Shown piece by piece: positions 1 to 54,634 of a stretch of 54,634 nt of DNA. The notes below the pieces were generated by a model. The model searched no databases, had not been told where the DNA came from, and saw only the letters and a list, made by a program, of their open reading frames with translations. The stretch comes from Thermoproteus sp. (GTDB lineage: Archaea; Thermoproteota; Thermoprotei; Thermoproteales; Thermoproteaceae). The stretch lies in NCBI GenBank assembly GCA_049976425.1, contig JBMFIG010000009.1, positions 1 through 54,634 of the forward strand, given 5' to 3'. The position numbers and the translations under genes were made by a program. Each line of letters starts with the position of its first letter. The first letter of the stretch is position 1.

Positions 1-632
1 CGCAACAAGCCTTGAGGAGAATAATGGAGATGTACGCAAACACCACAAGATTCATACTACTAGCAAACTACGTGTCGAGGATTATAGATCCGATAATTTC
101 GAGATGCGCCGTCTTTAGATTCCCCCCTATGCCCAAGGAATTGATGGCCAAGAGGCTTGCGTATATAGCCAAGCAGGAGGGCATCGCGCTCACCGAGGAC
201 GGGATAGACGCCATATACGAGATCTCCCAGGGCGACATGAGGAGGGCTATAAACCTCCTCCAGATGGCCGCTGCTGCGAGCCGATCCGTCGACAAGGAGA
301 GCGTGGCCGCCGTGGCTTCCGCGGCCCGCCCAAGCGAGATCCTCGACGTCTTCAACACCGCCCTCTCAGGCGACGTGGAGAAGGCCAGGGAGAAGTTGCG
401 GGACTTAATGTACATGAAGGGCATCGCCGGAGTCGACTTCTTGAGGGCTTTGCAGAGGGAGTTGCCGCGGATTCAGCTGGACGACGAGACCAAGGTCGCC
501 GTGGCGGAGCTGTTATCCGACGTGGACTACAGGCTGGCCGAGGGCTCCGACGAGGAGCTACAACTAACGTACATGCTGGTCAAGCTGGCCGCCATAGGCT
601 CTAAGGGCAAGGTTGCGGCGAAGAAGCGGTAA
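1..632 (+). CDS. rfcS: Replication factor C small subunit (5' truncated by window edge)
   Basis: (AQQA)[26 protein letters not shown] (SRC motif) and [11 protein letters not shown]; directly upstream of RFC large subunit. Confidence 0.95.
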
Positions 633-1900
633 TGTTGCCTTGGGTAGAGAAGTACCGCCCGCGCACGTTCAAGGAGGTCGTAGACCAGGAGGAGGCGAAA
701 TATGCCCTCGCCTCGTGGGTATGCGCGAGGTTTAGGGCCCCGGAGCAGTTCTGCAAGGCCTGGGCCAAGAGCAGGGACAAGAAGATATCTGAGGCCAAGG
801 CCGTTCTGCTGGCCGGGCCGCCCGGCATAGGGAAGACCACGCTGGTCCACGCCTTGGCCAATGAAATAAACTACGAGCTGGTGGAGCTCAACGCGAGCGA
901 CGTCAGAACCGCCGAGAGGATAAGGGAGGTGGTGGGCCGGGGTCTTAGGGAGGGGTCCTTGTTCGGGTACGCCGGGAGGCTCATCCTCTTCGACGAGGTG
1001 GACGGGCTCAACCCCAAGGAGGACTTAGGCGGGCTCGACTCCATAATAGACTTGATAGAGACGGCGAGGGTGCCCATAGTGATGACCGCCAACAACCCGT
1101 GGGACCAAAGGCTTCGGCCGCTTAGGGACGTAAGCCTCGTGGTGAGCCTGAGGAGGCTTGCCGAGGACGACGTAGTCGAGGTGTTGAGGAGGATATGCGA
1201 CTCGGAGAAAATAAAGTGCGAGGAGGACGCCCTACGCGCGCTGGCCCGCTCGTCTGACGGCGACCTCAGAGCGGCAATAAACGACCTCCAGCTCTTCGCC
1301 GGCGGCAAGAAGACGCTGACCGTCGACGACATAAAGAGAGTCGGCGAGAGGAACCCACAGCTCTCTATGTTCGAGGTCCTCGACAGGGTTTTCAGAGCCA
1401 ATTGGTTCGACGACGCGAGGTCCATATCCTTCATGCCGTCCTTCGACTGGGAGCAGTTCTTCGCCTGGGCTTCCGAGAACGTCCCCCGGGTCTACAAGGA
1501 CCCCTCGGCGGCCGCCGCGGCCATGGACAGGCTGAGCAAGGCCGACATAATATTGGCCAGGATCAGGAAGACCGGCGAGTGGGAGCTCATGCCCTACATG
1601 ACGGAGATCATGTTGGCGGGCATAGCGCTCGTCCCGGGGAAGCCGAGGTTGCCTAAGTTCTTCAAGTACCAATTCCCCCAGCGCATCTTGATGCTGGCCC
1701 GCTCCAAGGAGGCCCGGAGGAGGCGGGAGTTGGTCGTCCAGTACCTGTCGCAGGAGCTCCATCTATCCGCGAGCTACGTCTCGTCGGAACTGCTCAACGT
1801 CCTATCTTTTCTATCTAAGAAGAATGAGAAAATCCTGGAAAATATAAGTAGGCACCTATCTATATCGACTACAGATATAAAAACTCTACTCAGCGGCTAG
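632..1900 (+). CDS. rfcL: Replication factor C large subunit
   Basis: LPWVEKYRP, Walker A GPPGIGKTT, ELNASD, Walker B ILFDEVD, GDLRAAINDLQ. Confidence 0.95.
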   Translation: MLPWVEKYRPRTFKEVVDQEEAKYALASWVCARFRAPEQFCKAWAKSRDKKISEAKAVLLAGPPGIGKTTLVHALANEINYELVELNASDVRTAERIREVVGRGLREGSLFGYAGRLILFDEVDGLNPKEDLGGLDSIIDLIETARVPIVMTANNPWDQRLRPLRDVSLVVSLRRLAEDDVVEVLRRICDSEKIKCEEDALRALARSSDGDLRAAINDLQLFAGGKKTLTVDDIKRVGERNPQLSMFEVLDRVFRANWFDDARSISFMPSFDWEQFFAWASENVPRVYKDPSAAAAAMDRLSKADIILARIRKTGEWELMPYMTEIMLAGIALVPGKPRLPKFFKYQFPQRILMLARSKEARRRRELVVQYLSQELHLSASYVSSELLNVLSFLSKKNEKILENISRHLSISTTDIKTLLSG

Positions 1901-2149
1901 CTCCGCGAGTATCTTAGCCAGTTGCAAGATCTTGGGCTCCTTCCTCAGGGAGACCAGCCGTATGCGGCCTATCCTGTGCTCCTCCACTATGCCCGCCTCC
2001 TTCAACACCTTCAAGTGCTCCTCCAGCAGGCTGTAGTTTATGCCGAGCCTTCTGGCCAGATCGGTCGTGTTTACCTCGGATACTTTGTAAAGCTCTCTGA
2101 TTATCCTCACGCGCGATTTGGCGCCCAGCACAAAGTCTATATCCATCAC
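1886..2149 (-). CDS. ArsR-like winged-helix transcription regulator, coupled to cdc6
   Basis: 87 aa; SRVRIIRELY..TDLARRLGINYSLLEEHLKVLKEAGIVE wHTH pattern; start overlaps cdc6 stop. Confidence 0.8.
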   Translation of the reverse strand: MMDIDFVLGAKSRVRIIRELYKVSEVNTTDLARRLGINYSLLEEHLKVLKEAGIVEEHRIGRIRLVSLRKEPKILQLAKILAELAAE

Positions 2150-3306
2150 CGTAGCTCCTCGATCGCCATAGACGTTATGGCTTTCTCCAGCGCGTCTAGC
2201 GGCTCAGTGCCTATTGAGATGAGCGTAGTCCTGCCGCGCAGTCCCTCACCCTTTTTGTTGAGCCGCGTCTCGATTATGCCCTTGTTCCTGAGCTCCCCTA
2301 GATAGGCCCAGAGCTGGCTGTGCGTCCTCGGCTTCTGCCCGAACTCCTCGCACACCACCTTGTACATCTCCTCTACCTCGCCGAACGTGACGTAGGGCTT
2401 TCCGCCCCTCAACGTCCTCACTATTGCTAACAGCAACAACTTAGCGTGTAGCGGAAGGCCCTTCAATATATCAGACGAGACGCCCACCAGCACCTCCTTG
2501 CTGGCCCGCCTGACGTGTTCAGGCGTGATCCTGCTCACGCCGTCGCTCTCGGCGTTGTTGGCGGCCCTGTAGAGTATGTCGAGCGCCACTCTGGCATCGC
2601 CCTTATTCTCGGCCCCCTCCTCAGCGCCCGTTATGTCAGCTATCATGTCCAGGATCTCCTCGTCGTAGGATCCCGGCGCCAGCGCTATCTCGGCCCTCTG
2701 CCTCAATATGTCGAAGATCTGGTCCCTGGTGTAGGGCGGGAACCTCACTATGGGCTTGCCCAAGATCCCGCGGGTGGAGGGATCCAGCGCGTCTATGAAG
2801 TCGGGCGTGTGGCTGACCAAGATAAGCCCGAATCTGTGGGTGCCCAGCTTATCCGTCTCGAGGCCCATCCTGATAAAGATCGAGATGGCGTCGGGCGCCA
2901 GATTGAACACGTCGTCGAGGGCCACTACGGCGAAGAGGTCCTTGTCCCTCATCTGTTCTAAAAACACGTTGACGAGCTCGTCCCTGCTGAGCCCCCTCTT
3001 GGGCACCACTATTCCCAGCTGTTGCGCCAAGCTGTTCACTATGGCGGTGAAGGTCCTGTTGATGAAGCAGGAGACGTAGGCGAACTTGACCGGCGGCTTC
3101 ACTGAGCCTCCGAAGGATCTCAGAGTGACGGTCTTGCCGCTCCCCTGCCTGCCCACCAGAACGGCTCTGGGATAGAACGAGCCCGGGCTGTCGAGGAAAC
3201 TACGCATGTACGCAGATAGCTGTTTCAACTGCTCCTCTCTATGCGGGAGCGCCGGCGGTATGAAGTCGGGGCTGAACGCGTCGCCCCTGACTATGATCCT
3301 CATCAA
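2146..3306 (-). CDS. cdc6: Cdc6/Orc1 replication initiator
   Basis: F.PDFIP..LPHREEQ, Walker A GRQGSGKT, GDARVALDILYRA, C-terminal winged helix (GLRGRTTLI). Confidence 0.95.
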   Translation of the reverse strand: MMRIIVRGDAFSPDFIPPALPHREEQLKQLSAYMRSFLDSPGSFYPRAVLVGRQGSGKTVTLRSFGGSVKPPVKFAYVSCFINRTFTAIVNSLAQQLGIVVPKRGLSRDELVNVFLEQMRDKDLFAVVALDDVFNLAPDAISIFIRMGLETDKLGTHRFGLILVSHTPDFIDALDPSTRGILGKPIVRFPPYTRDQIFDILRQRAEIALAPGSYDEEILDMIADITGAEEGAENKGDARVALDILYRAANNAESDGVSRITPEHVRRASKEVLVGVSSDILKGLPLHAKLLLLAIVRTLRGGKPYVTFGEVEEMYKVVCEEFGQKPRTHSQLWAYLGELRNKGIIETRLNKKGEGLRGRTTLISIGTEPLDALEKAITSMAIEELR

Positions 3307-3500
3307 TCTGAGCTACTTCAGGGATTAATAAAAATTTCAGACAACTACTCTCTTAATAAAACTACTAAACTAAAAGTTTTTGTGATCTCCTATCTTGGGC
3401 CCCGGAGACGGTTTTACTGCGCTAGCCGCGTATTGAGCCCCAAGAACCAGTGCGCCTCCAGAGGCGAGCCGCGAGACGTCGCGGCGGTCGAGCAGGGAAG
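3307..3500. other. Candidate replication origin region upstream of cdc6
   Basis: Non-coding gap with AT-rich tract ~3324-3385, a TCCAGAGG motif (~3457) resembling a mini-ORB core, and a TCTTGGG/CCCAAGA inverted repeat; adjacent to cdc6 and rfc. Confidence 0.45.
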
Positions 3501-3567
3501 GTATTTATAGAGCTGAGTGTTGGCCGGGCCGTGAATATGCCTAGGTCGGAGGAGGCCAGGAAGGCAT

Positions 3568-4005
3568 ATGGCCGCCGCTAAGTACGGCGCGGTCTGCGGT
3601 CCCGACGCCTGCTTCGCCTCACTTCTCATCAGGTCGGACAAGCCGTTGGACAGAGATACGCTTGCCTCGATCGGACGCCGCGCGTTGGTCGTCGCCGTGA
3701 GGCCCGACGCCGTCAAGGACTGGAGGTACCTACTTCAGGCGATGGCCTACGCGTACGCCTATAAAAGGCCAGCGCGGGACTGGCGCATATCGGCCCTAAT
3801 GTACCTAACAGCCAGCGATAGTATAGGCGACGCGCTCGCCGCGGCATCGCCTATAGGGAGCAGGGAGTACGTCGTTGCCGTATACGGAGAGCCCGGCGAG
3901 GTGGCGGATGAGCTGGCCGAGTTGCCGCAGGGAGAGCCTTTCTACCCCGAGGGCGACTACGATCCTTGGCTCATAACGCGCTACGCCTTGAAGAGGCTGA
4001 CATGA
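3568..4005 (+). CDS. cgi121: KEOPS complex Cgi121-like subunit
   Basis: LLQAMAYAY...ARDWRISALMYLTASDSIGDAL resembles the Cgi121 'A....E.LLY.AG..QI..A' pattern. Confidence 0.6.
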   Translation: MAAAKYGAVCGPDACFASLLIRSDKPLDRDTLASIGRRALVVAVRPDAVKDWRYLLQAMAYAYAYKRPARDWRISALMYLTASDSIGDALAAASPIGSREYVVAVYGEPGEVADELAELPQGEPFYPEGDYDPWLITRYALKRLT

Positions 4006-4355
4006 TACACTCCACGATCCTGCTACTGGTGCTGGCGATCTTGCTTGTCGTGCTCGGCATTTTCGGAGTTATACCGTCGGCGCTCGCCGCGGCCCTCGCC
4101 TCTATATTCATAGCGATATACCTCTGGGCCCTATATACGAGGATAAAGTTTAAGCCGCCTCCGCCTAAGCCGCCCGTGCCCCTTAATGAAAAGGCGGCGG
4201 TCGTGGAGGAGCTTAGGCCGGAGGGCGTGGTCAAAGTCGGGGGAGTATACTGGAGGGCTCTATGCGACGGTTGCGAGGCCAAGGCGGGCGAGGCCGTCGT
4301 CGTGGTCGGCTATAGGGACGGAGCCCTGGTCGTGAGGAGGTGTTCTACGCAATAG
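4002..4355 (+). CDS. NfeD-like small membrane protein (C-terminal OB domain)
   Basis: Two TM helices then A.VVEELRPEGVVKVGGVYWRA...G..VVVVG..DG.LVV; start taken at the ATG overlapping the upstream stop. Confidence 0.85.
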   Translation: MIHSTILLLVLAILLVVLGIFGVIPSALAAALASIFIAIYLWALYTRIKFKPPPPKPPVPLNEKAAVVEELRPEGVVKVGGVYWRALCDGCEAKAGEAVVVVGYRDGALVVRRCSTQ

Positions 4356-4837
4356 CGCTGGCCATAGCGCTCGCGATATCGCTCCACATGTTGTGGCCCC
4401 ATCTAACCGGCAGAGGGGCTGGCTACGGCACGTCCAGCCTGAAGGCCGCCAGGAAGGCGCTGGAGCTCGTCGATGTTAAGGGCAAGCGGTTCTACGAGCT
4501 CGGTTGCGGCTACGGGGCCGTGTTGGTGCTCGCGTCTAGGGCTGGGGCCGAGGTGGTCGGCGTTGAGATAGATCCGATCAGGGCGTTGATATGCAAGCTC
4601 AGGTGCCCGAGGTGCCGCATCGTGTGGGGCAACATGTTCAAGATACCGCTGGGAGACGCCGACGTTGTGTACATATTCCAATGGCCTTCAGTGAACGAGA
4701 GGCTCGCGGCCAAGTTCAATAGAGAGCTCAGAAAAGACGCCTTGGTTATCTCCTACTACTGGGAGGTTCCAGATATGGAGCTCGTGTCTAGAGACGACGA
4801 AAACAAAATATACATATATAGACCTAAAACTTTATAA
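4340..4837 (+). CDS. Membrane-anchored class I SAM-dependent methyltransferase
   Basis: N-terminal TM helix; FYELGCGYG motif I; VGVEIDP; ADVVYIF. Confidence 0.85.
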   Translation: MFYAIALAIALAISLHMLWPHLTGRGAGYGTSSLKAARKALELVDVKGKRFYELGCGYGAVLVLASRAGAEVVGVEIDPIRALICKLRCPRCRIVWGNMFKIPLGDADVVYIFQWPSVNERLAAKFNRELRKDALVISYYWEVPDMELVSRDDENKIYIYRPKTL

Positions 4838-5117
4838 ATATATATTTGCCGACCCTCCTCGCTCTAGAATAGCCTTGGGGAGGCGCCGAGTCCGAAACCT
4901 CGTCGTAGAGCTCCACCCGCTTCACCATCGCCTTGAAATACCTCATGGATAGGCATCTATCCAGCACGGACTTGTCGCTGAACTTGGCGTAGAACACCCC
5001 AGGGCTCACCGGCTCGCAGACGACGGCCGTATCCCCCTGCCCGTACAGACAGTCGCATAGATCCCGCGCGATCGCGGCCTCCTTCCCGCCTATAGTGGTG
5101 GCGAGGATCACGGCCAC
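4824..5117 (-). CDS. Hypothetical protein (possible ferredoxin-like fold as at the N-terminus of THUMP proteins)
   Basis: 97 aa ORF fills the gap, with a TATA-like element upstream; ILATTIGGKEAAIARDL pattern. Confidence 0.6.
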   Translation of the reverse strand: MAVILATTIGGKEAAIARDLCDCLYGQGDTAVVCEPVSPGVFYAKFSDKSVLDRCLSMRYFKAMVKRVELYDEVSDSAPPQGYSRARRVGKYIFIKF

Positions 5118-5161
5118 GATAGCTTTATATTCACGGGTTTTTAGCGGCTAATGGCGTCGGG

Positions 5162-6421
5162 GTGGTAAAGACTCCGCTCTCGGAACTGCCCAGCCCGAAA
5201 TCCTTGGCGCGGCGCCTATACAGATCCGGCGAGAGCTTCGTGGCGCTTCTGGAATCGGGCCCCGGCTTTCCCGACAGGGCGAGGTACACCATAGTGGCGT
5301 GGGGCGTGAAGAGGTACGTGTCGGTCCTATCCAACTCCTACGAGGAGTTGCAGAGGATGTACAGAGGTCTGGAGCCCTCGGGAGGGCCTTTCGGAGGCGA
5401 GATGGCGATAGGCTTCGTCTCGTACGACGCTGTTGTGGAGATAGAGCCGACGCTGGCCAAGTACGTCAGCGTGGATAAGGACTTCCCCAGGGCGCTTTTC
5501 GTCGTCTCCGAAAACGTGGTGGTCTACGACAATCTGCTCAAGAGGGCCTACGTGATCGGCAAACTGCCTACATACGCCGAGGCCGGGCCGGAGAGGCGGC
5601 CGAGCATGGGCAGAGTTCTCTACAAGACAGACGACGCGTTCTACAAGGCCGCGGTCTCGGAGGCCTTGAGGCGTATAAGGGACGGGGAGATATTCCAAGT
5701 CGTGTTGTCGAGGCGCGAGGTGTTCGAGATCTCCGGGGACCTGTTCTCGATCTACGAGAGACTGACCTCCATCAACCCATCGCCCTACATGTTCTTCTTC
5801 AAATTCGGCGACATAGCGCTGATAGGCACCTCGCCCGAGCTGTTGGTTAAGGTCGAGGGCGACGTGGTGGAGACGCACCCGATAGCCGGCACCAGGCCTA
5901 GGGGGGCCGACGACAGGGAGGATCTGAGGCTCGAGGACGAGATGCTCTCGGACGAGAAGGAGCTCGCCGAACACATGATGTTGGTGGACCTAGCCCGCAA
6001 CGACGTGGGCAGGATCAGCAGATTCGGCACAGTGAAGGTCCAGGAGCTGATGGCGGTTGAGAAATACAGCCACGTCCAGCACATAGTCTCCAGGGTGGCC
6101 GGAGTCCTCGACCCGCGCTACAACGTGGTGGACGCGATCTGGGCGCTACATCCGGCCGGCACAGTGTCGGGCGCCCCCAAGGTCAGAGCCATGGAGATAA
6201 TAGGCGAGCTGGAGGACATGCCCAGAGGCCCGTACGCCGGCGGCTTCGGCCTCTTGACGCCGAGAGGCGGGGAGCTAGCGATAATAATAAGGACGTTGAT
6301 CATAAAGGGCAGCGTCGCCAGGATACAAGCAGGCGCGGGGGTTGTCTACGACTCGACCCCCGATAGGGAGTATAAAGAGACCGAGTACAAGCTGGCCCAT
6401 CTGAGGGCGGTATGGACCTGA
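5162..6421 (+). CDS. trpE: Anthranilate synthase component I
   Basis: [56 protein letters not shown]. Confidence 0.95.
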
Positions 6422-6990
6422 CGCTCATAATAGACAACTACGACTCGTTCACCTACAACATAGTCCAGTACGTAGGAGAGCTGGGCTCGCGGCCTCTGGT
6501 GGTCAGAAACGACGAGATAACGCCGTCAGCCGTCGAGCGGATAAGACCGGACAGGATTATAATCTCGCCGGGGCCCGGGCATCCCGAGAACCCCCGCGAC
6601 GTGGGCATCTCGAGGGAGGTGGTGAGGCTCTTCGCGCCGAGGGTGCCCATATTGGGCATATGCCTAGGCCATCAGATAATAGGGTCGGTCTTCGGGGCGA
6701 AGATAAGGCACGCTAGGACCATAAAACACGGCAAGACCAGCTACATCAAACACATGGGCGGCCCGCTGTACGTGGGAGTGCCCGAGGCGTTCAAGGGCAT
6801 GAGGTACCACAGCCTTGTGGTGGACGAGGTGCCGGGGTCCCTCGTCGTGGAGGCCGTGGCGCTGGACGACGGGGAGCTTATGGGACTGCGCCACGCCGAG
6901 TATAACGTATTCGGCGTTCAATTCCACCCGGAGTCTATCGGCACCGAGTACGGCAAGAGGATCCTCAAGAACTTCCTGGACAGGATATGA
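6412..6990 (+). CDS. trpG: Anthranilate synthase component II (glutamine amidotransferase)
   Basis: [35 protein letters not shown]. Confidence 0.95.
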
Positions 6991-7709
6991 ACTTCCTAGA
7001 GGAAGTCCGCAGATCGCTGAAGTACAGAGCCGAGAGGCCACCGCCTAGGGAGGTCCCCCTCGTGGATTTCAGAAAGGCCCTGGGGGATTTCGGCATAATA
7101 GCGGAGTACAAGAGGGCGTCGCCGAGCGGCGTGATAAGGGCCGACCTGCCGCCGTGGAGGTATTTCGAGGAGCTGGCCCAGTACGTAGACGCCTTTTCCG
7201 TCTTGACGGAGCCGTTTTGGTTCATGGGAGATCTCCGCTTCATCCCGCTGGCGAAGAGGTTTAAGCCGGTCCTGGCGAAGGACTTCGTCCTGGACAAGAG
7301 ACAGATAGACGTGTTTTTCGGCTACGGCGCAGACGCCGTGTTGATAATATCCGAGTTCGCCCTAGAGAAGACCGTAGAGCTCGCAGAATACGCGAGGAGG
7401 ATCGGGATGACGCCGCTGGTCGAGGTAGGCGATGCGAAGACCGCGCTGGAGGTGCTCGAATACGGCGACTACCTCCTGGGCATAAACTCCCGCGATCTGA
7501 GGACGTTGGATCTGTCGTTCGAGAGAGCCCTGAACGTGGCGGAGGCCGTGGCCGGCAAGGCGGACTTCATAATAGAGAGCGGCATCAACAAGCCCGGCCA
7601 AGTCGAGATGGCTTGCAGGAAGGGGGCTAAGGGTGTTCTGATCGGCACCGCCTTGATGAGGGAGCCGGACCTCGCAAAGGAATTGAGAGAGGCCGTGAAA
7701 AAATGCTAG
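6987..7709 (+). CDS. trpC: Indole-3-glycerol phosphate synthase
   Basis: [38 protein letters not shown]. Confidence 0.93.
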
Positions 7710-8158
7710 ATGGTCTTGAGGATCTCCTCCAGCCTCTGCCTCAGCTCCGCAAGCGTCTTTTTGCAGTCGGCGAGTTGCGACTGTAGCTCAGCCGCCTTCT
7801 CGCTGGGAACGAACCACTCAATCACAGGCTCGCCGAACGACAGCCTGCCTCCGTCTACTCTGGCCTCCACGGTTATCCTGATTATGTCGAGCTTCCCCAC
7901 GCCCATCTTTATCAGCTTGTCGTAGATCGACTTGTTGAGCTCGGCGACGGCTCTCAAGATCTCCTCCTGCTTAACCATGTTCTTGAAGGCCGCGAAGGCG
8001 GCGCGCCTCAGCTTGTCCGCGTATCTGGCCGCTATGATGACGCCGGTCCTTATCTCCACCACGTTGCCGCCTTTTACTAAGACGCCGCCGTACAGCGCCG
8101 ACTGCTCCTCGGCCTTCTCCAAATCCCTTTCTACGTTTTCAATAGGTCTCCAGCTCAT
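7706..8158 (-). CDS. DUF2258 / ThermoDBP-related nucleic-acid-binding protein
   Basis: IRTGVIIAARYADKLRR..F...EILRAVAELNK..Y..L...DIIRI pattern plus C-terminal coiled coil. Confidence 0.75.
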   Translation of the reverse strand: MSWRPIENVERDLEKAEEQSALYGGVLVKGGNVVEIRTGVIIAARYADKLRRAAFAAFKNMVKQEEILRAVAELNKSIYDKLIKMGVGKLDIIRITVEARVDGGRLSFGEPVIEWFVPSEKAAELQSQLADCKKTLAELRQRLEEILKTI

Positions 8159-8221
8159 GTAGATAATCTATTCGTTAATATATTTTACTTAAACGTTAAA
8201 AAGAGCTAGGTTGTTGAGGCT

Positions 8222-8524
8222 ATGGCGAAGATGGTGGCCAGCCTATCGGTCACCCCTCTCGGCACGGGGTCCACGCACCTATCCGCCTACGTTAGGGCGG
8301 CTACAGAGGTCCTGAAGGAGATGGGGGTGAGGTACAGAACAGGCGCCGGCTTCACCGACGTAGAGCTCGACGACTACTCGACGCTGGCGGAGATACTCAA
8401 GAGGGTTGAGGACAAGCTGGCCTCCATGGGCGTCAAGCGCGTGGACTTCATCATAAAGATAGACAGGAGGATGGACGAGGAGCTCACCATAGAGGGAAAG
8501 ATATCGAAAGTGGAGAGGCGCTAG
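8222..8524 (+). CDS. MTH1187/YkoF (DUF77) thiamine-binding family protein
   Basis: SVTPLGTGS..LSAYV, G..T.VE, IKID.R.D..LT...K..KV. Confidence 0.85.
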   Translation: MAKMVASLSVTPLGTGSTHLSAYVRAATEVLKEMGVRYRTGAGFTDVELDDYSTLAEILKRVEDKLASMGVKRVDFIIKIDRRMDEELTIEGKISKVERR

Positions 8525-9203
8525 TCGCCGCGATGAAGGCAACTCTGCTGAGCTCGAGCAGATAGCCGAGCACGTCGCCGTTGGCGCCGCCCAGATGTTT
8601 ATACGCTATATAGTAGGCCGCCGCCGACAGCGCTAGCGCCAGCGAGGAGGAGGGATACGCCATTAAGGCCAGGGCGAGCGCAGGCGTTGCGAGAGGCCAC
8701 TTCCTCCTCACGGCGTTCACGAAGGCGGAGCCCAGCCCCTCCTTGAAGGGCTTGGAAAAGGCCGCAAGGACGACGACGAGCGACTTCGAGAAGATCTCGC
8801 CGAAGATCAACTGCCACGGACTCCTTAGATAGTTGACCGCCAGCGCTACTGCGGCGACGACGGCGAAGATCCCGGCGGTCCCTCTACGGGGGTCCTCCAG
8901 CGCGGCCCTAGCCCTCTCCCTATCCCTTATCATCAAGGCGTCGGCGGTGTCGGCAAGCCCGTCTAGGTGGTTGAGCCCCGTCAGCAGGAGCAGGAGGAGG
9001 TAGGCCGGGAGCGGCCCTAGATAGATCAAGGCCAGCGCGGACAAGCCGCCCAGGATAGGCGCCACGACGTAAGGCAACGCCCAGGCGCAGGAGAAGTCGA
9101 GCTCGGCCTTGACGGGCAGTACTGTGAAGAACCCGATCAACGCCCTTATGCACCGCCTGGCTCCCTCCCCGCCTTTAGGCCGGCAGGGCGCTACGCGCCG
9201 CAT
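8484..9203 (-). CDS. cobS: Cobalamin synthase (adenosylcobinamide-GDP ribazoletransferase)
   Basis: FFTVLP, TGLNHLDGLADTADAL, L.DPR.G..G, GGANGDVLG. Confidence 0.92.
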   Translation of the reverse strand: MRRVAPCRPKGGEGARRCIRALIGFFTVLPVKAELDFSCAWALPYVVAPILGGLSALALIYLGPLPAYLLLLLLTGLNHLDGLADTADALMIRDRERARAALEDPRRGTAGIFAVVAAVALAVNYLRSPWQLIFGEIFSKSLVVVLAAFSKPFKEGLGSAFVNAVRRKWPLATPALALALMAYPSSSLALALSAAAYYIAYKHLGGANGDVLGYLLELSRVAFIAATSASPLSISFPLW

Positions 9204-10105
9204 AGCGCCTTGATCAGCAAGTCGTCCTCCTCCCTCCTCTTTATCGAGACGCGGGAATAGCCCGGCATGCCCAAGTCGTCGAGAGGCCTCACCTTGACCT
9301 TGTCAGTCCGCCCCCTCACTATGAAGAAGTGGAGGCGCGACTTGACCACCTCGACGCACCGCGAAAGGGCCTCCTGCACCCTAGGCCCCTCGGCGGCGAC
9401 GTACTCGCGCGTGGCCTCTCTGTGCCTCTTCAGCGCCTCTGCGCCTATGTTGTATATCGCGTAGTCCGCCAACGAGTTGACCCGCCACGGCGACTTGACG
9501 TCCGGCCTCACCCGCCCCAACGCCGCCCCCAGTCTGAGGCCTGGCGCCGCCAGGATCTTCCCGTAGGACTTCACGACGGGCACGTCCGGCGCCGCCGACT
9601 CCTCGCGGACGAAGTCCAGGAAGGATTCGTCCACCAACAGACGCGCGCCGCGCGCCTCCAGAGCTCTGCTGAGCTCGAGGACCTCGTCGCGTCTCATCAC
9701 CGAGCCGGTGGGGTTGTTCGGGTTGCACAGCAGTAACAGATCCCCCGAGGCGGCCCTCTCCACCAGCGAGCTCAAGTCGCCTCTCACGACCTCGAGGCCC
9801 AGCAAGCCGGCTATACGTACGTAGTCGCTGTACGTCGGCCAGGGGAGCAACAGCCTTTTGGGCCTCAACGCCGCCATCATGGCGGTCAAGGCCTCTGTGG
9901 CTCCGTTGAAGAGGACGACCTCCACCCCCTCGTACTGCGCCAGCACCTCCTCGGCCAGATTCGCCGGGAACCTCAGATAGACCCCCCTCTCCGCCGCCTC
10001 GGCCACCAGCTCGGGGAGGCCCGGCGGAGGGCCTATGGGGTTTAAGTTGTCGCTGAAGTCCAAAACCGCCGGCTCGGCCCAAGAAGTGCCTCCGTGCACT
10101 CGCAA
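9191..10105 (-). CDS. cobD: Threonine-phosphate decarboxylase-like PLP enzyme (CobD/HisC family)
   Basis: HGG...LDFSDNLNP.GPP, NGATE, CNPNNPTG, VDESFLDF, KSYGK..APGLRLG; lies within the cob cluster. Confidence 0.85.
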   Translation of the reverse strand: MRVHGGTSWAEPAVLDFSDNLNPIGPPPGLPELVAEAAERGVYLRFPANLAEEVLAQYEGVEVVLFNGATEALTAMMAALRPKRLLLPWPTYSDYVRIAGLLGLEVVRGDLSSLVERAASGDLLLLCNPNNPTGSVMRRDEVLELSRALEARGARLLVDESFLDFVREESAAPDVPVVKSYGKILAAPGLRLGAALGRVRPDVKSPWRVNSLADYAIYNIGAEALKRHREATREYVAAEGPRVQEALSRCVEVVKSRLHFFIVRGRTDKVKVRPLDDLGMPGYSRVSIKRREEDDLLIKALCGA

Positions 10106-10129
10106 ATAGGCTCAAGTAAAAAATTTCCT

Positions 10130-11299
10130 TTAGCTGTACCCGAATAGGTTGGCTAGGTAGCTCTGCTCCCAATTGTCCTTGGCGAGGGTGTAGTCCCTCT
10201 TCGGCTCGGGGTCCTTGCTAGGCTTCGGCGGCTGGCTCGTGAAGTCTAGGCCGAACCTGACCGACAAGCTCTCCAGCCTCCCCTCGGGATTGCCCACGTA
10301 GGCCCATCCGACGAAAGCGTACTGAACCGACGCCCTGTAGGAGGACCCCTCCATCTCCAGTATCTTGTTGGCGGCGAACAGCGCGCTCTCGAACGCTATC
10401 TCCTGGTTCTTGGGGAACGGAAGGCCGGCGGCGTCGCCCACGGCCAACACGTCGTCGTATTTGGGATGTCTGAGGTCCTGCGGGCTCCTCACGTCGATCC
10501 ACGTCTTGCCCAAGCCAGCCTCCTCGACGAACTTAGGCGCTCTGTTGGGCTCGAGCATCGCGAGCACGTCGTATTTATAACGCTCGCCGGACTTCGTGAC
10601 GACCTCCCCCTCGCCTATCTCGACGATCTCTTGGTTCGTCACGAGCTCTATCCCCTGCCTTGAATATATCTGGGAGACCACGTCGGCGATCACCGGCGGT
10701 TGCATCTTGTCGTTGGCGTCTATGTGGACTATCTTGAACTTGTCCCGCACGCCTCTGCGCCGCAGGACCGAGTCTATGAGCAACGCCGTCTCGGTAGGGG
10801 CGGGGGCGCAACGGTACGGGGCCTTGGGGGCGTACACGACTATCGTGCCCTTCTCGGCGCTCCAGACCTTGCTCCTGAGCAGGTGGACGCGGCCTGGGTC
10901 GTAGACGTTCAGCACGTTGTGCCTATACCTGTCGTAGCCTGTTATGCCGGAGCCGTCCAGCACCACGCCGGGCGCAAGGACTAGGTAGTCGTAGGCGAGC
11001 TCGCCGACTCCGCCGCTCGACGTATAGCCGCCCACGTATCTGACCTTCCTGTTGGCGGGATCTACAGAGAACGCAGTGCCGACGACGACCTTCACGCCTT
11101 TCCTGACCGCCTCCTCGTACCCCCTCACTATTCTGTCCAGCGTCTGTTCCTTGGTAAGCAGTAGAGGTCTGCTCGGCCCCGAGAAGTAGTGCGGGCTCTG
11201 CGTGACGACGGTCATCTCGGCGTTGATTTTCCCCGATATCAACGTGTTGGCGACGATCATCCCCCCGATACCTCCCCCAACTATTACCACTTTCTTCAT
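10130..11299 (-). CDS. Sulfide:quinone oxidoreductase / FccB-like FAD flavoprotein
   Basis: [40 protein letters not shown]. Confidence 0.85.
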
Positions 11300-11413
11300 G
11301 AAACCGGATCTGATTTTCATTTTTAAATTTTAATCCGTAATAATAAATATTATAACAATTAATGTTAACACTATTTTTATTAATATTTATATTTATATTG
11401 TTTTATTCTACTT

Positions 11414-11971
11414 CTATTTATTTAATATCTCATATATTAAAAAGGAAGTCTCGGAGCCTATCTCCGTCGCCGCGCCGGCGTAGTGCGCGCCTCCCGGCGG
11501 CGCTACGACGAGCACGGCATCCGACGTGGTGCCCAACGACGGCCTCCCGCCGCAGAGGCCGCGGGCCGTCAACGTCGCCGCCTTGGCCTCGGCCGCCGTC
11601 CTGTAGAGGTCGAGAAGGCCTCTTCTGGAGAGAGGCGCCCGAGACACGACGAGTATATTCACCGTATGCCCCTCCCTGCTGTGCGCGGCGCCGATGCACG
11701 CAGGGTTGGCCAGGCCCACCGTCGCGTAGAGCTCCACGAGCCGGCCCTCGGCGTGTCTCATCTTCGATATGTCCGCCGCCGTGAAGAACACGGCCGCCCT
11801 GCCGACGAGGCCCAAGCTCTCCAGCAACGTCGATGCGTAGAGGTCGAAGTCCGCTATATACCTGTCCACCTGTTTGAAGACGACGTACCTCACCTTCTCG
11901 AAATCGCCGCCGAGGACCACGTTGCCTAAGGCGAGCAGGTCGCGGCCTAGGTCCAACACGAACAGGGTCAA
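11414..11971 (-). CDS. cbiZ: Adenosylcobinamide amidohydrolase
   Basis: FTAAD, ATVGLANP, TVNILV, TAAEAKA, GTTSDAV, YAGAAT. Confidence 0.88.
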   Translation of the reverse strand: MTLFVLDLGRDLLALGNVVLGGDFEKVRYVVFKQVDRYIADFDLYASTLLESLGLVGRAAVFFTAADISKMRHAEGRLVELYATVGLANPACIGAAHSREGHTVNILVVSRAPLSRRGLLDLYRTAAEAKAATLTARGLCGGRPSLGTTSDAVLVVAPPGGAHYAGAATEIGSETSFLIYEILNK

Positions 11972-12954
11972 GATCCGACGAGCCTCTCGTACTCCTGCTC
12001 CACCATCTCGAGCACCGGCAGGCCGCGGAGGGAGGCGAGGTACAGCGCGCCGCCCAGGGCTACGCCCTCCTTGACGTATCCCCGATCGTAGTATCTGAGC
12101 CCCGGAAAACGGGACGCGGAGAACGACGCCCTGGTCACCTTGATGTTGGCGACGCCGACTGCCCTCGCGAGGCCGAAGAAATCTGCCGACCTATCGTCGG
12201 CGATCCACCCCGTGGTCGCCACGGTCACCTTGGCCAGATCGCCGCCGAGGGCTTTAATGATGGCGGCCGCGGCGAGCATCTGGGTGCCGCCGGCCAACAC
12301 CGGCGCGCCCCCTGCGTCCAACACGCCGAGGGCGATGGCGGCGACGCCGACGTGGACGGGATCGCCCAGCTCCGCCAACGCCTTTATCGGGTCGTCCAGC
12401 CGCCCGGCCCTCGTGAACCCCTCCTTGACCACCGCCGTCTTGAGATCCTTGGGATTGTCGGGGCCAGCCGACGAGGTCTTGCCCCAGGCGTCGTACCCCA
12501 ACGCGACCAGTATCGCCATAGCCGTAGTGGTGCCGCCCGGTATGGACTCCCCTATGAAGACGTCGCCAGCCTTGGCCAGCTCGCGGCCGAGGATCCTGCC
12601 GTTCTCCAATATGTTCTCCACAGCCGTCTCGGAGAGGGCGGGCCTCTTCCTGAAATCCCCGCCCGGCTCCCCGCCGAGATCTATGTAGGGCACCTTCGGC
12701 CTCACTCTGCCTCCCGCGAAGGCCACAAGCTTCGGTATATCGCGGGTCAACGCCCTCGTCACGACGGCGGGGGTCGGTATGCCGTCGGGCGTCACCGGTA
12801 TGCCGGGTATGCTCTTGGGCCGCCCCGTCAAGAGGTACTCCACGTCTGCGGCGGGCGTGTAGTGGGTGAGCTCGGGCGAGGCCCCGGCTATAGTTATGCC
12901 AGGTATCAGCGAGATGTCCGTTGTCCCCACAACGACGACTATTAAGGGGTTCAT
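11968..12954 (-). CDS. cobT: Archaeal nicotinate-nucleotide:base phosphoribosyltransferase (MJ1598-type CobT)
   Basis: IPGITIAGA...YTPAADVE, PTPAVVTRA, GESIPGGTTTA, LAGGTQM, Y..GYVKEGV..GG. Confidence 0.9.
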   Translation of the reverse strand: MNPLIVVVVGTTDISLIPGITIAGASPELTHYTPAADVEYLLTGRPKSIPGIPVTPDGIPTPAVVTRALTRDIPKLVAFAGGRVRPKVPYIDLGGEPGGDFRKRPALSETAVENILENGRILGRELAKAGDVFIGESIPGGTTTAMAILVALGYDAWGKTSSAGPDNPKDLKTAVVKEGFTRAGRLDDPIKALAELGDPVHVGVAAIALGVLDAGGAPVLAGGTQMLAAAAIIKALGGDLAKVTVATTGWIADDRSADFFGLARAVGVANIKVTRASFSASRFPGLRYYDRGYVKEGVALGGALYLASLRGLPVLEMVEQEYERLVGS

Positions 12955-12983
12955 AATAGGGACAAGAGACCCGTTTATTAGGT

Positions 12984-13445
12984 TTACCAGTCCAGGCCCT
13001 TGACGCCGATGATCCCCCTCGAGTAGTAGTGTTTGACCGACCTGACCTCGGATATCAGATCCGCCGCCATGAGCTCGGCGTAGTTGTGGTTCCCAGTCAC
13101 CACGACGTGGGCCCCCAAGCCGAGAAGCCTCCTGAAGTCCTCAGGCCTCAAGAAGCCCTGCCTGACGGCGTAGTTGAACTCGTCCAGGATGACCAAGTCG
13201 TAGCCGGGGGCTATCGCCAAGGCCTCCTCGAGGAGATCCCTAGGCGTCTTGTGGTCCTCCAGATACAACGTCTTGACTCCCAGCCTCCTCAACGCCTTGT
13301 ACTCGCCCACGTAGTCGTCGAGATACCTCGGCGTCTTCATGGTAAACACAGCCAAGATCCTCATGTCGTGTCCCCAAGCCCTCAACAGAAGGCCCAACGC
13401 GGCCGTCGTCTTGCCCTTCCCGTCGCCGGTGTAGGCGAGGATCAT
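12984..13445 (-). CDS. cobO: Cob(I)alamin adenosyltransferase (CobO/BtuR)
   Basis: YTGDGKGKTTAALG, YDLVILDE, VVVTG, ADLISEV..VKHYY..G. Confidence 0.92.
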   Translation of the reverse strand: MILAYTGDGKGKTTAALGLLLRAWGHDMRILAVFTMKTPRYLDDYVGEYKALRRLGVKTLYLEDHKTPRDLLEEALAIAPGYDLVILDEFNYAVRQGFLRPEDFRRLLGLGAHVVVTGNHNYAELMAADLISEVRSVKHYYSRGIIGVKGLDW

Positions 13446-13472
13446 GCGCCCTCCGCTTCCTATTTATATAGG

Positions 13473-14366
13473 CTAAATGGGATCGCACCTGAGCGGCCTC
13501 ACGCGGGCCAAAAAGCCGATATCGGCCTCGACGTGGTCCAGCTCCGATACGTGGACGCCGTTGTAGTAGTGGCGGGTGGCCCTAACGCCGAGCCTGACGC
13601 CGCGGGAGGCGGCCGCCAGCACGGCCAGCTTGGACACCTCGTTGCCGTCGCCGTCCCTCACGTCGATGCGGGAGTAGTCCAGAGGGACCACAGGCGCCGG
13701 CAGCCCGCGCTCCGCCAACGCGCTGAGGCGGTGGTGTCCGTCCAGCACGGTACAAGTCCAAGCGTCGACGGCTATCGGCCTCACCGTACCGCCCAACGCG
13801 GGCACGGACTCCACGTCTTCATGGGGCAGAAGGGAGCCGGGATCGACGAATACGGGGTATATGGGGCCGGTACAGCCGGCTAGGGCCATCCAGCCCTCCC
13901 TAGTATCCACGTCGACTAGGTCAGGCATACTTACGTCGACCCACCTAGCGGTGTCGCCGCTAGGTAGCCAGGTAAGGCCCACGTAGCCCCCCGCGCCTAC
14001 CGCCGTGGACATGAGCGGCTTGGAGATCAGCCTCGCGACGTGGTTAGGCGTCAGAAAAGGCAGATCGCAAGCAGCCACCACGGCGGGCGCGTATGGGAGG
14101 AGCTCGGAGAAGTCCAGCTCGTACCCTCGGCCCTCGGTATACACCACCTCCATCCCCCACAGCCTGGCCAGCCACGCCACGGGCCCGTGCGACCTCGTCG
14201 TGGCCACCACCAGGCGGGAGGAGAAGGGCTGTAGCGCGGTGGCTACCCTCAACATCATGGGGACGCCGCAGACCGGTCTCAAGCACTTGAAGGGATCGCC
14301 GAACCTGGCGCCTCTGCCGCCGGCCAGTATCACGCCGGTTACGCCGTCGCCCACCGCCTCTCCCAT
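13473..14366 (-). CDS. cobY: CobY-like nucleotidyltransferase fused to a C-terminal ParB/SerK-like domain
   Basis: N-term ILAGGRGARFG..K.L..V.G.PM, ACDLP, VDVDT; C-term LLPHE, VLDGHHR, P.V.LDY, RATRH. Confidence 0.8.
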   Translation of the reverse strand: MGEAVGDGVTGVILAGGRGARFGDPFKCLRPVCGVPMMLRVATALQPFSSRLVVATTRSHGPVAWLARLWGMEVVYTEGRGYELDFSELLPYAPAVVAACDLPFLTPNHVARLISKPLMSTAVGAGGYVGLTWLPSGDTARWVDVSMPDLVDVDTREGWMALAGCTGPIYPVFVDPGSLLPHEDVESVPALGGTVRPIAVDAWTCTVLDGHHRLSALAERGLPAPVVPLDYSRIDVRDGDGNEVSKLAVLAAASRGVRLGVRATRHYYNGVHVSELDHVEADIGFLARVRPLRCDPI

Positions 14367-14471
14367 CGGCTGTTATTTATCTCTGACGGCGGCGTCGAGG
14401 AGGAGGCCGCTCCGTCAATACGGCCGCAGCCCAAGGCTCTCTATGTAAGATAGCATGTAGTCGACTTTAAT

Positions 14472-14490
14472 GAAAAAGAAAAGGGAGGGA
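14472..14490 (-). terminator. Pyrimidine/T-rich terminator after the NCS2 permease gene
   Basis: Minus strand reads TCCCTCCCTTTTCTTTTT immediately after the stop codon. Confidence 0.5.
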
Positions 14491-14491
14491 T

Positions 14492-15943
14492 TTAGAACCC
14501 GATGGCCGACAGCGCGAAGAATATTGCGAAGAGTATGGCTATAGCGACGATTCCTGGCTTCAGATCGGAGAACCTGCCGGTGGCCAGCTTCATCAGGAGG
14601 TAGAATATAAAGCCGAGCCCTATCCCGGCGGTTATGCTGAACGTGAACGGTATCCCTATCATCGTCAGGAAGGCGGGGACGGTCTCGGTGTAGTCGTCCA
14701 TTATGGCGAGCCTTCCGGCCAGGCTGAGGAACAGCAGACCGACCAGCACCAACACGCCGCCGGTCGCGAAGCCGGGGACTATCGTGAAGACGGGGGCGAG
14801 CGCCACCGACGCGAAGAACAGCAACGACACCACCAACGCGGTCAAGCCCGTGCGGCCGCCCTGCTCTATGCCTGTGGCGCTCTCGACGTATATTACGGTC
14901 GTCGATGTGCCGAAAAACGGCGCTACTATTGAGGCGAGCGAGTCGGTGATCAGCGCCCTGTCTATGTTCACTATCTTCCCGTCCTTGACGAGGCCAGCCC
15001 TCATGGCCAAGCCCGTTATGGTGCCGAGGCCGTCGAAGAAGTCGACGAGGAATAGGGAGAACGCTATGGGGAAGCCGAGGCCGAAGAGCGCGAAGTAGAG
15101 GTAGAAAGAGCGGGGCAGATCGTTGGCTATAGAGGTCGTGAGGGACGGCGCGAGGGCCCACGACGGCGGCGGCCTCACCAGCCCCAACGCGGCCCCGGCT
15201 ATGGTTGTGGCGATAATCGCTATGAGGAACGCGCCCGGCGTCCTCTTAGAGAGGAGCGCGGCGGCCACGAGCGCGCTCGCTATGCCTAGGTAGAGGCCTA
15301 GGGTCGAGAAGGCCGACCAGTTTATCGATATGGGGGTCCCCGTCCCGGCGGTGACGAGGCCCATGTCGGCCATTCCTATCAGCGATATGAAGAGGCCTAT
15401 GCCGATGGACGTGCCGATCCTGATGGACTCCGGCACCGAGTTTATTATGAACTCCCTAATGCCGCCTATAGAGAATATAAGGAATAGAACTCCGTTGAAG
15501 AATACGGAGACGAGGGCTAGATAGATCGCCAGAAGCGGCGCCTCGGAGGCGGGCGCCAGTTGCTTGGACAGCAAGGCGGCTGTGAACGCAGGGACCACCG
15601 TGAAGCCTATGAACGCGTTTTCGCCCATGCCGGGAGCCAGCGCGAAGGGCAGGCGGGCGTATAAGGCCATGACCAAGGTCGCGAAGCCCGCCGCAAGCGC
15701 CGTGGCTATGGTGAACCCGAGCCTCACGCTCTCGATAAGAGGCCCGTACGTCGGCGAGGCGGCCAACTGGTCGACGGGCACGTGTAGCGCGTTGCTGAGG
15801 GCCAGCTCGAAGCCTCCCGTCAATATGCTCGGGTTTACGAACAGTATGTACGCCATGGCAAGAAACGTCGTTAGGCCGGCTACGATCTCCCTCCTGACAG
15901 TGGACCCGCGTTCCGAGATCTGGAAGAAGCTGTCTAGGTTCAT
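14492..15943 (-). CDS. NCS2/AzgA-family purine (adenine/guanine/hypoxanthine) permease
   Basis: RGSTVRREIVAGLTTFLAMAYILFVNP, ALAPGMG.NAF, FFDGLGT, YVESATGI..GGRTGLT. Confidence 0.93.
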   Translation of the reverse strand: MNLDSFFQISERGSTVRREIVAGLTTFLAMAYILFVNPSILTGGFELALSNALHVPVDQLAASPTYGPLIESVRLGFTIATALAAGFATLVMALYARLPFALAPGMGENAFIGFTVVPAFTAALLSKQLAPASEAPLLAIYLALVSVFFNGVLFLIFSIGGIREFIINSVPESIRIGTSIGIGLFISLIGMADMGLVTAGTGTPISINWSAFSTLGLYLGIASALVAAALLSKRTPGAFLIAIIATTIAGAALGLVRPPPSWALAPSLTTSIANDLPRSFYLYFALFGLGFPIAFSLFLVDFFDGLGTITGLAMRAGLVKDGKIVNIDRALITDSLASIVAPFFGTSTTVIYVESATGIEQGGRTGLTALVVSLLFFASVALAPVFTIVPGFATGGVLVLVGLLFLSLAGRLAIMDDYTETVPAFLTMIGIPFTFSITAGIGLGFIFYLLMKLATGRFSDLKPGIVAIAILFAIFFALSAIGF

Positions 15944-16022
15944 GGCGGGCATGATAAGTGGTTATTTAAACTTGTCTCAGAAAAATAAACGGCCATCCAC
16001 GGAGTTTTTTAAGCAAGCAATT

Positions 16023-16076
16023 AATCGGCTACCCCAGCGAGCGATCACCGGTCACCTGGCATGACTATCCTCATTG
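16023..16076 (-). ncRNA. Putative box C/D guide sRNA
   Basis: Minus strand: C ATGAGGA, 12-nt guide TAGTCATGCCAG, D' GTGA, C' GTGATCG, guide CTCGCTGGGGTAG, D CCGA; TATATA about 25 nt upstream. Confidence 0.5.
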
Positions 16077-16188
16077 TATATATACCGGGACCGCGCTATA
16101 TATCCATGTCTCTGGCGTCGCATCTACCGCAGATCTTTCAGGCGGCGGACGCACTGCGAGGGCCCACGGCTCCGGCGTCGGTGTGAGG

Positions 16189-17076
16189 ATGGACCGCGAT
16201 CTGTTGCTGTTGCCGGTGGCCATAGTCGCCATATCGAGCGCGTCGATACTTATCAGGCTGACCGAGGCGGATTCCGTGGCGATAACTTTCTGGCGCCTTG
16301 CCATAGCGACGGCCATAACCATCGCCGTCGCCGAGGCCTCCGGGAGGGGGGTGAAGGTGGGCGGGTGGTGGCCGGCCGCCGCGGCGGCGGGCGCCCTGCT
16401 CGCGATCCACTTCACGACCTGGATAGCCTCCCTCTTCTACACGACCATAGCCATAAGCACGACCCTGGTGAATCTACATCCGCTGGTCATGCTGGCCATA
16501 AGCAAATACGGCCTCTCCGAGAGGGTCAGCAGAAGGACGGCGATAGGCGTCGCCTCGTCGGTGGCCGGCAGCCTCCTCATGTTCTCGGCCGCGGCCGGCC
16601 TCGGCGGGGCCAACCTCCTCGGGGCGTTCCTCGCCTTTATCGGGGCGTTGGCCTTCGCCGGCTACCTCGCCGTGGGCCGGCTCGTGAGGGCCAGAGCCGA
16701 CACTCTGAGCTACACCGCGGTCGCCTACGGCTTCGCGGCCCTATTCGCGCTCGCGGCGTCGTTGGGGCTGGGCGCCAAGCTCTTCGGGTACTCCCCGGAC
16801 GTGTACGCGCTCTTCGCGGCGATCGCGGTGGTGCCCATGTTGTTGGGCCACAGCATATTCAACTACCTATTGGGCAGATATAGGGCCATCACGGTCGCAG
16901 TAAGCGCCCTCGGGGAGCCGGTCGGCGCCACCCTCCTAGCGGTGCCCATATTCGGCCAAATACCTCAGCCGAACGTGGTCCTCGGCATGGCCTTGATACT
17001 CGCTGGCGTCGTGGTGGTGTCCCTCGAGGAGGCTCAGCCCAAGAATCCTCTAGCCCGCGCCTCCGCCAGCACGTAG
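16189..17076 (+). CDS. DMT/EamA family transporter
   Basis: About 10 TM helices; LAIHF.TWIASL.YT, LGEPVGATLLA...FG. Confidence 0.9.
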   Translation: MDRDLLLLPVAIVAISSASILIRLTEADSVAITFWRLAIATAITIAVAEASGRGVKVGGWWPAAAAAGALLAIHFTTWIASLFYTTIAISTTLVNLHPLVMLAISKYGLSERVSRRTAIGVASSVAGSLLMFSAAAGLGGANLLGAFLAFIGALAFAGYLAVGRLVRARADTLSYTAVAYGFAALFALAASLGLGAKLFGYSPDVYALFAAIAVVPMLLGHSIFNYLLGRYRAITVAVSALGEPVGATLLAVPIFGQIPQPNVVLGMALILAGVVVVSLEEAQPKNPLARASAST

Positions 17077-18410
17077 GACTGAGACGGGACAAACGGCGGA
17101 AGCCCCTCGGCGCGTTCGGCCCTTATGCCCAACACGTCCAGGGCCTCGTCCACCTCGTCCACTATACGGCGGCCCAAGAGCGATTCGGCCCTCCTCCTGT
17201 CGTAGAACTGCGCGTCGTATTCGAGCTCTCTGAGATACGCCGGTAGCGCCTTCAAGAGCTTGTCCAGCTCCCCGCGTCTGTGGAGCGTCGTTATGTAGGG
17301 CGCGTCCAAGAGGGTCGGAGGCAGGCCGGCGGCATACCAAGCCGCAGTATAGACTATCGCGCGGGGCACGTTCACGACGCCGCCGTTGGATATTATAGAT
17401 CTGCCGTAGACGCGCCACGAGACTCTGTCCCGCGTCGAGGGGATCAAGGAGGCGAGCTCGGCGATCTTGTCTGCGTATTTCGAGACGAGCTGTCTGTAGG
17501 ACTCGGAGGCCTCCCTGACTACAAGCGAGGCCCAAGCCGCATCCAGCGAGGCGTCGGGGCCGCGGCCGGCCGCCGCGAGCAGAGTCTCCTTGACGGATAG
17601 ATACCGCTGATACGGCACGTCGTAGCGCACCGCCGACTGTACCGTGGCCGTCCGGAAGCCCGAGTACTGTCCGGCCTCGACGGGGGCGAGAGCCGGGTTG
17701 TTCAGACCTCCTCTAAACGGCGGGGAGCCCATGCCGAGTATCGGCGCTATCTCGTGGTCCAGCTCGGAGTTCAGCCTGCCCACCTCGGCGAGGGCTACGC
17801 GGAGCGCCAGGGCTGAGGCTACGTGGCCGTTCACGACGGCCGAGTCGCTCTTGCCCAGGAAGACCCTCACCTGCTCTAGGAACACGCCGCGTCTGATATA
17901 CTCCTGGACGATCACCTTGACGAAATCCGCTATCCTGAGATGCCTAGATGCGTCCTCGACCAGGGGCACGAGCTGTATCTCGGCCTTGCCCGAGTAGGCG
18001 GCGGCTTTCCTGGCCAACATATCTATGGCGAGCCTGATGTCCTCGGGGCTCTCCGACATGGGGAGCACTATCCAGCGTACCCCGTGCACGCCCGCCTCCT
18101 TGAGGGCCCTTAGATCCGCCAGCACCGCGGCCTCCATGGCCAGCATGCTCCTCTCGAAGTCCTCGAGCGAAGGGTTGGGTATACGGGGCGTTACGAAGAA
18201 GCGCTCTCCGAGGGGTATCCCCGACTTGAGGGCCCTCAACACTATATCCCGGGGCTGTATATACGGCGTCCCCTTCCCCTCGAAATCCGACATGACCTCG
18301 TCGCAGCCGTAGATGGCGTAGGCCGCCACGGCCTCCTCCACCTCCTCCTCAGCGGTTATTTTTATGGTGGAGTCTGGATGTTGCGTACACATGAGGCGCG
18401 GCAGATACAT
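17034..18410 (-). CDS. ppcA: Archaeal phosphoenolpyruvate carboxylase
   Basis: PRLMCTQHPD, EVM.DFEGK, VPLVED, RVFLGKSD.A..GH, GMGSPPFRG, TVQSA, PRAI.YTA. Confidence 0.95.
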   Translation of the reverse strand: MYLPRLMCTQHPDSTIKITAEEEVEEAVAAYAIYGCDEVMSDFEGKGTPYIQPRDIVLRALKSGIPLGERFFVTPRIPNPSLEDFERSMLAMEAAVLADLRALKEAGVHGVRWIVLPMSESPEDIRLAIDMLARKAAAYSGKAEIQLVPLVEDASRHLRIADFVKVIVQEYIRRGVFLEQVRVFLGKSDSAVVNGHVASALALRVALAEVGRLNSELDHEIAPILGMGSPPFRGGLNNPALAPVEAGQYSGFRTATVQSAVRYDVPYQRYLSVKETLLAAAGRGPDASLDAAWASLVVREASESYRQLVSKYADKIAELASLIPSTRDRVSWRVYGRSIISNGGVVNVPRAIVYTAAWYAAGLPPTLLDAPYITTLHRRGELDKLLKALPAYLRELEYDAQFYDRRRAESLLGRRIVDEVDEALDVLGIRAERAEGLPPFVPSQSYVLAEARARGFLG

Positions 18411-18604
18411 TGGAGGCCTAAGGCGCCCGCTATATATCGATTGGCGCAGAGAATAACTAAGCAGTTAGGGACTGACCGAAACTCAGTCGCAGAGATCTCG
18501 GATCGTTAGGTATATAGTATTTAGATACTCGGGCAAGCATTGTAAAATGTAACGTAGGGCCTACGTCCAACCGGTTCACTGAGATAATCGACGGCGGGGC
18601 CCCA

Positions 18605-19411
18605 CTAGCCGCTCCGGGGCAGAGGGGTCAGCTTGGCTTGGGGAAAACGCCTCCCTATCTCGTCGACGAGGAACTGCCTCACCTTGGCTACTAAGTTCCT
18701 CGCCTCGTCGCAGTTCCCGGCGCTACCGTATATATGTATCTCCTCAAGCGGCGCGCCGGTCTCGTGGCCCTTCGGGTGGCTCTTCACGTAGACCCTCTCG
18801 TCTATCTTCAACGTCTCCCTCAATACCGGCGATAGGTCGGCCTCCGGCACGCCGGCGAGGTAGAAGGAATCCTCGGCGAAGCAGAGGCCCGGGCCTCTGG
18901 CCCTCAGCAGAGGCTCCGCCTGCTCCTCGAATATGGCCTCCATCTCCTTGGGCACGCCGGGGAGTACCAACAGTATCTTACCCCCCTGCTCCGCCCAGAT
19001 CCCGGGGGCCACGCCCGCTGAGTTGTAGAGAGGCTTTGCCCCTCTGGGGATGTAGGCCATCTTCAGACGCTCTGGGGTGACCTGGTAGCCCCTCTGCCGG
19101 TACTTCTCGAGCACCCACTCCTTGGCGATCTCGTCGAGGACCGCGTCGACGCCGAGGGCCTTGGCGGCGGCCAAGTTCGTGATGTCGTCCGGCGTCGGGC
19201 CGAGCCCGCCCGTGGACACGACCAGATCGGCCTTCGATAGGGCCTCCCTAAAGGCCGCCACGATCTCCGCCTCGTCGTCGGGCACCACCACTATCCTCCT
19301 GACCTGGTAGCCCAGATACGTCAGCTTTCTGGCGAGCCACGCGGCGTTCGTGTTGACGACTCTGCCTATCAACAGCTCGTTCCCTATCGATATTATCCAC
19401 GCAGACGGCAT
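18605..19411 (-). CDS. CinA N-terminal-like molybdopterin-binding domain protein
   Basis: IGNELLIGRVVNTNAAWLA, TGGLGPTPDD.T, N..G.APG, LPGVPKEM. Confidence 0.9.
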   Translation of the reverse strand: MPSAWIISIGNELLIGRVVNTNAAWLARKLTYLGYQVRRIVVVPDDEAEIVAAFREALSKADLVVSTGGLGPTPDDITNLAAAKALGVDAVLDEIAKEWVLEKYRQRGYQVTPERLKMAYIPRGAKPLYNSAGVAPGIWAEQGGKILLVLPGVPKEMEAIFEEQAEPLLRARGPGLCFAEDSFYLAGVPEADLSPVLRETLKIDERVYVKSHPKGHETGAPLEEIHIYGSAGNCDEARNLVAKVRQFLVDEIGRRFPQAKLTPLPRSG

Positions 19412-19455
19412 GGTAGAACCTATCCTCATTTTTAAGGTGAATTCGCCATAGAGCC

Positions 19456-19875
19456 ATGGAGTTCCCCGACGTAGAGCTCAAGGCCCACACAGGCGAGGTC
19501 GTGAACCCCAAGAAATACGAGAAGGCGGTGGTCTATTTCTTCCCCAAGGCTTTCACGTCGGGTTGCACTAGGGAGGCCATAAGGTTCAACGAGCTCTACG
19601 ATGAGTTCAAGGCCGCCGGCTTCGAGATCTTCGGCGTGTCAGTCGACGGCGTCGATACGTTGAGGAAATTCGCCGAGAAGTACGGGCTGAGGTTCAAGCT
19701 CCTCAGCGACGAGGGCGGAGCGCTCGCGAGGAGGCTGGGCATCCTAAGGCCCACCGGCACCGCAGAGAGGGTGACCTACGTGCTCAAGTCTGGGTCGATA
19801 GCGGAGGTCTTGCGGGGGCTCAAAAGCGCCGACCAGCACGCCGATAAAGCTTTAGAGGTGGCAAAGAGGATCTGA
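19456..19875 (+). CDS. bcp: Peroxiredoxin, BCP/PrxQ family (1-Cys)
   Basis: VYFFPKAFTSGCTRE, GVSVD, LLSD..G, AERVTY. Confidence 0.92.
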   Translation: MEFPDVELKAHTGEVVNPKKYEKAVVYFFPKAFTSGCTREAIRFNELYDEFKAAGFEIFGVSVDGVDTLRKFAEKYGLRFKLLSDEGGALARRLGILRPTGTAERVTYVLKSGSIAEVLRGLKSADQHADKALEVAKRI

Positions 19876-19930
19876 CGGTGATGTCACCACGCAGGCCAGA
19901 GATAGATGATCTATGACCTGCCGGCTGATT
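19876..19930 (+). ncRNA. Box C/D guide sRNA (candidate 16S rRNA target)
   Basis: C GTGATGT (19878), 12-nt guide CACCACGCAGGC, D' CAGA, C' ATGATCT, 12-nt guide ATGACCTGCCGG, D CTGA (19925). Confidence 0.75.
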
Positions 19931-20906
19931 CGAAGAGCTCGAAGAATTTGTCCCTGACATAGGGCGTATCCAACGCGATAGATCCGCCGACCACTAGATG
20001 TCGCTCTCGGGGGACCACCTCGCCTATTATCGAGGCCTCTACGCCCGCGCCTCTCAGGCGGCGGAGCGCCTCGTCGGCCTTATCTCTGGGGACGGCCGCG
20101 AGCAGAGCGCCCGAGCTCAACGTGGAGAGGGGGTCGAGCCCCACGGCCGAGCACAGCGAGGCGGCCTCCTCGTATACCTTGACCGATCCCGGATCTACCC
20201 TTATCGTAGCGCCGGAGGCGTAGGCCATCTCCGCGAGGCCTGCCAGGACGCCGCCTTCCGTGGGGTCGTGCATGGCGTCCGCCAGGTCGGCTATGAGGAG
20301 GGCCTCCTTCACGACCGACACGCGCTTTATGAACCCCGCCGCCCTCTCGAGGACGTCGTCGGCGATTCCCAGAGCCTTGAGCCTATCTCTGAAGTCAGTG
20401 GCGAGTATGGCGGCGGCCTCCATGGCGGCGCTCTTGGTCATGATGACCAAGTCGCCCGGCTTGGCCCCGCCCGTGCTCACGTACCTATCGCCCTCGCCTA
20501 TGGCGGCCATGACGACCAGAGGCCTCTCGACGGCTGTGGTGACCTCAGTGTGGCCGCCCACTATGGCGGCGCCCAGCTCCCGCGCGGCTGCGTCCATCTG
20601 TCTCGTTATCTTGTCCAAGACCTCCTCGCTCGAGCTAGGCGGGAGGAATATAGTGGGCAGTAGCCACCTAGGCCTTATCCCCCTAGTAGCTAGGTCGTTG
20701 GAGACCACGTGTACGGCGAGCCACCCCAACAGCTCGACGGAGCCGGATATGGGGTCGGTATGCGCAGCTATGTAGGGCCCTCTGGTCTTGATAATTGCGG
20801 CGTCCTCGCCGAGGCTGGGGCCCAACAACACAGACGGGTCGTAGGAGCCTGTCCTCGACCATATGTAGCGCTCCACTAGCTCCAGAGGCAGTTTCCCCAC
20901 CTTCAT
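19911..20906 (-). CDS. AIR synthase-related (HypE/PurM-fold) protein
   Basis: GKLP, GEDAA, HTDPI, NDLA..G, IVGGHTE, AMHDPTEGG. Confidence 0.88.
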   Translation of the reverse strand: MKVGKLPLELVERYIWSRTGSYDPSVLLGPSLGEDAAIIKTRGPYIAAHTDPISGSVELLGWLAVHVVSNDLATRGIRPRWLLPTIFLPPSSSEEVLDKITRQMDAAARELGAAIVGGHTEVTTAVERPLVVMAAIGEGDRYVSTGGAKPGDLVIMTKSAAMEAAAILATDFRDRLKALGIADDVLERAAGFIKRVSVVKEALLIADLADAMHDPTEGGVLAGLAEMAYASGATIRVDPGSVKVYEEAASLCSAVGLDPLSTLSSGALLAAVPRDKADEALRRLRGAGVEASIIGEVVPRERHLVVGGSIALDTPYVRDKFFELFESAGRS

Positions 20907-21349
20907 CGCCTCCCGAGGCTTCTGAGGAGCCCCTCGGCTATCTCGCCCAAGGTCTTCTTGCTGTCCTCGTCAAGCTTGTCCCAGTTCTCCAGGAGGAAGT
21001 TGTAGAGGTTCTCGAAGGCCAAGACAGCCTCTTTTATGTAGTCCGACCCTATCCCCAAATAGCGCCTCCCCTCGTCGGTCAGCTCGTAGTACTTCTTAGG
21101 ACCGTCGACTCTGGCGACGCGGATAAGCCCCTCGGCCTCTAGCTGGGCCAGCGCCGGGTAGATCGAGCCCGGGGAGGGGCGCCACAATCCCCACGTCATC
21201 CTTTCTATCTCCTCGGCTATCTGGGCGCCCGTGAGGGGGCTCCGCGAGGCCAATATACGCAGTATTATGTATCTGAGCCCCCGCCTCCTCACGTATAGAG
21301 GCGGCCCCTCGCCCCACATCCAAGGTCTGCCCCTATGCCAGTGATCCAC
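20903..21349 (-). CDS. PadR-family transcriptional regulator (start uncertain)
   Basis: GLRYIILRIL, WRPSPGSIYPAL..LE.EGLI, KKYYELTDEG; GTG start chosen about 25 nt below a TTTAAA box. Confidence 0.85.
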   Translation of the reverse strand: MDHWHRGRPWMWGEGPPLYVRRRGLRYIILRILASRSPLTGAQIAEEIERMTWGLWRPSPGSIYPALAQLEAEGLIRVARVDGPKKYYELTDEGRRYLGIGSDYIKEAVLAFENLYNFLLENWDKLDEDSKKTLGEIAEGLLRSLGRR

Positions 21350-21371
21350 CTCGAAACCGTTATCGGAAATT

Positions 21372-21875
21372 TTAAACGTTTCGAAAACCATAGGCCGAGA
21401 GGACCTCGCGGAGGACCCTATCTCTGTTGTCCCTCGAGAGCACCACAAGCCGGAACCCCCAGCCCTTGACCATATCGGCAAGCCTCATGTGGACTACGGC
21501 GAGGCCGTTGGGCGCCTGGGCCAACGCGGCTCTGGCGGCCTCCACGAAGGAGGGGCATTTCGCCTCCATAGGGCCTATCTCGTCCACCACCAGGAGGTCG
21601 ACGTCGGTCGCAAGCGACGACTTCATGAAATCGCACGCGCCCAAGTTCACCGCGTATCTGCCCACCCTAGGTTCGCCGTAGCCCACCCTGGCCAGTTGCG
21701 ACCTGCGCCCGTCGGCTAGGCTCAAGACGTCGAACCCCACCCTGGCGCCCCCCTCCCTCACCTCGAGAGTCACGAAGCCGCCTACCCTCACCCCCGAGGC
21801 CCTCGCCGCCTCGGCCACTCTGAGGGCAAGCGTCGTCTTGCCCGAGCCCGGCGGACCCGTCACGGCGATCTTCAC
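21372..21875 (-). CDS. Nucleoside-triphosphatase THEP1 (NTPase_1)
   Basis: IAVTGPPGSGKTT, GGF.T.EVREGG.RVGF, RVGRY.V, VVDEIGPME. Confidence 0.92.
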   Translation of the reverse strand: MKIAVTGPPGSGKTTLALRVAEAARASGVRVGGFVTLEVREGGARVGFDVLSLADGRRSQLARVGYGEPRVGRYAVNLGACDFMKSSLATDVDLLVVDEIGPMEAKCPSFVEAARAALAQAPNGLAVVHMRLADMVKGWGFRLVVLSRDNRDRVLREVLSAYGFRNV

Positions 21876-21899
21876 GGTAGTTAAGGGGGCTATAAAAAT

Positions 21900-22255
21900 C
21901 AGCCCTTTCACGCGTCCTCACCGCTCGGCCTCGTCCAGCCTCCTCATTCGCGTAGGACCACAACTGGGGCTTAAAGACTTCTCACTGGCTTGTGCCGGGC
22001 CCTTCTCCGCAGACGATCCCCTCCAGATATTTAGCGGCTGGCCTCGGCGGCGGTGTCCGGATCCGGCCTCAGAGCGTTTACGAGAGCGGAGATCGCGAGT
22101 CCTTCGGGGTCTAGCCCCTCCTCGCGGCCTCGTGATATAGAGGCGACGCGGCGGCCGCGCCGGATCCCGGCAAGCCCGCTTGGACGCGCTATCGACGCTC
22201 TTACGGCCCCGAGATCAAGAGCGCCGCGGTCCGCGAGGCCGTCCAGGTCGGCCAT
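21900..22255 (-). pseudogene. Possible decayed DUF1641 paralogue
   Basis: Broken frames give LADRGALDL, KPVRSL and EEAGRGRAV, in the same order as LKRSGVLDA, KPVKGI and PDVQRGLGV of the neighbouring intact DUF1641 gene. Confidence 0.35.
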
Positions 22256-22291
22256 CTGACAGCTCTTTAATAATGCAGGGCTCTAAGGATA

Positions 22292-22345
22292 CGATGATGA
22301 GCACAACCTAAAAGCCTTGGGTTGCTGGAGTGGCCAGGGCTGACT
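22292..22345 (+). ncRNA. Putative box C/D sRNA with atypical internal region
   Basis: Perfect C box ATGATGA (22294-22300) and D box CTGA (22340-22343); TTTAATAA promoter-like box about 25 nt upstream; internal CAACCTA/TGGGTTG hairpin instead of clear C'/D'. Confidence 0.6.
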
Positions 22346-22805
22346 ATTGTTGCGGCTGTTTTCCGAGCATCTTGAGCAGGGCGAACGCGACGCCTAGGCC
22401 TCTCTGCACGTCCGGGTCGTTCAAGGCGCTGAGCAGGCCCCATATGCCCTTCACCGGCTTGGGGCTCGCTATCAGGTCGGGCGACGCGTTCTTGCCCAGC
22501 CTCACTATGAGCTCCTGCATGGTCGCCTTCACGTTGAGTATGTCGGGGGTCTCCAGCTTAGACATGGCGCCCAAGGTGCCGTCGACGCCGATAGATAACA
22601 AGCGGAAGACGGCGGGGTCCTGGAACAGATAGTGTATCAACTCCTCGAAGCGGTTGACCACTATCATCATCGCGTCCAAGACGCCGGATCTCTTGAGCTC
22701 CAGCAGTTGGTCCAGCAGGCTCTGCAGCTCGTCTGCGTGCTCGGCCAAGGTCTTCAACAGCTCCGCGAGCTTCTGCTCGGCCTGGGGAGAGGTCTGCGCG
22801 CTCAT
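22344..22805 (-). CDS. DUF1641 family protein (common SQR partner)
   Basis: L..LKRSGVLD and C-terminal PKPVKGIWGLLSALNDPDVQRGLG; start ATG overlaps the SQR stop. Confidence 0.85.
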   Translation of the reverse strand: MSAQTSPQAEQKLAELLKTLAEHADELQSLLDQLLELKRSGVLDAMMIVVNRFEELIHYLFQDPAVFRLLSIGVDGTLGAMSKLETPDILNVKATMQELIVRLGKNASPDLIASPKPVKGIWGLLSALNDPDVQRGLGVAFALLKMLGKQPQQ

Positions 22806-23971
22806 ATCGTTGTCGCCAGCCATGTCTTGTAGAACAAGTCCTTTATTAACTTCCCCAGCGGCGACTTCAGTATGCTGTAGCAACTGCCCATCCAGGCGGC
22901 CTTGTTGTTGGCGAGATCCAGCTTTATGTCGCAGTTGAACATCATGCCGAACTCGCCGTAGTCCATGGCGCAAGTCATCGCATTTATCTGGGCGGGGTCC
23001 ACCGGCTCTCCCAAGATCTCGCCGGCCACCATGTTGGCGCTCGCCATGGCGGTGAAGTGGACCGGCACGCCGGCCGTGGGCAGGCCTATCGCGGGCATGC
23101 TGTGCTCTCCGGGGAGGTAAACGTCGTCGTACTTGACGCTTCTGCCCGTCAACACGTTTATGGCGGTCCACGTGCCGTTGGGGAACTGCGCGGTCAGTGG
23201 AGTCCCCTCGAACGGCTTGGGTAGCCTAGAGGGCGGAACCACGACAAGCAAGTCGTACTTCACCTTCTCGCTACCGGCCGTCACGGTCTTCGTCTTCTCG
23301 TCGACGGGGCCGGGCTGGGTCACTCCCCCTATGTATTTGATGTTCTTGGCCGCGAAGGTCTCCAGGGTTATCTTCACCGCCTCGGGCCCGAGCGGCTGGA
23401 TCGGGCGCTGGAACGGATGTATGAGAGTTATGTCGACCTTGTCCCTTATGCCTCTCTTCCTGAATATGGCATCGAGCTGCCCCACTATCTCGAAGGGATA
23501 TACGCCGTATCTGTAGACGGGCTCCGGCGTGTAGACGACCACGCTCCCTCCGTGGAAGTTGGCCAGGGCCTCCTTGAACTTGAGGGCCCCGTCTAGGGTG
23601 TAGTTGTGGTTCCCCGCCGCCAGGTTGTAGGACTTGAAGTCGAAATCGGTGCCGAGGCTCGCGATGAGGTAGTCGTACTGGAACTTGCCTTGGTCCGTCT
23701 CCACGGTCCTGTTGTCGGGGTCTATCTTCTCGACGGTAGCCTTGACCGTCTTCACGCCTCTATAGGCAAACCGCGAGAGGGGCAACATGGCCTGTTGGGG
23801 CGATATATCGCCGAACGCTATGTTGACGAGGAGCGGCGGGAGCAGGTAGTAGTCGGTGTCGCTTATGAGCGTTATCTCCACGTCGGCGCGGCCGCGCGTC
23901 CTCTCCGCGATCCTCTTGGCCGCGACGACGCCGCCGACCCCTCCACCGAGTACCAGTACTTTCTTCGGCAT
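22802..23971 (-). CDS. Sulfide:quinone oxidoreductase-like FAD flavoprotein
   Basis: VLVLGGGVGG, YDYLIASLG, RKRGIRDKV.I, YDLLVVVPP; operon with DUF1641. Confidence 0.85.
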   Translation of the reverse strand: MPKKVLVLGGGVGGVVAAKRIAERTRGRADVEITLISDTDYYLLPPLLVNIAFGDISPQQAMLPLSRFAYRGVKTVKATVEKIDPDNRTVETDQGKFQYDYLIASLGTDFDFKSYNLAAGNHNYTLDGALKFKEALANFHGGSVVVYTPEPVYRYGVYPFEIVGQLDAIFRKRGIRDKVDITLIHPFQRPIQPLGPEAVKITLETFAAKNIKYIGGVTQPGPVDEKTKTVTAGSEKVKYDLLVVVPPSRLPKPFEGTPLTAQFPNGTWTAINVLTGRSVKYDDVYLPGEHSMPAIGLPTAGVPVHFTAMASANMVAGEILGEPVDPAQINAMTCAMDYGEFGMMFNCDIKLDLANNKAAWMGSCYSILKSPLGKLIKDLFYKTWLATTI

Positions 23972-24053
23972 GTGAGACCTCATCGGCACCTATTTAAGTA
24001 TTAATACCTAGGACTTTTCATTTTTCCGATAACAGAACAAAATCCTGTTTCTG

Positions 24054-24668
24054 CTACTGCGCCTCAGCCTTGACTAATTTAGAGAGTTGCTCTATAATTT
24101 TATTTTTAACCTCCTCGAAATGCTTAGGCAACTCCTCAGGCGCCAGCCCGCGTTGTAGATATCTGGAAAACCTCCTCTTGTACTCCTCCTCGTTCTCCGA
24201 CTTGAGCCTCTCGGCGTACTCGGCCACGTGGGCGCCCGAGATCCTGTCGTCCTCGGGCAGTACGTCCTCGTCGTGGGGCACCTCAAGGCCGGCGTCCAGC
24301 GCCCCCCTCAACACGGCGAATACCCTGGACTGCGGCGTCGGCCTGTGGAGCCCTATATCCAGTATGGCCTTCCTGACGCCTTTAGCCAAGGCCTTGTACC
24401 CGATCGCCAGGCCCAAGAGGTAGGCCGCGGCCGTGTTGTTCTCGTCGCCCTTCCAGCCGAACTTGGCGAGGTACCTGGTGTCGAGGCCCACCAGAGTCTC
24501 GTCTCCTTGAGGCCTCGCGACGACTATCTGCGCTATTATGTGCTTGTTGGTCTTCCTGACGACGAGCCTCGGCAACTTGCTCACGACGAGCTTCCTGCGC
24601 TTCCTGTAGTTCGTCACGCCCATCCGGCGCCTCTTAAGCGGGACCTTATATCTGCCGGACCGCGCCAT
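24054..24668 (-). CDS. rpl18: 50S ribosomal protein L18 (uL18)
   Basis: [38 protein letters not shown]. Confidence 0.96.
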
Positions 24669-24670
24669 GT

Positions 24671-25114
24671 CTACCTAACCTTCTCCTTGGCCAGGTTGTG
24701 CTCGTTTATGTAGGTCTTCAAGTGCCTCAGATCGCGGAAATAGTTGCCCTTGACCATTCTATAGAGCATGCGCCAAGTCGCGGGCGTTATGAGGCCCTTG
24801 CGCTTAAGGGTGTTCAGATATCTCCTGAGAGCTCTGACCTTGTTCTTCCAAGCCTCCTCCTCGTCGAGCCTAGGCCCCTTCTTGCTGCCGTGCCCCCTCC
24901 TGCGGCCCAGCTTCTTCCTGGCGTGCGCCTCCCTCCAACGGCCTCTGCTTACGCCCTTCTTGTGCTCGGCCCATATAAGCCCCTCATCTATCAAGGCCTT
25001 CACGTCCTCCCTCGTGACGACCTCGGAAACTCTGTCGAGGGCCTCGGGCGATATCCTCACTCTGCTCTCGCCGACGCCGAGGATCTCGGCCGCCAGCCTC
25101 TTAACGTCGACCAT
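24671..25114 (-). CDS. rpl19e: 50S ribosomal protein L19e
   Basis: [35 protein letters not shown]. Confidence 0.96.
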
Positions 25115-25120
25115 GGCCCC

Positions 25121-25615
25121 TCACTGCGTCGTCGATTTATCTTTTTCCTCGGCCGCCCCCTGGGCTTGCTGTGCCGCCTTCTCGGCGCGCTCCAGAGCCT
25201 CCAGCGCCTTCTTGCCGGGGTTCAAGACGTAGAACCCCTTCTCCCTCGCCTTCTTGATTATCTCGATCCTTTTCCTCAAGCCGACGCCTGCGGCGATCCT
25301 CACCGCGTGGGTCTTGGGATCGAGCTGGTCGAGATCCTCCGGCCTATAGACGAGCGCCTCGACGAAACCGCTGGGGTGTAGCCCTCTGGCGAGGGCCGGC
25401 TTCCTGTAGCCGACCTTGACCTTAGGCGGATATCCCTTCCTCTGTTGTCTTATCTTGTTGTCGAGGCTCCTCGGCTTCCTCCAGCCCGAGTCCTCTATCC
25501 TTACATATCGCCACTGGTCTATCCTGACGAAGTCCGGCTTCCTCCTCTTGGCCTCTAGCCTCATCCTCAACGCGGCCTCCAGCTCGGCCGACAGCTCCCT
25601 CCTAGGACGCGACAC
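25121..25615 (-). CDS. rpl32e: 50S ribosomal protein L32e
   Basis: KP.FVR, WRKPR.LDNK.R, KVGYR.P...RGLHPSG. Confidence 0.96.
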   Translation of the reverse strand: MSRPRRELSAELEAALRMRLEAKRRKPDFVRIDQWRYVRIEDSGWRKPRSLDNKIRQQRKGYPPKVKVGYRKPALARGLHPSGFVEALVYRPEDLDQLDPKTHAVRIAAGVGLRKRIEIIKKAREKGFYVLNPGKKALEALERAEKAAQQAQGAAEEKDKSTTQ

Positions 25616-25735
25616 GCCCCCTCAACATAGGGGTATTTAAGCTATCCTACGCCCGGCGCCTCGGCGGGCGGCCCGGGCTCCGCGCCGGCGGCGTATCCCC
25701 ATCTCTAAGTTAAAAAACCTTGAATTAAACGCCAT

Positions 25736-26278
25736 ATGGACGTAGAAGTAGGCGGAGTGAAGGTCCGCTTTATATCTTGGCCCGAGGCGATAGAGATGTC
25801 TGAGGCGTTGGGCAGGAAGGTGCTGGAGAGCGGCTTCAAGCCCGAGATAGTGCTGGCGGTCTCGCGCGGCGGCTTAGTTCCGGCGAGGATCATAAGCGAC
25901 GTCCTCGACGTCGACAACGTAGTCACAGTCGCGGTGAAGTACTGGGCCGTCGCGGAGCGGAGGGCGGAGAGGCCGGTGTTGTACCACGGGGTGGAGCCCA
26001 GCGTCGTGGGAGGCAAGAAGGTGCTGGTCGTGGACGAGGTAGCTGATACGGGAGCCACCTTGAAGCTCATCGTGGATCTCCTAAACGTCATGGGCGTGGC
26101 CGAGGCCAGGACGGCCGTCCTCCACGTCAAGTCGACCAGCAGCCTCACGCCCGACTACTACGCGGAGAGGGTGGCCGAGTGGGTCTGGATATCCTACCCG
26201 TGGAGCCGTTGGGAGGACTTCAGGGAGTTCAAGAAGAGGGGCTACGACATAACCAAGTATATTGAGAGGATCTGCTAG
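25736..26278 (+). CDS. Purine phosphoribosyltransferase (Gpt/Hpt type)
   Basis: AVSRGGLVPA, VLVVDEVADTGATL PRPP motif, PDYY, WISYPW. Confidence 0.9.
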   Translation: MDVEVGGVKVRFISWPEAIEMSEALGRKVLESGFKPEIVLAVSRGGLVPARIISDVLDVDNVVTVAVKYWAVAERRAERPVLYHGVEPSVVGGKKVLVVDEVADTGATLKLIVDLLNVMGVAEARTAVLHVKSTSSLTPDYYAERVAEWVWISYPWSRWEDFREFKKRGYDITKYIERIC

Positions 26279-27036
26279 GCCTTTTCGAGAAGCTCCTCGT
26301 AGCCGCAGTTGGGGCAATAGAGACGCTCCACGACCTTGTAGATCCCGTTCTGTATCTTCGCCGTCCGCTCGACCACCTTAAGCCGCGAGAAACACCTCGG
26401 GCAGCTGTACTCCGTGGGCCTATACGCCCCGGCGGCCGCCAGCACTCTGCGCACTTCGTAGGTCGATAGGCCGAAGGCCTTGCCTATATCCCTCAACGAA
26501 GCGCCTCCGGCCCTCATCTCGACTATCTTGGCCACGACCTCCGGCGGAAGCCTCTCGGCGACGTTCGATATCTTCCCGGCCGCCTTAGCCCTCTCGAGAG
26601 CCGCCTTGGTCCTCTGCCTGATGAACTCGCGCTCCATGGCCGCCACGAACGCCAGCACGGCGCGCAGGAACTGCCTATACATCCCGTCGACGGTCTGCAA
26701 CGCCTGCTCCCTCTCGGAGGCCGAGACGACGACAAGCCCCATCTTGTTCTCGACGACGTCCAGCAACTGGAAGAGCTCCTGGAAGGATCTGACGAGCCTA
26801 GAGACCTCGTAGACCAACAAGACCTTGGGCCTCGGCTCGAGGGACGAGGCCTCCTCCATAAGCCTCCTGAACGCCGGCCTGGTCCAAGGCTCGGTGGCGC
26901 CTGAAACCCCCACGTCTACATAATGCCGCAGTATCGTCAGGCCGTGCGCCGGCGCCCACTTCTCCAAGTACTCGCGTTGGTTCTCGGGGTCCTGGCCCTC
27001 GGTGGATACGCGTATGTACGTGACGGCCGGGATCAC
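26275..27036 (-). CDS. Serine recombinase (resolvase/invertase) with HTH and C-terminal Zn ribbon
   Basis: YIRVST..Q...Q, D.GVSG...RP, SRLVRS, ER..IRQRTKAAL; HTH GASLRDIGKAFGLS; CPRC...CPNC. Confidence 0.92.
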   Translation of the reverse strand: MIPAVTYIRVSTEGQDPENQREYLEKWAPAHGLTILRHYVDVGVSGATEPWTRPAFRRLMEEASSLEPRPKVLLVYEVSRLVRSFQELFQLLDVVENKMGLVVVSASEREQALQTVDGMYRQFLRAVLAFVAAMEREFIRQRTKAALERAKAAGKISNVAERLPPEVVAKIVEMRAGGASLRDIGKAFGLSTYEVRRVLAAAGAYRPTEYSCPRCFSRLKVVERTAKIQNGIYKVVERLYCPNCGYEELLEKA

Positions 27037-27081
27037 GCAGTGGGCGGGGCCACGTTTTTTATTGAATACGCGGTATTACCC

Positions 27082-27573
27082 GTGAGGGTTGCCGGGGTGG
27101 ATCTGGCTGTGGTGAGGCCCAGCGCGATAGCCGTGCTGGACGACTGCGAGCTGGTGGCCTACCTCTCGGCGATGGAGCTCGAGGAGATAGTCTCGGCCCT
27201 CTCCCCATACAGGCCGGCGGTGGTGGCCGTGGACGCCCCGCTGAGCAAGCCCGACGGGTGGCTGAGGGACGTCGAGCGGGAGCTCCGGAAGCTCGGCTAC
27301 AGGCTTTTGCCTCCCCTCCTGGGGCCTATGGCGAAGCTCACCGAGAGGGGGATACGGCTCGCCCAGATGTTGGGCAACGCGATAGAGGTGCACCCCAAGA
27401 CGTCGTTGAGGGCCATGGGCCTCGACCCCCAGCTCGTATATAGCAGGTACAGACCGCCCACGAAGGACCACTTCGACGCCGTGCTGGCCGCCTTGACCGC
27501 CTTGGCGTACTTGAAGGGGCTTTATAGATCAATAGGGCCGTTCGTCCTCCCGCTGGGAAACCCCTGTCAGTAG
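27082..27573 (+). CDS. DUF429 RNase H-fold predicted nuclease
   Basis: [36 protein letters not shown]. Confidence 0.85.
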
Positions 27574-27953
27574 ACGTAGGCCAGCAGAACGCCGCCCGTC
27601 CTCTTCTCCTTGGCCTCGACGTGGGACATAACCCCGTGCGGCGTCGATATGACCAGAAGGCCTATCTGCCTCGCGGGGAGGAACTTCTGCTCCCACAGAG
27701 GGATGTCGCGCCACTTGACCGAATAGCGGGGCTTGATGGGGCCTATGTCGTTTATCTTGCCGAGAAGCTTCACTATATACTTGCCGCCCCTCCCGTCGTC
27801 GATGTACTCTATCTCGCCCACGTATCCGCCCCTCTGGAGGACCCTCAAGACGTAGTACACCAGCTTGCTGACCGGCCAGATGATCACCTGCCCCTTGCCC
27901 ACGGCCTCCGCGTTCTTGATCGTGATGAGCGCGTTGGAGAGCACGTCGAGCAT
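27567..27953 (-). CDS. rps8: 30S ribosomal protein S8
   Basis: [38 protein letters not shown]...GG.LLAYVY. Confidence 0.96.
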
Positions 27954-27982
27954 GTCGCCCCTCTAATGGCGCATTTTTAAAT

Positions 27983-28147
27983 TTAATAGTAGCGGCGGAA
28001 GCCCAGCTCCTCGGCGACCTCCCTAAAACAGCGCCTGCACAACATGAGCCCGTACTTCCGTATCACCGCCTCCCTAGTGCCGCACCTCTGACACCTGATG
28101 GCCCCCCTGCCGTACTTCCTCTCCTTAGGCGGCCTGACCTTGCCCAT
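27983..28147 (-). CDS. rps14: 30S ribosomal protein S14 (Zn-binding; not in the ORF track)
   Basis: Manual translation: [54 protein letters not shown]. Confidence 0.95.
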
Positions 28148-28205
28148 CGCCTCCCACGCAAGAAGCCCCTTTTAAATTTTGTAGCGCCGCCGCGCGGCGG
28201 AGGGC

Positions 28206-28268
28206 GATCAGCGCCCGCCATGTGCGCGAGGCCTCGTCACGTCTAGGCGTGGGTTCAAGTCATCACGG
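28206..28268 (-). ncRNA. Box C/D guide sRNA, probable tRNA T-arm target
   Basis: Minus strand: C GTGATGA, guide CTTGAACCCACGC (antisense to GCGUGGGUUCAAG, a tRNA T-arm-like sequence), C' GTGACGA, D CTGA at 28208-28211. Confidence 0.65.
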
Positions 28269-28279
28269 AGAGAAATCTA

Positions 28280-28332
28280 CGTCAGTTCTTAAAGGATTCT
28301 TCACGGATCGAGGGGGTGAAGCGTCATCACGT
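28280..28332 (-). ncRNA. Box C/D guide sRNA, probable dual 16S rRNA targets
   Basis: Minus strand: GTGATGA-CGCTTCACCCCC-TCGA-TCC-GTGAAGA-ATCCTTTAAGAA-CTGA; ATTTAAG promoter-like box upstream. Confidence 0.85.
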
Positions 28333-28440
28333 CAGTTCTCGGACAGCTTCTTAAATCCTTGTCTGCGGCCCGCACGGGGCCCCGGGACGCCCGGAGAGCA
28401 AGGGGCGTAATATCGGCTGTCGGCGGAAGGACTTATATAG

Positions 28441-30842
<2,402 letters not shown>

Positions 30843-30858
<16 letters not shown>

Positions 30859-31205
30859 TTCCGTATATCCTTGCTGTGTGCGTAGGCGTACAGAGATGCG
30901 AGCACTATCACGGCCACTATCACCAGCAGGTATATAGCCGACGCGGCCGACGTCGGGCTTATGGCGAAGTAGATAACGGGCACGGCTATCAGAGGCTCGA
31001 GCGTCACCAGCATGAGCACGTAGCCGAAGTACTGCATGGCTAGACGAGACTTGGCCTCTCCTTGAGGCGGGTTGCCGGCCTCGTACCTCCTCCTCTTGGC
31101 CTCCGTCGGGGCCTGCGGCGCTATGAGGTAGATGGCGTAGACGGCGAGTAGCGTGAGGCCCAAAAACAAGAGGAATACTATGGCCAACGCCAGCCAGTCG
31201 CTCAT
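30843..31205 (-). CDS. nuoA: NADH-quinone oxidoreductase subunit A (isolated)
   Basis: TM helix, K...YEAGNPP.G, QYFGY..M...EP, three TM helices. Confidence 0.85.
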
Positions 31206-31207
31206 AG

Positions 31208-31288
31208 CCCGTCGAGGCATCTCGGTTTTTATAGATTCCCTCCCGTCGAGCCCGCCTCTAGGGCAATCGCCGAGATGCCCTCGGTTTT
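31208..31288. promoter_or_regulatory. Pair of inverted operator-like sites between divergent nuoA and aIF6
   Basis: GGCATCTCGG (31216-25) and CCGAGATGCC (31270-79) form a perfect inverted repeat flanking the TTTTATA box. Confidence 0.4.
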
Positions 31289-31359
31289 GGGACAGCGGCG
31301 CCGCCGGGCGCTTGTGGTAGCGACCCCATAATTTAAATCCCGAGGGAGTATACTGTGGT

Positions 31360-32025
31360 ATGGCAGATGTCGTCCCTGTCAAGGTCTTCGGCTCGTCGTC
31401 TATCGGCGTCTACATAGTGGCCAACAACAAGATGGCGTTGGTCCCTCCGGACGTCCCCGAGAAGATAGACGACGAGGTCAGGAACACCCTCGGCGACGTG
31501 GTGGTGAGGGCGACGGTGGCCAAATCGCCGCTCCTCGGCATATTCGTGGTGATGAACGACAACGGCGTGTTGGTGCCCGGCATCGCGCTCGAGGAGGAGA
31601 TAAGTATGTTGAAAGGGCTGGGCCTAAACGTCGGCGTCCTCCACACCAAATACACCGCCATAGCCAACCTGATAGTGGCGAACAACAAGGCCGCGGTGGT
31701 ATCCCCCATACTGGAGCCCGAGAATAGGAAGATAGTGGCCGACGTGCTCGGCGTGGAGGTCTTCGTCGACTCCTTGAGCAACTCGCCTCTGGTGGGCTCG
31801 TTGGCAGTGGCCAACTCCCGCGGAGTCCTCGTGGCGCCCGACGCCACGGACAACGACTTGAGGAAGCTGGAGAAGTATCTGGGCGTCCACGCCGATGTGG
31901 GGACGGTCAACAGAGGGCGCTCCTTCTTGAGAGGCGGGATGGTCGCCAACGACAGAGGGGCCTTGGTCGGCTGGGAGACGACGGGCGCCGAGATCATGCG
32001 GATACTGTCCACCTTGTTCAAATAG
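31360..32025 (+). CDS. eif6: Translation initiation factor 6 (aIF6)
   Basis: GS..IGVY, S.LLG...V.N.NG.LVP, GS....N..G.LV.P, GTVNRG, G..AND.GALVG..TTG.E. Confidence 0.95.
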   Translation: MADVVPVKVFGSSSIGVYIVANNKMALVPPDVPEKIDDEVRNTLGDVVVRATVAKSPLLGIFVVMNDNGVLVPGIALEEEISMLKGLGLNVGVLHTKYTAIANLIVANNKAAVVSPILEPENRKIVADVLGVEVFVDSLSNSPLVGSLAVANSRGVLVAPDATDNDLRKLEKYLGVHADVGTVNRGRSFLRGGMVANDRGALVGWETTGAEIMRILSTLFK

Positions 32026-32059
32026 CGAAAAATTTAATATCGCGGCCTCTCGCCTCCGC

Positions 32060-32302
32060 GTGGCCAAGATCTACCTAGTCGAGGGGAGGGCTAAGTTGCA
32101 GAGCGGTGTCATGAAGTTCAAGCTGTACATCCCGGCCACGAAGCCCAGAGACGCAATGGAGAAGGCCTACGAGCTTATCGGGAGCCGACATAAGGCTAAG
32201 CGGTACCAGATATACCTAGGCAGAGTCGAGGAGATAGCCCCCGACAAGGCCCCCGACAACGCGAAGATCTTCAGTTATATAGATAGGGTTGTGGTCTACT
32301 GA
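32060..32302 (+). CDS. rpl18a: 50S ribosomal protein L18Ae (LX)
   Basis: KIY.VEG, A.EK.Y..IGSRHK.KR.QI; conserved position after aIF6. Confidence 0.9.
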   Translation: MAKIYLVEGRAKLQSGVMKFKLYIPATKPRDAMEKAYELIGSRHKAKRYQIYLGRVEEIAPDKAPDNAKIFSYIDRVVVY

Positions 32303-32715
32303 TGTCTGCTAGGACCATAACCCGGGAGGACGTCGCGAGGCTCATCGACGAGTACCAAGTCATCTCCGAGCTCATAGCCAGCATGCAGGCCCAGCTGTCA
32401 ATAGTCAACGACTCCATAGAGGAGATCAAGACGGCGCTCGACGGATTGAGGTCCTTGTCCCAAGACTCGGAGCGCTACGTCCACATAGGCGCCGGCGTGT
32501 ACCTCAAGGCCTCCGTAGACCAGATCGAGGTGTTGACGCCTCTAGGCGCCAGCTACTACGCGTTCTTGGATCGGCAGAACGCCGAGCGTATACTCAACGA
32601 GAGGCTGGAGGAGTTAAACAACGTCAAGTCCAACCTGGAGGCGAGCCTCTCCAAGCTGGGGGAGAGGGCGGCCCAGATCCGGGACGTCCTGGAGCAGCTG
32701 GGGGTGATCGGCTGA
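32302..32715 (+). CDS. pfdA: Prefoldin alpha subunit
   Basis: Coiled coil - V.IGAGVY...V..PLGA.YY - coiled coil; conserved eif6-LX-pfdA-ftsY order. Confidence 0.9.
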   Translation: MSARTITREDVARLIDEYQVISELIASMQAQLSIVNDSIEEIKTALDGLRSLSQDSERYVHIGAGVYLKASVDQIEVLTPLGASYYAFLDRQNAERILNERLEELNNVKSNLEASLSKLGERAAQIRDVLEQLGVIG

Positions 32716-33650
32716 TGTTCGATAGGCTTAGGAAGACCTTCTCCAAGTTCGTAGACTCCATAGTATCGACGGTAAAGGAGGATACCCTAGGCGAGAAGGA
32801 GGTCTCGGAACTCGCCGAGGATCTATACCTCGACCTCGTCGAGAGCGACGTGGCCGTGGACGTAGCCGACGCGTTGATATCGGCGCTTAAGGCCAAGCTC
32901 GTCGGCGCCAAGGTGCCGAGATTCGGCGACAGGGAGGCCGCGGTCAGACGCGCCGTCTACGACGCACTGCTCTCCTTGGTGGGCGACGTGCAGGACGCGG
33001 ACTTCGAGTCGGCCGTAATCGGGGTTGCGGAGAAGGCGAGGCCGGTCGTGGTCATGTTCCTGGGGCCTAACGGCTACGGCAAGACCACCACGTTGGCCAA
33101 GATCGCGTATCTCTTCAAGTCGAGGGGGCTCCAGAGCGTTTTGGCCGCCGCAGACACTTTCAGAGCCGGCGCGCGGGAGCAGCTCGAGGAGCACGGGAAG
33201 CGGCTGGGGCTGAGGGTCATAGGGGGCAAATACGGCTCGGACCCCGCGTCGGTGGCCTACGACGCGGTGCAACACGCGAGGTCTAAGGGCATCCCGTTGG
33301 TGCTCATAGACACGGCTGGCCGCATGCACACGGACAAGAACCTCATGGACGAGCTCGCCAAGATACAGAGAGTCGTCGAGCCGCACTTCTCGGTGTTTGT
33401 ATTCGACGCGCAGTTGGGCAACGAGGCCCTCGAGATAGCTAGATACTACAGCAGACACGTGTCCATAGACGGCATGGTGGCCACCAAGGTCGACTCCTAC
33501 CCGAAAGGCGGCTCCATATTGACGTTTCTCTACACCTTCAAGAAGCCTATCTATTTCCTCGGAGTCGGGCAACGGTACGAGGACCTGGTCAAGTTCAGGA
33601 AGGAGGAATACATAGCGCAGCTCATCGGCCTCCAGCCGGGCGGCCGGTAG
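32715..33650 (+). CDS. ftsY: SRP receptor FtsY
   Basis: G.NG.GKTTT.AK, AADTFRAGAREQL, DTAGRMHT..NLMDEL, TKVD...KGG, GVGQ.Y.DL. Confidence 0.96.
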   Translation: MFDRLRKTFSKFVDSIVSTVKEDTLGEKEVSELAEDLYLDLVESDVAVDVADALISALKAKLVGAKVPRFGDREAAVRRAVYDALLSLVGDVQDADFESAVIGVAEKARPVVVMFLGPNGYGKTTTLAKIAYLFKSRGLQSVLAAADTFRAGAREQLEEHGKRLGLRVIGGKYGSDPASVAYDAVQHARSKGIPLVLIDTAGRMHTDKNLMDELAKIQRVVEPHFSVFVFDAQLGNEALEIARYYSRHVSIDGMVATKVDSYPKGGSILTFLYTFKKPIYFLGVGQRYEDLVKFRKEEYIAQLIGLQPGGR

Positions 33651-33695
33651 GCCCAAGCGCCGAGTAGTTTATTAAGGGTCTGATCGCGCCGTATC

Positions 33696-33995
33696 GTGGG
33701 CCTCTACGACAAGGTGAAGGAGTTCTTGAGGGACGTGAGGTGGGTCGTCTCGATATCGGAGAAGCCCAGCTCCAAGGAGTTCAACCTGGTCGTCAAGTTC
33801 TTGATATTTCTGGCGTTCGCGGCCGGCGTGATCCAATTTATATTTTATGTAGCTAATGTGTATATGACCGAGTACCTAAGCGGCTCCAGCATAGCCGCAT
33901 ACTCCTTGAGCCAGACCCAGGAGGCCGTGGCGGTGGTGTCCAGCCTCGTCGTGATCTTCGCTATATTGATATACATCGTGATAAAGCTAGGGTGA
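33696..33995 (+). CDS. secE: Protein translocase SecE/Sec61-gamma (extended)
   Basis: WVV....KP..KEF..V.K followed by TM helix; lies between ftsY and spt5. Confidence 0.8.
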   Translation: MGLYDKVKEFLRDVRWVVSISEKPSSKEFNLVVKFLIFLAFAAGVIQFIFYVANVYMTEYLSGSSIAAYSLSQTQEAVAVVSSLVVIFAILIYIVIKLG

Positions 33996-34456
33996 TGGCG
34001 TCCCAACAGTGCCCCATATATTCCGTCAGCGTCGTCGGCAGGCAGGAGTACAGCGTCACGATGTTGCTCAAGCTACGTAGCGAGTCTGGGAAGCAGCCGG
34101 TCTACTCCATATTGGTGCCCAAGGAGCCGTTCGGCGTCATCTTCATCGAGGCCGAGTCGCTGGCGGTTGTCTACAGGGTCGTGTCCGGCGTCAAGCACGT
34201 GAAGGGCGTGTTGAAGGGCAAGACGAGCCTGGAGGAGATAGTGAAGTACGTAGAGCCGAAGAAGCCCGCCATCGATATCGACGTCAACGACGAGGTGGAG
34301 ATACTGGCCGACGTCTTGAAGGGCAGCAGAGGCCGCGTGGTCTCCGTCGACAAGGAGAAGGGGCTGGTCAGAGTGGAGCTGTTGGACTCGCCGTTCCCCA
34401 TGCCGCTGGACCTCAAGGCGAGCGAGGTCAAGGTCACGAAGAAGGCTGGCAGGTGA
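33995..34456 (+). CDS. spt5: Transcription elongation factor Spt5/NusG
   Basis: NGN domain (GRQE, IFIEA, HVKG) plus KOW motif. Confidence 0.9.
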   Translation: MASQQCPIYSVSVVGRQEYSVTMLLKLRSESGKQPVYSILVPKEPFGVIFIEAESLAVVYRVVSGVKHVKGVLKGKTSLEEIVKYVEPKKPAIDIDVNDEVEILADVLKGSRGRVVSVDKEKGLVRVELLDSPFPMPLDLKASEVKVTKKAGR

Positions 34457-34491
34457 CGGCAAAAATTAAATAGTGGCCTCAAGATCGGCGC

Positions 34492-34998
34492 GTGGCTAAG
34501 CGGATAATCAACGTGCCGTTGCAAGGCGGGAGGTTCGCGCCGAATCCTCAGTTCCAAGACGCCTTGAAGAACGCGGGCTTGGACCCCAACGCCGTCTCGC
34601 AGAAGGTGCAGGAAGCCGTGAAGAGATACGCGGGCTTCCCCATTTCCAAGATCGAGCTGGAGGTGGACGAGGCCACGAAGGACTTCGCCGTGCTGGTCAA
34701 ACTGCCTCCTATCGGCGATCTGTTGCTCAAGTTGCTCGGCAAGGACACGGGGCCGCACGACGCCGGCAAGGAGACCATAGGGGACCTCCCGATGGAGAAG
34801 ATAGTTCAGATAGCCGTGGCCAAATACCCCGAGCTCAAGTCGAGGAGCCTCAAGTCCGCGGTGAAACAGGTGTTGAGCACCTGCAAGGCCATGGGGATAA
34901 CGGTCGGCGGGAAGCCGGCGGCCGAGGTCATGAAGGAGGTGGACGGCGGGGCCTACGACGACATGATTAAAAAGGCCGAGGAGCAGTTGGCGCCATGA
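34492..34998 (+). CDS. rpl11: 50S ribosomal protein L11
   Basis: [34 protein letters not shown]. Confidence 0.92.
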
Positions 34999-35669
34999 GC
35001 GTCTCCGCGCTGGTGAGGCAAGACGTCTTGCTGAACGCCATAAGGGAGGCCATATCTAAGGGGAAGAAGCACAAGTTCGTCGAAAGCGTCGACCTGATAG
35101 TTGTGTTGCGCGACGTGGATCTGAACAAGCCGGAGAACCGCATAAGCCTCAACGTGCCGTTGCCCCACCCGCCGAAGCTCAACAAGATAGCCGCGTTCGC
35201 CTCAGGCGCCTTCGAGGTGGCCGCCAAGAACGCCGGCGTGGACGCCATAATAGGGAGGGACCAGATAGAGGCGCTCGCCGGCAAGAAGCGGGAGATCAGG
35301 AAGCTCGCGAGGAGGTACGACTACTTCATAGCGACGCCCGACCTCATGCCGCTGGTGGGCCGCGTCCTCGGAGCCATATTCGGGCCCAGGGGCAAGATGC
35401 CGGAGGTCGTGCCGCCCAACGTCGACCCCAAGGCTGTGGTGGACAGGCTGAGGAGGAGCGTGAGGCTGAAGCTCAGGAACGAGCCCGTGGTCAAGCTGAG
35501 GGTGGGGTCGGAGGCCCAGAAGCCCGAGGAGATCGCCGCGAACATACTGGCCGTCCTCGAGGAGCTCAACGCCAAGTTCCCGCTCAAGCAACACGTGGCG
35601 CGCATATACCTAAAGAAGACGATGGGTCCTCCGGTCTCTCTGAAGGAGGAGCTCTTCGTATCGAGATAA
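34995..35669 (+). CDS. rpl1: 50S ribosomal protein L1
   Basis: F.ESVDL, V.LPH, LMPLVGR.LG...GPRGKMP, KKTMGP. Confidence 0.95.
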
Positions 35670-35699
35670 TTTTAAAAAGGCCTCCCGATAGGTCTCGCG

Positions 35700-36734
35700 A
35701 TGGCCATCCAGTTGGGCAAACGCGTCTATGTGCGCGAGAGGCCCTATCCCCAGAAGAAGGCCAGGATAGCCTCAGAGCTGGAGGAGCTCGTCAAGAGCTA
35801 CAGCTACATATTCGTCTTCGACCTACACGGGCTGTCCGCCAGGATACTCCACGAATACCGGTTTAGGCTGAGGGGGAAGGGCGTCGTCAAGGTGGCGAAA
35901 CACAACCTGATGAGGATCGCCCTCAAGAGGGTATACGGCGAGGTGCCTCCCGAGGTCGACAAGGAGCTCTTCGGCGAGAGGGCGTATATATTCACCAACG
36001 AGAACCCCGCGCTATTCGCCAAGGAGGTCGAGGCCAAGGCGGTCAGGAGGAAGGCGAGGGCGGGCGACGTGGCTCCCTACGACATAATGGCCCCGGCAGG
36101 CCCCACCAACCTGTCGCCGGGCCCCATATTGAGCAAGTTCGGCAAGTTGAAGATACCCACGAGGGTCCAGGAGGGCAAGATCTGGATAGCCAAGGACAGC
36201 CCCGTCGTCAAGGCCGGCCAACAGATAACCGACGAGATCGCCGACATACTTAGGGTGTTGGGCGTGGAGCCCATCTACGAGAAGCTGAGGCTCCTAGGCG
36301 TGATCTGGCGCGGCCGGAGGTTCGTCCCGATCGACGAAATAGTCGTCGAGCCCAAGAAGTACTTCGAGATGTTGCAACAAGCCGCAGGCGCCGCGCGCAA
36401 CCTGGCCCTCAACGTCGTGTACCCGACGCCCGAGGTGCTGGCCGTCGTGTTGCCCAACGCACACGCCCGCGCGCTCGCCCTCGCGGTCCGCCTCGGCGTT
36501 GTGTCCAAGGAGACCCTGCCGGCGTTGCTGGCCCGCGCGTCCTCCGAGGCCGCGGCCCTAGCCGCCGCGATAGCGCCTAAGGCCCCCGAGCTAGGGCTCC
36601 AGGTACAGCAGCAACAACAGCCGCAACAAGCCGAGCAGAAGGCCGAGGAGAAGAAGGAGGAGAAGCCGGCCGAGGAGGGCGAGAAGGGCCCGAGCGAGGA
36701 GGACATAGCCAGCGGTTTGGCCTCCCTGTTCTAA
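35700..36734 (+). CDS. rpl10: 50S ribosomal protein L10 (P0)
   Basis: K.NL..IAL, FTN.NP, PAGPT...PGP, acidic tail ending EEDIASGLASLF. Confidence 0.95.
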   Translation: MAIQLGKRVYVRERPYPQKKARIASELEELVKSYSYIFVFDLHGLSARILHEYRFRLRGKGVVKVAKHNLMRIALKRVYGEVPPEVDKELFGERAYIFTNENPALFAKEVEAKAVRRKARAGDVAPYDIMAPAGPTNLSPGPILSKFGKLKIPTRVQEGKIWIAKDSPVVKAGQQITDEIADILRVLGVEPIYEKLRLLGVIWRGRRFVPIDEIVVEPKKYFEMLQQAAGAARNLALNVVYPTPEVLAVVLPNAHARALALAVRLGVVSKETLPALLARASSEAAALAAAIAPKAPELGLQVQQQQQPQQAEQKAEEKKEEKPAEEGEKGPSEEDIASGLASLF

Positions 36735-36736
36735 AA

Positions 36737-37681
36737 GTGATACGCGTTTTCGCCCCTGGAGTCGTCAAGCTATTCGGTGAGCACGCGGTAGTCTACGGAA
36801 AGCCCGCCATAGCCGTCGCCGTAGATAAAGGCGTAGAGGTCGCCTGCGAGAAGGGGGACAAGACGGTTGTGAGGACGGGGAAGGCCTACGTGGATATCGA
36901 GTACGAGCACGGCACGGGCGCGGCTCACGCCAGGGGGCACGAGCCGTTCCTCTCCTACGTAGCCGCGGCCTTGAGGAAGGCCGAGGAGTCCTTCGGGAAG
37001 CTCGCCGCCTCCTTCGAGATAAGGGGGGACTTCCCGCCGAGCGTCGGCGCCGCGACCTCGGCCTCCGTGTCCGTCGGGATACTCAAGGCGTACTCCGCAT
37101 GTCTCGGCGTGGACGTCGGCAAGGCCGAGCTCGCCAAGCTGGCCCACGGGGTGGAGCTGGAGGTCCAGGGAGCCGCCTCGCCCATGGACACCGCCGTGTC
37201 GGCGATAGGGGGGATGTTGAGGATAGAGCCCAGCCCGTTCAGCTACCGCCGCATAGACTCGGCCGTGGACGGCTTCGTGCTGGCGGTGCTCCCCCGCAGG
37301 GGCACGACCAAGGACATAGTCGCCGGCGTGAGGGCGTTGAAGGCCCGCAGGAGGTCGGTCGACGCGGTCATAGACGCCATAGGCCGCGTCGTCGACGAGG
37401 CGGAGGGCTGTCTGGCCTCCAACGACCTCGAGTGCGTGGGCGAGCTCATGGAGATAAACAACTGGCTCCTCGGCGCTCTGGGCGTCGTGGGCCACGACGT
37501 CGTGATGATGCTCAAGTACCTCAAGCCCTATATCTACGGGGGGAAGATCAGCGGGGCTGGCCGCGGCGGCATAGTGGTCTTGTTGCCCAAGAGGAGGCAG
37601 GAGCTGAGGGAGGCCCTAGCCGCCATGGAGGTGCCCTCCGTGGAGGTCAAGGTAGACCGCGACGGCGCGAGGGTGATATGA
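36737..37681 (+). CDS. mvk: Mevalonate kinase
   Basis: APG.VKLFGEHAVVYG.PAIA, GHMP loop PPSVGAATSAS, QG.ASPMD, GKISGAGRGG. Confidence 0.92.
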   Translation: MIRVFAPGVVKLFGEHAVVYGKPAIAVAVDKGVEVACEKGDKTVVRTGKAYVDIEYEHGTGAAHARGHEPFLSYVAAALRKAEESFGKLAASFEIRGDFPPSVGAATSASVSVGILKAYSACLGVDVGKAELAKLAHGVELEVQGAASPMDTAVSAIGGMLRIEPSPFSYRRIDSAVDGFVLAVLPRRGTTKDIVAGVRALKARRRSVDAVIDAIGRVVDEAEGCLASNDLECVGELMEINNWLLGALGVVGHDVVMMLKYLKPYIYGGKISGAGRGGIVVLLPKRRQELREALAAMEVPSVEVKVDRDGARVI

Positions 37682-37917
37682 TCGAGGTGGTGGGCCTCGT
37701 GGGGCTGGCCCTAGTGGCGGGGGGCTGGGCCTTGACGATAATCCGCAGATCGCCTCCCCCTCCCCTGGACCTCACCACGGTGTACTTCGCGGGGAGCGTC
37801 GCGCTCACCATATACGCCGCCTGGGAGAGAGACGCCGTCTTCACCGCGCTCAACGCCGCCTCGGCGGTCTTGTCCTTGATCAACATATTCAGGGCGGTCC
37901 GGCGGGCTAAGGTTTAA
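37678..37917 (+). CDS. Small 3-TM membrane protein (PQ-loop/SemiSWEET-like)
   Basis: MIEVVGLVGLAL..W...YFAGS.AL.IYA....D.VF..LN; ATG overlaps the mvk stop. Confidence 0.7.
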   Translation: MIEVVGLVGLALVAGGWALTIIRRSPPPPLDLTTVYFAGSVALTIYAAWERDAVFTALNAASAVLSLINIFRAVRRAKV

Positions 37918-37937
37918 GGAGGATCGCATCTAGAGCC

Positions 37938-38714
37938 ATGAGCTCGGCCAAAAGGCCGATTGTCGGCGGCCGGCTATACCACATAATGGTAGAGCCGGGC
38001 GCGGTGCCGCGCTACGTTCTGTTGCCCGGGGACCCCGGGAGGGTGCCCAAGATAGCGGCGTATTGGGACGAGGGCAGGGAGGCGGCCCGCAACAGAGAGT
38101 TCGTGACCTATGTCGGGAGGTATAGAGGGGTGCCCATAGCGGCTACCTCTACAGGCATAGGCTCCGGCTCCACGGCCATAGCGGTCGAGGAGCTCTTGGC
38201 GGCCGGCGCGGACACGTTCATCAGGGTGGGCACCACCGGCGCGTTGAGGCGCGATATAAAGATCGGCGATCTCATAATAGCGCAGGCCGCGGTTAGGTGG
38301 GACGGCGCTAGCAGATGGTACGCGCCTCCCGAATATCCCGCCGTGGCGCATTGGGAGGTCCTCGAGTCGTTGATAGAGGCCGCGGAGAGCCTCGGCGTCA
38401 GACACCACGTGGGCATAGTGGCCTCCACCGACTCGTTCTACATAGGCCAGGAAAGGCCGGGCCACGGGGGGTATCTGCCTCCCTGGGCCAGAGGGCTCGT
38501 GGAGACCTTGAGATCCCTCAGAGTAGTCAGCTTCGAGATGGAGACCGCCACGATCTTCACGTTGGCCTCGATATACGGCGCTAGGGCCGGCGGCGTGTAC
38601 GCGGCGATAGCCAACAGGGAGACCGACGAGTTCGTGGCGGAGGCCGGCGTGGAGGACGCCATAAAGGTGGCCAACGAGGCCGTGAAGATCTTAGCAGAGC
38701 GGGACTCCAGATGA
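37938..38714 (+). CDS. udp: Uridine/purine nucleoside phosphorylase (PNP_UDP_1 family)
   Basis: YHI, VLLPGDPGRV, NREF, STGIG..S..IAVEEL, IRVGTTG, DSFY.GQ.R, FEME. Confidence 0.9.
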   Translation: MSSAKRPIVGGRLYHIMVEPGAVPRYVLLPGDPGRVPKIAAYWDEGREAARNREFVTYVGRYRGVPIAATSTGIGSGSTAIAVEELLAAGADTFIRVGTTGALRRDIKIGDLIIAQAAVRWDGASRWYAPPEYPAVAHWEVLESLIEAAESLGVRHHVGIVASTDSFYIGQERPGHGGYLPPWARGLVETLRSLRVVSFEMETATIFTLASIYGARAGGVYAAIANRETDEFVAEAGVEDAIKVANEAVKILAERDSR

Positions 38715-38950
38715 TAGTTAGGTTGATATATATCAAGGATACGGCGATAGTCGAGGCCCGAGATCTGTCCACGTGCGGGGACGCGTTCGCCCTCAAGATC
38801 GAGGGGAGGTACGTCAGCATATGCGGCAACACCTACGAGCTGTCCGAGGAGATACCCAAGTTCAGGAAGGGCGTGCTCAAGGCAGCCGACGGCGTCTTTT
38901 TGGTGGAGTGCGACGAGGACATGAACTGCCTTGCCGCCAGAAGCCGCTAG
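38711..38950 (+). CDS. Hypothetical protein
   Basis: 79 aa, ATGA-coupled to udp, plausible codon usage. Confidence 0.7.
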   Translation: MIVRLIYIKDTAIVEARDLSTCGDAFALKIEGRYVSICGNTYELSEEIPKFRKGVLKAADGVFLVECDEDMNCLAARSR

Positions 38951-38978
38951 CGTTAAATACAGACGGTAGGACAGCGAC

Positions 38979-39413
38979 GTGGACGTGACGGTGGCCGTCT
39001 ACAACATATCGAGCCTCCCCAGGCTCATGGAGTTCGCCAGAGTGACGTACGGCTTCGGCGTCAGGCGCTTGGCGGCGGTCCGGGTCTTCGGCTCGGCCGC
39101 CCAGCAGATAGGCGATTTGTTCAAGCTCGCGTTCAAGGTAGGCGGCGAGGTCCTCGTCTTCAACGACCTCAAGGACCTCAACGAGGCGCTGAGGCCGGAC
39201 CTAGTCGTCGGCCTCACTAAGCGGGGCGATGGCGTCGAGCCCCTGGCCGATCTGCCCGACGGGCGGGTGGTCATAGTGGTGAGCGGCTCGGATCTGCCCA
39301 TAACCCAGAGGGAGTTGCCCCCGGGGGCCAAGCTGGCATACGCGGTGGAGGAGGACGTCGGATCGGTAGGACAGCTGGCCATAGCCCTATATAGGCTGAG
39401 GAGGAGGGGCTGA
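38979..39413 (+). CDS. SPOUT-superfamily protein (DUF2122/COG4080-like)
   Basis: YN.SS..RL.EFAR..YG, G.AAQ..I..LFKLA, VSGSD......E, VG.VG..AI.LY knot-like C-terminus. Confidence 0.75.
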   Translation: MDVTVAVYNISSLPRLMEFARVTYGFGVRRLAAVRVFGSAAQQIGDLFKLAFKVGGEVLVFNDLKDLNEALRPDLVVGLTKRGDGVEPLADLPDGRVVIVVSGSDLPITQRELPPGAKLAYAVEEDVGSVGQLAIALYRLRRRG

Positions 39414-39419
39414 AAAAGG

Positions 39420-39812
39420 CTACTCGACCTTTATCGAGATCTCCTGGGGCTTCACCTTCTTCGCCGTGATGGTCAAGACCCCGTTCTTGTAGGCGGCCTT
39501 GGCCGTCGAGGGGTCTATCTTGAAGGGCAGATAGACCTTCTTGGTGTACTTCCTCTCGCCGCGGGCGCCCTCCGCCCTTATGTAGTCGCCGTCGCGCGAG
39601 ATGTAGATGGAGATGTCGCCGGGCTCGAGGCCGGGCATGTCGATCTCCACCAAGGCGTCGTCCCCCTGCTCCTTTATATTGACGCCTTGCTCCACCGTCA
39701 CCTTCCTCACGGTGCTGGTGGTCGTCTTGACGACCTCCTCGGCGGTTTTCTGGATCGCTTTGGCAAGCTCGTCGAAGGTCCTCCTGATCTCGCTAAGGAC
39801 GTCCTCGCCCAT
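39420..39812 (-). CDS. Small heat-shock protein Hsp20
   Basis: VEIDMPGL...DI, Y.K.V.LP..ID...AKA.YKNGVL.I. Confidence 0.93.
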   Translation of the reverse strand: MGEDVLSEIRRTFDELAKAIQKTAEEVVKTTTSTVRKVTVEQGVNIKEQGDDALVEIDMPGLEPGDISIYISRDGDYIRAEGARGERKYTKKVYLPFKIDPSTAKAAYKNGVLTITAKKVKPQEISIKVE

Positions 39813-39859
39813 ATAGACGACGGGAGGCTTCTATAAAAGCCTTTTCCGCCTCTCCTGAC

Positions 39860-40807
39860 GTGTCAAGCGCGAGGTATATAGCGCGGCGCGCCTTGGAGTA
39901 CCTCGCCATGTGGCTCGCGGCGACCGCCCTCGACTTCGCCGTGCCGAGGCTGGCGCCCTTGACGCCCGTACGAGAGCCCGGCGGCGAGCTGGCCCGCGCC
40001 ATGGGCCTCGGAAAGCCGGTCTACGAGCAGTACTTTATATTCCTCTGGAACGCGGTGCATCTGGACTTGGGGACCTCCCTCTGGCTCTACGGGACCCCGG
40101 TGGCCTATCTGGTGGCGAGGGCGTTGCAGTACGACGTGGTCCTCCTGGCGCCGGCCATACTCATATCCTGGATCCTCGGCAACAGACTCGGCGCGTATTT
40201 GGCCATAGAGAAGAGGGGCACCGCGCTGGACAAGGCAGTAGTGCCGGTCCTATACGCCATGAGCAGCGCGCCCTACTTCTGGTGGGCCCTCCTCCTCGTC
40301 GAGATCTTCTCCGCCGAGCTCCGCCTCCTGCCCCCGACAGGCGTCATCTACTCCAAACTGCCCTCCCTCACGCCGTCGTACGTCGCGGACTTCCTGAGAC
40401 ACCTAGCCACGCCTCTGGCCGCGCTGGTGTTGGCCATGACAGGCGCCTGGGCGCTGAGCATGCGGGAGATCGCCATCTCGGAGCTCAGGAGCGGCTACGT
40501 GGCCTACGAGGAGGCCCTGGGCTTCTCCGGCAGGATCATCAGAGGGCACATACGCAGAAACTCCAGACCGCCGCAGTTGGCCAACCTGGCGGTGTCCCTA
40601 GGCCTCATAGCGTCGGGCAACATGGTGCTCGAGGCCGTGGTGGGGTACCCCGGCGTAGGCGTGTTGCTCTACAACGCGCTCTCCAACTACGACTATGTGT
40701 TGATACAGGGGATATTCTTCGTGGTCGTGTCGCTGATCCTGGCGCTCAACTTCGCGGTGGACGTCGCCACGGCCTTGACAGACCCGAGGGCGGGGCGGCC
40801 GGCGTAG
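39860..40807 (+). CDS. Oligopeptide ABC transporter permease (DppB/OppB), without partner genes here
   Basis: PVYEQY..FL...DLG.S, S.PYFW..L, L.HL..P, E.V.GYPGVG..LY.A....DY.LIQG. Confidence 0.9.
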   Translation: MSSARYIARRALEYLAMWLAATALDFAVPRLAPLTPVREPGGELARAMGLGKPVYEQYFIFLWNAVHLDLGTSLWLYGTPVAYLVARALQYDVVLLAPAILISWILGNRLGAYLAIEKRGTALDKAVVPVLYAMSSAPYFWWALLLVEIFSAELRLLPPTGVIYSKLPSLTPSYVADFLRHLATPLAALVLAMTGAWALSMREIAISELRSGYVAYEEALGFSGRIIRGHIRRNSRPPQLANLAVSLGLIASGNMVLEAVVGYPGVGVLLYNALSNYDYVLIQGIFFVVVSLILALNFAVDVATALTDPRAGRPA

Positions 40808-40860
40808 CCGGGATCGGCGGAGCCTTAAGACATAATAAACCCCCGGAGAAGTGGGGTACC

Positions 40861-42102
40861 ATGGGGTTCGTCTATCCTGACGGCATCATATCCACGGCGG
40901 GGCACGTCGACGCGGGCAAGACCAGCGTGGTGTACGCGTTGTCCGGCGTCTGGGTGGCCCGCCACAGCGAGGAGGTGAAGAAGGCCATGACGATAAAGCT
41001 GGGCTACACCCAGATAGGCGTATACGACTGCCCGGGCTCCGAGTACCCGCTCTCCGACGGCCTTCTGGACAAGGGCAGATGCCCCGACGGATCCGAGCCC
41101 AAATTGTTGCGCAAGATATCCATAGTCGACGTGCCGGGGCACGAGGTCCTCATAGCGACGATGGTGTCGGGCGCCGCCGCGGTGGACGCCGCGCTCATGG
41201 TGATCGACGCCACGATGCCCGTCCCCCAGCCGCAGACCGCGGAGCACTTCGCCGTGCTGGACATAATAGGGGTGAGGAACATGGTGGTGGCCCAGAACAA
41301 GATAGACCTGGTGCCCAAGGAGAAGGCCGTCGAGAACTACAACCAGATAAGGAAGTTCCTGTCGGGGACCTGGGCCCAGAACTCGCCCGTCGTGCCCGTC
41401 TCGGCGCTACATAAGGTCAACATAGACGTGCTCGCCTCCTACGTGGCCAAGATAACCCCCAAGAGGGAGCCCGATCTGTCCAAGCCCGCCCGCATGGCGG
41501 TCTTGAGGAGCTTCAACGTGAACCCGCCGGGGACCCCCGCCGACAAGCTAAGGGGAGGCGTGCTGGGCGGCACTCTGTTGCAGGGGGCCATAAAGCTCGG
41601 CGACGAGGTCGAGATAAGGCCTGGGCTGAAGATAGACAGGCCCGGCGCCAAGTCGCCCTACCAGCCCCTCCTGACCAAGGTGGTGGGGATAGAGTACGGA
41701 GGCGAGAAGGCCGAGGAGGCGAGGCCGGGAGGCCTGGTAGGCCTCATGACCACTCTGGACCCCGCTCTGGCCAAGGCCGACGCCCTGGCAGGCTCCGTGG
41801 TCGGCAAGCCGGGGACGCTCCCGCCCGTCTGGACCTCGCTGGAGCTGGAGGTGAGGGAGCTGCCGAGGATGGGCGAGAAGGCCGAGCCCATGAAGCCCAA
41901 CGAGGTGGTGCTCGTCTCCATAGGCGCCGCGACCGTCTTCGGCGTGGTCCAGTCCGTAAAGAAAGACACCGCCGTCATAGCTCTGAGGAAGGCCGTGTCG
42001 GCTGAGCAGGGCGCCAAGGCCGTCATAACCAGACAGATCAGAAACCGGTGGATCGTCAGCAACTACGGCGTGTTGAAGGGAGGAAACGTTGTGTTGGAGT
42101 AG
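40861..42102 (+). CDS. eif2g: Translation initiation factor 2 gamma subunit
   Basis: GHVDAGKT, HSEE.K..MTIKLGY, DVPGHE.L.ATM.SGA, QNKID, VSAL, RSF.VN.PG. Confidence 0.96.
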   Translation: MGFVYPDGIISTAGHVDAGKTSVVYALSGVWVARHSEEVKKAMTIKLGYTQIGVYDCPGSEYPLSDGLLDKGRCPDGSEPKLLRKISIVDVPGHEVLIATMVSGAAAVDAALMVIDATMPVPQPQTAEHFAVLDIIGVRNMVVAQNKIDLVPKEKAVENYNQIRKFLSGTWAQNSPVVPVSALHKVNIDVLASYVAKITPKREPDLSKPARMAVLRSFNVNPPGTPADKLRGGVLGGTLLQGAIKLGDEVEIRPGLKIDRPGAKSPYQPLLTKVVGIEYGGEKAEEARPGGLVGLMTTLDPALAKADALAGSVVGKPGTLPPVWTSLELEVRELPRMGEKAEPMKPNEVVLVSIGAATVFGVVQSVKKDTAVIALRKAVSAEQGAKAVITRQIRNRWIVSNYGVLKGGNVVLE

Positions 42103-42107
42103 GCCGG

Positions 42108-42974
42108 CTACTCCTTCTTGAAGGGCTTGCCCAAAGCCCTCGGCGGCTTCGCGCGTCCTATGACGCCGGCCACCACCAGGAGGGTCGCTATGTAGGGCAA
42201 CATCCTCGTCACCTCGTACCTAGCCACGCCGAATATCTGCAGCCAGTAGGAGAACGCGTCGAAGAAGCCGAAGATCAAGGCGCCTGCTATAGCCAGCAAC
42301 GGGTTCCAGTTGGCGAAGACCACGTCAGCCAGCGCGATGAAGCCTCTGCCGGCCGATATGTCCTTGGTGACCACCGATAGGTACGCCAGGCTCAGGTAGG
42401 CGCCGCCGAGGCTGGCCAACGAGGCGCCGACCGCGGTCGAGAACAGCCTGATCTTGTAGACGTCTATCCCCGCGCTGTACGCCGCCTCGGGGTCCTCGCC
42501 CACAGCCCTTATCGCCACGCCCAGCCTGGTCCTGGTCAGTATATACCACATGGCGCCCGCCACCGCGAAGGCCAGCACAGTCATGGCGTTGACGTCCACC
42601 AGAGCCCACGAAGGCGTCTGTTTATACCCCGCGACGTGCCACACGGCCTGTATGCCGTAGGCCACCAGGCCGGCCCCGAAGAGGTTCATGGCGACGCCGG
42701 CGACCAGCTGGTCGCCTCTGATGTAGACCGCTATGGCCCCGTGGAGGAGGCCCAGCAGGAGGCCGACGGCCCACGCCGCGGCCACGCCGGCCAGGCCGGA
42801 GCCCGCGAAATCGCCCACGAGGACGCCCACGAAGGCCCCTATCAGCATAAGGCCCTCCAGGCCTATGTTGACCACGCCGCTCCTCTCGGCCAGTATCTCG
42901 CCGACAGCCGCCAGGAGTATCGGCACCGACGCGTGTATCGTCTGGGTCAGGAGAACTAACGCCGCCTCCTCCAT
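42108..42974 (-). CDS. Nucleoside ABC transporter permease 2
   Basis: ERSGVVNIGLEG.ML, G..IRAVGE.P.AA...GI, AGRGFIALA, MLPY..T. Confidence 0.92.
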   Translation of the reverse strand: MEEAALVLLTQTIHASVPILLAAVGEILAERSGVVNIGLEGLMLIGAFVGVLVGDFAGSGLAGVAAAWAVGLLLGLLHGAIAVYIRGDQLVAGVAMNLFGAGLVAYGIQAVWHVAGYKQTPSWALVDVNAMTVLAFAVAGAMWYILTRTRLGVAIRAVGEDPEAAYSAGIDVYKIRLFSTAVGASLASLGGAYLSLAYLSVVTKDISAGRGFIALADVVFANWNPLLAIAGALIFGFFDAFSYWLQIFGVARYEVTRMLPYIATLLVVAGVIGRAKPPRALGKPFKKE

Positions 42975-43963
42975 AGCTCCAACATCCTAACAGCTATCAC
43001 CATTATCATGATGCCCTGCAACATCTTCACGAACTCGAAGGGCGTCATGGCTATGGCCTGCATGTGGCGCGCCCCCTCCTCCATGAGCCCCAAGAAGAGC
43101 GCCGCCAGTAGGGTCCCCAAGGGGTTCCCCCGCCCCAACATGGCGGCGGTTATCCCGTCGAAGCCGAGGCCGTAGACGTTGGCTAGGTTCGTCGCCAGGC
43201 TGTAGGACGGCGGCATGGCGACTACCTGCAAGACGCCGGCGATCCCCGACATGACGCCGCCGAGAAGGAAGGAGTACACGACGACCTTGGACTGGGGTAT
43301 CCCCGCTATCCTCGCGGCCGTCGGGTTGAGCCCAGCCGCCGTCAGCTCGTAGCCCACCACGGACCTCTCCAGAAGCCAGTAGACGAAGACCGCGGCCGCC
43401 ACCGCCACGAAGAAGCCGGCGGTCAGGCTGGTGCCCGGAATAAGCGGGGTGAGCCTCGCGGGAGGCGGCACCTTTATGGTCTCGGACGGCTGCATGGGGT
43501 TGGAGAACGTAGTGGAGGCCTCCATTATGACGAGCCAGTACGCTATCCAGTTCATCATTATGGTGCTGACCACCTCGTTGACTCCCCTATAGGCCTTGAG
43601 GAGGGCCGGCACCATGGCCCAGGCGACGGCCAGCGAGATGCCCACGGCGAAGGAGAGGGGCAGGGCCAGAGCCGAGGCGGCCAGATAGGAGGCTATGACA
43701 GCCCCGAGAGCTCCCATGTACGTCTGCCCCTCGGCCCCTATGTTGAACAGCCCCGCCTTGAGGCCCAAGGCGAAGGTCAAGCCCGTCAGTATTATGGGCA
43801 TCGCGGTGGCCAACGCCGAGGTTATGTAGACCACGTCCGTGAACGGCACCACGAACATGGAGTAATAGACCAGAGCCGGGCTGTAGCCGGACGCGTAGGC
43901 GACGACGGCCCCGACCGCGATGGCGACGGCGAGGGACAGAAGGGAGTCCAGAAGGCCCCTCAT
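42956..43963 (-). CDS. Nucleoside ABC transporter permease 1
   Basis: GLFNIGAEGQ, VNEVVSTIMMNWIA, G.NP.AAR.AGI, GFDGI..A.LG. Confidence 0.92.
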   Translation of the reverse strand: MRGLLDSLLSLAVAIAVGAVVAYASGYSPALVYYSMFVVPFTDVVYITSALATAMPIILTGLTFALGLKAGLFNIGAEGQTYMGALGAVIASYLAASALALPLSFAVGISLAVAWAMVPALLKAYRGVNEVVSTIMMNWIAYWLVIMEASTTFSNPMQPSETIKVPPPARLTPLIPGTSLTAGFFVAVAAAVFVYWLLERSVVGYELTAAGLNPTAARIAGIPQSKVVVYSFLLGGVMSGIAGVLQVVAMPPSYSLATNLANVYGLGFDGITAAMLGRGNPLGTLLAALFLGLMEEGARHMQAIAMTPFEFVKMLQGIMIMVIAVRMLELWRRRR

Positions 43964-45393
43964 AGCCCCGCCATGGCGCGCCCTATCTCGTCGATGGAGG
44001 CCTCCCGCGCGGGCTTGCTCAATACGATCCTCCCGCGGTAGATCACCGAGACCGAGTCGGCCAGCTTCAAGGCCTCGTCTAGGTCGCTGCTGACGAGCAG
44101 GACGCCGGCCCCCGCGTTCCTCGCGTCCATCAACAGCTTGTGCACGTACTCGGTCGTCGCCACGTCGAGGCCCCGCGTGGGCTGGTGCGCGATGATGAGG
44201 TCCGCCCTCTTGCTCAGCTCCCTTCCCACAACCAGCTTCTGCTGGTTCCCGCCCGACAGGGACCTCGCCGGGGCGTCGGGGCCCGGCGCCACTATGGAGA
44301 ACTCCTCTATGAGCTTCGCCGCGAAGCGCCTGGCGCCCGCCCAGTCGAAGAGGCCCGCCCTCGAGAACCTCCTGTGCACCCCCAACACGGCGTTGTGGAC
44401 CAGCGGCAGGTCCAGCACCAGGGCTCTGCCGTGTCTGTCGTCAGGGATGTAGGCGACCGGCCCGGCGACCCTCACCGACCCCCTCGCCGGCTTGCGCAAG
44501 CCGACGAGGACGTCGACAAGGGCCTCCTGCCCGTTGCCCTCGACGCCCACCAGCGCGTGTATCTCCCGCCCCCTCACCGACAGGTCGACGCCCTGCAGTA
44601 GCGGCCGCCCCCTCTCGTAGACCCAGAGGTCCTCCACCGACAGCACAGCGCCGCCCGGCTCCCCCTCCCGCTCGAGAGGCCACGTCTTGAGCTTGCCCAC
44701 CATCGCCTCCACCAGCACGTCGGGGCTGACCGACGGCGGGAACTCGCCCACCTTCTCCCCCCTCCGCAACACCGCTATTCTGTCCGCTATGGGCAAGACC
44801 TCCGGGATCTTGTGGGTGATGAAGACCACCGTCCTCCCCTCAGCCTTGAGCCGCCTCACCACGTCCAGAAGGCTCTTTATCTCGGGAGGCGAGAGGAGCG
44901 ACGTGGGCTCGTCCAAGATCAACACCCTGGCGCCGAGGTACAAGGCCTTGACTATCTCCACCCTCTGCCTGATCCCCAGAGGCAGCTCGCCCACAGGCCG
45001 GTCCCAATCCACCTCGAACCCCAGAGACCTGGCTATCGCCTCGACCTTGCCCCTGAGGGATCTCGTTATGCCCCCCAGAGAGGGCCCCTCCAGGAGGGCG
45101 ATGTTCTCCAGAGGCGTCAGCTCGTCCACGAGGGACAGGTGTTGGTGGACCATGGCTATGCCCGCCTTGAGGGCGTCCCTGGCGCTCTTGAACTTGACGG
45201 GCCTCCCGCCGACCTCCACAACGCCCTTGGTCGGCTCGTATATACCCGACAAGATCTTCATGAGGGTGGTCTTCCCCGCCCCGTTCTCCCCCAAAAGGCC
45301 GAGGACCTCGCCCGGCTTGAGGTCGAGGGAGACGCCCCTAAGGGCGTAGGTGCCGTCTGGAAAAACCTTGTGTATTTCTTTAAGAGATATCAT
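43960..45393 (-). CDS. Nucleoside ABC transporter ATP-binding protein (two NBDs)
   Basis: GENGAGKTT, ILDEPT, LSGGNQQK, QPTRGLD; start at ATG 45393 coupled to the BMP stop. Confidence 0.94.
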   Translation of the reverse strand: MISLKEIHKVFPDGTYALRGVSLDLKPGEVLGLLGENGAGKTTLMKILSGIYEPTKGVVEVGGRPVKFKSARDALKAGIAMVHQHLSLVDELTPLENIALLEGPSLGGITRSLRGKVEAIARSLGFEVDWDRPVGELPLGIRQRVEIVKALYLGARVLILDEPTSLLSPPEIKSLLDVVRRLKAEGRTVVFITHKIPEVLPIADRIAVLRRGEKVGEFPPSVSPDVLVEAMVGKLKTWPLEREGEPGGAVLSVEDLWVYERGRPLLQGVDLSVRGREIHALVGVEGNGQEALVDVLVGLRKPARGSVRVAGPVAYIPDDRHGRALVLDLPLVHNAVLGVHRRFSRAGLFDWAGARRFAAKLIEEFSIVAPGPDAPARSLSGGNQQKLVVGRELSKRADLIIAHQPTRGLDVATTEYVHKLLMDARNAGAGVLLVSSDLDEALKLADSVSVIYRGRIVLSKPAREASIDEIGRAMAGL

Positions 45394-46643
45394 CAGCCGG
45401 AGCCCACCAGGCCCAGCTGTTGCCTGTACCGGAGCAGCTGGTCGCGGGTGGTCGGAAGCGGGACCTGCACCTTGCCCGATATTATGTCCTGCTTCAGCTG
45501 GTCGACCGCCTGCCATATCCACTGCGGTATCGAGTCGCGCATCTGCTTCACCTTCTGGATTATCTGCTGTGCGTCGGACGCCTTGACCGCGCCCGCTTGT
45601 ATGCCCAGTTGCAGGAACTGGTTCAAGTCGTCCAGAGTGCTGACCGACACGCCGCCCTCCTTGAGGCCCAGGAGCATCAAGCCGCCGCTGAAGTTCCCGC
45701 TCACGGCCATCTGCGCAGCCTTATAGACGGCGACGTCCACGCGCTTCATCATGGAGGCCAGGATAAAGCCGGGCTTTATGTAGTCCTGATCCGCGTCGAC
45801 CCCGATCGCGAAGGGCGGCCCCATGGTCCTCCCAGCCGCCTGGCCCGCCTCGGCAACCGCGTCGAAGACGCCGAGACCCGTCGCGCCCGCCGCCTGGTAT
45901 ATCACGCAGACCCCCTGCGCCAACATGGCCTGCGCCGCCTGCTTCCCCTTAGCCGGGTCGTTGAAGGAGCCGGTGTAGACGTAGTATATAGTGAACGTAA
46001 CGTTCTTGCCGAAGTGCTCGGCGATGTACCTCTGGGCCCACCTCACGCCGTAGGCGTACCCGATCTCGAACTTCCACAGGACGGGTATGTCCATGCCCAG
46101 CACGATGCCCACCTTCGTGCAGTTGAAGTAGTAGGCCGTGAGAGCCGCCAGGGCCCCCACCAGGGCGCTGCCCTCGTTCTCCTTGAACTGTATAGAGAGC
46201 ACGTTCGTCCTATTGGGCACGTAGCCGTCTATTATGGCGAAGCGCACGTTGGGGTACTCCTTAGACGCCTCGGCCACCGCGTCGGTCATCAAGAAGCCCA
46301 CCGCCACGACGAGAGTCGGGTTGCTCCTAGCCGCAAGCCTCAGGTTGGGCAGGTAGTCGTCCTGCGTCTTGCTCTGCAGCTCCACCAGCTGGAGGCCGAA
46401 ATCGCGGGCGGCCCTGGAGGCGCCTAGATACGCCATGTCGTTGAACGAGAGATCCCCGCGGCCCCCTATGTCGTAGATCACGTAAACGGCGCCCTTGGAG
46501 GCGGACTGCGCCGACGACGTCTGTTGGGCCGGCTGCGAGGTGCCCGCCCCTCCTCCGCCGCCCCTCTGGGCCATATATACCGCGGCCGCCGCTATAATCA
46601 CTACGACTACCGCTATTATTATTCCCAGAAGTTTGGCGTTCAT
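45393..46643 (-). CDS. BMP-family nucleoside ABC substrate-binding protein
   Basis: N-terminal TM anchor; GG.GD.SFND, F.ENEGS.L.G, GSF.DP.KG, QAAG.TG.GV, IGVD.DQ, SMMKRVD. Confidence 0.94.
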   Translation of the reverse strand: MNAKLLGIIIAVVVVIIAAAAVYMAQRGGGGGAGTSQPAQQTSSAQSASKGAVYVIYDIGGRGDLSFNDMAYLGASRAARDFGLQLVELQSKTQDDYLPNLRLAARSNPTLVVAVGFLMTDAVAEASKEYPNVRFAIIDGYVPNRTNVLSIQFKENEGSALVGALAALTAYYFNCTKVGIVLGMDIPVLWKFEIGYAYGVRWAQRYIAEHFGKNVTFTIYYVYTGSFNDPAKGKQAAQAMLAQGVCVIYQAAGATGLGVFDAVAEAGQAAGRTMGPPFAIGVDADQDYIKPGFILASMMKRVDVAVYKAAQMAVSGNFSGGLMLLGLKEGGVSVSTLDDLNQFLQLGIQAGAVKASDAQQIIQKVKQMRDSIPQWIWQAVDQLKQDIISGKVQVPLPTTRDQLLRYRQQLGLVGSG

Positions 46644-46754
46644 ACGTCGGCAGAAATAGATCTTAAAAATAGTTCTGGTATAATATCGCGATAATACAAA
46701 AGCCGCCGACCGGAGGCCCCGAGGCGGGAGCAGGCGCTACGCGCGGGCGGAGGC

Positions 46755-47303
46755 CTAGCGCGGCCGGGCGGCGACAAGCCACCTCTCCAGCCCCCGCGCC
46801 CTCTCGACAGCCCTCTCGGCGCTTTCCCTCAGCCTTTTGTAAAGCCTACGCCGGTCCTCCCCACACGCCGGAGCCAGCTTCTCGGCGATAGACAGAAGGG
46901 CGGAGGCCGAGTACTCGGCCCGGTAGAAGCCGAAAGGCGTCTTGAGGACCAACAAGCCCCCGCGCACCTCCACCTCGACGGGGCACCTCTCGGCCGGCCC
47001 CAAGGCGGCCAGAGCCCTCCCGGTGAGCCTGTAGACCACGCGCCGCCTCCCCCTGACGTCCCTCACCCCCTTGTCGAGCATGCCCAGCTCCACGGCGATC
47101 CCCAGCAGGTACTCGACCCCGCCCCCGTAGATCCCCTCCAGACGCTCCAGAGGCGCCTCCCCGCCCAACGCCGCCACGGCCTTGACCAGACGCCACACGG
47201 AGCCCAGGTTCACCAGCTCCACACGAGGCCGCCAACACGGGCCTATATCAGCTACGGTGATCGCGGAGACAGTAGAGGGAGAGTTCACAGGAAGTATCGG
47301 CAA
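46755..47303 (-). CDS. Hypothetical protein with winged-helix-like N-terminal half (start uncertain)
   Basis: LERLEGIYGGGVEYLLGIAVELGML.KG...RRRVVYRLT wHTH-like pattern. Confidence 0.6.
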   Translation of the reverse strand: MPILPVNSPSTVSAITVADIGPCWRPRVELVNLGSVWRLVKAVAALGGEAPLERLEGIYGGGVEYLLGIAVELGMLDKGVRDVRGRRRVVYRLTGRALAALGPAERCPVEVEVRGGLLVLKTPFGFYRAEYSASALLSIAEKLAPACGEDRRRLYKRLRESAERAVERARGLERWLVAARPR

Positions 47304-47366
47304 GGCGGCCCCCGTCCGCGTACCCCCTAGATACCGGCCGCCCCTTCGGCGGGATCCGCCGCCAGT

Positions 47367-48842
47367 CTAGCCGGACAACAGTTGCGCTGTCCGGCCCTCC
47401 CTGCACAGATCGCCCAGCTCGACGGTCGAGCCCCTCACCCTCACCGCAGACCTGCCGTATAACTTCTCGGTCCTCTCCGCAAAGGCGTCGACGCAGTCCG
47501 CCCTAATGGCCTTGGCGCAAGCCTCGTCGACTCCCGCCAGGATCTCCCTGACGATGGCCTTGAAAGCCGCGGATCTTACGAGCTCGCTCCTGGTAGGCCT
47601 CGGCTTCTCTCTGAAGATCTCCCGTAGCTTTTCGCAGAACGCCGGCTGTTTGGGCTCGGGTTTCTTCAAGCCGATCTTCTGGAGGACCTCAGCCGCAATG
47701 GCCCTGGCCATTATGGCCAACACCCCGCGGTAGACGTCGTCTCCGCGGTTCCTGAGATGCGCGAGTCCCTGCACGAGCTGGTGCACGTCGGCCCTTACGT
47801 GTATCTCGTTCTTGACGCCTACGGGCTCTGGGGATATCGTGACGTAGATCGTATCGCAACCGGCGTGTTGGAGGACGTTGACCCCTCTCGCGTCGGCCCT
47901 CACCTTCACCTCTATACACCTTCCGTCGTCTGTGTACACGTCCGGCCTGCTAGGTCCCTGGTACCTCCCCTCCTTTACGTTGCTCCGAATCGCGTTCACC
48001 ACGGCATCGTGTAGCTCCCGCTCAACCTGCACGTCGGCCGCCCGCTTCTTTGCCCCTTCGGACGCCCCGAACACAAAAGTTATCACATGCCTGAAGTTGT
48101 AGCCGCTCCTCAACATCTCGACGCCGGTCTGCGCTACGAAGCGGTCGAGCTGGACTCCGCAAGCCAGCCTCCTGACAAACTCCTCGGCATCCTTCTCGAA
48201 GCCAGGCGCCAGCGCAATTCTGTCAAACCACCTCACGACGTGGTACTTCTCGAGCGCTCCGCGCCCCACGCGGCTCAGGAACGAGTTCCAGTCCCCTTGG
48301 TAGTGCGCTGTTATTACTACGTGGGTCGCGAACCCCGGCATTTCGGCGAGCCTCTTAAGCATGATCTCGGTTTCTTTGGCCAATTTGCTGTCGTTGCCCA
48401 GAGAGTCAAGCGGATACTCGTCCAAGAGAACCAACAGATGTATCTGCCTCTCCAACGCCACAGCCGCGGCCTGGAGGACGTAGAGGACGCAGACGGGGTC
48501 CTTACACCCGACGTCCCTCCCCAACACATCGTGTATCCACCTGTATACGGCCGAACCGAGCTTGTACTCGAGCTGTTCGGCGAACTCAGACGCTTTCTGG
48601 GGATCGCCCTGCATCTGCTCCAGCACGGTGGGCCACCGCCTGCCGTATTCCGACGCGAGCTGGTAGAGGAGGTACGTCTTGCCGCTACCCGGCGGAGCCG
48701 CCACCACGACCAGAGAGAGCTGGCCCTCCTCCATGTACGCGGAGACCGCGTTGTAGACGTCGGTAACCAGCTTGCCGAACTGGCTCACGAACTGCTCGTA
48801 CTGCAGGAGGCCAGATATGCTGTAAGGCGGCGGGCAACGCAT
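47367..48842 (-). CDS. P-loop (AAA/STAND-like) ATPase fused to a PD-(D/E)xK nuclease-like domain
   Basis: Walker A APPGSGKT, Walker B LLVLLDE, later RPDVYTDDGRCIEVK; ATG 48842 follows the upstream stop (ORF extends to 48893). Confidence 0.75.
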   Translation of the reverse strand: MRCPPPYSISGLLQYEQFVSQFGKLVTDVYNAVSAYMEEGQLSLVVVAAPPGSGKTYLLYQLASEYGRRWPTVLEQMQGDPQKASEFAEQLEYKLGSAVYRWIHDVLGRDVGCKDPVCVLYVLQAAAVALERQIHLLVLLDEYPLDSLGNDSKLAKETEIMLKRLAEMPGFATHVVITAHYQGDWNSFLSRVGRGALEKYHVVRWFDRIALAPGFEKDAEEFVRRLACGVQLDRFVAQTGVEMLRSGYNFRHVITFVFGASEGAKKRAADVQVERELHDAVVNAIRSNVKEGRYQGPSRPDVYTDDGRCIEVKVRADARGVNVLQHAGCDTIYVTISPEPVGVKNEIHVRADVHQLVQGLAHLRNRGDDVYRGVLAIMARAIAAEVLQKIGLKKPEPKQPAFCEKLREIFREKPRPTRSELVRSAAFKAIVREILAGVDEACAKAIRADCVDAFAERTEKLYGRSAVRVRGSTVELGDLCREGRTAQLLSG

Positions 48843-48847
48843 GCGCC

Positions 48848-49330
48848 TCAACACCAGGGAGGCGAGTGGACCAAATAGCCTCCGTACGCCCACACAACCG
48901 CCGCGGGGAACCCGCTCGCCACAGCCTTGGCGTCGGGATCGTCCGGAGGGAGCCTGCCCCCATCGGCCTTCAGCCAGGCCCGTATATAGCTGTCGAGGAC
49001 CTCCTCAGGCACGCCCTTCCTCAATGCGGCCGCCCTTATCAAGTCCTCGGCCTGCCTATACGCTCTCCTAATCTCCTCGTCAAGCCCGGCCACGTCCAGC
49101 GCATGGCAACCGAAGAGCTGGACGGCCATCACCAAGGCGCGGCCCCCTATCCTCGCGCTGACAGCCTCGGCGTTCCCCACCCTCCACCTCTTCCTGACAG
49201 CCGCGTTGGCGATCAGATCCTCGGCCGCCGACCTGGCGACCCTAGCCGACAGAGGCCGTCCGTTGGGGGTCGGCAGATACGCGACAACAGTAGCGCTCCT
49301 CTTCCTAAGATAGATCACCAATGTGTACAC
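48848..49330 (-). CDS. Hypothetical protein
   Basis: 160 aa; first gene of an apparent 3-gene minus-strand cassette; TTTTAT box upstream. Confidence 0.65.
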   Translation of the reverse strand: MYTLVIYLRKRSATVVAYLPTPNGRPLSARVARSAAEDLIANAAVRKRWRVGNAEAVSARIGGRALVMAVQLFGCHALDVAGLDEEIRRAYRQAEDLIRAAALRKGVPEEVLDSYIRAWLKADGGRLPPDDPDAKAVASGFPAAVVWAYGGYLVHSPPWC

Positions 49331-49895
49331 GGTCTGAGATGCGAGGAGAATAAAAATACATGAGATTCCACGAGGGCTAGGATCAGGTAGACGCCTCTGA
49401 GCTTATACCGGATTCCTCGGCCGAATACCGGAACGTAGACGTCCTCTCTCCAGCGGCTTTAAGCGATCTCGGCTCTTCAGATCGGCCGTGGAGGCCGGAG
49501 TAGACGCGGTGTCCATGACAGACGCTTGCGCGAGGCTTAATCGCTGGCCAGGCGTTGGAGACATATAGGCAACATGGCCTCGACCGCAAGCTCTCCGAGC
49601 CAAGGTGGCGGATGCGGAGAAGGAAATCGCAGTAGAGAAGGAGGTCAAGCTCTATAAAGGCGGTAGCAGAATAAAAGGCTACATGAACATAACCTCAGCT
49701 GGCAGAGGGCGGACAGGAGGCGGACTATATACGCGCCGACCCGTGGAGGCGCCGGGCGTTGAGAGGTGAGCGAGAAAGGAGAGGCAGATACACCTCGCGG
49801 GCGGGGCGTTCTATGCCTTGACGAGGCTTGAGCCCGTCTGCAAGTCGGTAGGGCTTTGCTGAGAGGCCCGCAACGACCAGGCAGGATAAGAGCGA

Positions 49896-49990
49896 TGGAG
49901 CCCCGGCCGGGACGTTCGGGGACGCCCCTTTCGAACCCGGGACCTCTCGCTTACCAAGCGAGCGCTCCAACCAGGCTGAGCTACCGGGGC
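49896..49990 (-). tRNA. tRNA-Thr(GGT) with a 17-nt intron at position 59/60 (49913-49929), CCA encoded
   Basis: Acceptor GCCCCGG/CCGGGGC-T-CCA, D arm GCTC..GAGC, anticodon arm CTCGC-TTGGTAA-GCGAG, T arm CCGGG-TTCGAA^T-CCCGG; BHB with central helix TTCG/CGAA. Confidence 0.96.
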
Positions 49991-50408
49991 CCCAACGGCA
50001 CAAGACAGCCGAGTATTAATTTTTTAGCCTTCTGGCATATCAGCGCTCGGAGACTGGCCTCGGCTGTGGACGGCCGCCGGACCTGTGCCGGAAGCTGACA
50101 CTACTTGCGTGCGGCCCAAGGCGAAGAGGTGGGGAGGACATGAGAAAAAGTTGCTGATGGCCGCAGAAGCCGCCAAAACCTGCATCGAGGTGATCAGGCG
50201 GACTCACCGACGACCCCATAGACGTAGCCCTAGATGGAGCTGGCACACACGTAACGTCTATAAAAGTAGAGGACTAAAGATGCAGTTAAGCTAATTCTAG
50301 ACGCTCCTATACTGATTTATCAAGAATTTTTATATATAAATCTCTATATAAATACGATAAATTTCAAAAATTTGAGGGATTCTTTTCACTGCCTGATATG
50401 CTGATGTG

Positions 50409-51602
50409 TTAGAAATTGAGCACGCGTCTTAGCCTTTCACGTGCCCTCTTGTCTGACTCGTATGGATCCTCCGTCTCTGCGGGATCTACTCTTATGAGGT
50501 GTAGATTTCTACCGTCGCGTAGATGTAGCGTTGCAACGCCTTCTTTCTCCATATACCTATAGAGCTCTGCAATGCTTCTCTCCTCGTCGTCTAGTGGCGT
50601 CCCCTCAATCGCAGGGAAGATCAAAATACCGGCGTCAGCCGAGTACTCGTACATATAGGCCATTGTCTTAAATCTGCCCAAGGCGATGTAGGAAGGTGAT
50701 GTGGAGAATTTTGTCTCCACCACAATCCTTACATCGCCGTCTTCTACAAAGACGTCAGGCCTCCCCCGGTGCAGTCTGGCGTCATTGCCGTTGTATCTCT
50801 CCACCAGGGAAGAGGTCAGCGGTTTGTTGAAGTAAATTAGGATACACTTGTTACCCTTCTTGAGGGTGAGATCCGGCTCGTCGGCTCCGGCTCTAGGACA
50901 CGCCGTTTCCTCGAATCCCGCGTTTTTGAACACATCGTAGATGAGGAAGTATGTGTATACCTCGTAAAGCCTCCAGTCGCGGAATACTACCTCTTCACCT
51001 AACCCAGCGGCGCGTCCGATCTTTACGGATCTTTCCAATGCCTTTACAAACCTATTGATTAAACACGCTCTGCGTAGCCACTCTATGTATTCAACATCTC
51101 CGCATTCCAAACTAGTCGTCCCGCTTGGGAAATGGCGCAGGAGTCTAGCTATTCCTTCCAAGAGCCTCGCCACCTCTTCGTCCCCGGCGGCCATGCGCCT
51201 CGCGGCGTTGAGCGCCTCTCTCGCTACACGCCGCATTAGCAGATACTCGGGCGCGTGTCTAGACGGGAGATAGGTGAGCGACGCGACTAGACGCGACGGC
51301 CTTACCGCAATACTCCTAGCGACGTCGATAGCCCCTTCTAGATCCGCGCCGTACACCACGCCGAATTCGCGGTAGACGAGTTTTTCTCTCAGCGCTCTCT
51401 CAACCTCAATCCTCAGAAGGCTCAACGCGTATTTTAAAGCCTCTAGGGCTAGGTCCTTAAAAGAAGCGGCGAGCGCCTCCTCCTCGTCGGCTCTGCGCAT
51501 TAGGCTTTCTATTATCTTGATGTCGGGCTGGCGATAGTAACGGAAGTATCTACGCCCTACCAACAGACCGAGGTTGCGCCTCCTTATCTCAGTCTTGTTC
51601 AC
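50409..51602 (-). CDS. mcrC: McrC-like PD-(D/E)xK nuclease subunit
   Basis: G.IDV.RS, LYEVYTY, RPDVFV....IVVETKF, K.MAYM; immediately downstream of mcrB. Confidence 0.8.
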   Translation of the reverse strand: MNKTEIRRRNLGLLVGRRYFRYYRQPDIKIIESLMRRADEEEALAASFKDLALEALKYALSLLRIEVERALREKLVYREFGVVYGADLEGAIDVARSIAVRPSRLVASLTYLPSRHAPEYLLMRRVAREALNAARRMAAGDEEVARLLEGIARLLRHFPSGTTSLECGDVEYIEWLRRACLINRFVKALERSVKIGRAAGLGEEVVFRDWRLYEVYTYFLIYDVFKNAGFEETACPRAGADEPDLTLKKGNKCILIYFNKPLTSSLVERYNGNDARLHRGRPDVFVEDGDVRIVVETKFSTSPSYIALGRFKTMAYMYEYSADAGILIFPAIEGTPLDDEERSIAELYRYMEKEGVATLHLRDGRNLHLIRVDPAETEDPYESDKRARERLRRVLNF

Positions 51603-51605
51603 GCC

Positions 51606-53000
51606 CTAGCGGTGTCCTCTTCCTAGGAGGTACTCCTTACTTCCCAACATCGCGTTTATGACCGTCTTCGCATCGACTCTCCCTCTGTCGAGATTTTTCA
51701 AGAGCTTTAGCGCGGCGATTACCGCCGCAGGCGGCACGCAACCGCCTAGCTCCTCCACCGCTTTCCTAATCTCCTGTTTTACCTCCTCAGGTCCATCGAC
51801 TCTGTCGATATAGGAGTCTACTTCTGGACACTCTGTCTTAACTATTACAAATCGCCGGAGGAAAGCCTCGCCGGTAAGGAAGAGGTTTCTCCAATCTTTT
51901 ATGTTCATAGTGGCTATAACCCTAATAAGTCTCAATGGTAAGTCCTTATATTTTCTATAATATTTGACAAACTTTTTTGAATCGTCGTCTACTTTATCGC
52001 CGTAGGCCTCGATTTCCTCTACTAGGCTTATTGGGATGCTCCAGTCGTCGCAGAGCTGAGTGCGAAATATTGCGAAAAGATCGGCGAATGCCTTATCGAT
52101 GTCGGCTCTGTTTACCTCGTCGAGTATAAGGAACACGGGTTCAGACAAGCCCCTCTCCAGCATCTCAGCCGCCATGTTATAAGCCTTTATGAAAAGCCCA
52201 GACCTCCAGAACACGCCGTCTGGCCCAAGAGACTCCCCGCCTATTACGTCCCTGCGGAACCAGAGAGAATGGGCCACGGCGATGATGTGGTTACGACTGC
52301 CTGGCGCCGCGGCTAACTCAGCAATTCTCTTGGCGAGAGCGGTCTTGCCAGTGCCGGGCGGCCCGGCGAGAAGGACATTTCCCGCCTCCAACGCCCCGAG
52401 GAGCAGGTCTAGGTCAACTGTCTTGGCAAAGAATTCTTCGCGTAGCCTCTCTCCTAACTTCCTAATACCGCTGAGGGGGCACTCAACACTTCTTGTGTGA
52501 CTGGCCACGTAACCGACGGACTGGGCGAGTTCCGCTATTTTTTCAACCAATCTGCAGTCTATTACTTCGAGAGACCCCTGGAACGTGGGGAATTCAATTC
52601 CTTTGCCGTACTCAGCCTCGGGAAGCCACAGCCTCGCCTTAATGAAAAACTTGTAATCCCAGCCGGTGCCCTTGGGCCAATAGTCGCATTTACACTCTCC
52701 AATAAGATCCTCCTCACTTACCTCCCCTACGAGCACAACCCTCCTGCCCAACTCGCTTCTCCTACGATCATCCGGCTTCTGCGATACCCCAATTACATTT
52801 ACGCTACCTGCTTCCACTACCTTTCTTTCTAGCTCTTCGTAAAGTTCTCTCCTCCCAAACCCCCACAGAACTACTCCCGCTTTCTTCTTCTCGATTTTTT
52901 GCTTGCAGTTCTCTGGACATCCCAAACTCAAACTGTCTCTATTGATGTCATTAAGCGAGTGGTACCAGTTCTCATATGCGCCTTGGATCACGAAACACAT
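51606..53000 (-). CDS. mcrB: McrB-like AAA+ GTPase with N-terminal EVE/PUA-like domain
   Basis: GPPGTGKT, ILDEVNRADIDKAF, IATMNIKD (NxxD), AFLRRF; N-term ENW...LWG...YWP..W.YKF.I. Confidence 0.88.
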   Translation of the reverse strand: MCFVIQGAYENWYHSLNDINRDSLSLGCPENCKQKIEKKKAGVVLWGFGRRELYEELERKVVEAGSVNVIGVSQKPDDRRRSELGRRVVLVGEVSEEDLIGECKCDYWPKGTGWDYKFFIKARLWLPEAEYGKGIEFPTFQGSLEVIDCRLVEKIAELAQSVGYVASHTRSVECPLSGIRKLGERLREEFFAKTVDLDLLLGALEAGNVLLAGPPGTGKTALAKRIAELAAAPGSRNHIIAVAHSLWFRRDVIGGESLGPDGVFWRSGLFIKAYNMAAEMLERGLSEPVFLILDEVNRADIDKAFADLFAIFRTQLCDDWSIPISLVEEIEAYGDKVDDDSKKFVKYYRKYKDLPLRLIRVIATMNIKDWRNLFLTGEAFLRRFVIVKTECPEVDSYIDRVDGPEEVKQEIRKAVEELGGCVPPAAVIAALKLLKNLDRGRVDAKTVINAMLGSKEYLLGRGHR

Positions 53001-53030
53001 AATCTGAATTAAATACGGGATGTTATATAT

Positions 53031-53954
53031 ATGAGGCCAGAGGCGTGGTTAACTAGAGAGGTCGCGCCCGGAATCACCCTAAAAGATCTCGCCTGGGCGC
53101 TTTACAGAACGGGGGCGTACCGGCCGCCGACAACTGAGTCGGAAATGATAGCTCTGCGCAAGATTCAGGTAAGGACTGCCGAGGGCCTAGGCAGAGGCCT
53201 TTCCAGAATAGTCCCCAAAATGCCCTACTCGCTCGGTAATAGAAAGATAGGTAACATCTGGAGCTTTGATCTCCCGCCCGTATTGACGTGTCCCTACGCC
53301 ACCTTTTGCGGCAGGTCTGGACCCCAAGGACTTTACAAAGGTAAAGGTTATATATGTTATGATTTAAACACTGCACGTTATAGCAAGCAACACCTCCTAC
53401 GCGAATATCTAAACTATATCCATATAGTGAAGGAAGGCTACGAGTGGCTGAGCGGCTGGACTAAGTTTGTGGTGCACAACCGCGGCGCGCGGATCATACG
53501 ACTGCATGTGGGCGGTGATATCTTTTCGGCGTGGTACTGGGATTTTTTAAAAAGGCTGGCGGGGGAGTTCCCCACCACAACTTTTTACCTATATACACGA
53601 TCCTTCCCAATAATTGCGGCATCTCCAGAGAGGCCCAAAAACCTCGTTGTCCTCATGTCGCTTGACGCGGCCAACTTCAGCTATCTAAATAAGTATGGCG
53701 AGTATTTCGATAACATAACCTATCTGCTGGCTGGAGAGGAGGCCGAGGCTCAGATTCCGTTGATCAGAAAAGCCGCTGAGTGGGCGGAGAAGAGGGGGAA
53801 AAGGCTTGTAGTTTTCCTAGAGCATAGTAGGAGAAAAAGTCTCATAAAGAAGATGGGGACTTTGAAAAAATATATATGTCCTAATGAGATGGGCATAGGG
53901 TTGACGTGTGAAAAATGTAGAATATGTTTCACAAAAAGCTCTAACCATCTGTGA
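53031..53954 (+). CDS. GP88-like Fe-S / radical-SAM-like protein
   Basis: GNRKI....SFDLPP..TCP..C...CY, IRLHVGGDIF, FYLYTRS, P.NL.V.MS.D, C-terminal Cx9Cx2Cx2C. Confidence 0.7.
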   Translation: MRPEAWLTREVAPGITLKDLAWALYRTGAYRPPTTESEMIALRKIQVRTAEGLGRGLSRIVPKMPYSLGNRKIGNIWSFDLPPVLTCPYATFCGRSGPQGLYKGKGYICYDLNTARYSKQHLLREYLNYIHIVKEGYEWLSGWTKFVVHNRGARIIRLHVGGDIFSAWYWDFLKRLAGEFPTTTFYLYTRSFPIIAASPERPKNLVVLMSLDAANFSYLNKYGEYFDNITYLLAGEEAEAQIPLIRKAAEWAEKRGKRLVVFLEHSRRKSLIKKMGTLKKYICPNEMGIGLTCEKCRICFTKSSNHL

Positions 53955-54169
53955 AGTTGAATACTATCTTCGTCGCCTCGTATTTTCACCATCAATAAAT
54001 AACCTACCGGAACCGATCACCACTGCGGTGGGCATGTTTGAACAACCTCTATATACATCGGTCGGCTGCGTGCCGGATATTACCAGCGGTGTGCGGACAG
54101 CGGAGCGCACGTCATAGTAGTAATTAAATCTACTATGTATCTCCTACTGCTTTTAAATAAGGTCTATAT

Positions 54170-54460
54170 GTGGAGCTGTCAAAGCCGTGGCTTGACTTAG
54201 AGGGGTATAAAAAGACGCGGATGCTGGAGGCCGAATACGAGGCTGAGCTGGCGGAGAGGTTTCTCCGACAGGGCCTTGTCAGAAACGCCGCTGGCAAGGC
54301 GTTCCAGGCGTGGAAGGCCTTGATGGGCGCCATGCTTGCCGACAAGGTCGCTGAGCTGGAGCGGCTCTACCCAGGCTCCGTGGAGATCAGAGAGGGGAGG
54401 AGGGTTAAAAAGGCCTATTGGATACTCGCCTTAGTCCCCATCGCGCCTCCGAAGGACTGC
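54170..54460 (+). pseudogene. PaREP1 (HEPN-like) gene, frameshifted/truncated
   Basis: KPW.DL..YK..R..EA.YEAELA..FL..GL.RNAAGKAFQAWKA; after ALVP the family-like SRLR continues in another frame and similarity is then lost. Confidence 0.75.
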
Positions 54461-54634
54461 GGGCCGCTGGGTCGGCACCATATGTCAATGAGCCGTCTTT
54501 TCTCAGCCGTACGTATCGTGGACGTTTGGCGGGAGGGGGACAAGCACGCTGTTAAGGCTAGGCGGGCGAGGTCTTGAAGCGGCATTCTTCACATAGGTAT
54601 ACGTGGTCGTGGGGCAACCCCCTAGACTTGAGAC

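Follow-up and report, generated by a model that had tools for sequence, protein, structure and literature searches.

From where do archaea obtain the L-threonine phosphate for the cobamide linker? The source is a recognised gap: EC 2.7.1.177 appears simply as a 'pathway gap' in a curated review of haloarchaeal annotation (PMC8305020), and a general review, where it deals with threonine kinases, names PduX and BluE only (PMC7242693). The question is raised again by a locus in the window analysed here, the whole stretch of 54,634 nucleotides from a Thermoproteus sp. contig (JBMFIG010000009.1), in which one gene of cobamide nucleotide-loop assembly encodes CobY together with a small domain that lacks annotation; the host is a hot-spring archaeon. 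We propose that this C-terminal domain may well be an amino-acid O-kinase that makes L-threonine phosphate (L-Thr-P), or L-serine phosphate (L-Ser-P), for CobD.

The original prediction placed a CobY domain followed by SerK/SbnI-like motifs in one open reading frame, and the frame is present as described, on the minus strand and with 297 residues; its translation contains the string quoted there, ...VFVDPGSLLPHEDVE...TVLDGHHRLSALAERGLPAPVVPLDYSRIDV...VSKLAVLAAASRGVRLGVRATRHYY. The protein has two domains, the second of which belongs to the SerK/SbnI family by sequence and fold and carries the conserved catalytic motifs of that family:

13473..14366, minus strand: whole fusion ORF, 297 aa plus stop, ATG start (from the ORF list and its translation)
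13887..14366, minus strand: N-terminal domain, aa 1-160, CobY/MobA-type NTP transferase, presumed GTP:adenosylcobinamide-phosphate guanylyltransferase
13476..13871, minus strand: C-terminal domain, aa 166-297, compact and SerK/SbnI-family kinase-like, ParB/sulfiredoxin fold, without a Pfam model
13818..13826, minus strand: PHE motif, P181-H182-E183, aligned with the SerK E30 position
13728..13742, minus strand: DGHHR motif, D209-R213, aligned with DGHHR of SerK (residues around 69-73)
13569..13577, minus strand: TRH motif, T264-R265-H266, aligned with the C-terminal KTTRH of SerK

An AlphaFold2 model of the full-length protein has a pLDDT of 91.9 and a pTM of 0.90. Thirteen full-length homologues of 260-297 aa were found, whose named sources are all Thermoproteus or Pyrobaculum and whose database names refer to the NTP-transferase or CobY part alone. 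The fusion gene stands first in a cobA-cobT-cbiZ-(flavoprotein)-cobD-cobS cluster (8484-14366), which continues downstream as follows:

12984..13445, minus strand: cobA/btuR, ATP:corrinoid adenosyltransferase (PF02572, E=5.1e-32), 27 nt downstream of the fusion gene
11968..12954, minus strand: archaeal-type cobT, NaMN-dependent phosphoribosyltransferase (NF003368, 455.9 bits, above cut-off; TIGR00303, E=2.4e-94)
11414..11971, minus strand: cbiZ, adenosylcobinamide amidohydrolase of archaeal cobinamide salvage (PF01955, E=1.6e-32)
10130..11320, minus strand: sulfide:quinone-reductase-like flavoprotein (Pyr_redox_2 and FCSD_central; NF049943, E=1.1e-36, below cut-off)
9191..10105, minus strand: cobD, L-threonine-O-3-phosphate decarboxylase, 304 aa (TIGR01140, E=1.8e-47, below cut-off; Aminotran_1_2)
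8484..9203, minus strand: cobS, adenosylcobinamide-GDP ribazoletransferase (PF02654, E=2.9e-37; TIGR00317, 108.8 bits)

The cobS and cobD genes overlap by 13 nt, and TIGR01140 covers residues 9-268 of the 304 of CobD, which has no extra C-terminal domain.

Over residues 11-116 the N-terminal half is recognised by Pfam NTP_transf_3 (PF12804; E=1.3e-16), and it has the MobA-like NTP-transferase fold. In a Foldseek comparison of the full fusion model with the PDB, the best match was CobY of Methanocaldococcus jannaschii (3rsb; E=7.7e-8, TM 0.69 on target), followed closely by MobA and Rv0371c. Neither equivalog model reached its cut-off, NF045495 for CobY scoring 15.9 bits against 250 and TIGR02665 for MobA 38.2 against 151.85. 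Since the NCBIfam CobY model, which is built on methanogen sequences, scores below its cut-off, the assignment of this half to CobY rests on context, namely that it is encoded with cobS, cobT, cbiZ and cobD and co-occurs with them. A second NTP_transf_3 gene elsewhere in the genome scores better (126.9 bits) and is available for the MobA role.

The C-terminal domain has no match in Pfam even at E<=10, and as a single sequence its sole match in the PDB is 5x0b at E=2. A profile of 30 homologous domains was therefore used, the single sequence being too weak. This profile matched 5x0b, a free serine kinase, at E=1.3e-15 and the Pyrococcus furiosus SerK homologue 1vk1 at E=1.3e-14; its match to SbnI had E=4.8e-4 and that to a nuclease with a ParB domain just 2.9e-3; judged by sequence, the likeness to SerK is far beyond chance. 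The fold agrees, with a ParB/sulfiredoxin-like core and a C-terminal helix-strand part that carries TTRH in the family. The SerK/SbnI-type kinase domain postulated in the original prediction is thus borne out by both profile and fold comparison, and the objection foreseen there, a better alignment with DNA-binding ParB CTPases or nucleases, does not apply: the domain is closer to SerK/SbnI, has neither the HTH nor the dimerisation domain of the ParB clamps and is not closest to ParB, Noc or KorB. It gave no GHMP-kinase match and folds as SerK, so that, if it is a threonine kinase, it lies outside the PduX/BluE family.

All three motifs are strongly conserved. At the PHE position of the profile 5x0b reads PHE, 5x0j PHQ and 5x0e PHA, and E183 aligns with the glutamate mutated in the SerK PDB entries titled E30A and E30Q, which is presumably the catalytic base; E183 thus occupies the place of the catalytic Glu in the PHE of SerK/SbnI. 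H182 and E183 are invariant in 14/14 full-length homologues and 30/30 domains. The same holds for DGHHR, which is also 95-100% conserved in 163 other family members. TRH lies in the second stretch matched by the profile (SerK 201-227); H266 is invariant, T264 nearly so, and R265 is replaced by W in Pyrobaculum (TWH), so that DGHHR and the C-terminal TTRH of the family are both present apart from this substitution. Taken together, neither the 14 full-length sequences nor the 30 domains vary at H182, E183, D209-R213, Y231 or H266, residues that the 163 other members have in common with them.

What the domain does not share with SerK is its length. The profile aligns only to SerK 17-115 and 201-227, leaving about 85 residues missing, and at 132 aa the domain departs from the full-length SerK/SbnI architecture (~240-250 aa), which includes the segment from DY to K..TTRH. 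The wider family is likewise mostly short (130 of 149 scored representatives have <=200 aa), and both observations indicate a compact subfamily rather than a canonical SerK. We note that the ~85 absent residues count against the reading proposed here, and that the characterised SerK of Thermococcus kodakarensis, which is described as using ADP as donor and as serine-specific, with threonine rejected (PMC5120207, Makino 2016), speaks against a threonine substrate. Within the host genome the domain occurs just once.

A survey of 29 genomes from the host's taxonomic family tied the domain to cobamide loop assembly. A strong CobY match was present in 21 genomes and fused to the C-terminal domain in every one of them (21/21), so the fusion is kept in the cob clusters of relatives, one of the points on which the original prediction had offered itself for refutation. 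The fused domains (n=24) form a single clade (SH-like support 99), whose stem is long (0.92 substitutions per site). A CobD orthologue occurs in 18/21 fusion genomes; the three without are 61-93% complete assemblies with cut cob contigs, and CbiB is found in all three. The eight non-fusion genomes yielded no CobD orthologue. CbiZ is present in 19/21 fusion genomes vs 0/8 non-fusion genomes, and CbiB in all five fusion genomes tested. Conversely, seven of the eight genomes without cob loop genes lack the C-terminal domain, the exception being a free-standing copy (G119). A truncated CobY-like ORF with a weak adjacent SerK-like match (G118) was set aside, as it has no cob context. Weak ParB-like matches of ~215 aa in genomes of a sister family within the same order were rejected as non-orthologous and not cob-related, with TtuA-like PP-loop neighbours at 3/3 loci examined; a fourth distant ParB-like match (G002) lies beside a ThiS/Urm1-like gene.

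The host needs a source of L-Thr-P and appears to lack a conventional one. Its genome is 99.4% complete and contains CbiB, and a search of it found neither CbiD nor CbiC, so that CobD can serve only the CbiZ-CbiB salvage of corrinoids, which needs aminopropanol phosphate. PduX, BluE and DabA are described as GHMP kinases (PMC10906522). The original prediction had observed that no pduX is present in the cluster and had suggested a genome search for pduX and cbiB; CbiB was found, and the observation is correct for the cluster and holds genome-wide as regards the GHMP family, in which the search turned up no PduX/BluE-type kinase. The five GHMP-kinase genes of the host classify as mevalonate, homoserine, shikimate and pantoate kinase and a galactokinase-like gene. 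The last was considered as an alternative threonine kinase and rejected, being uncorrelated with cob genes (13/21 fusion vs 4/8 non-fusion genomes). In Methanosarcina mazei the activity resides in CobD itself, MM2060 being reported as a bifunctional L-Thr kinase/L-Thr-P decarboxylase (PMC9986279); with just 304 aa, the CobD of the host is without an extra kinase domain of this type.

A Thr/Ser kinase fits these observations because aminopropanol phosphate is needed, no PduX/BluE-type kinase is found and the domain co-occurs strictly with CobD, CbiZ and CbiB. We infer the kinase activity, the threonine (or serine) substrate and the nucleotide donor from this pattern and from family membership. 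As a stripped-down member of the SerK/SbnI free amino-acid O-kinases, the domain would phosphorylate the side-chain hydroxyl of free L-threonine, possibly L-serine, with ATP or ADP and with E183 as the catalytic base; nucleotide and phosphate would be held by DGHHR and TRH. The clustered CobD would decarboxylate the L-Thr-P to (R)-1-amino-2-propanol phosphate, which CbiB would join to adenosylcobyric acid supplied by CbiZ-mediated cobinamide salvage, and the N-terminal CobY domain would later convert adenosylcobinamide phosphate and GTP to adenosylcobinamide-GDP. The C-terminal domain would then be a non-orthologous replacement of the GHMP kinases PduX and BluE. The stricter claim that it is the L-threonine kinase (EC 2.7.1.177) missing from these archaea, a further and independent evolutionary solution on the ParB/sulfiredoxin fold besides the GHMP kinases PduX/BluE and the M. 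mazei CobD kinase, we put forward tentatively.

Relatives of the domain also occur alone. Free-standing forms are common (233/401 genomes of a phylum sample; 2094 cluster representatives). Other relatives form fusions with PLP-dependent PALP enzymes (P0018, P0121), and in three of nine loci a PALP gene adjoins a relative, as one would expect of kinases whose products are O-phospho-amino acids. Most free-standing members lie beside PALP or PhoU/MazE-like genes and not beside cob genes: within +-7 kb of 40 phylum loci no cob gene was found, bar one weak aminotransferase match. Outside Thermoproteus and Pyrobaculum 2/70 loci are cob-adjacent, both of them from Ignisphaera. There a cobT-cbiZ-cobY-cobD-cobS-cbiB operon closes with a free-standing 181-aa member, 23 nt after cbiB, an association with cobamide genes that is independent of the fusion. 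The Ignisphaera protein belongs to the generic free-standing type, fused sequences appearing in its blastp ranking only from place 158/187, and retains the PhoU/MazE-like neighbour seen with other free-standing members, for which reasons its adjacency to cob genes could be incidental.

The choice of CobY, and not CobD, as fusion partner lends itself to a different reading, since the logic of consecutive steps points to a cobinamide kinase instead. Here the domain would phosphorylate the aminopropanol hydroxyl of adenosylcobinamide and pass the product to the fused CobY, which would use it as substrate, so that the fusion would be a non-homologous analogue of the bacterial bifunctional CobU/CobP (kinase plus guanylyltransferase). 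We regard this as the main rival, though an unlikely one; the original prediction had not considered it. Chemically, the hydroxyl to be phosphorylated is that of the former threonine, the two-domain model has high overall confidence (pTM 0.90) and is compatible with a fixed arrangement of active sites, the host is a corrinoid salvager without CbiC or CbiD, and the long stem of the fused clade (0.92 substitutions per site) is consistent with a change of substrate. However, CbiZ, CbiB and CobD are the archaeal route in place of a cobinamide kinase; their retention (19/21, 5/5 tested and 18/21, respectively) would be superfluous to cobinamide salvage in the presence of such a kinase, and the retained route would still need a source of Thr-P. 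Furthermore, the Ignisphaera member that sits after cbiB is unfused to CobY, the characterised members of the SerK/SbnI family all act on a free amino acid, and the core motifs are identical in fused and free-standing forms.

Two further readings seem less probable than a cobinamide kinase. That the domain stands outside the pathway, as a general free-serine kinase of serine or cysteine metabolism that has merely become fused or as a regulatory or scaffold module that binds nucleotide and modulates CobY, is in our view quite improbable. Its free-standing relatives are indeed common and mostly near genes other than cob genes, a ParB fold can reportedly bind nucleotide without being a kinase (PMC12704722), and the host has no second copy, so a general serine-kinase role would fall to the fusion; but within the host's family the domain is confined to cob-loop genomes, bar the single free-standing copy, which would be unexpected for a housekeeping serine kinase, and the invariant catalytic Glu and core motifs argue for catalysis over mere binding. 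Least probable, and in our estimate very unlikely, is a kinase for another small hydroxyl substrate of loop assembly, for instance alpha-ribazole or free (R)-1-amino-2-propanol, with its product passing to CobS or CbiB. This would explain the strict linkage to loop-assembly genes equally well, and the family fold, which SerK, SbnI and sulfiredoxin share, is a general scaffold for small-molecule or sulfinic-acid phosphotransfer. Against it, the cluster already encodes CobD (aminopropanol phosphate from Thr-P) and CobT (alpha-ribazole phosphate), which make such an activity unneeded, the gap at Thr-P would stay open, and the SerK/SbnI family offers no precedent.

In the literature on SerK, SbnI, PduX/BluE, MM2060 and archaeal cobamides we found no description of a CobY-SerK-like fusion, and the main text of a 2025 survey of the ParB fold mentions no CobY, NTP_transf, MobA or cobalamin, although its supplementary datasets may list the architecture. 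A conserved fusion in a lineage without another copy of the domain or a PduX-like gene reduces the matter to a single small protein that is directly testable, and a threonine, serine or cobinamide outcome would each provide the first function for an unannotated domain. Phosphorylation of threonine would mean that the SerK/SbnI scaffold can switch its hydroxy-amino-acid specificity and that the threonine kinase step can be annotated in Thermoproteus and Pyrobaculum genomes; with serine, the host archaea may make nor-cobamides; with cobinamide, archaea would have a CobU analogue, against the accepted picture. If the domain is indeed the missing L-threonine kinase, the large and unannotated 'mini-SerK' family of 120-180 aa would represent a general class of free hydroxy-amino-acid kinases, feeding the PLP enzymes of cysteine, cobamide and other pathways.

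Compared with known systems, the fusion resembles several in part. M. jannaschii CobY (3rsb, 2mzb) is the best structural match of the N-terminal domain and has the same type of gene neighbourhood, although identity is 14%; to our knowledge CobY proteins are single-domain, with about 180-200 aa. T. kodakarensis SerK (TK0378; 5x0b, 5x0e, 5x0g, 5x0j, 5x0k) has 242 aa compared with ~132 aa here, its segment between about residues 116 and 200 being absent from the C-terminal domain, which is fused to CobY in a cob cluster and not encoded with serine or cysteine genes. SbnI (5uje, 5ujd, 6nr6), the ATP-dependent free L-serine kinase of staphyloferrin B synthesis, shares 16-20% identity and has about 250 aa; it also dimerises and has a regulatory role. 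The GHMP L-threonine kinases PduX and BluE (also DabA; EC 2.7.1.177) are unrelated in fold, whereas the reaction proposed for the C-terminal domain and its place in the pathway, L-Thr to L-Thr-P for CobD, are those described for PduX/BluE (PMC7242693). CobU/CobP, as described in the same review, likewise unites a kinase and the guanylyltransferase step in one polypeptide (PMC7242693), but CobU is non-homologous to both domains of the fusion and the host family retains the archaeal CbiZ route alongside. A further parallel is M. mazei CobD, in which an archaeal threonine kinase activity is also reported as fused to another cobamide enzyme; there the kinase is carried by CobD, while the Thermoproteus host has a plain 304-aa CobD and bears the extra domain on CobY.

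The fusion gene lies at the following position in the window.

13473-14366, minus strand: fusion ORF encoding a 297-aa protein, with a CobY-like N-terminal domain and a SerK/SbnI-like C-terminal domain (residues 166-297)

Membership of the C-terminal domain in the SerK/SbnI superfamily is strongly supported by sequence, fold, and motifs, as the original prediction had claimed from motifs that prove exact in the translation: PHE (residues 181-183), DGHHR (209-213), and TRH (264-266), with coordinates checked by script. Pfam gave no hit to the fusion protein past about residue 166, even with the threshold relaxed to E ≤ 10. Searched alone against PDB sequences, the domain retrieved only the free serine kinase SerK (PDB: 5x0b), at a non-significant E = 2. 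A full-length alignment (A1) was built with 13 homologues collected for the fusion protein, and a 30-domain alignment (A2) with domain sequences from 29 further loci, obtained by searching 120 class genomes in all six frames. The A2 profile matched SerK 5x0b (E = 1.3e-15), the Pyrococcus furiosus homologue 1vk1 (E = 1.3e-14), SerK mutant entries (E ~1e-14), SbnI (E = 4.8e-4), and a Sulfolobus-plasmid ParB-domain nuclease (E = 2.9e-3). The nine best Foldseek matches of the AlphaFold2 domain model (pLDDT 95.7) are all SerK or SbnI; on these E-values and structural matches, the domain does not resemble ParB CTPases or nucleases more closely than SerK/SbnI. Because the SerK residues aligned by the profile fall into two stretches (17-115 and 201-227), about 85 SerK residues have no counterpart in the domain. 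Its group is a compact subfamily without part of the canonical architecture and without a Pfam model. At the invariant glutamate of A2 the wild-type SerK entry reads PHE, the E30Q entry PHQ, and the E30A entry PHA, so E183 is the counterpart of the SerK residue mutated by the depositors.

The N-terminal domain matches PF12804, the MobA-like NTP-transferase family, at residues 11-116 (E = 1.3e-16), and the fusion protein scores far below the cut-offs of both the NCBIfam MobA and methanogen CobY models. The best PDB match of the full-length model (pLDDT 91.9, pTM 0.90) is Methanocaldococcus jannaschii CobY (3rsb), with MobA-type enzymes close behind. Among eight NTP_transf_3-like regions in the genome, a separate one scores 126.9 bits and suits the MobA role better than the fusion N-domain. 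Source names for fusion homologues are NTP transferase or CobY only. The N-terminal domain is assigned as CobY mainly from context and co-occurrence.

The fusion gene heads a co-directional run of seven genes (gaps, -13 to 93 nt) and is followed by cobA/btuR, archaeal cobT, cbiZ, a sulfide:quinone-reductase-like flavoprotein gene, cobD, and cobS; cbiB is present on another contig of the same genome. Neither CbiD nor CbiC was found in this genome, which is 99.4% complete, and so the organism does not build the corrin ring; GATase_3 matches are weak and confined to ORFs of 228-260 aa. It is a corrinoid salvager by the archaeal route through CobA, CbiZ, CbiB, CobY, and CobS. This route uses up aminopropanol phosphate, which CobD makes from L-threonine phosphate, so the organism needs a threonine kinase. 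PduX, BluE, and DabA are described as GHMP kinases (PMC10906522), and no PduX/BluE-type kinase was found among the genome's five GHMP_kinases_N matches, which fall into the NCBIfam classes mevalonate kinase, archaeal shikimate kinase, homoserine kinase, pantoate kinase, and galactokinase-like protein, the pantoate kinase and galactokinase-like assignments being below cut-off. The galactokinase-like gene was considered as an alternative threonine kinase and rejected, since its occurrence (13/21 genomes with the fusion vs. 4/8 without) fails to track the cob genes. An extra domain is reported for Methanosarcina mazei MM2060, unlike the clustered CobD here, a 304-aa protein spanned by the decarboxylase model at residues 9-268 without such an addition.

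Several further features of the window were recorded. The flavoprotein gene between cbiZ and cobD (10130-11320, minus strand) encodes a 396-aa protein of the sulfide:quinone reductase/pyridine-nucleotide-disulfide oxidoreductase type, which could be a corrinoid reductase for CobA or else unrelated; a Pyr_redox_2 gene that looks like a paralogue is found at 22805-23989, and a related Thermoproteus locus (L093) has a similar-sized gap between cbiZ and cobD. A same-strand gene 125 nt upstream of the fusion (14492-15952, minus) encodes a 486-aa xanthine/uracil-family permease (PF00860), and a purine-base permease beside loop-assembly genes might have a bearing on the lower ligand. The CbiZ ORF called in the window is 185 aa long, in an open frame of 258 aa, and its product also aligns with the bifunctional CbiS model NF038002, over the N-terminal half of that model; in most of the Pyrobaculum-type genomes of the family (G092-G108, group g2), CbiZ matches lie in open frames of 333-436 aa, a pattern suggesting that the sister genus has CbiZ fusions. 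A serine-recombinase (Resolvase) gene at 26278-27036 (minus strand) is flanked by ribosomal-protein genes, and G + C is ~0.50 in the last 4 kb (50001-54000) vs. ~0.58-0.65 elsewhere.

The fusion is kept in relatives. Among 29 Thermoproteaceae genomes, 21 have strong CobY-query matches (E ≤ 6e-42), and in all 21 the SerK-like domain lies in the same ORF, one of them truncated where its contig stops. Of these 21 genomes, 18 have a CobD orthologue (E ≤ 1e-99); the three genomes without one are 61%, 91%, and 93% complete, all have CbiB, and their cob contigs end beside the missing gene. CbiZ is found in 19/21 fusion genomes vs. 0/8 others, and CbiD in 10/21 vs. 0/8, from which it follows that the fusion serves de novo producers and pure salvagers alike. 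In a FastTree phylogeny of 187 domain sequences, the 24 fused domains group in a single clade (SH-like support 99) whose stem is long (0.92 substitutions per site), which points to one fusion event with divergence afterwards. The genomes are closely related, so these counts express consistency and not independent events. A truncated CobY-like ORF of 193-211 aa in a 22nd genome, the 80% complete G118 (contig C8, 3122-3764; locus L044, 3135-3713) has a weak SerK-like match at its end, adjoins thiolase and tRNA-synthetase genes outside any cob context, and may be a decayed fusion remnant in a genome without cob genes.

The best explanation of the fused domain is an amino-acid O-kinase supplying CobD, a plausible and unproven reading to which we give roughly even credence. 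It would fill the one pathway step visibly lacking, threonine phosphorylation upstream of CobD, and we prefer it because it fills this gap, because it matches the activity of all characterised SerK/SbnI family members, which, as far as is known, use free hydroxy-amino acids as phosphate acceptors and supply PLP enzymes, and because it explains a domain found only where cobD, cbiB, and cbiZ occur. Threonine is placed ahead of serine since the usual substrate of CobD enzymes is threonine phosphate. The characterised SerK is reported to reject threonine (PMC5120207), and a serine substrate, hence a nor-cobamide, is possible. The main rival, which the original prediction did not consider, is an adenosylcobinamide kinase that would make the fusion protein a CobU analogue; CobY as the fusion partner favours this serious alternative, but the whole CbiZ-CbiB-CobD route is retained, and we judge it unlikely. 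Ignisphaera, where the partner is not CobY, weakens the case that the fused domains must catalyse consecutive steps. A pattern scan of a species-representative genome collection gave 76 loci, six of them Thermoproteus or Pyrobaculum fusions, and two of the 70 others, both from Ignisphaera, hold a complete co-directional operon cobT-cbiZ-cobY-cobD-cobS-cbiB.

1435-7610, plus strand: Ignisphaera operon at locus L126
2255-8237: Ignisphaera operon at locus L159

In these operons cobY is unfused (182 aa), cbiZ encodes a 365-aa fusion protein, and a free-standing SerK-like gene (181 aa) begins 23 nt after cbiB, with a convergent PhoU/MazE-like gene next; at a third Ignisphaera locus, the 8 kb that could be read contain no cob genes. 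The 181-aa protein belongs with the generic free-standing members and retains its PhoU/MazE-like neighbour, so the adjacency may partly be a historical accident; it is still a second, architecturally different tie of the family to loop assembly. A kinase for aminopropanol or α-ribazole we regard as very improbable. Core motifs are identical between fused and free-standing forms. In a phylum-wide sample of 40 free-standing loci, none has a cob gene within 7 kb, and the wider family is thus not specific to cobamides. That the fused domain is a serine kinase of general function, or a module that binds nucleotides without catalysis, seems to us quite doubtful.

Makino et al. did not find clear-cut SerK homologues outside four genera (PMC5120207), the main text of a 2025 ParB-fold survey gives no CobY, MobA-type, or cobalamin partners (PMC12704722), and no description of this CobY fusion or a SerK-type threonine kinase was found in the literature searched on SerK, SbnI, L-threonine kinases, and CobY. 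The A2 profile matches 2094 cluster representatives at E ≤ 1e-3 (1341 at ≤ 1e-10) and has hits in 233 genomes of a 401-genome sample of the phylum; 130 of the best 149 representatives scored are ≤ 200 aa long. Proteins P0016-P0164 and loci L023-L031 come from this large family of unannotated "mini-SerK" proteins, 120-180 aa in length. Three loci (L040-L042, genomes G074, G071, and G073) encode distant relatives of the fused domain, ~215-aa ParB_N proteins with a TtuA-like PP-loop ATPase gene directly beside them in 3/3 cases and citrate synthase near, which may be a different functional subfamily tied to tRNA thiolation. Some mini-SerK domains have fusion partners, namely PLP-dependent PALP enzymes (P0018, P0121), a hexapeptide transferase (P0100), and methyltransferase, SET, or AMP-binding domains, and others form tandem pairs and duplications of 450-650 aa; at nine free-standing loci in the class, a PALP gene adjoins three and a PhoU/MazE-like gene six. 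This fits a family of small-molecule kinases often feeding PLP enzymes, like SerK and SbnI.

What the first reader, a model, noticed from the sequence alone, without database searches (positions are those of the whole stretch)
50409..53954. McrBC with an EVE-like reader, head-to-head with a GP88-like Fe-S/radical-SAM gene: candidate new restriction/modification-type system
Seen: mcrB and mcrC are coupled on the minus strand. Only 30 nt (53001-53030, containing TATA-like runs) separate the mcrB ATG from a divergent 307-aa gene. That gene has Cx5Cx15C and Cx9Cx2Cx2C motifs plus the RLH.GGD / YTRS / NL...S.D pattern I associate with the phage GP88 family. All three genes look more AT-rich than the host genes. 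Established: McrBC are modification-dependent (type IV) restriction enzymes, and archaeal McrBs use EVE/YTH-type N-terminal readers. Inference: the Fe-S protein may be a co-regulated component that modifies DNA or nucleotides, marks or protects self, or senses invaders. I know of no described defence system with this composition.
Basis: partly seen in the sequence, partly recalled or inferred. Interest (0 to 1): 0.8.

Follow-up and report, generated by a model that had tools for sequence, protein, structure and literature searches.

The report
McrBC restriction cassette with GP88 partner
Hot-spring archaea carry a small mobile DNA-defence cassette that pairs a McrBC-type cutter, which reads modified bases, with an unstudied iron-sulfur enzyme from a phage protein family; I found no description of this combination.

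Summary
At 50409-53954 lie a McrC-like PD-(D/E)xK nuclease, a McrB AAA+ protein and, 30 nt away on the other strand, a GP88-family protein (PF17338, 3e-25). The McrB N-terminus has an EVE/YTH fold (Z up to 11.5). GP88 has a radical-SAM-type partial barrel (top 20 hits are radical SAM enzymes, Z 8.1-10.9) with seven invariant cysteines but no canonical CX3CX2C.

The three genes form one unit:
- All 20 other loci holding this GP88 subfamily (5 genomes, 15 metagenome contigs) have McrB next to it, divergent.
- The spacer is 28-30 nt in the 10 loci read.
- An 88%-identical 3.85-kb block with exactly these genes sits in another genus in a different neighbourhood. It has low GC, and all three genes are under purifying selection.

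The link is not universal:
- A second GP88 subfamily lies among aromatic amino-acid genes.
- Sister-family McrBC pairs lack GP88.
- Two lineages keep intact McrBC with GP88 absent or truncated.

GP88 is therefore a dedicated but dispensable accessory. My best guess is that it edits nucleic acid to keep self DNA out of McrBC's reach. This is untested. It is a new variant of type IV restriction. I found no paper describing it, and the scan had not noted it on other DNA.

The parts
50116..50408 (.). Tail of the transferred block downstream of mcrC. It holds a frameshifted remnant (50133-50256, + strand) of the 3' end of an argB/lysZ-like kinase gene, followed by an AT-rich stretch.
   Evidence: blastn: window 50116-53959 is 88% identical to L034 and to L039. 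tblastn of the intact 259-aa neighbour of mcrC in L034 matches 50133-50195 and 50194-50256 in two frames.
50409..51602 (-). McrC-like subunit, 397 aa, with a C-terminal PD-(D/E)xK nuclease core (residues about 280-300, nt 50703-50765).
   Evidence: ORF. Invariant G280 P282 D283 K298 in 14 homologues. Profile hit to the PD-(D/E)xK protein 4ic1, 4.7e-5. Atlas feature hits to clusters carrying PDDEXK_7 and DUF2357 (0.91). No Pfam hit for this sequence.
51606..52478 (-). McrB AAA+ motor part (residues about 175-464; AAA_5 at 208-384).
   Evidence: Pfam AAA_5 2.6e-12. E. coli McrB is the best PDB sequence hit. Walker A, Walker B and signature loop align with E. coli McrB.
52506..53000 (-). McrB N-terminal reader domain (residues 1 to about 165), EVE/YTH-type fold, with four invariant cysteines (C28, C32, C103, C105) and invariant aromatic residues.
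   Evidence: AF2 model pLDDT 83.7. VIA-align hits: PH1033 Z 11.5, YTH domains Z 10-11, archaeal McrB N-domains Z 8.5 and 7.3. Alignment of 13 orthologues.
53001..53030 (.). 30-nt divergent spacer with two A/T-rich TATA-like boxes. It is the presumed back-to-back promoter region.
   Evidence: Sequence. The spacer is 28-30 nt with A/T boxes in the same places in the 10 loci read. No transcript data were available.
53031..53219 (+). N-terminal extension of GP88 subfamily A (residues 1-63): a small helical domain, possibly DNA-binding.
   Evidence: Secondary structure of the model, pLDDT 81-98. The extension is present only in subfamily A rows of alignment A1. No Pfam family even at E 10.
53220..53954 (+). 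GP88 core (residues 64-307): radical-SAM-type partial barrel, Cys cluster 1 (C87, C93, C109; nt 53289-53357), GGD motif, C-terminal Cys cluster (C283, C293, C296, C299; nt 53877-53927).
   Evidence: PF17338 3e-25. AF2 model pLDDT 92.2. VIA-align top hits QueE Z 10.9, SuiB 10.2, viperin 10.2, SPL 9.9. Invariant residues.

Best explanation
The three genes form one mobile type IV (McrBC-type) restriction cassette.

Shown:
- McrB joins an EVE/YTH-fold reader to a McrB-type AAA+ motor.
- The coupled downstream gene carries a PD-(D/E)xK nuclease core.
- A GP88-family protein with a radical-SAM-type fold and two invariant Cys clusters is always placed head-to-head with mcrB across a 28-30-nt spacer.
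- The trio is inherited and horizontally transferred as a block.

Inferred:
- McrB hexamers load on DNA through the reader domain, which recognises a modified base, and McrC cuts, as in E. coli and Thermococcus McrBC.
- GP88 binds a [4Fe-4S] cluster, probably uses SAM, and acts on nucleic acid.
- Its extra N-terminal helical domain binds DNA and may also set the balance of the two back-to-back promoters.

Most likely role (about 0.3 on its own): GP88 is the cassette's immunity factor. A modification-dependent nuclease could then settle in a genome that carries such marks. This role would explain three things: GP88 is dispensable in some hosts, it never occurs without McrBC, and it is more conserved than McrBC.
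For: Linkage:
- 5 of 5 genome loci and 15 of 15 metagenome loci with subfamily-A GP88 have McrB adjacent and divergent.
- McrC is seen in 5 of 5 and 12 of 15. The other 3 contigs end before its position.
- Flanks differ between loci.
- The spacer is 28-30 nt in the 10 loci read.

Unit of transfer:
- The 88% DNA identity to a copy in another genus (G023, genus g3; the window is genus g1) stops 5 nt after the GP88 stop and about 290 nt past mcrC.
- The block carries a remnant of the donor-side neighbour gene.
- Module GC is 0.51 against 0.61-0.62 in both hosts.

All three genes look functional: dN/dS is 0.10, 0.14 and 0.22.

Folds and motifs:
- Reader fold.
- GP88 fold. All seven Cys plus R157, H159, G161, G162 and D163 are invariant.
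- McrB motifs.

Support for the accessory and immunity reading:
- GP88 is more conserved than its partners: 61-64% against 40-48% (McrB) and 37-47% (McrC) in the same loci.
- Intact McrBC exists without a whole GP88 (G024; L052 and L053). No subfamily-A GP88 was found without McrB (0 of 20).
- Viral relatives include GP88 domains inside 995-1211-aa phage proteins.
- Unchecked scan notes report a GP88-ParB-MT-A70 fusion and GP88 domains in injected giant proteins.
Against: - No biochemical, transcript or modification data exist for any copy.
- GP88 lacks the canonical CX3CX2C. No member hit Pfam Radical_SAM among the 25 families listed for 50 members. Foldseek against the PDB gave no hit at E <= 0.001. 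SAM chemistry is therefore inferred from fold only.
- All linked loci come from one archaeal family (hits in 12 of 401 phylum genomes, all in family f1). Many metagenome contigs may be the same few organisms, so the 20 loci are not 20 independent events.
- The sister GP88 subfamily sits in an aromatic amino-acid gene cluster. That hints at small-molecule rather than DNA chemistry for the family.
- Related two-gene McrBC pairs work without any third gene.
- McrC membership rests on position and a nuclease motif. Pfam McrC models did not match.
Confidence: 0.45

Rival explanations
1. Classical restriction-modification logic. GP88 is an essential protective modification enzyme, and this McrBC cuts DNA that lacks the GP88 mark, as in the LlaJI/LlaI/BsuMI-type McrBC-like restriction subunits that are paired with modification genes.
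For: - The layout is a divergent modifier and nuclease with a short control region.
- The modifier is more conserved than the nuclease.
- The modifier carries an extra N-terminal helical domain.
- A preprint abstract listed describes non-canonical three-gene McrBC homologues that target DNA site-specifically.
Against: - Intact mcrB and mcrC persist where GP88 is absent (G024) or truncated after about residue 201 (L052, L053). Such a loss would be lethal under this logic.
- Decay is seen on the GP88 side, never on the nuclease side, of the GP88-bearing cassettes. This is the opposite of what restriction-modification pairs show.
Confidence: 0.12
2. No direct functional link. GP88 is an independent defence or metabolic gene, for example a viperin-like maker of modified nucleotides, that merely travels with McrBC in a compact island.
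For: - Defence genes cluster. CRISPR arrays and a Cas6 gene lie next to the trio in some loci.
- McrBC works as a two-gene system in the sister family.
- GP88 subfamily B has a non-defence context.
- One earlier scan note found a GP88-like gene to be an accidental neighbour in a phage (unchecked).
Against: - Adjacency is strict, with a fixed 28-30-nt head-to-head spacer, across GP88 identities of 61-92% and McrB identities of 40-92%.
- The transferred block ends exactly at the three genes.
- This GP88 subfamily and this McrB reader domain were found together and nowhere apart, apart from the two losses.
- GP88-A was never seen alone (0 of 20).
Confidence: 0.17
3. GP88 acts on protein or on transcription rather than on DNA bases. 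It would be either a radical-SAM maturase that modifies McrB (whose reader has four invariant Cys) or McrC, or mainly a redox- or SAM-sensing regulator of the shared promoter.
For: - Several top fold hits are peptide- or protein-modifying radical SAM enzymes with auxiliary clusters: SuiB, SkfB, PqqE, anSME, PFL activase.
- GP88 has a C-terminal four-Cys cluster.
- GP88 has an N-terminal helical extension next to the promoter spacer.
- McrB-N has four invariant Cys.
Against: - If McrBC needed maturation, McrBC would decay once GP88 is lost. Yet the mcrB and mcrC ORFs are intact in G024 and in L052/L053.
- The N-terminal extension matches no DNA-binding family.
Confidence: 0.12
4. Mark-and-cut. 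GP88 installs a modification on invading DNA, chosen through its N-terminal domain or through DNA state. The McrB reader then recognises that mark and McrC cuts.
For: - The reader domain and this GP88 subfamily occur only together.
Against: - No feature that would spare host DNA is visible.
- McrBC without GP88 would be useless, yet it is kept intact in two lineages.
Confidence: 0.08

Closest known systems
Canonical McrBC type IV restriction (E. coli K-12 McrBC; Thermococcus gammatolerans McrBC with a YTH-like reader)
   Same: - A McrB AAA+ motor with aligned Walker A, Walker B and signature loop.
- An N-terminal base-reading domain of EVE/YTH fold that matches archaeal McrB N-domains (Z 8.5 and 7.3).
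- A coupled downstream PD-(D/E)xK gene.
   Different: - A conserved third gene (GP88) sits head-to-head with mcrB.
- The McrC-like protein matches no Pfam McrC model.
- The NCBIfam McrB equivalog score is far below its cut-off (42 against 637 bits).
Three-gene McrBC-like restriction systems LlaI/LlaJI and BsuMI (known to me from the abstract in the listing only)
   Same: A McrBC-type motor and nuclease is extended by further genes and paired with modification functions.
   Different: Those systems use methyltransferases and a separate DNA-binding subunit. Loss of GP88 appears to be tolerated.
GP88 (PF17338), DUF7227 and DUF5131 (Gp37/Gp68) phage protein families
   Same: - A curated GP88 hit.
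- 21 of 50 family members also touch DUF7227, and 3 of 50 touch DUF5131.
- BFVD fold hits are GP88-domain viral proteins, with a Gp37/Gp68-like protein at rank 20.
   Different: - This subfamily has an extra 63-residue N-terminal domain and a 15-residue insert between the second and third Cys.
- It is chromosomal and cassette-borne, and is tied to McrBC.
- The family itself has no known function. No paper held 'PF17338'.
Radical SAM enzymes acting on nucleotides or DNA (QueE, viperin, spore photoproduct lyase)
   Same: They are the best structural matches over residues 64-306: Z 10.9, 10.2 and 9.9. A three-Cys loop follows the first strand, and a GGD motif sits where radical SAM enzymes have GGE. 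The comparison of the GGD motif with GGE is from my own recall.
   Different: There is no CX3CX2C and no Pfam Radical_SAM hit. Sequence identity to these structures is 10-13%. The chemistry is unknown.
CoCoNuT and other McrBC variants in the census of Bell et al. 2024 (PMC11090510)
   Same: McrBC cores with swapped reader domains and added accessory genes.
   Different: The main text holds no 'GP88', 'radical SAM', 'Fe-S', 'iron-sulfur' or 'Thermoprote' (find mode).

Membership tests
McrB (AAA+ GTPase subunit of McrBC) | AAA+ domain with Walker A, Walker B and the McrB signature loop | tested here: met
   AAA_5 2.6e-12. BLASTP against E. coli McrB gives E 2e-17, with the three motifs in register. 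E. coli McrB is the top PDB sequence hit.
McrB (AAA+ GTPase subunit of McrBC) | NCBIfam equivalog NF008457 score above its cut-off | tested here: not met
   42 bits against a cut-off of 637. It is a distant family member, not the E. coli equivalog.
McrB (AAA+ GTPase subunit of McrBC) | GTP-dependent hexamer stimulated by McrC | not testable with these tools
   Needs biochemistry.
EVE/YTH (PUA-like) modified-base readers | The fold | tested here: met
   Model pLDDT 83.7. PH1033 Z 11.5, YTH domains Z 10-11, THYN1 8.3, archaeal McrB N-domains 8.5 and 7.3, then a drop to below 5 after rank 22. Foldseek lists the same families, but none at E <= 0.001.
EVE/YTH (PUA-like) modified-base readers | Sequence match to a Pfam EVE or YTH model | tested here: not met
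   No such family among the Pfam hits at E <= 0.1. Atlas feature hits stay below 0.9.
EVE/YTH (PUA-like) modified-base readers | Aromatic pocket that binds a modified base | tested here: inconclusive
   W12, W46, Y107, W108, W114 and F118 are invariant in 13 orthologues.
McrC | Gene directly downstream of mcrB and coupled to it | tested here: met
   A 3-nt gap here. The same order holds in all loci where the contig reaches it.
McrC | C-terminal PD-(D/E)xK nuclease | tested here: met
   Invariant P282, D283 and K298. Profile hit to 4ic1 over the motif, 4.7e-5.
McrC | Match to McrC models (PF10117, PF09823 DUF2357, PF04411) or to solved McrC | tested here: inconclusive
   Of 14 homologues, none hit at E <= 0.01 and one touches PDDEXK_7 at 0.087. 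hhalign against E. coli McrC gives probability 5% and E 0.0075, aligned on the nuclease motif only. Atlas feature hits include PDDEXK_7 and DUF2357 clusters at 0.91.
GP88 (PF17338) | Score above Pfam's gathering cut-off | tested here: met
   89.8 bits against 24.4, covering profile positions 22-229 of 230.
Radical SAM superfamily | Partial (beta/alpha)6 barrel | tested here: met
   Model pLDDT 92.2. The 20 best VIA-align rows (Z 8.1-10.9) are radical SAM enzymes. 19 are so by entry title or common knowledge; AbmM is so by my recall.
Radical SAM superfamily | CX3CX2C cluster motif | tested here: not met
   The motif here is Cx5Cx15C. Typical family rows show Cx6Cx3C followed by Tyr.
Radical SAM superfamily | Sequence match to Pfam Radical_SAM | tested here: not met
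   It is not among the 25 families listed for 50 members at E <= 1 (27 matched).
Radical SAM superfamily | [4Fe-4S] cluster and reductive SAM cleavage | not testable with these tools
   Needs anaerobic purification, EPR and a 5'-deoxyadenosine assay.
Known anti-phage systems in PADLOC-DB 2.0 | Model hits for all components | tested here: not met
   GP88 has 0 families. The McrC-like protein has only LmuA at 0.022. McrB has only weak P-loop hits.

The most novel reading that the evidence does not exclude
GP88 is a radical-SAM-type enzyme that writes or rewrites a DNA base modification, and the EVE/YTH reader of its partner McrB is tuned to that chemistry. The cassette would then be a new kind of modification-and-restriction pair built on radical chemistry instead of methyl transfer. 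It would also give the first function for the phage GP88, DUF7227 and DUF5131 group, as DNA-modifying anti-restriction enzymes.
Probability: 0.2. Interest if true: 0.85.

Novelty: new variant of a known kind. Interest (0 to 1): 0.6.

Why it matters
McrBC is the textbook modification-dependent restriction enzyme, and large censuses have catalogued its reader domains and partners. A conserved radical-SAM-fold partner is not among those I could find.

The finding gives a testable context for GP88. This family has 452 representative clusters at E <= 0.001 in a library of 1.84 billion proteins and no known function. It is spread through bacterial and archaeal viruses, sometimes inside giant phage proteins.

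If GP88 acts on DNA, it points to an unknown DNA modification in hyperthermophilic archaea and their viruses. It would also show how a modification-dependent nuclease can be made safe for a new host. If GP88 does not act on DNA, the cassette is still a clean example of a three-gene defence unit moving between archaeal genera.

Tried and rejected
- Binding test. Complex prediction on the McrB N-domain (A4) with GP88 (A2) gave no answer (score 0.00, controls not run). It counts neither way.
- Expression. The look-up of sequencing runs listed no RNA holder, only hot-spring DNA runs with shares of 0.33 or less.
P0006, P0007 and P0009 lie on contigs of 1.4-2 kb, so whether homologues of 41-52% identity also sit by McrBC could not be tested.
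- Collection scans for relatives. The genome-contig scan with A2 gave only two loci. The viral-contig scan with A2 gave none. tblastn of the plasmid collection gave no match.
- Phage context. tblastn found relatives in 71 phage records, 68 of them Streptomyces phages. The two neighbourhoods I read are rows of hypothetical proteins near genome ends and told me nothing.
- Bacterial context. PF17338 was found in 9 of 401 genomes of one bacterial phylum, 6 above the cut-off. I did not analyse those 8 new loci. In the seven distant metagenome loci and L036, tblastn with my McrB and McrC found nothing. These contigs are short and the test is insensitive.
- Attachment sites. No convincing direct or inverted repeats flank the block.
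- N-terminal extension of GP88. No Pfam family matched even at E 10. 'HTH-like' is only my reading of the helix pattern.
- Foldseek against the PDB. No hit at E <= 0.001 for either model. The fold assignments rest on VIA-align.
- Tree. The careful search did not finish, so I used the quick tree. Subfamilies A and B are each a clade (98 and 100). Their sister relation has SH-aLRT 83 only. All 55 rows were kept.
- scan_promoters_terminators was not used, because it models bacterial sigma-70 promoters.
- Literature. 'PF17338' is in 0 papers. 'GP88 family' has 0 occurrences in the 15 listed of 2,034 papers. The 'gp88' hits are gene numbers of unrelated phages (titles and abstracts seen). The main texts of PMC11090510, PMC7641849, PMC5512222 and 10.1101/2025.09.30.679545 were searched in find mode only and hold no GP88. 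Searches found no paper linking radical SAM or GP88 with McrBC. Supplements were closed, and those of PMC11090510 may bear on novelty.

Full report
WHAT IS THERE

The window is a whole 54,634-bp contig of a 96-contig genome.
- 50409-51602(-), 397 aa.
- 51606-53000(-), 464 aa, separated from the first by 3 nt.
- 53031-53954(+), 307 aa, across a 30-nt gap.

GC falls from about 0.62 to 0.47-0.53 over these genes. The module has GC 0.509, against 0.618 for window 1-50000. A tRNA lies just beyond, at 49934-49990(-) (Rfam, 29.8 bits), and a PaREP1 gene follows at 54170-54577.

THE THREE PROTEINS

McrB (464 aa).
- It has an AAA_5 domain (2.6e-12).
- Its best matches among solved structures are E. coli McrB (1.9e-12) and Thermococcus gammatolerans McrB.
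- BLASTP against E. coli McrB gives 26% identity over 254 residues (E 2e-17), with Walker A, Walker B, the McrB signature loop and a following RRF in register.
- It is far below the NCBIfam equivalog cut-off (42 against 637 bits). It is a distant McrB, not the E. coli type.

McrB N-terminal domain (about 165 residues).
- It matches no Pfam family.
- A model built on 13 orthologues (pLDDT 83.7) aligns best with PH1033 (Z 11.5), eukaryotic YTH domains (Z 10-11), the Staphylothermus McrB N-domain (8.5), THYN1 bound to 5mC DNA (8.3) and the Thermococcus McrB N-domain (7.3). Scores fall below 5 after rank 22.
- The domain has four invariant cysteines and a set of invariant aromatic residues.

McrC-like protein (397 aa).
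- It gives no Pfam or PDB hit on its own.
- An alignment of 14 homologues shows an invariant PD...K core. Its profile hits the PD-(D/E)xK protein 4ic1 (4.7e-5).
- Language-model features point to clusters carrying PDDEXK_7 and DUF2357, the McrC architecture (0.91).
- Pfam McrC models do not match any of the 14 homologues at E <= 0.01. hhalign against E. coli McrC is weak (probability 5%).
- I call it McrC-like by position, coupling and nuclease motif.

GP88 (307 aa).
- It is a secure GP88-family member (PF17338, 89.8 bits).
- The family has 452 representative clusters at E <= 0.001 in 1.84 billion proteins and no function.
- A model on 50 sequences is confident (pLDDT 92.2).
- Foldseek finds nothing at E <= 0.001 in the PDB.
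- VIA-align over 48,161 chains ranks radical SAM enzymes in all of the top 20 places, over residues 64-306: QueE 10.9, SuiB 10.2, viperin 10.2, spore photoproduct lyase 9.9, NifB 9.6, MoaA 9.1, and so on down to Z 8.1.
- The strand and helix order in the model fits a radical SAM core: a strand, then the three-Cys loop, a long helix, then a strand ending in GGD. The comparison with the GGE motif of radical SAM enzymes is from my own recall.
- The cysteine spacing is not canonical: Cx5Cx15C here, and Cx6Cx3C in typical family rows.
- A second cluster, Cx9Cx2Cx2C, closes the protein. All seven Cys are invariant in the subfamily.
- At sequence level the family touches DUF7227 (21 of 50 members) and DUF5131/Gp37-Gp68 (3 of 50), not Pfam Radical_SAM.
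- Viral fold relatives are GP88-domain proteins of bacterial and archaeal viruses. Some are 995-1211 aa long. A Gp37/Gp68-like protein appears at rank 20.
- This subfamily has an extra 63-residue helical N-terminal domain that matches no family.

IS THE JUXTAPOSITION CHANCE?

No.
- PF17338 occurs in 14 of 61 related genomes, all in one family (13 of 28 there plus the window's own genome, 0 of 30 and 0 of 2 in the two sister families).
- In 401 genomes sampled across the phylum, it occurs in 12, all in that same family.
- tblastn on 16 loci splits them into two groups. Five have GP88 at 61-91% identity, and all five have McrB and McrC beside it. Eleven have GP88 at 23-34% identity, and none has them.
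- A metagenome scan added 15 loci at 60-92% identity. McrB is adjacent in 15 of 15 (three are cut by contig ends). McrC is present in 12 of 15; the other three contigs end first.
- The flanks differ between the genome loci: CRISPR/Cas6 in two, arginine/lysine-type biosynthesis genes in one, others elsewhere.
- The mcrB-GP88 spacer is 28-30 nt with two A/T boxes in the same places in all 10 loci I read. In two of these, GP88 must start at a GTG for the count to hold.

The strongest single result is the block comparison.
- Window 50116-53959 is 88% identical in DNA to a locus in a genome of another genus and to a metagenome contig.
- The identity ends 5 nt after the GP88 stop codon.
- At the other end, the block carries a frameshifted remnant of the last 43 or so codons of the kinase gene that lies intact beside mcrC in that other genome.
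- The block is low in GC in both hosts (0.51 against 0.61).
- All three genes show purifying selection between the two copies: dN/dS 0.10, 0.14 and 0.22.
- So the trio, and only the trio, moved as a unit. The kinase remnant suggests that the window's copy came from a context like the other genome's.

LIMITS OF THE LINK

- Subfamily B of GP88 sits in a conserved chromosomal cluster between a dehydroquinase-chorismate mutase fusion, an aminotransferase and a GHMP kinase. This is a non-defence setting.
- In the sister family, eight loci have related McrB (35-49% identity by tblastn over the motor, with other N-terminal domains) and McrC as a two-gene pair with no GP88.
- One genome of the same family (93% complete) has intact McrB (472 aa, same reader) and McrC (418 aa). 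In place of GP88 there is a 430-nt gap and then a CRISPR array of at least 64 repeats. PF17338 finds nothing anywhere in that assembly.
- Two metagenome contigs, probably one lineage, have GP88 cut off after about residue 201 next to intact mcrBC.
- One genome has a second, inverted McrC plus an N-terminally truncated McrB without GP88, about 7 kb from its complete trio.
- No subfamily-A GP88 was seen without McrB (0 of 20).
- All of this comes from one archaeal family, and the metagenome contigs are not independent of the genomes.

HOW IT MOST LIKELY WORKS

The McrBC part should work like known McrBC. This is inference from family membership.

For GP88, the pattern is 'always with McrBC, more conserved than McrBC (61-64% against 37-48%), yet losable while McrBC stays intact'. 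That pattern speaks against a classical protective methylase-like role, where such a loss would kill. It also speaks against a maturase that McrBC cannot do without, and against mere hitchhiking.

It fits an accessory whose value depends on the host. My preferred reading is as follows.
- GP88 is a phage-type nucleic-acid-modifying enzyme kept as the cassette's immunity factor.
- It is co-expressed from the back-to-back promoters.
- Its N-terminal domain may bind DNA or the spacer.

Unchecked notes from this scan report GP88 domains fused to ParB and MT-A70 domains, and GP88 domains inside injected giant phage proteins. My BFVD result on protein lengths agrees with the second point. Both fit DNA-directed action. 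The aromatic amino-acid context of subfamily B pulls the other way.

I put about 0.85 on the trio being a functional unit, about 0.7 on GP88 being an Fe-S, radical-SAM-like enzyme, and about 0.3 on the immunity role specifically.

COMPARISON AND NOVELTY

It works like, and its core belongs to, McrBC type IV restriction with an EVE/YTH reader, as in archaeal McrBs. The added, conserved radical-SAM-fold partner is what differs.
- PADLOC has no model for GP88.
- No paper held the Pfam accession.
- The McrBC census and EVE papers do not mention GP88, or a radical SAM partner of McrBC, in their main texts. Supplements were closed.
- Radical SAM enzymes known in defence from the papers I saw (Ophion, passages seen; HXS, abstract only) have other partners.

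I rate it a new variant of a known kind. It is of fair interest but narrow in distribution and without any experimental handle yet.

Noticed in passing
window 49896-49990 (-): tRNA-Thr (anticodon GGT by my reading) that ARAGORN missed and Rfam scores just above threshold for 49934-49990 only. The 3' acceptor strand lies at 49900-49906. This implies an insert of about 17 nt in the T-loop region, a non-canonical intron position.
   Followed up: partly
window 46755-49330 (-): Three co-oriented genes (182, 508 and 160 aa) on the far side of the tRNA. The 508-aa protein gives only weak P-loop/STAND hits (nSTAND_NTPase5 2.7e-4) and no PADLOC system. A homologue of the 182-aa protein lies at the edge of metagenome locus L040, which also holds a trio.
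   Followed up: partly
L019-L028, L033 (for example L021:7597-8466): GP88 subfamily B is a conserved chromosomal gene in 11 loci of the related genus. It sits between a type I dehydroquinase-chorismate mutase fusion, a class I/II aminotransferase and a GHMP (shikimate-type) kinase. It could be a radical-SAM-fold enzyme of aromatic amino-acid metabolism.
   Followed up: partly
L036:1464-10197: In a bacterial MAG, a 609-aa protein has GP88 at its N-terminus (2.5e-32) fused to about 370 unassigned residues. Its neighbours are a WGR-PARP protein and a 748-aa HATPase_c_3 (GHKL) protein. This looks like another conflict-system setting for GP88.
   Followed up: partly
L031 and L117 (G017:C1:324226-335493): One genome has the full trio plus a second copy about 7 kb away in inverted orientation. 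The second copy has an intact McrC (409 aa) and a McrB that lacks the reader domain (312 aa). A 777-aa protein of no Pfam family lies between them.
   Followed up: partly
L116:11208-15387; L029 and L030 flanks: CRISPR arrays and a Cas6 gene lie directly beside the McrBC or trio loci in three genomes. This suggests a shared defence hotspot.
   Followed up: no
window 52506-53000 (-): The EVE/YTH-type reader of McrB carries four invariant cysteines (Cx3C ... CxC). They suggest a metal site not described, as far as I recall, for McrB readers.
   Followed up: no
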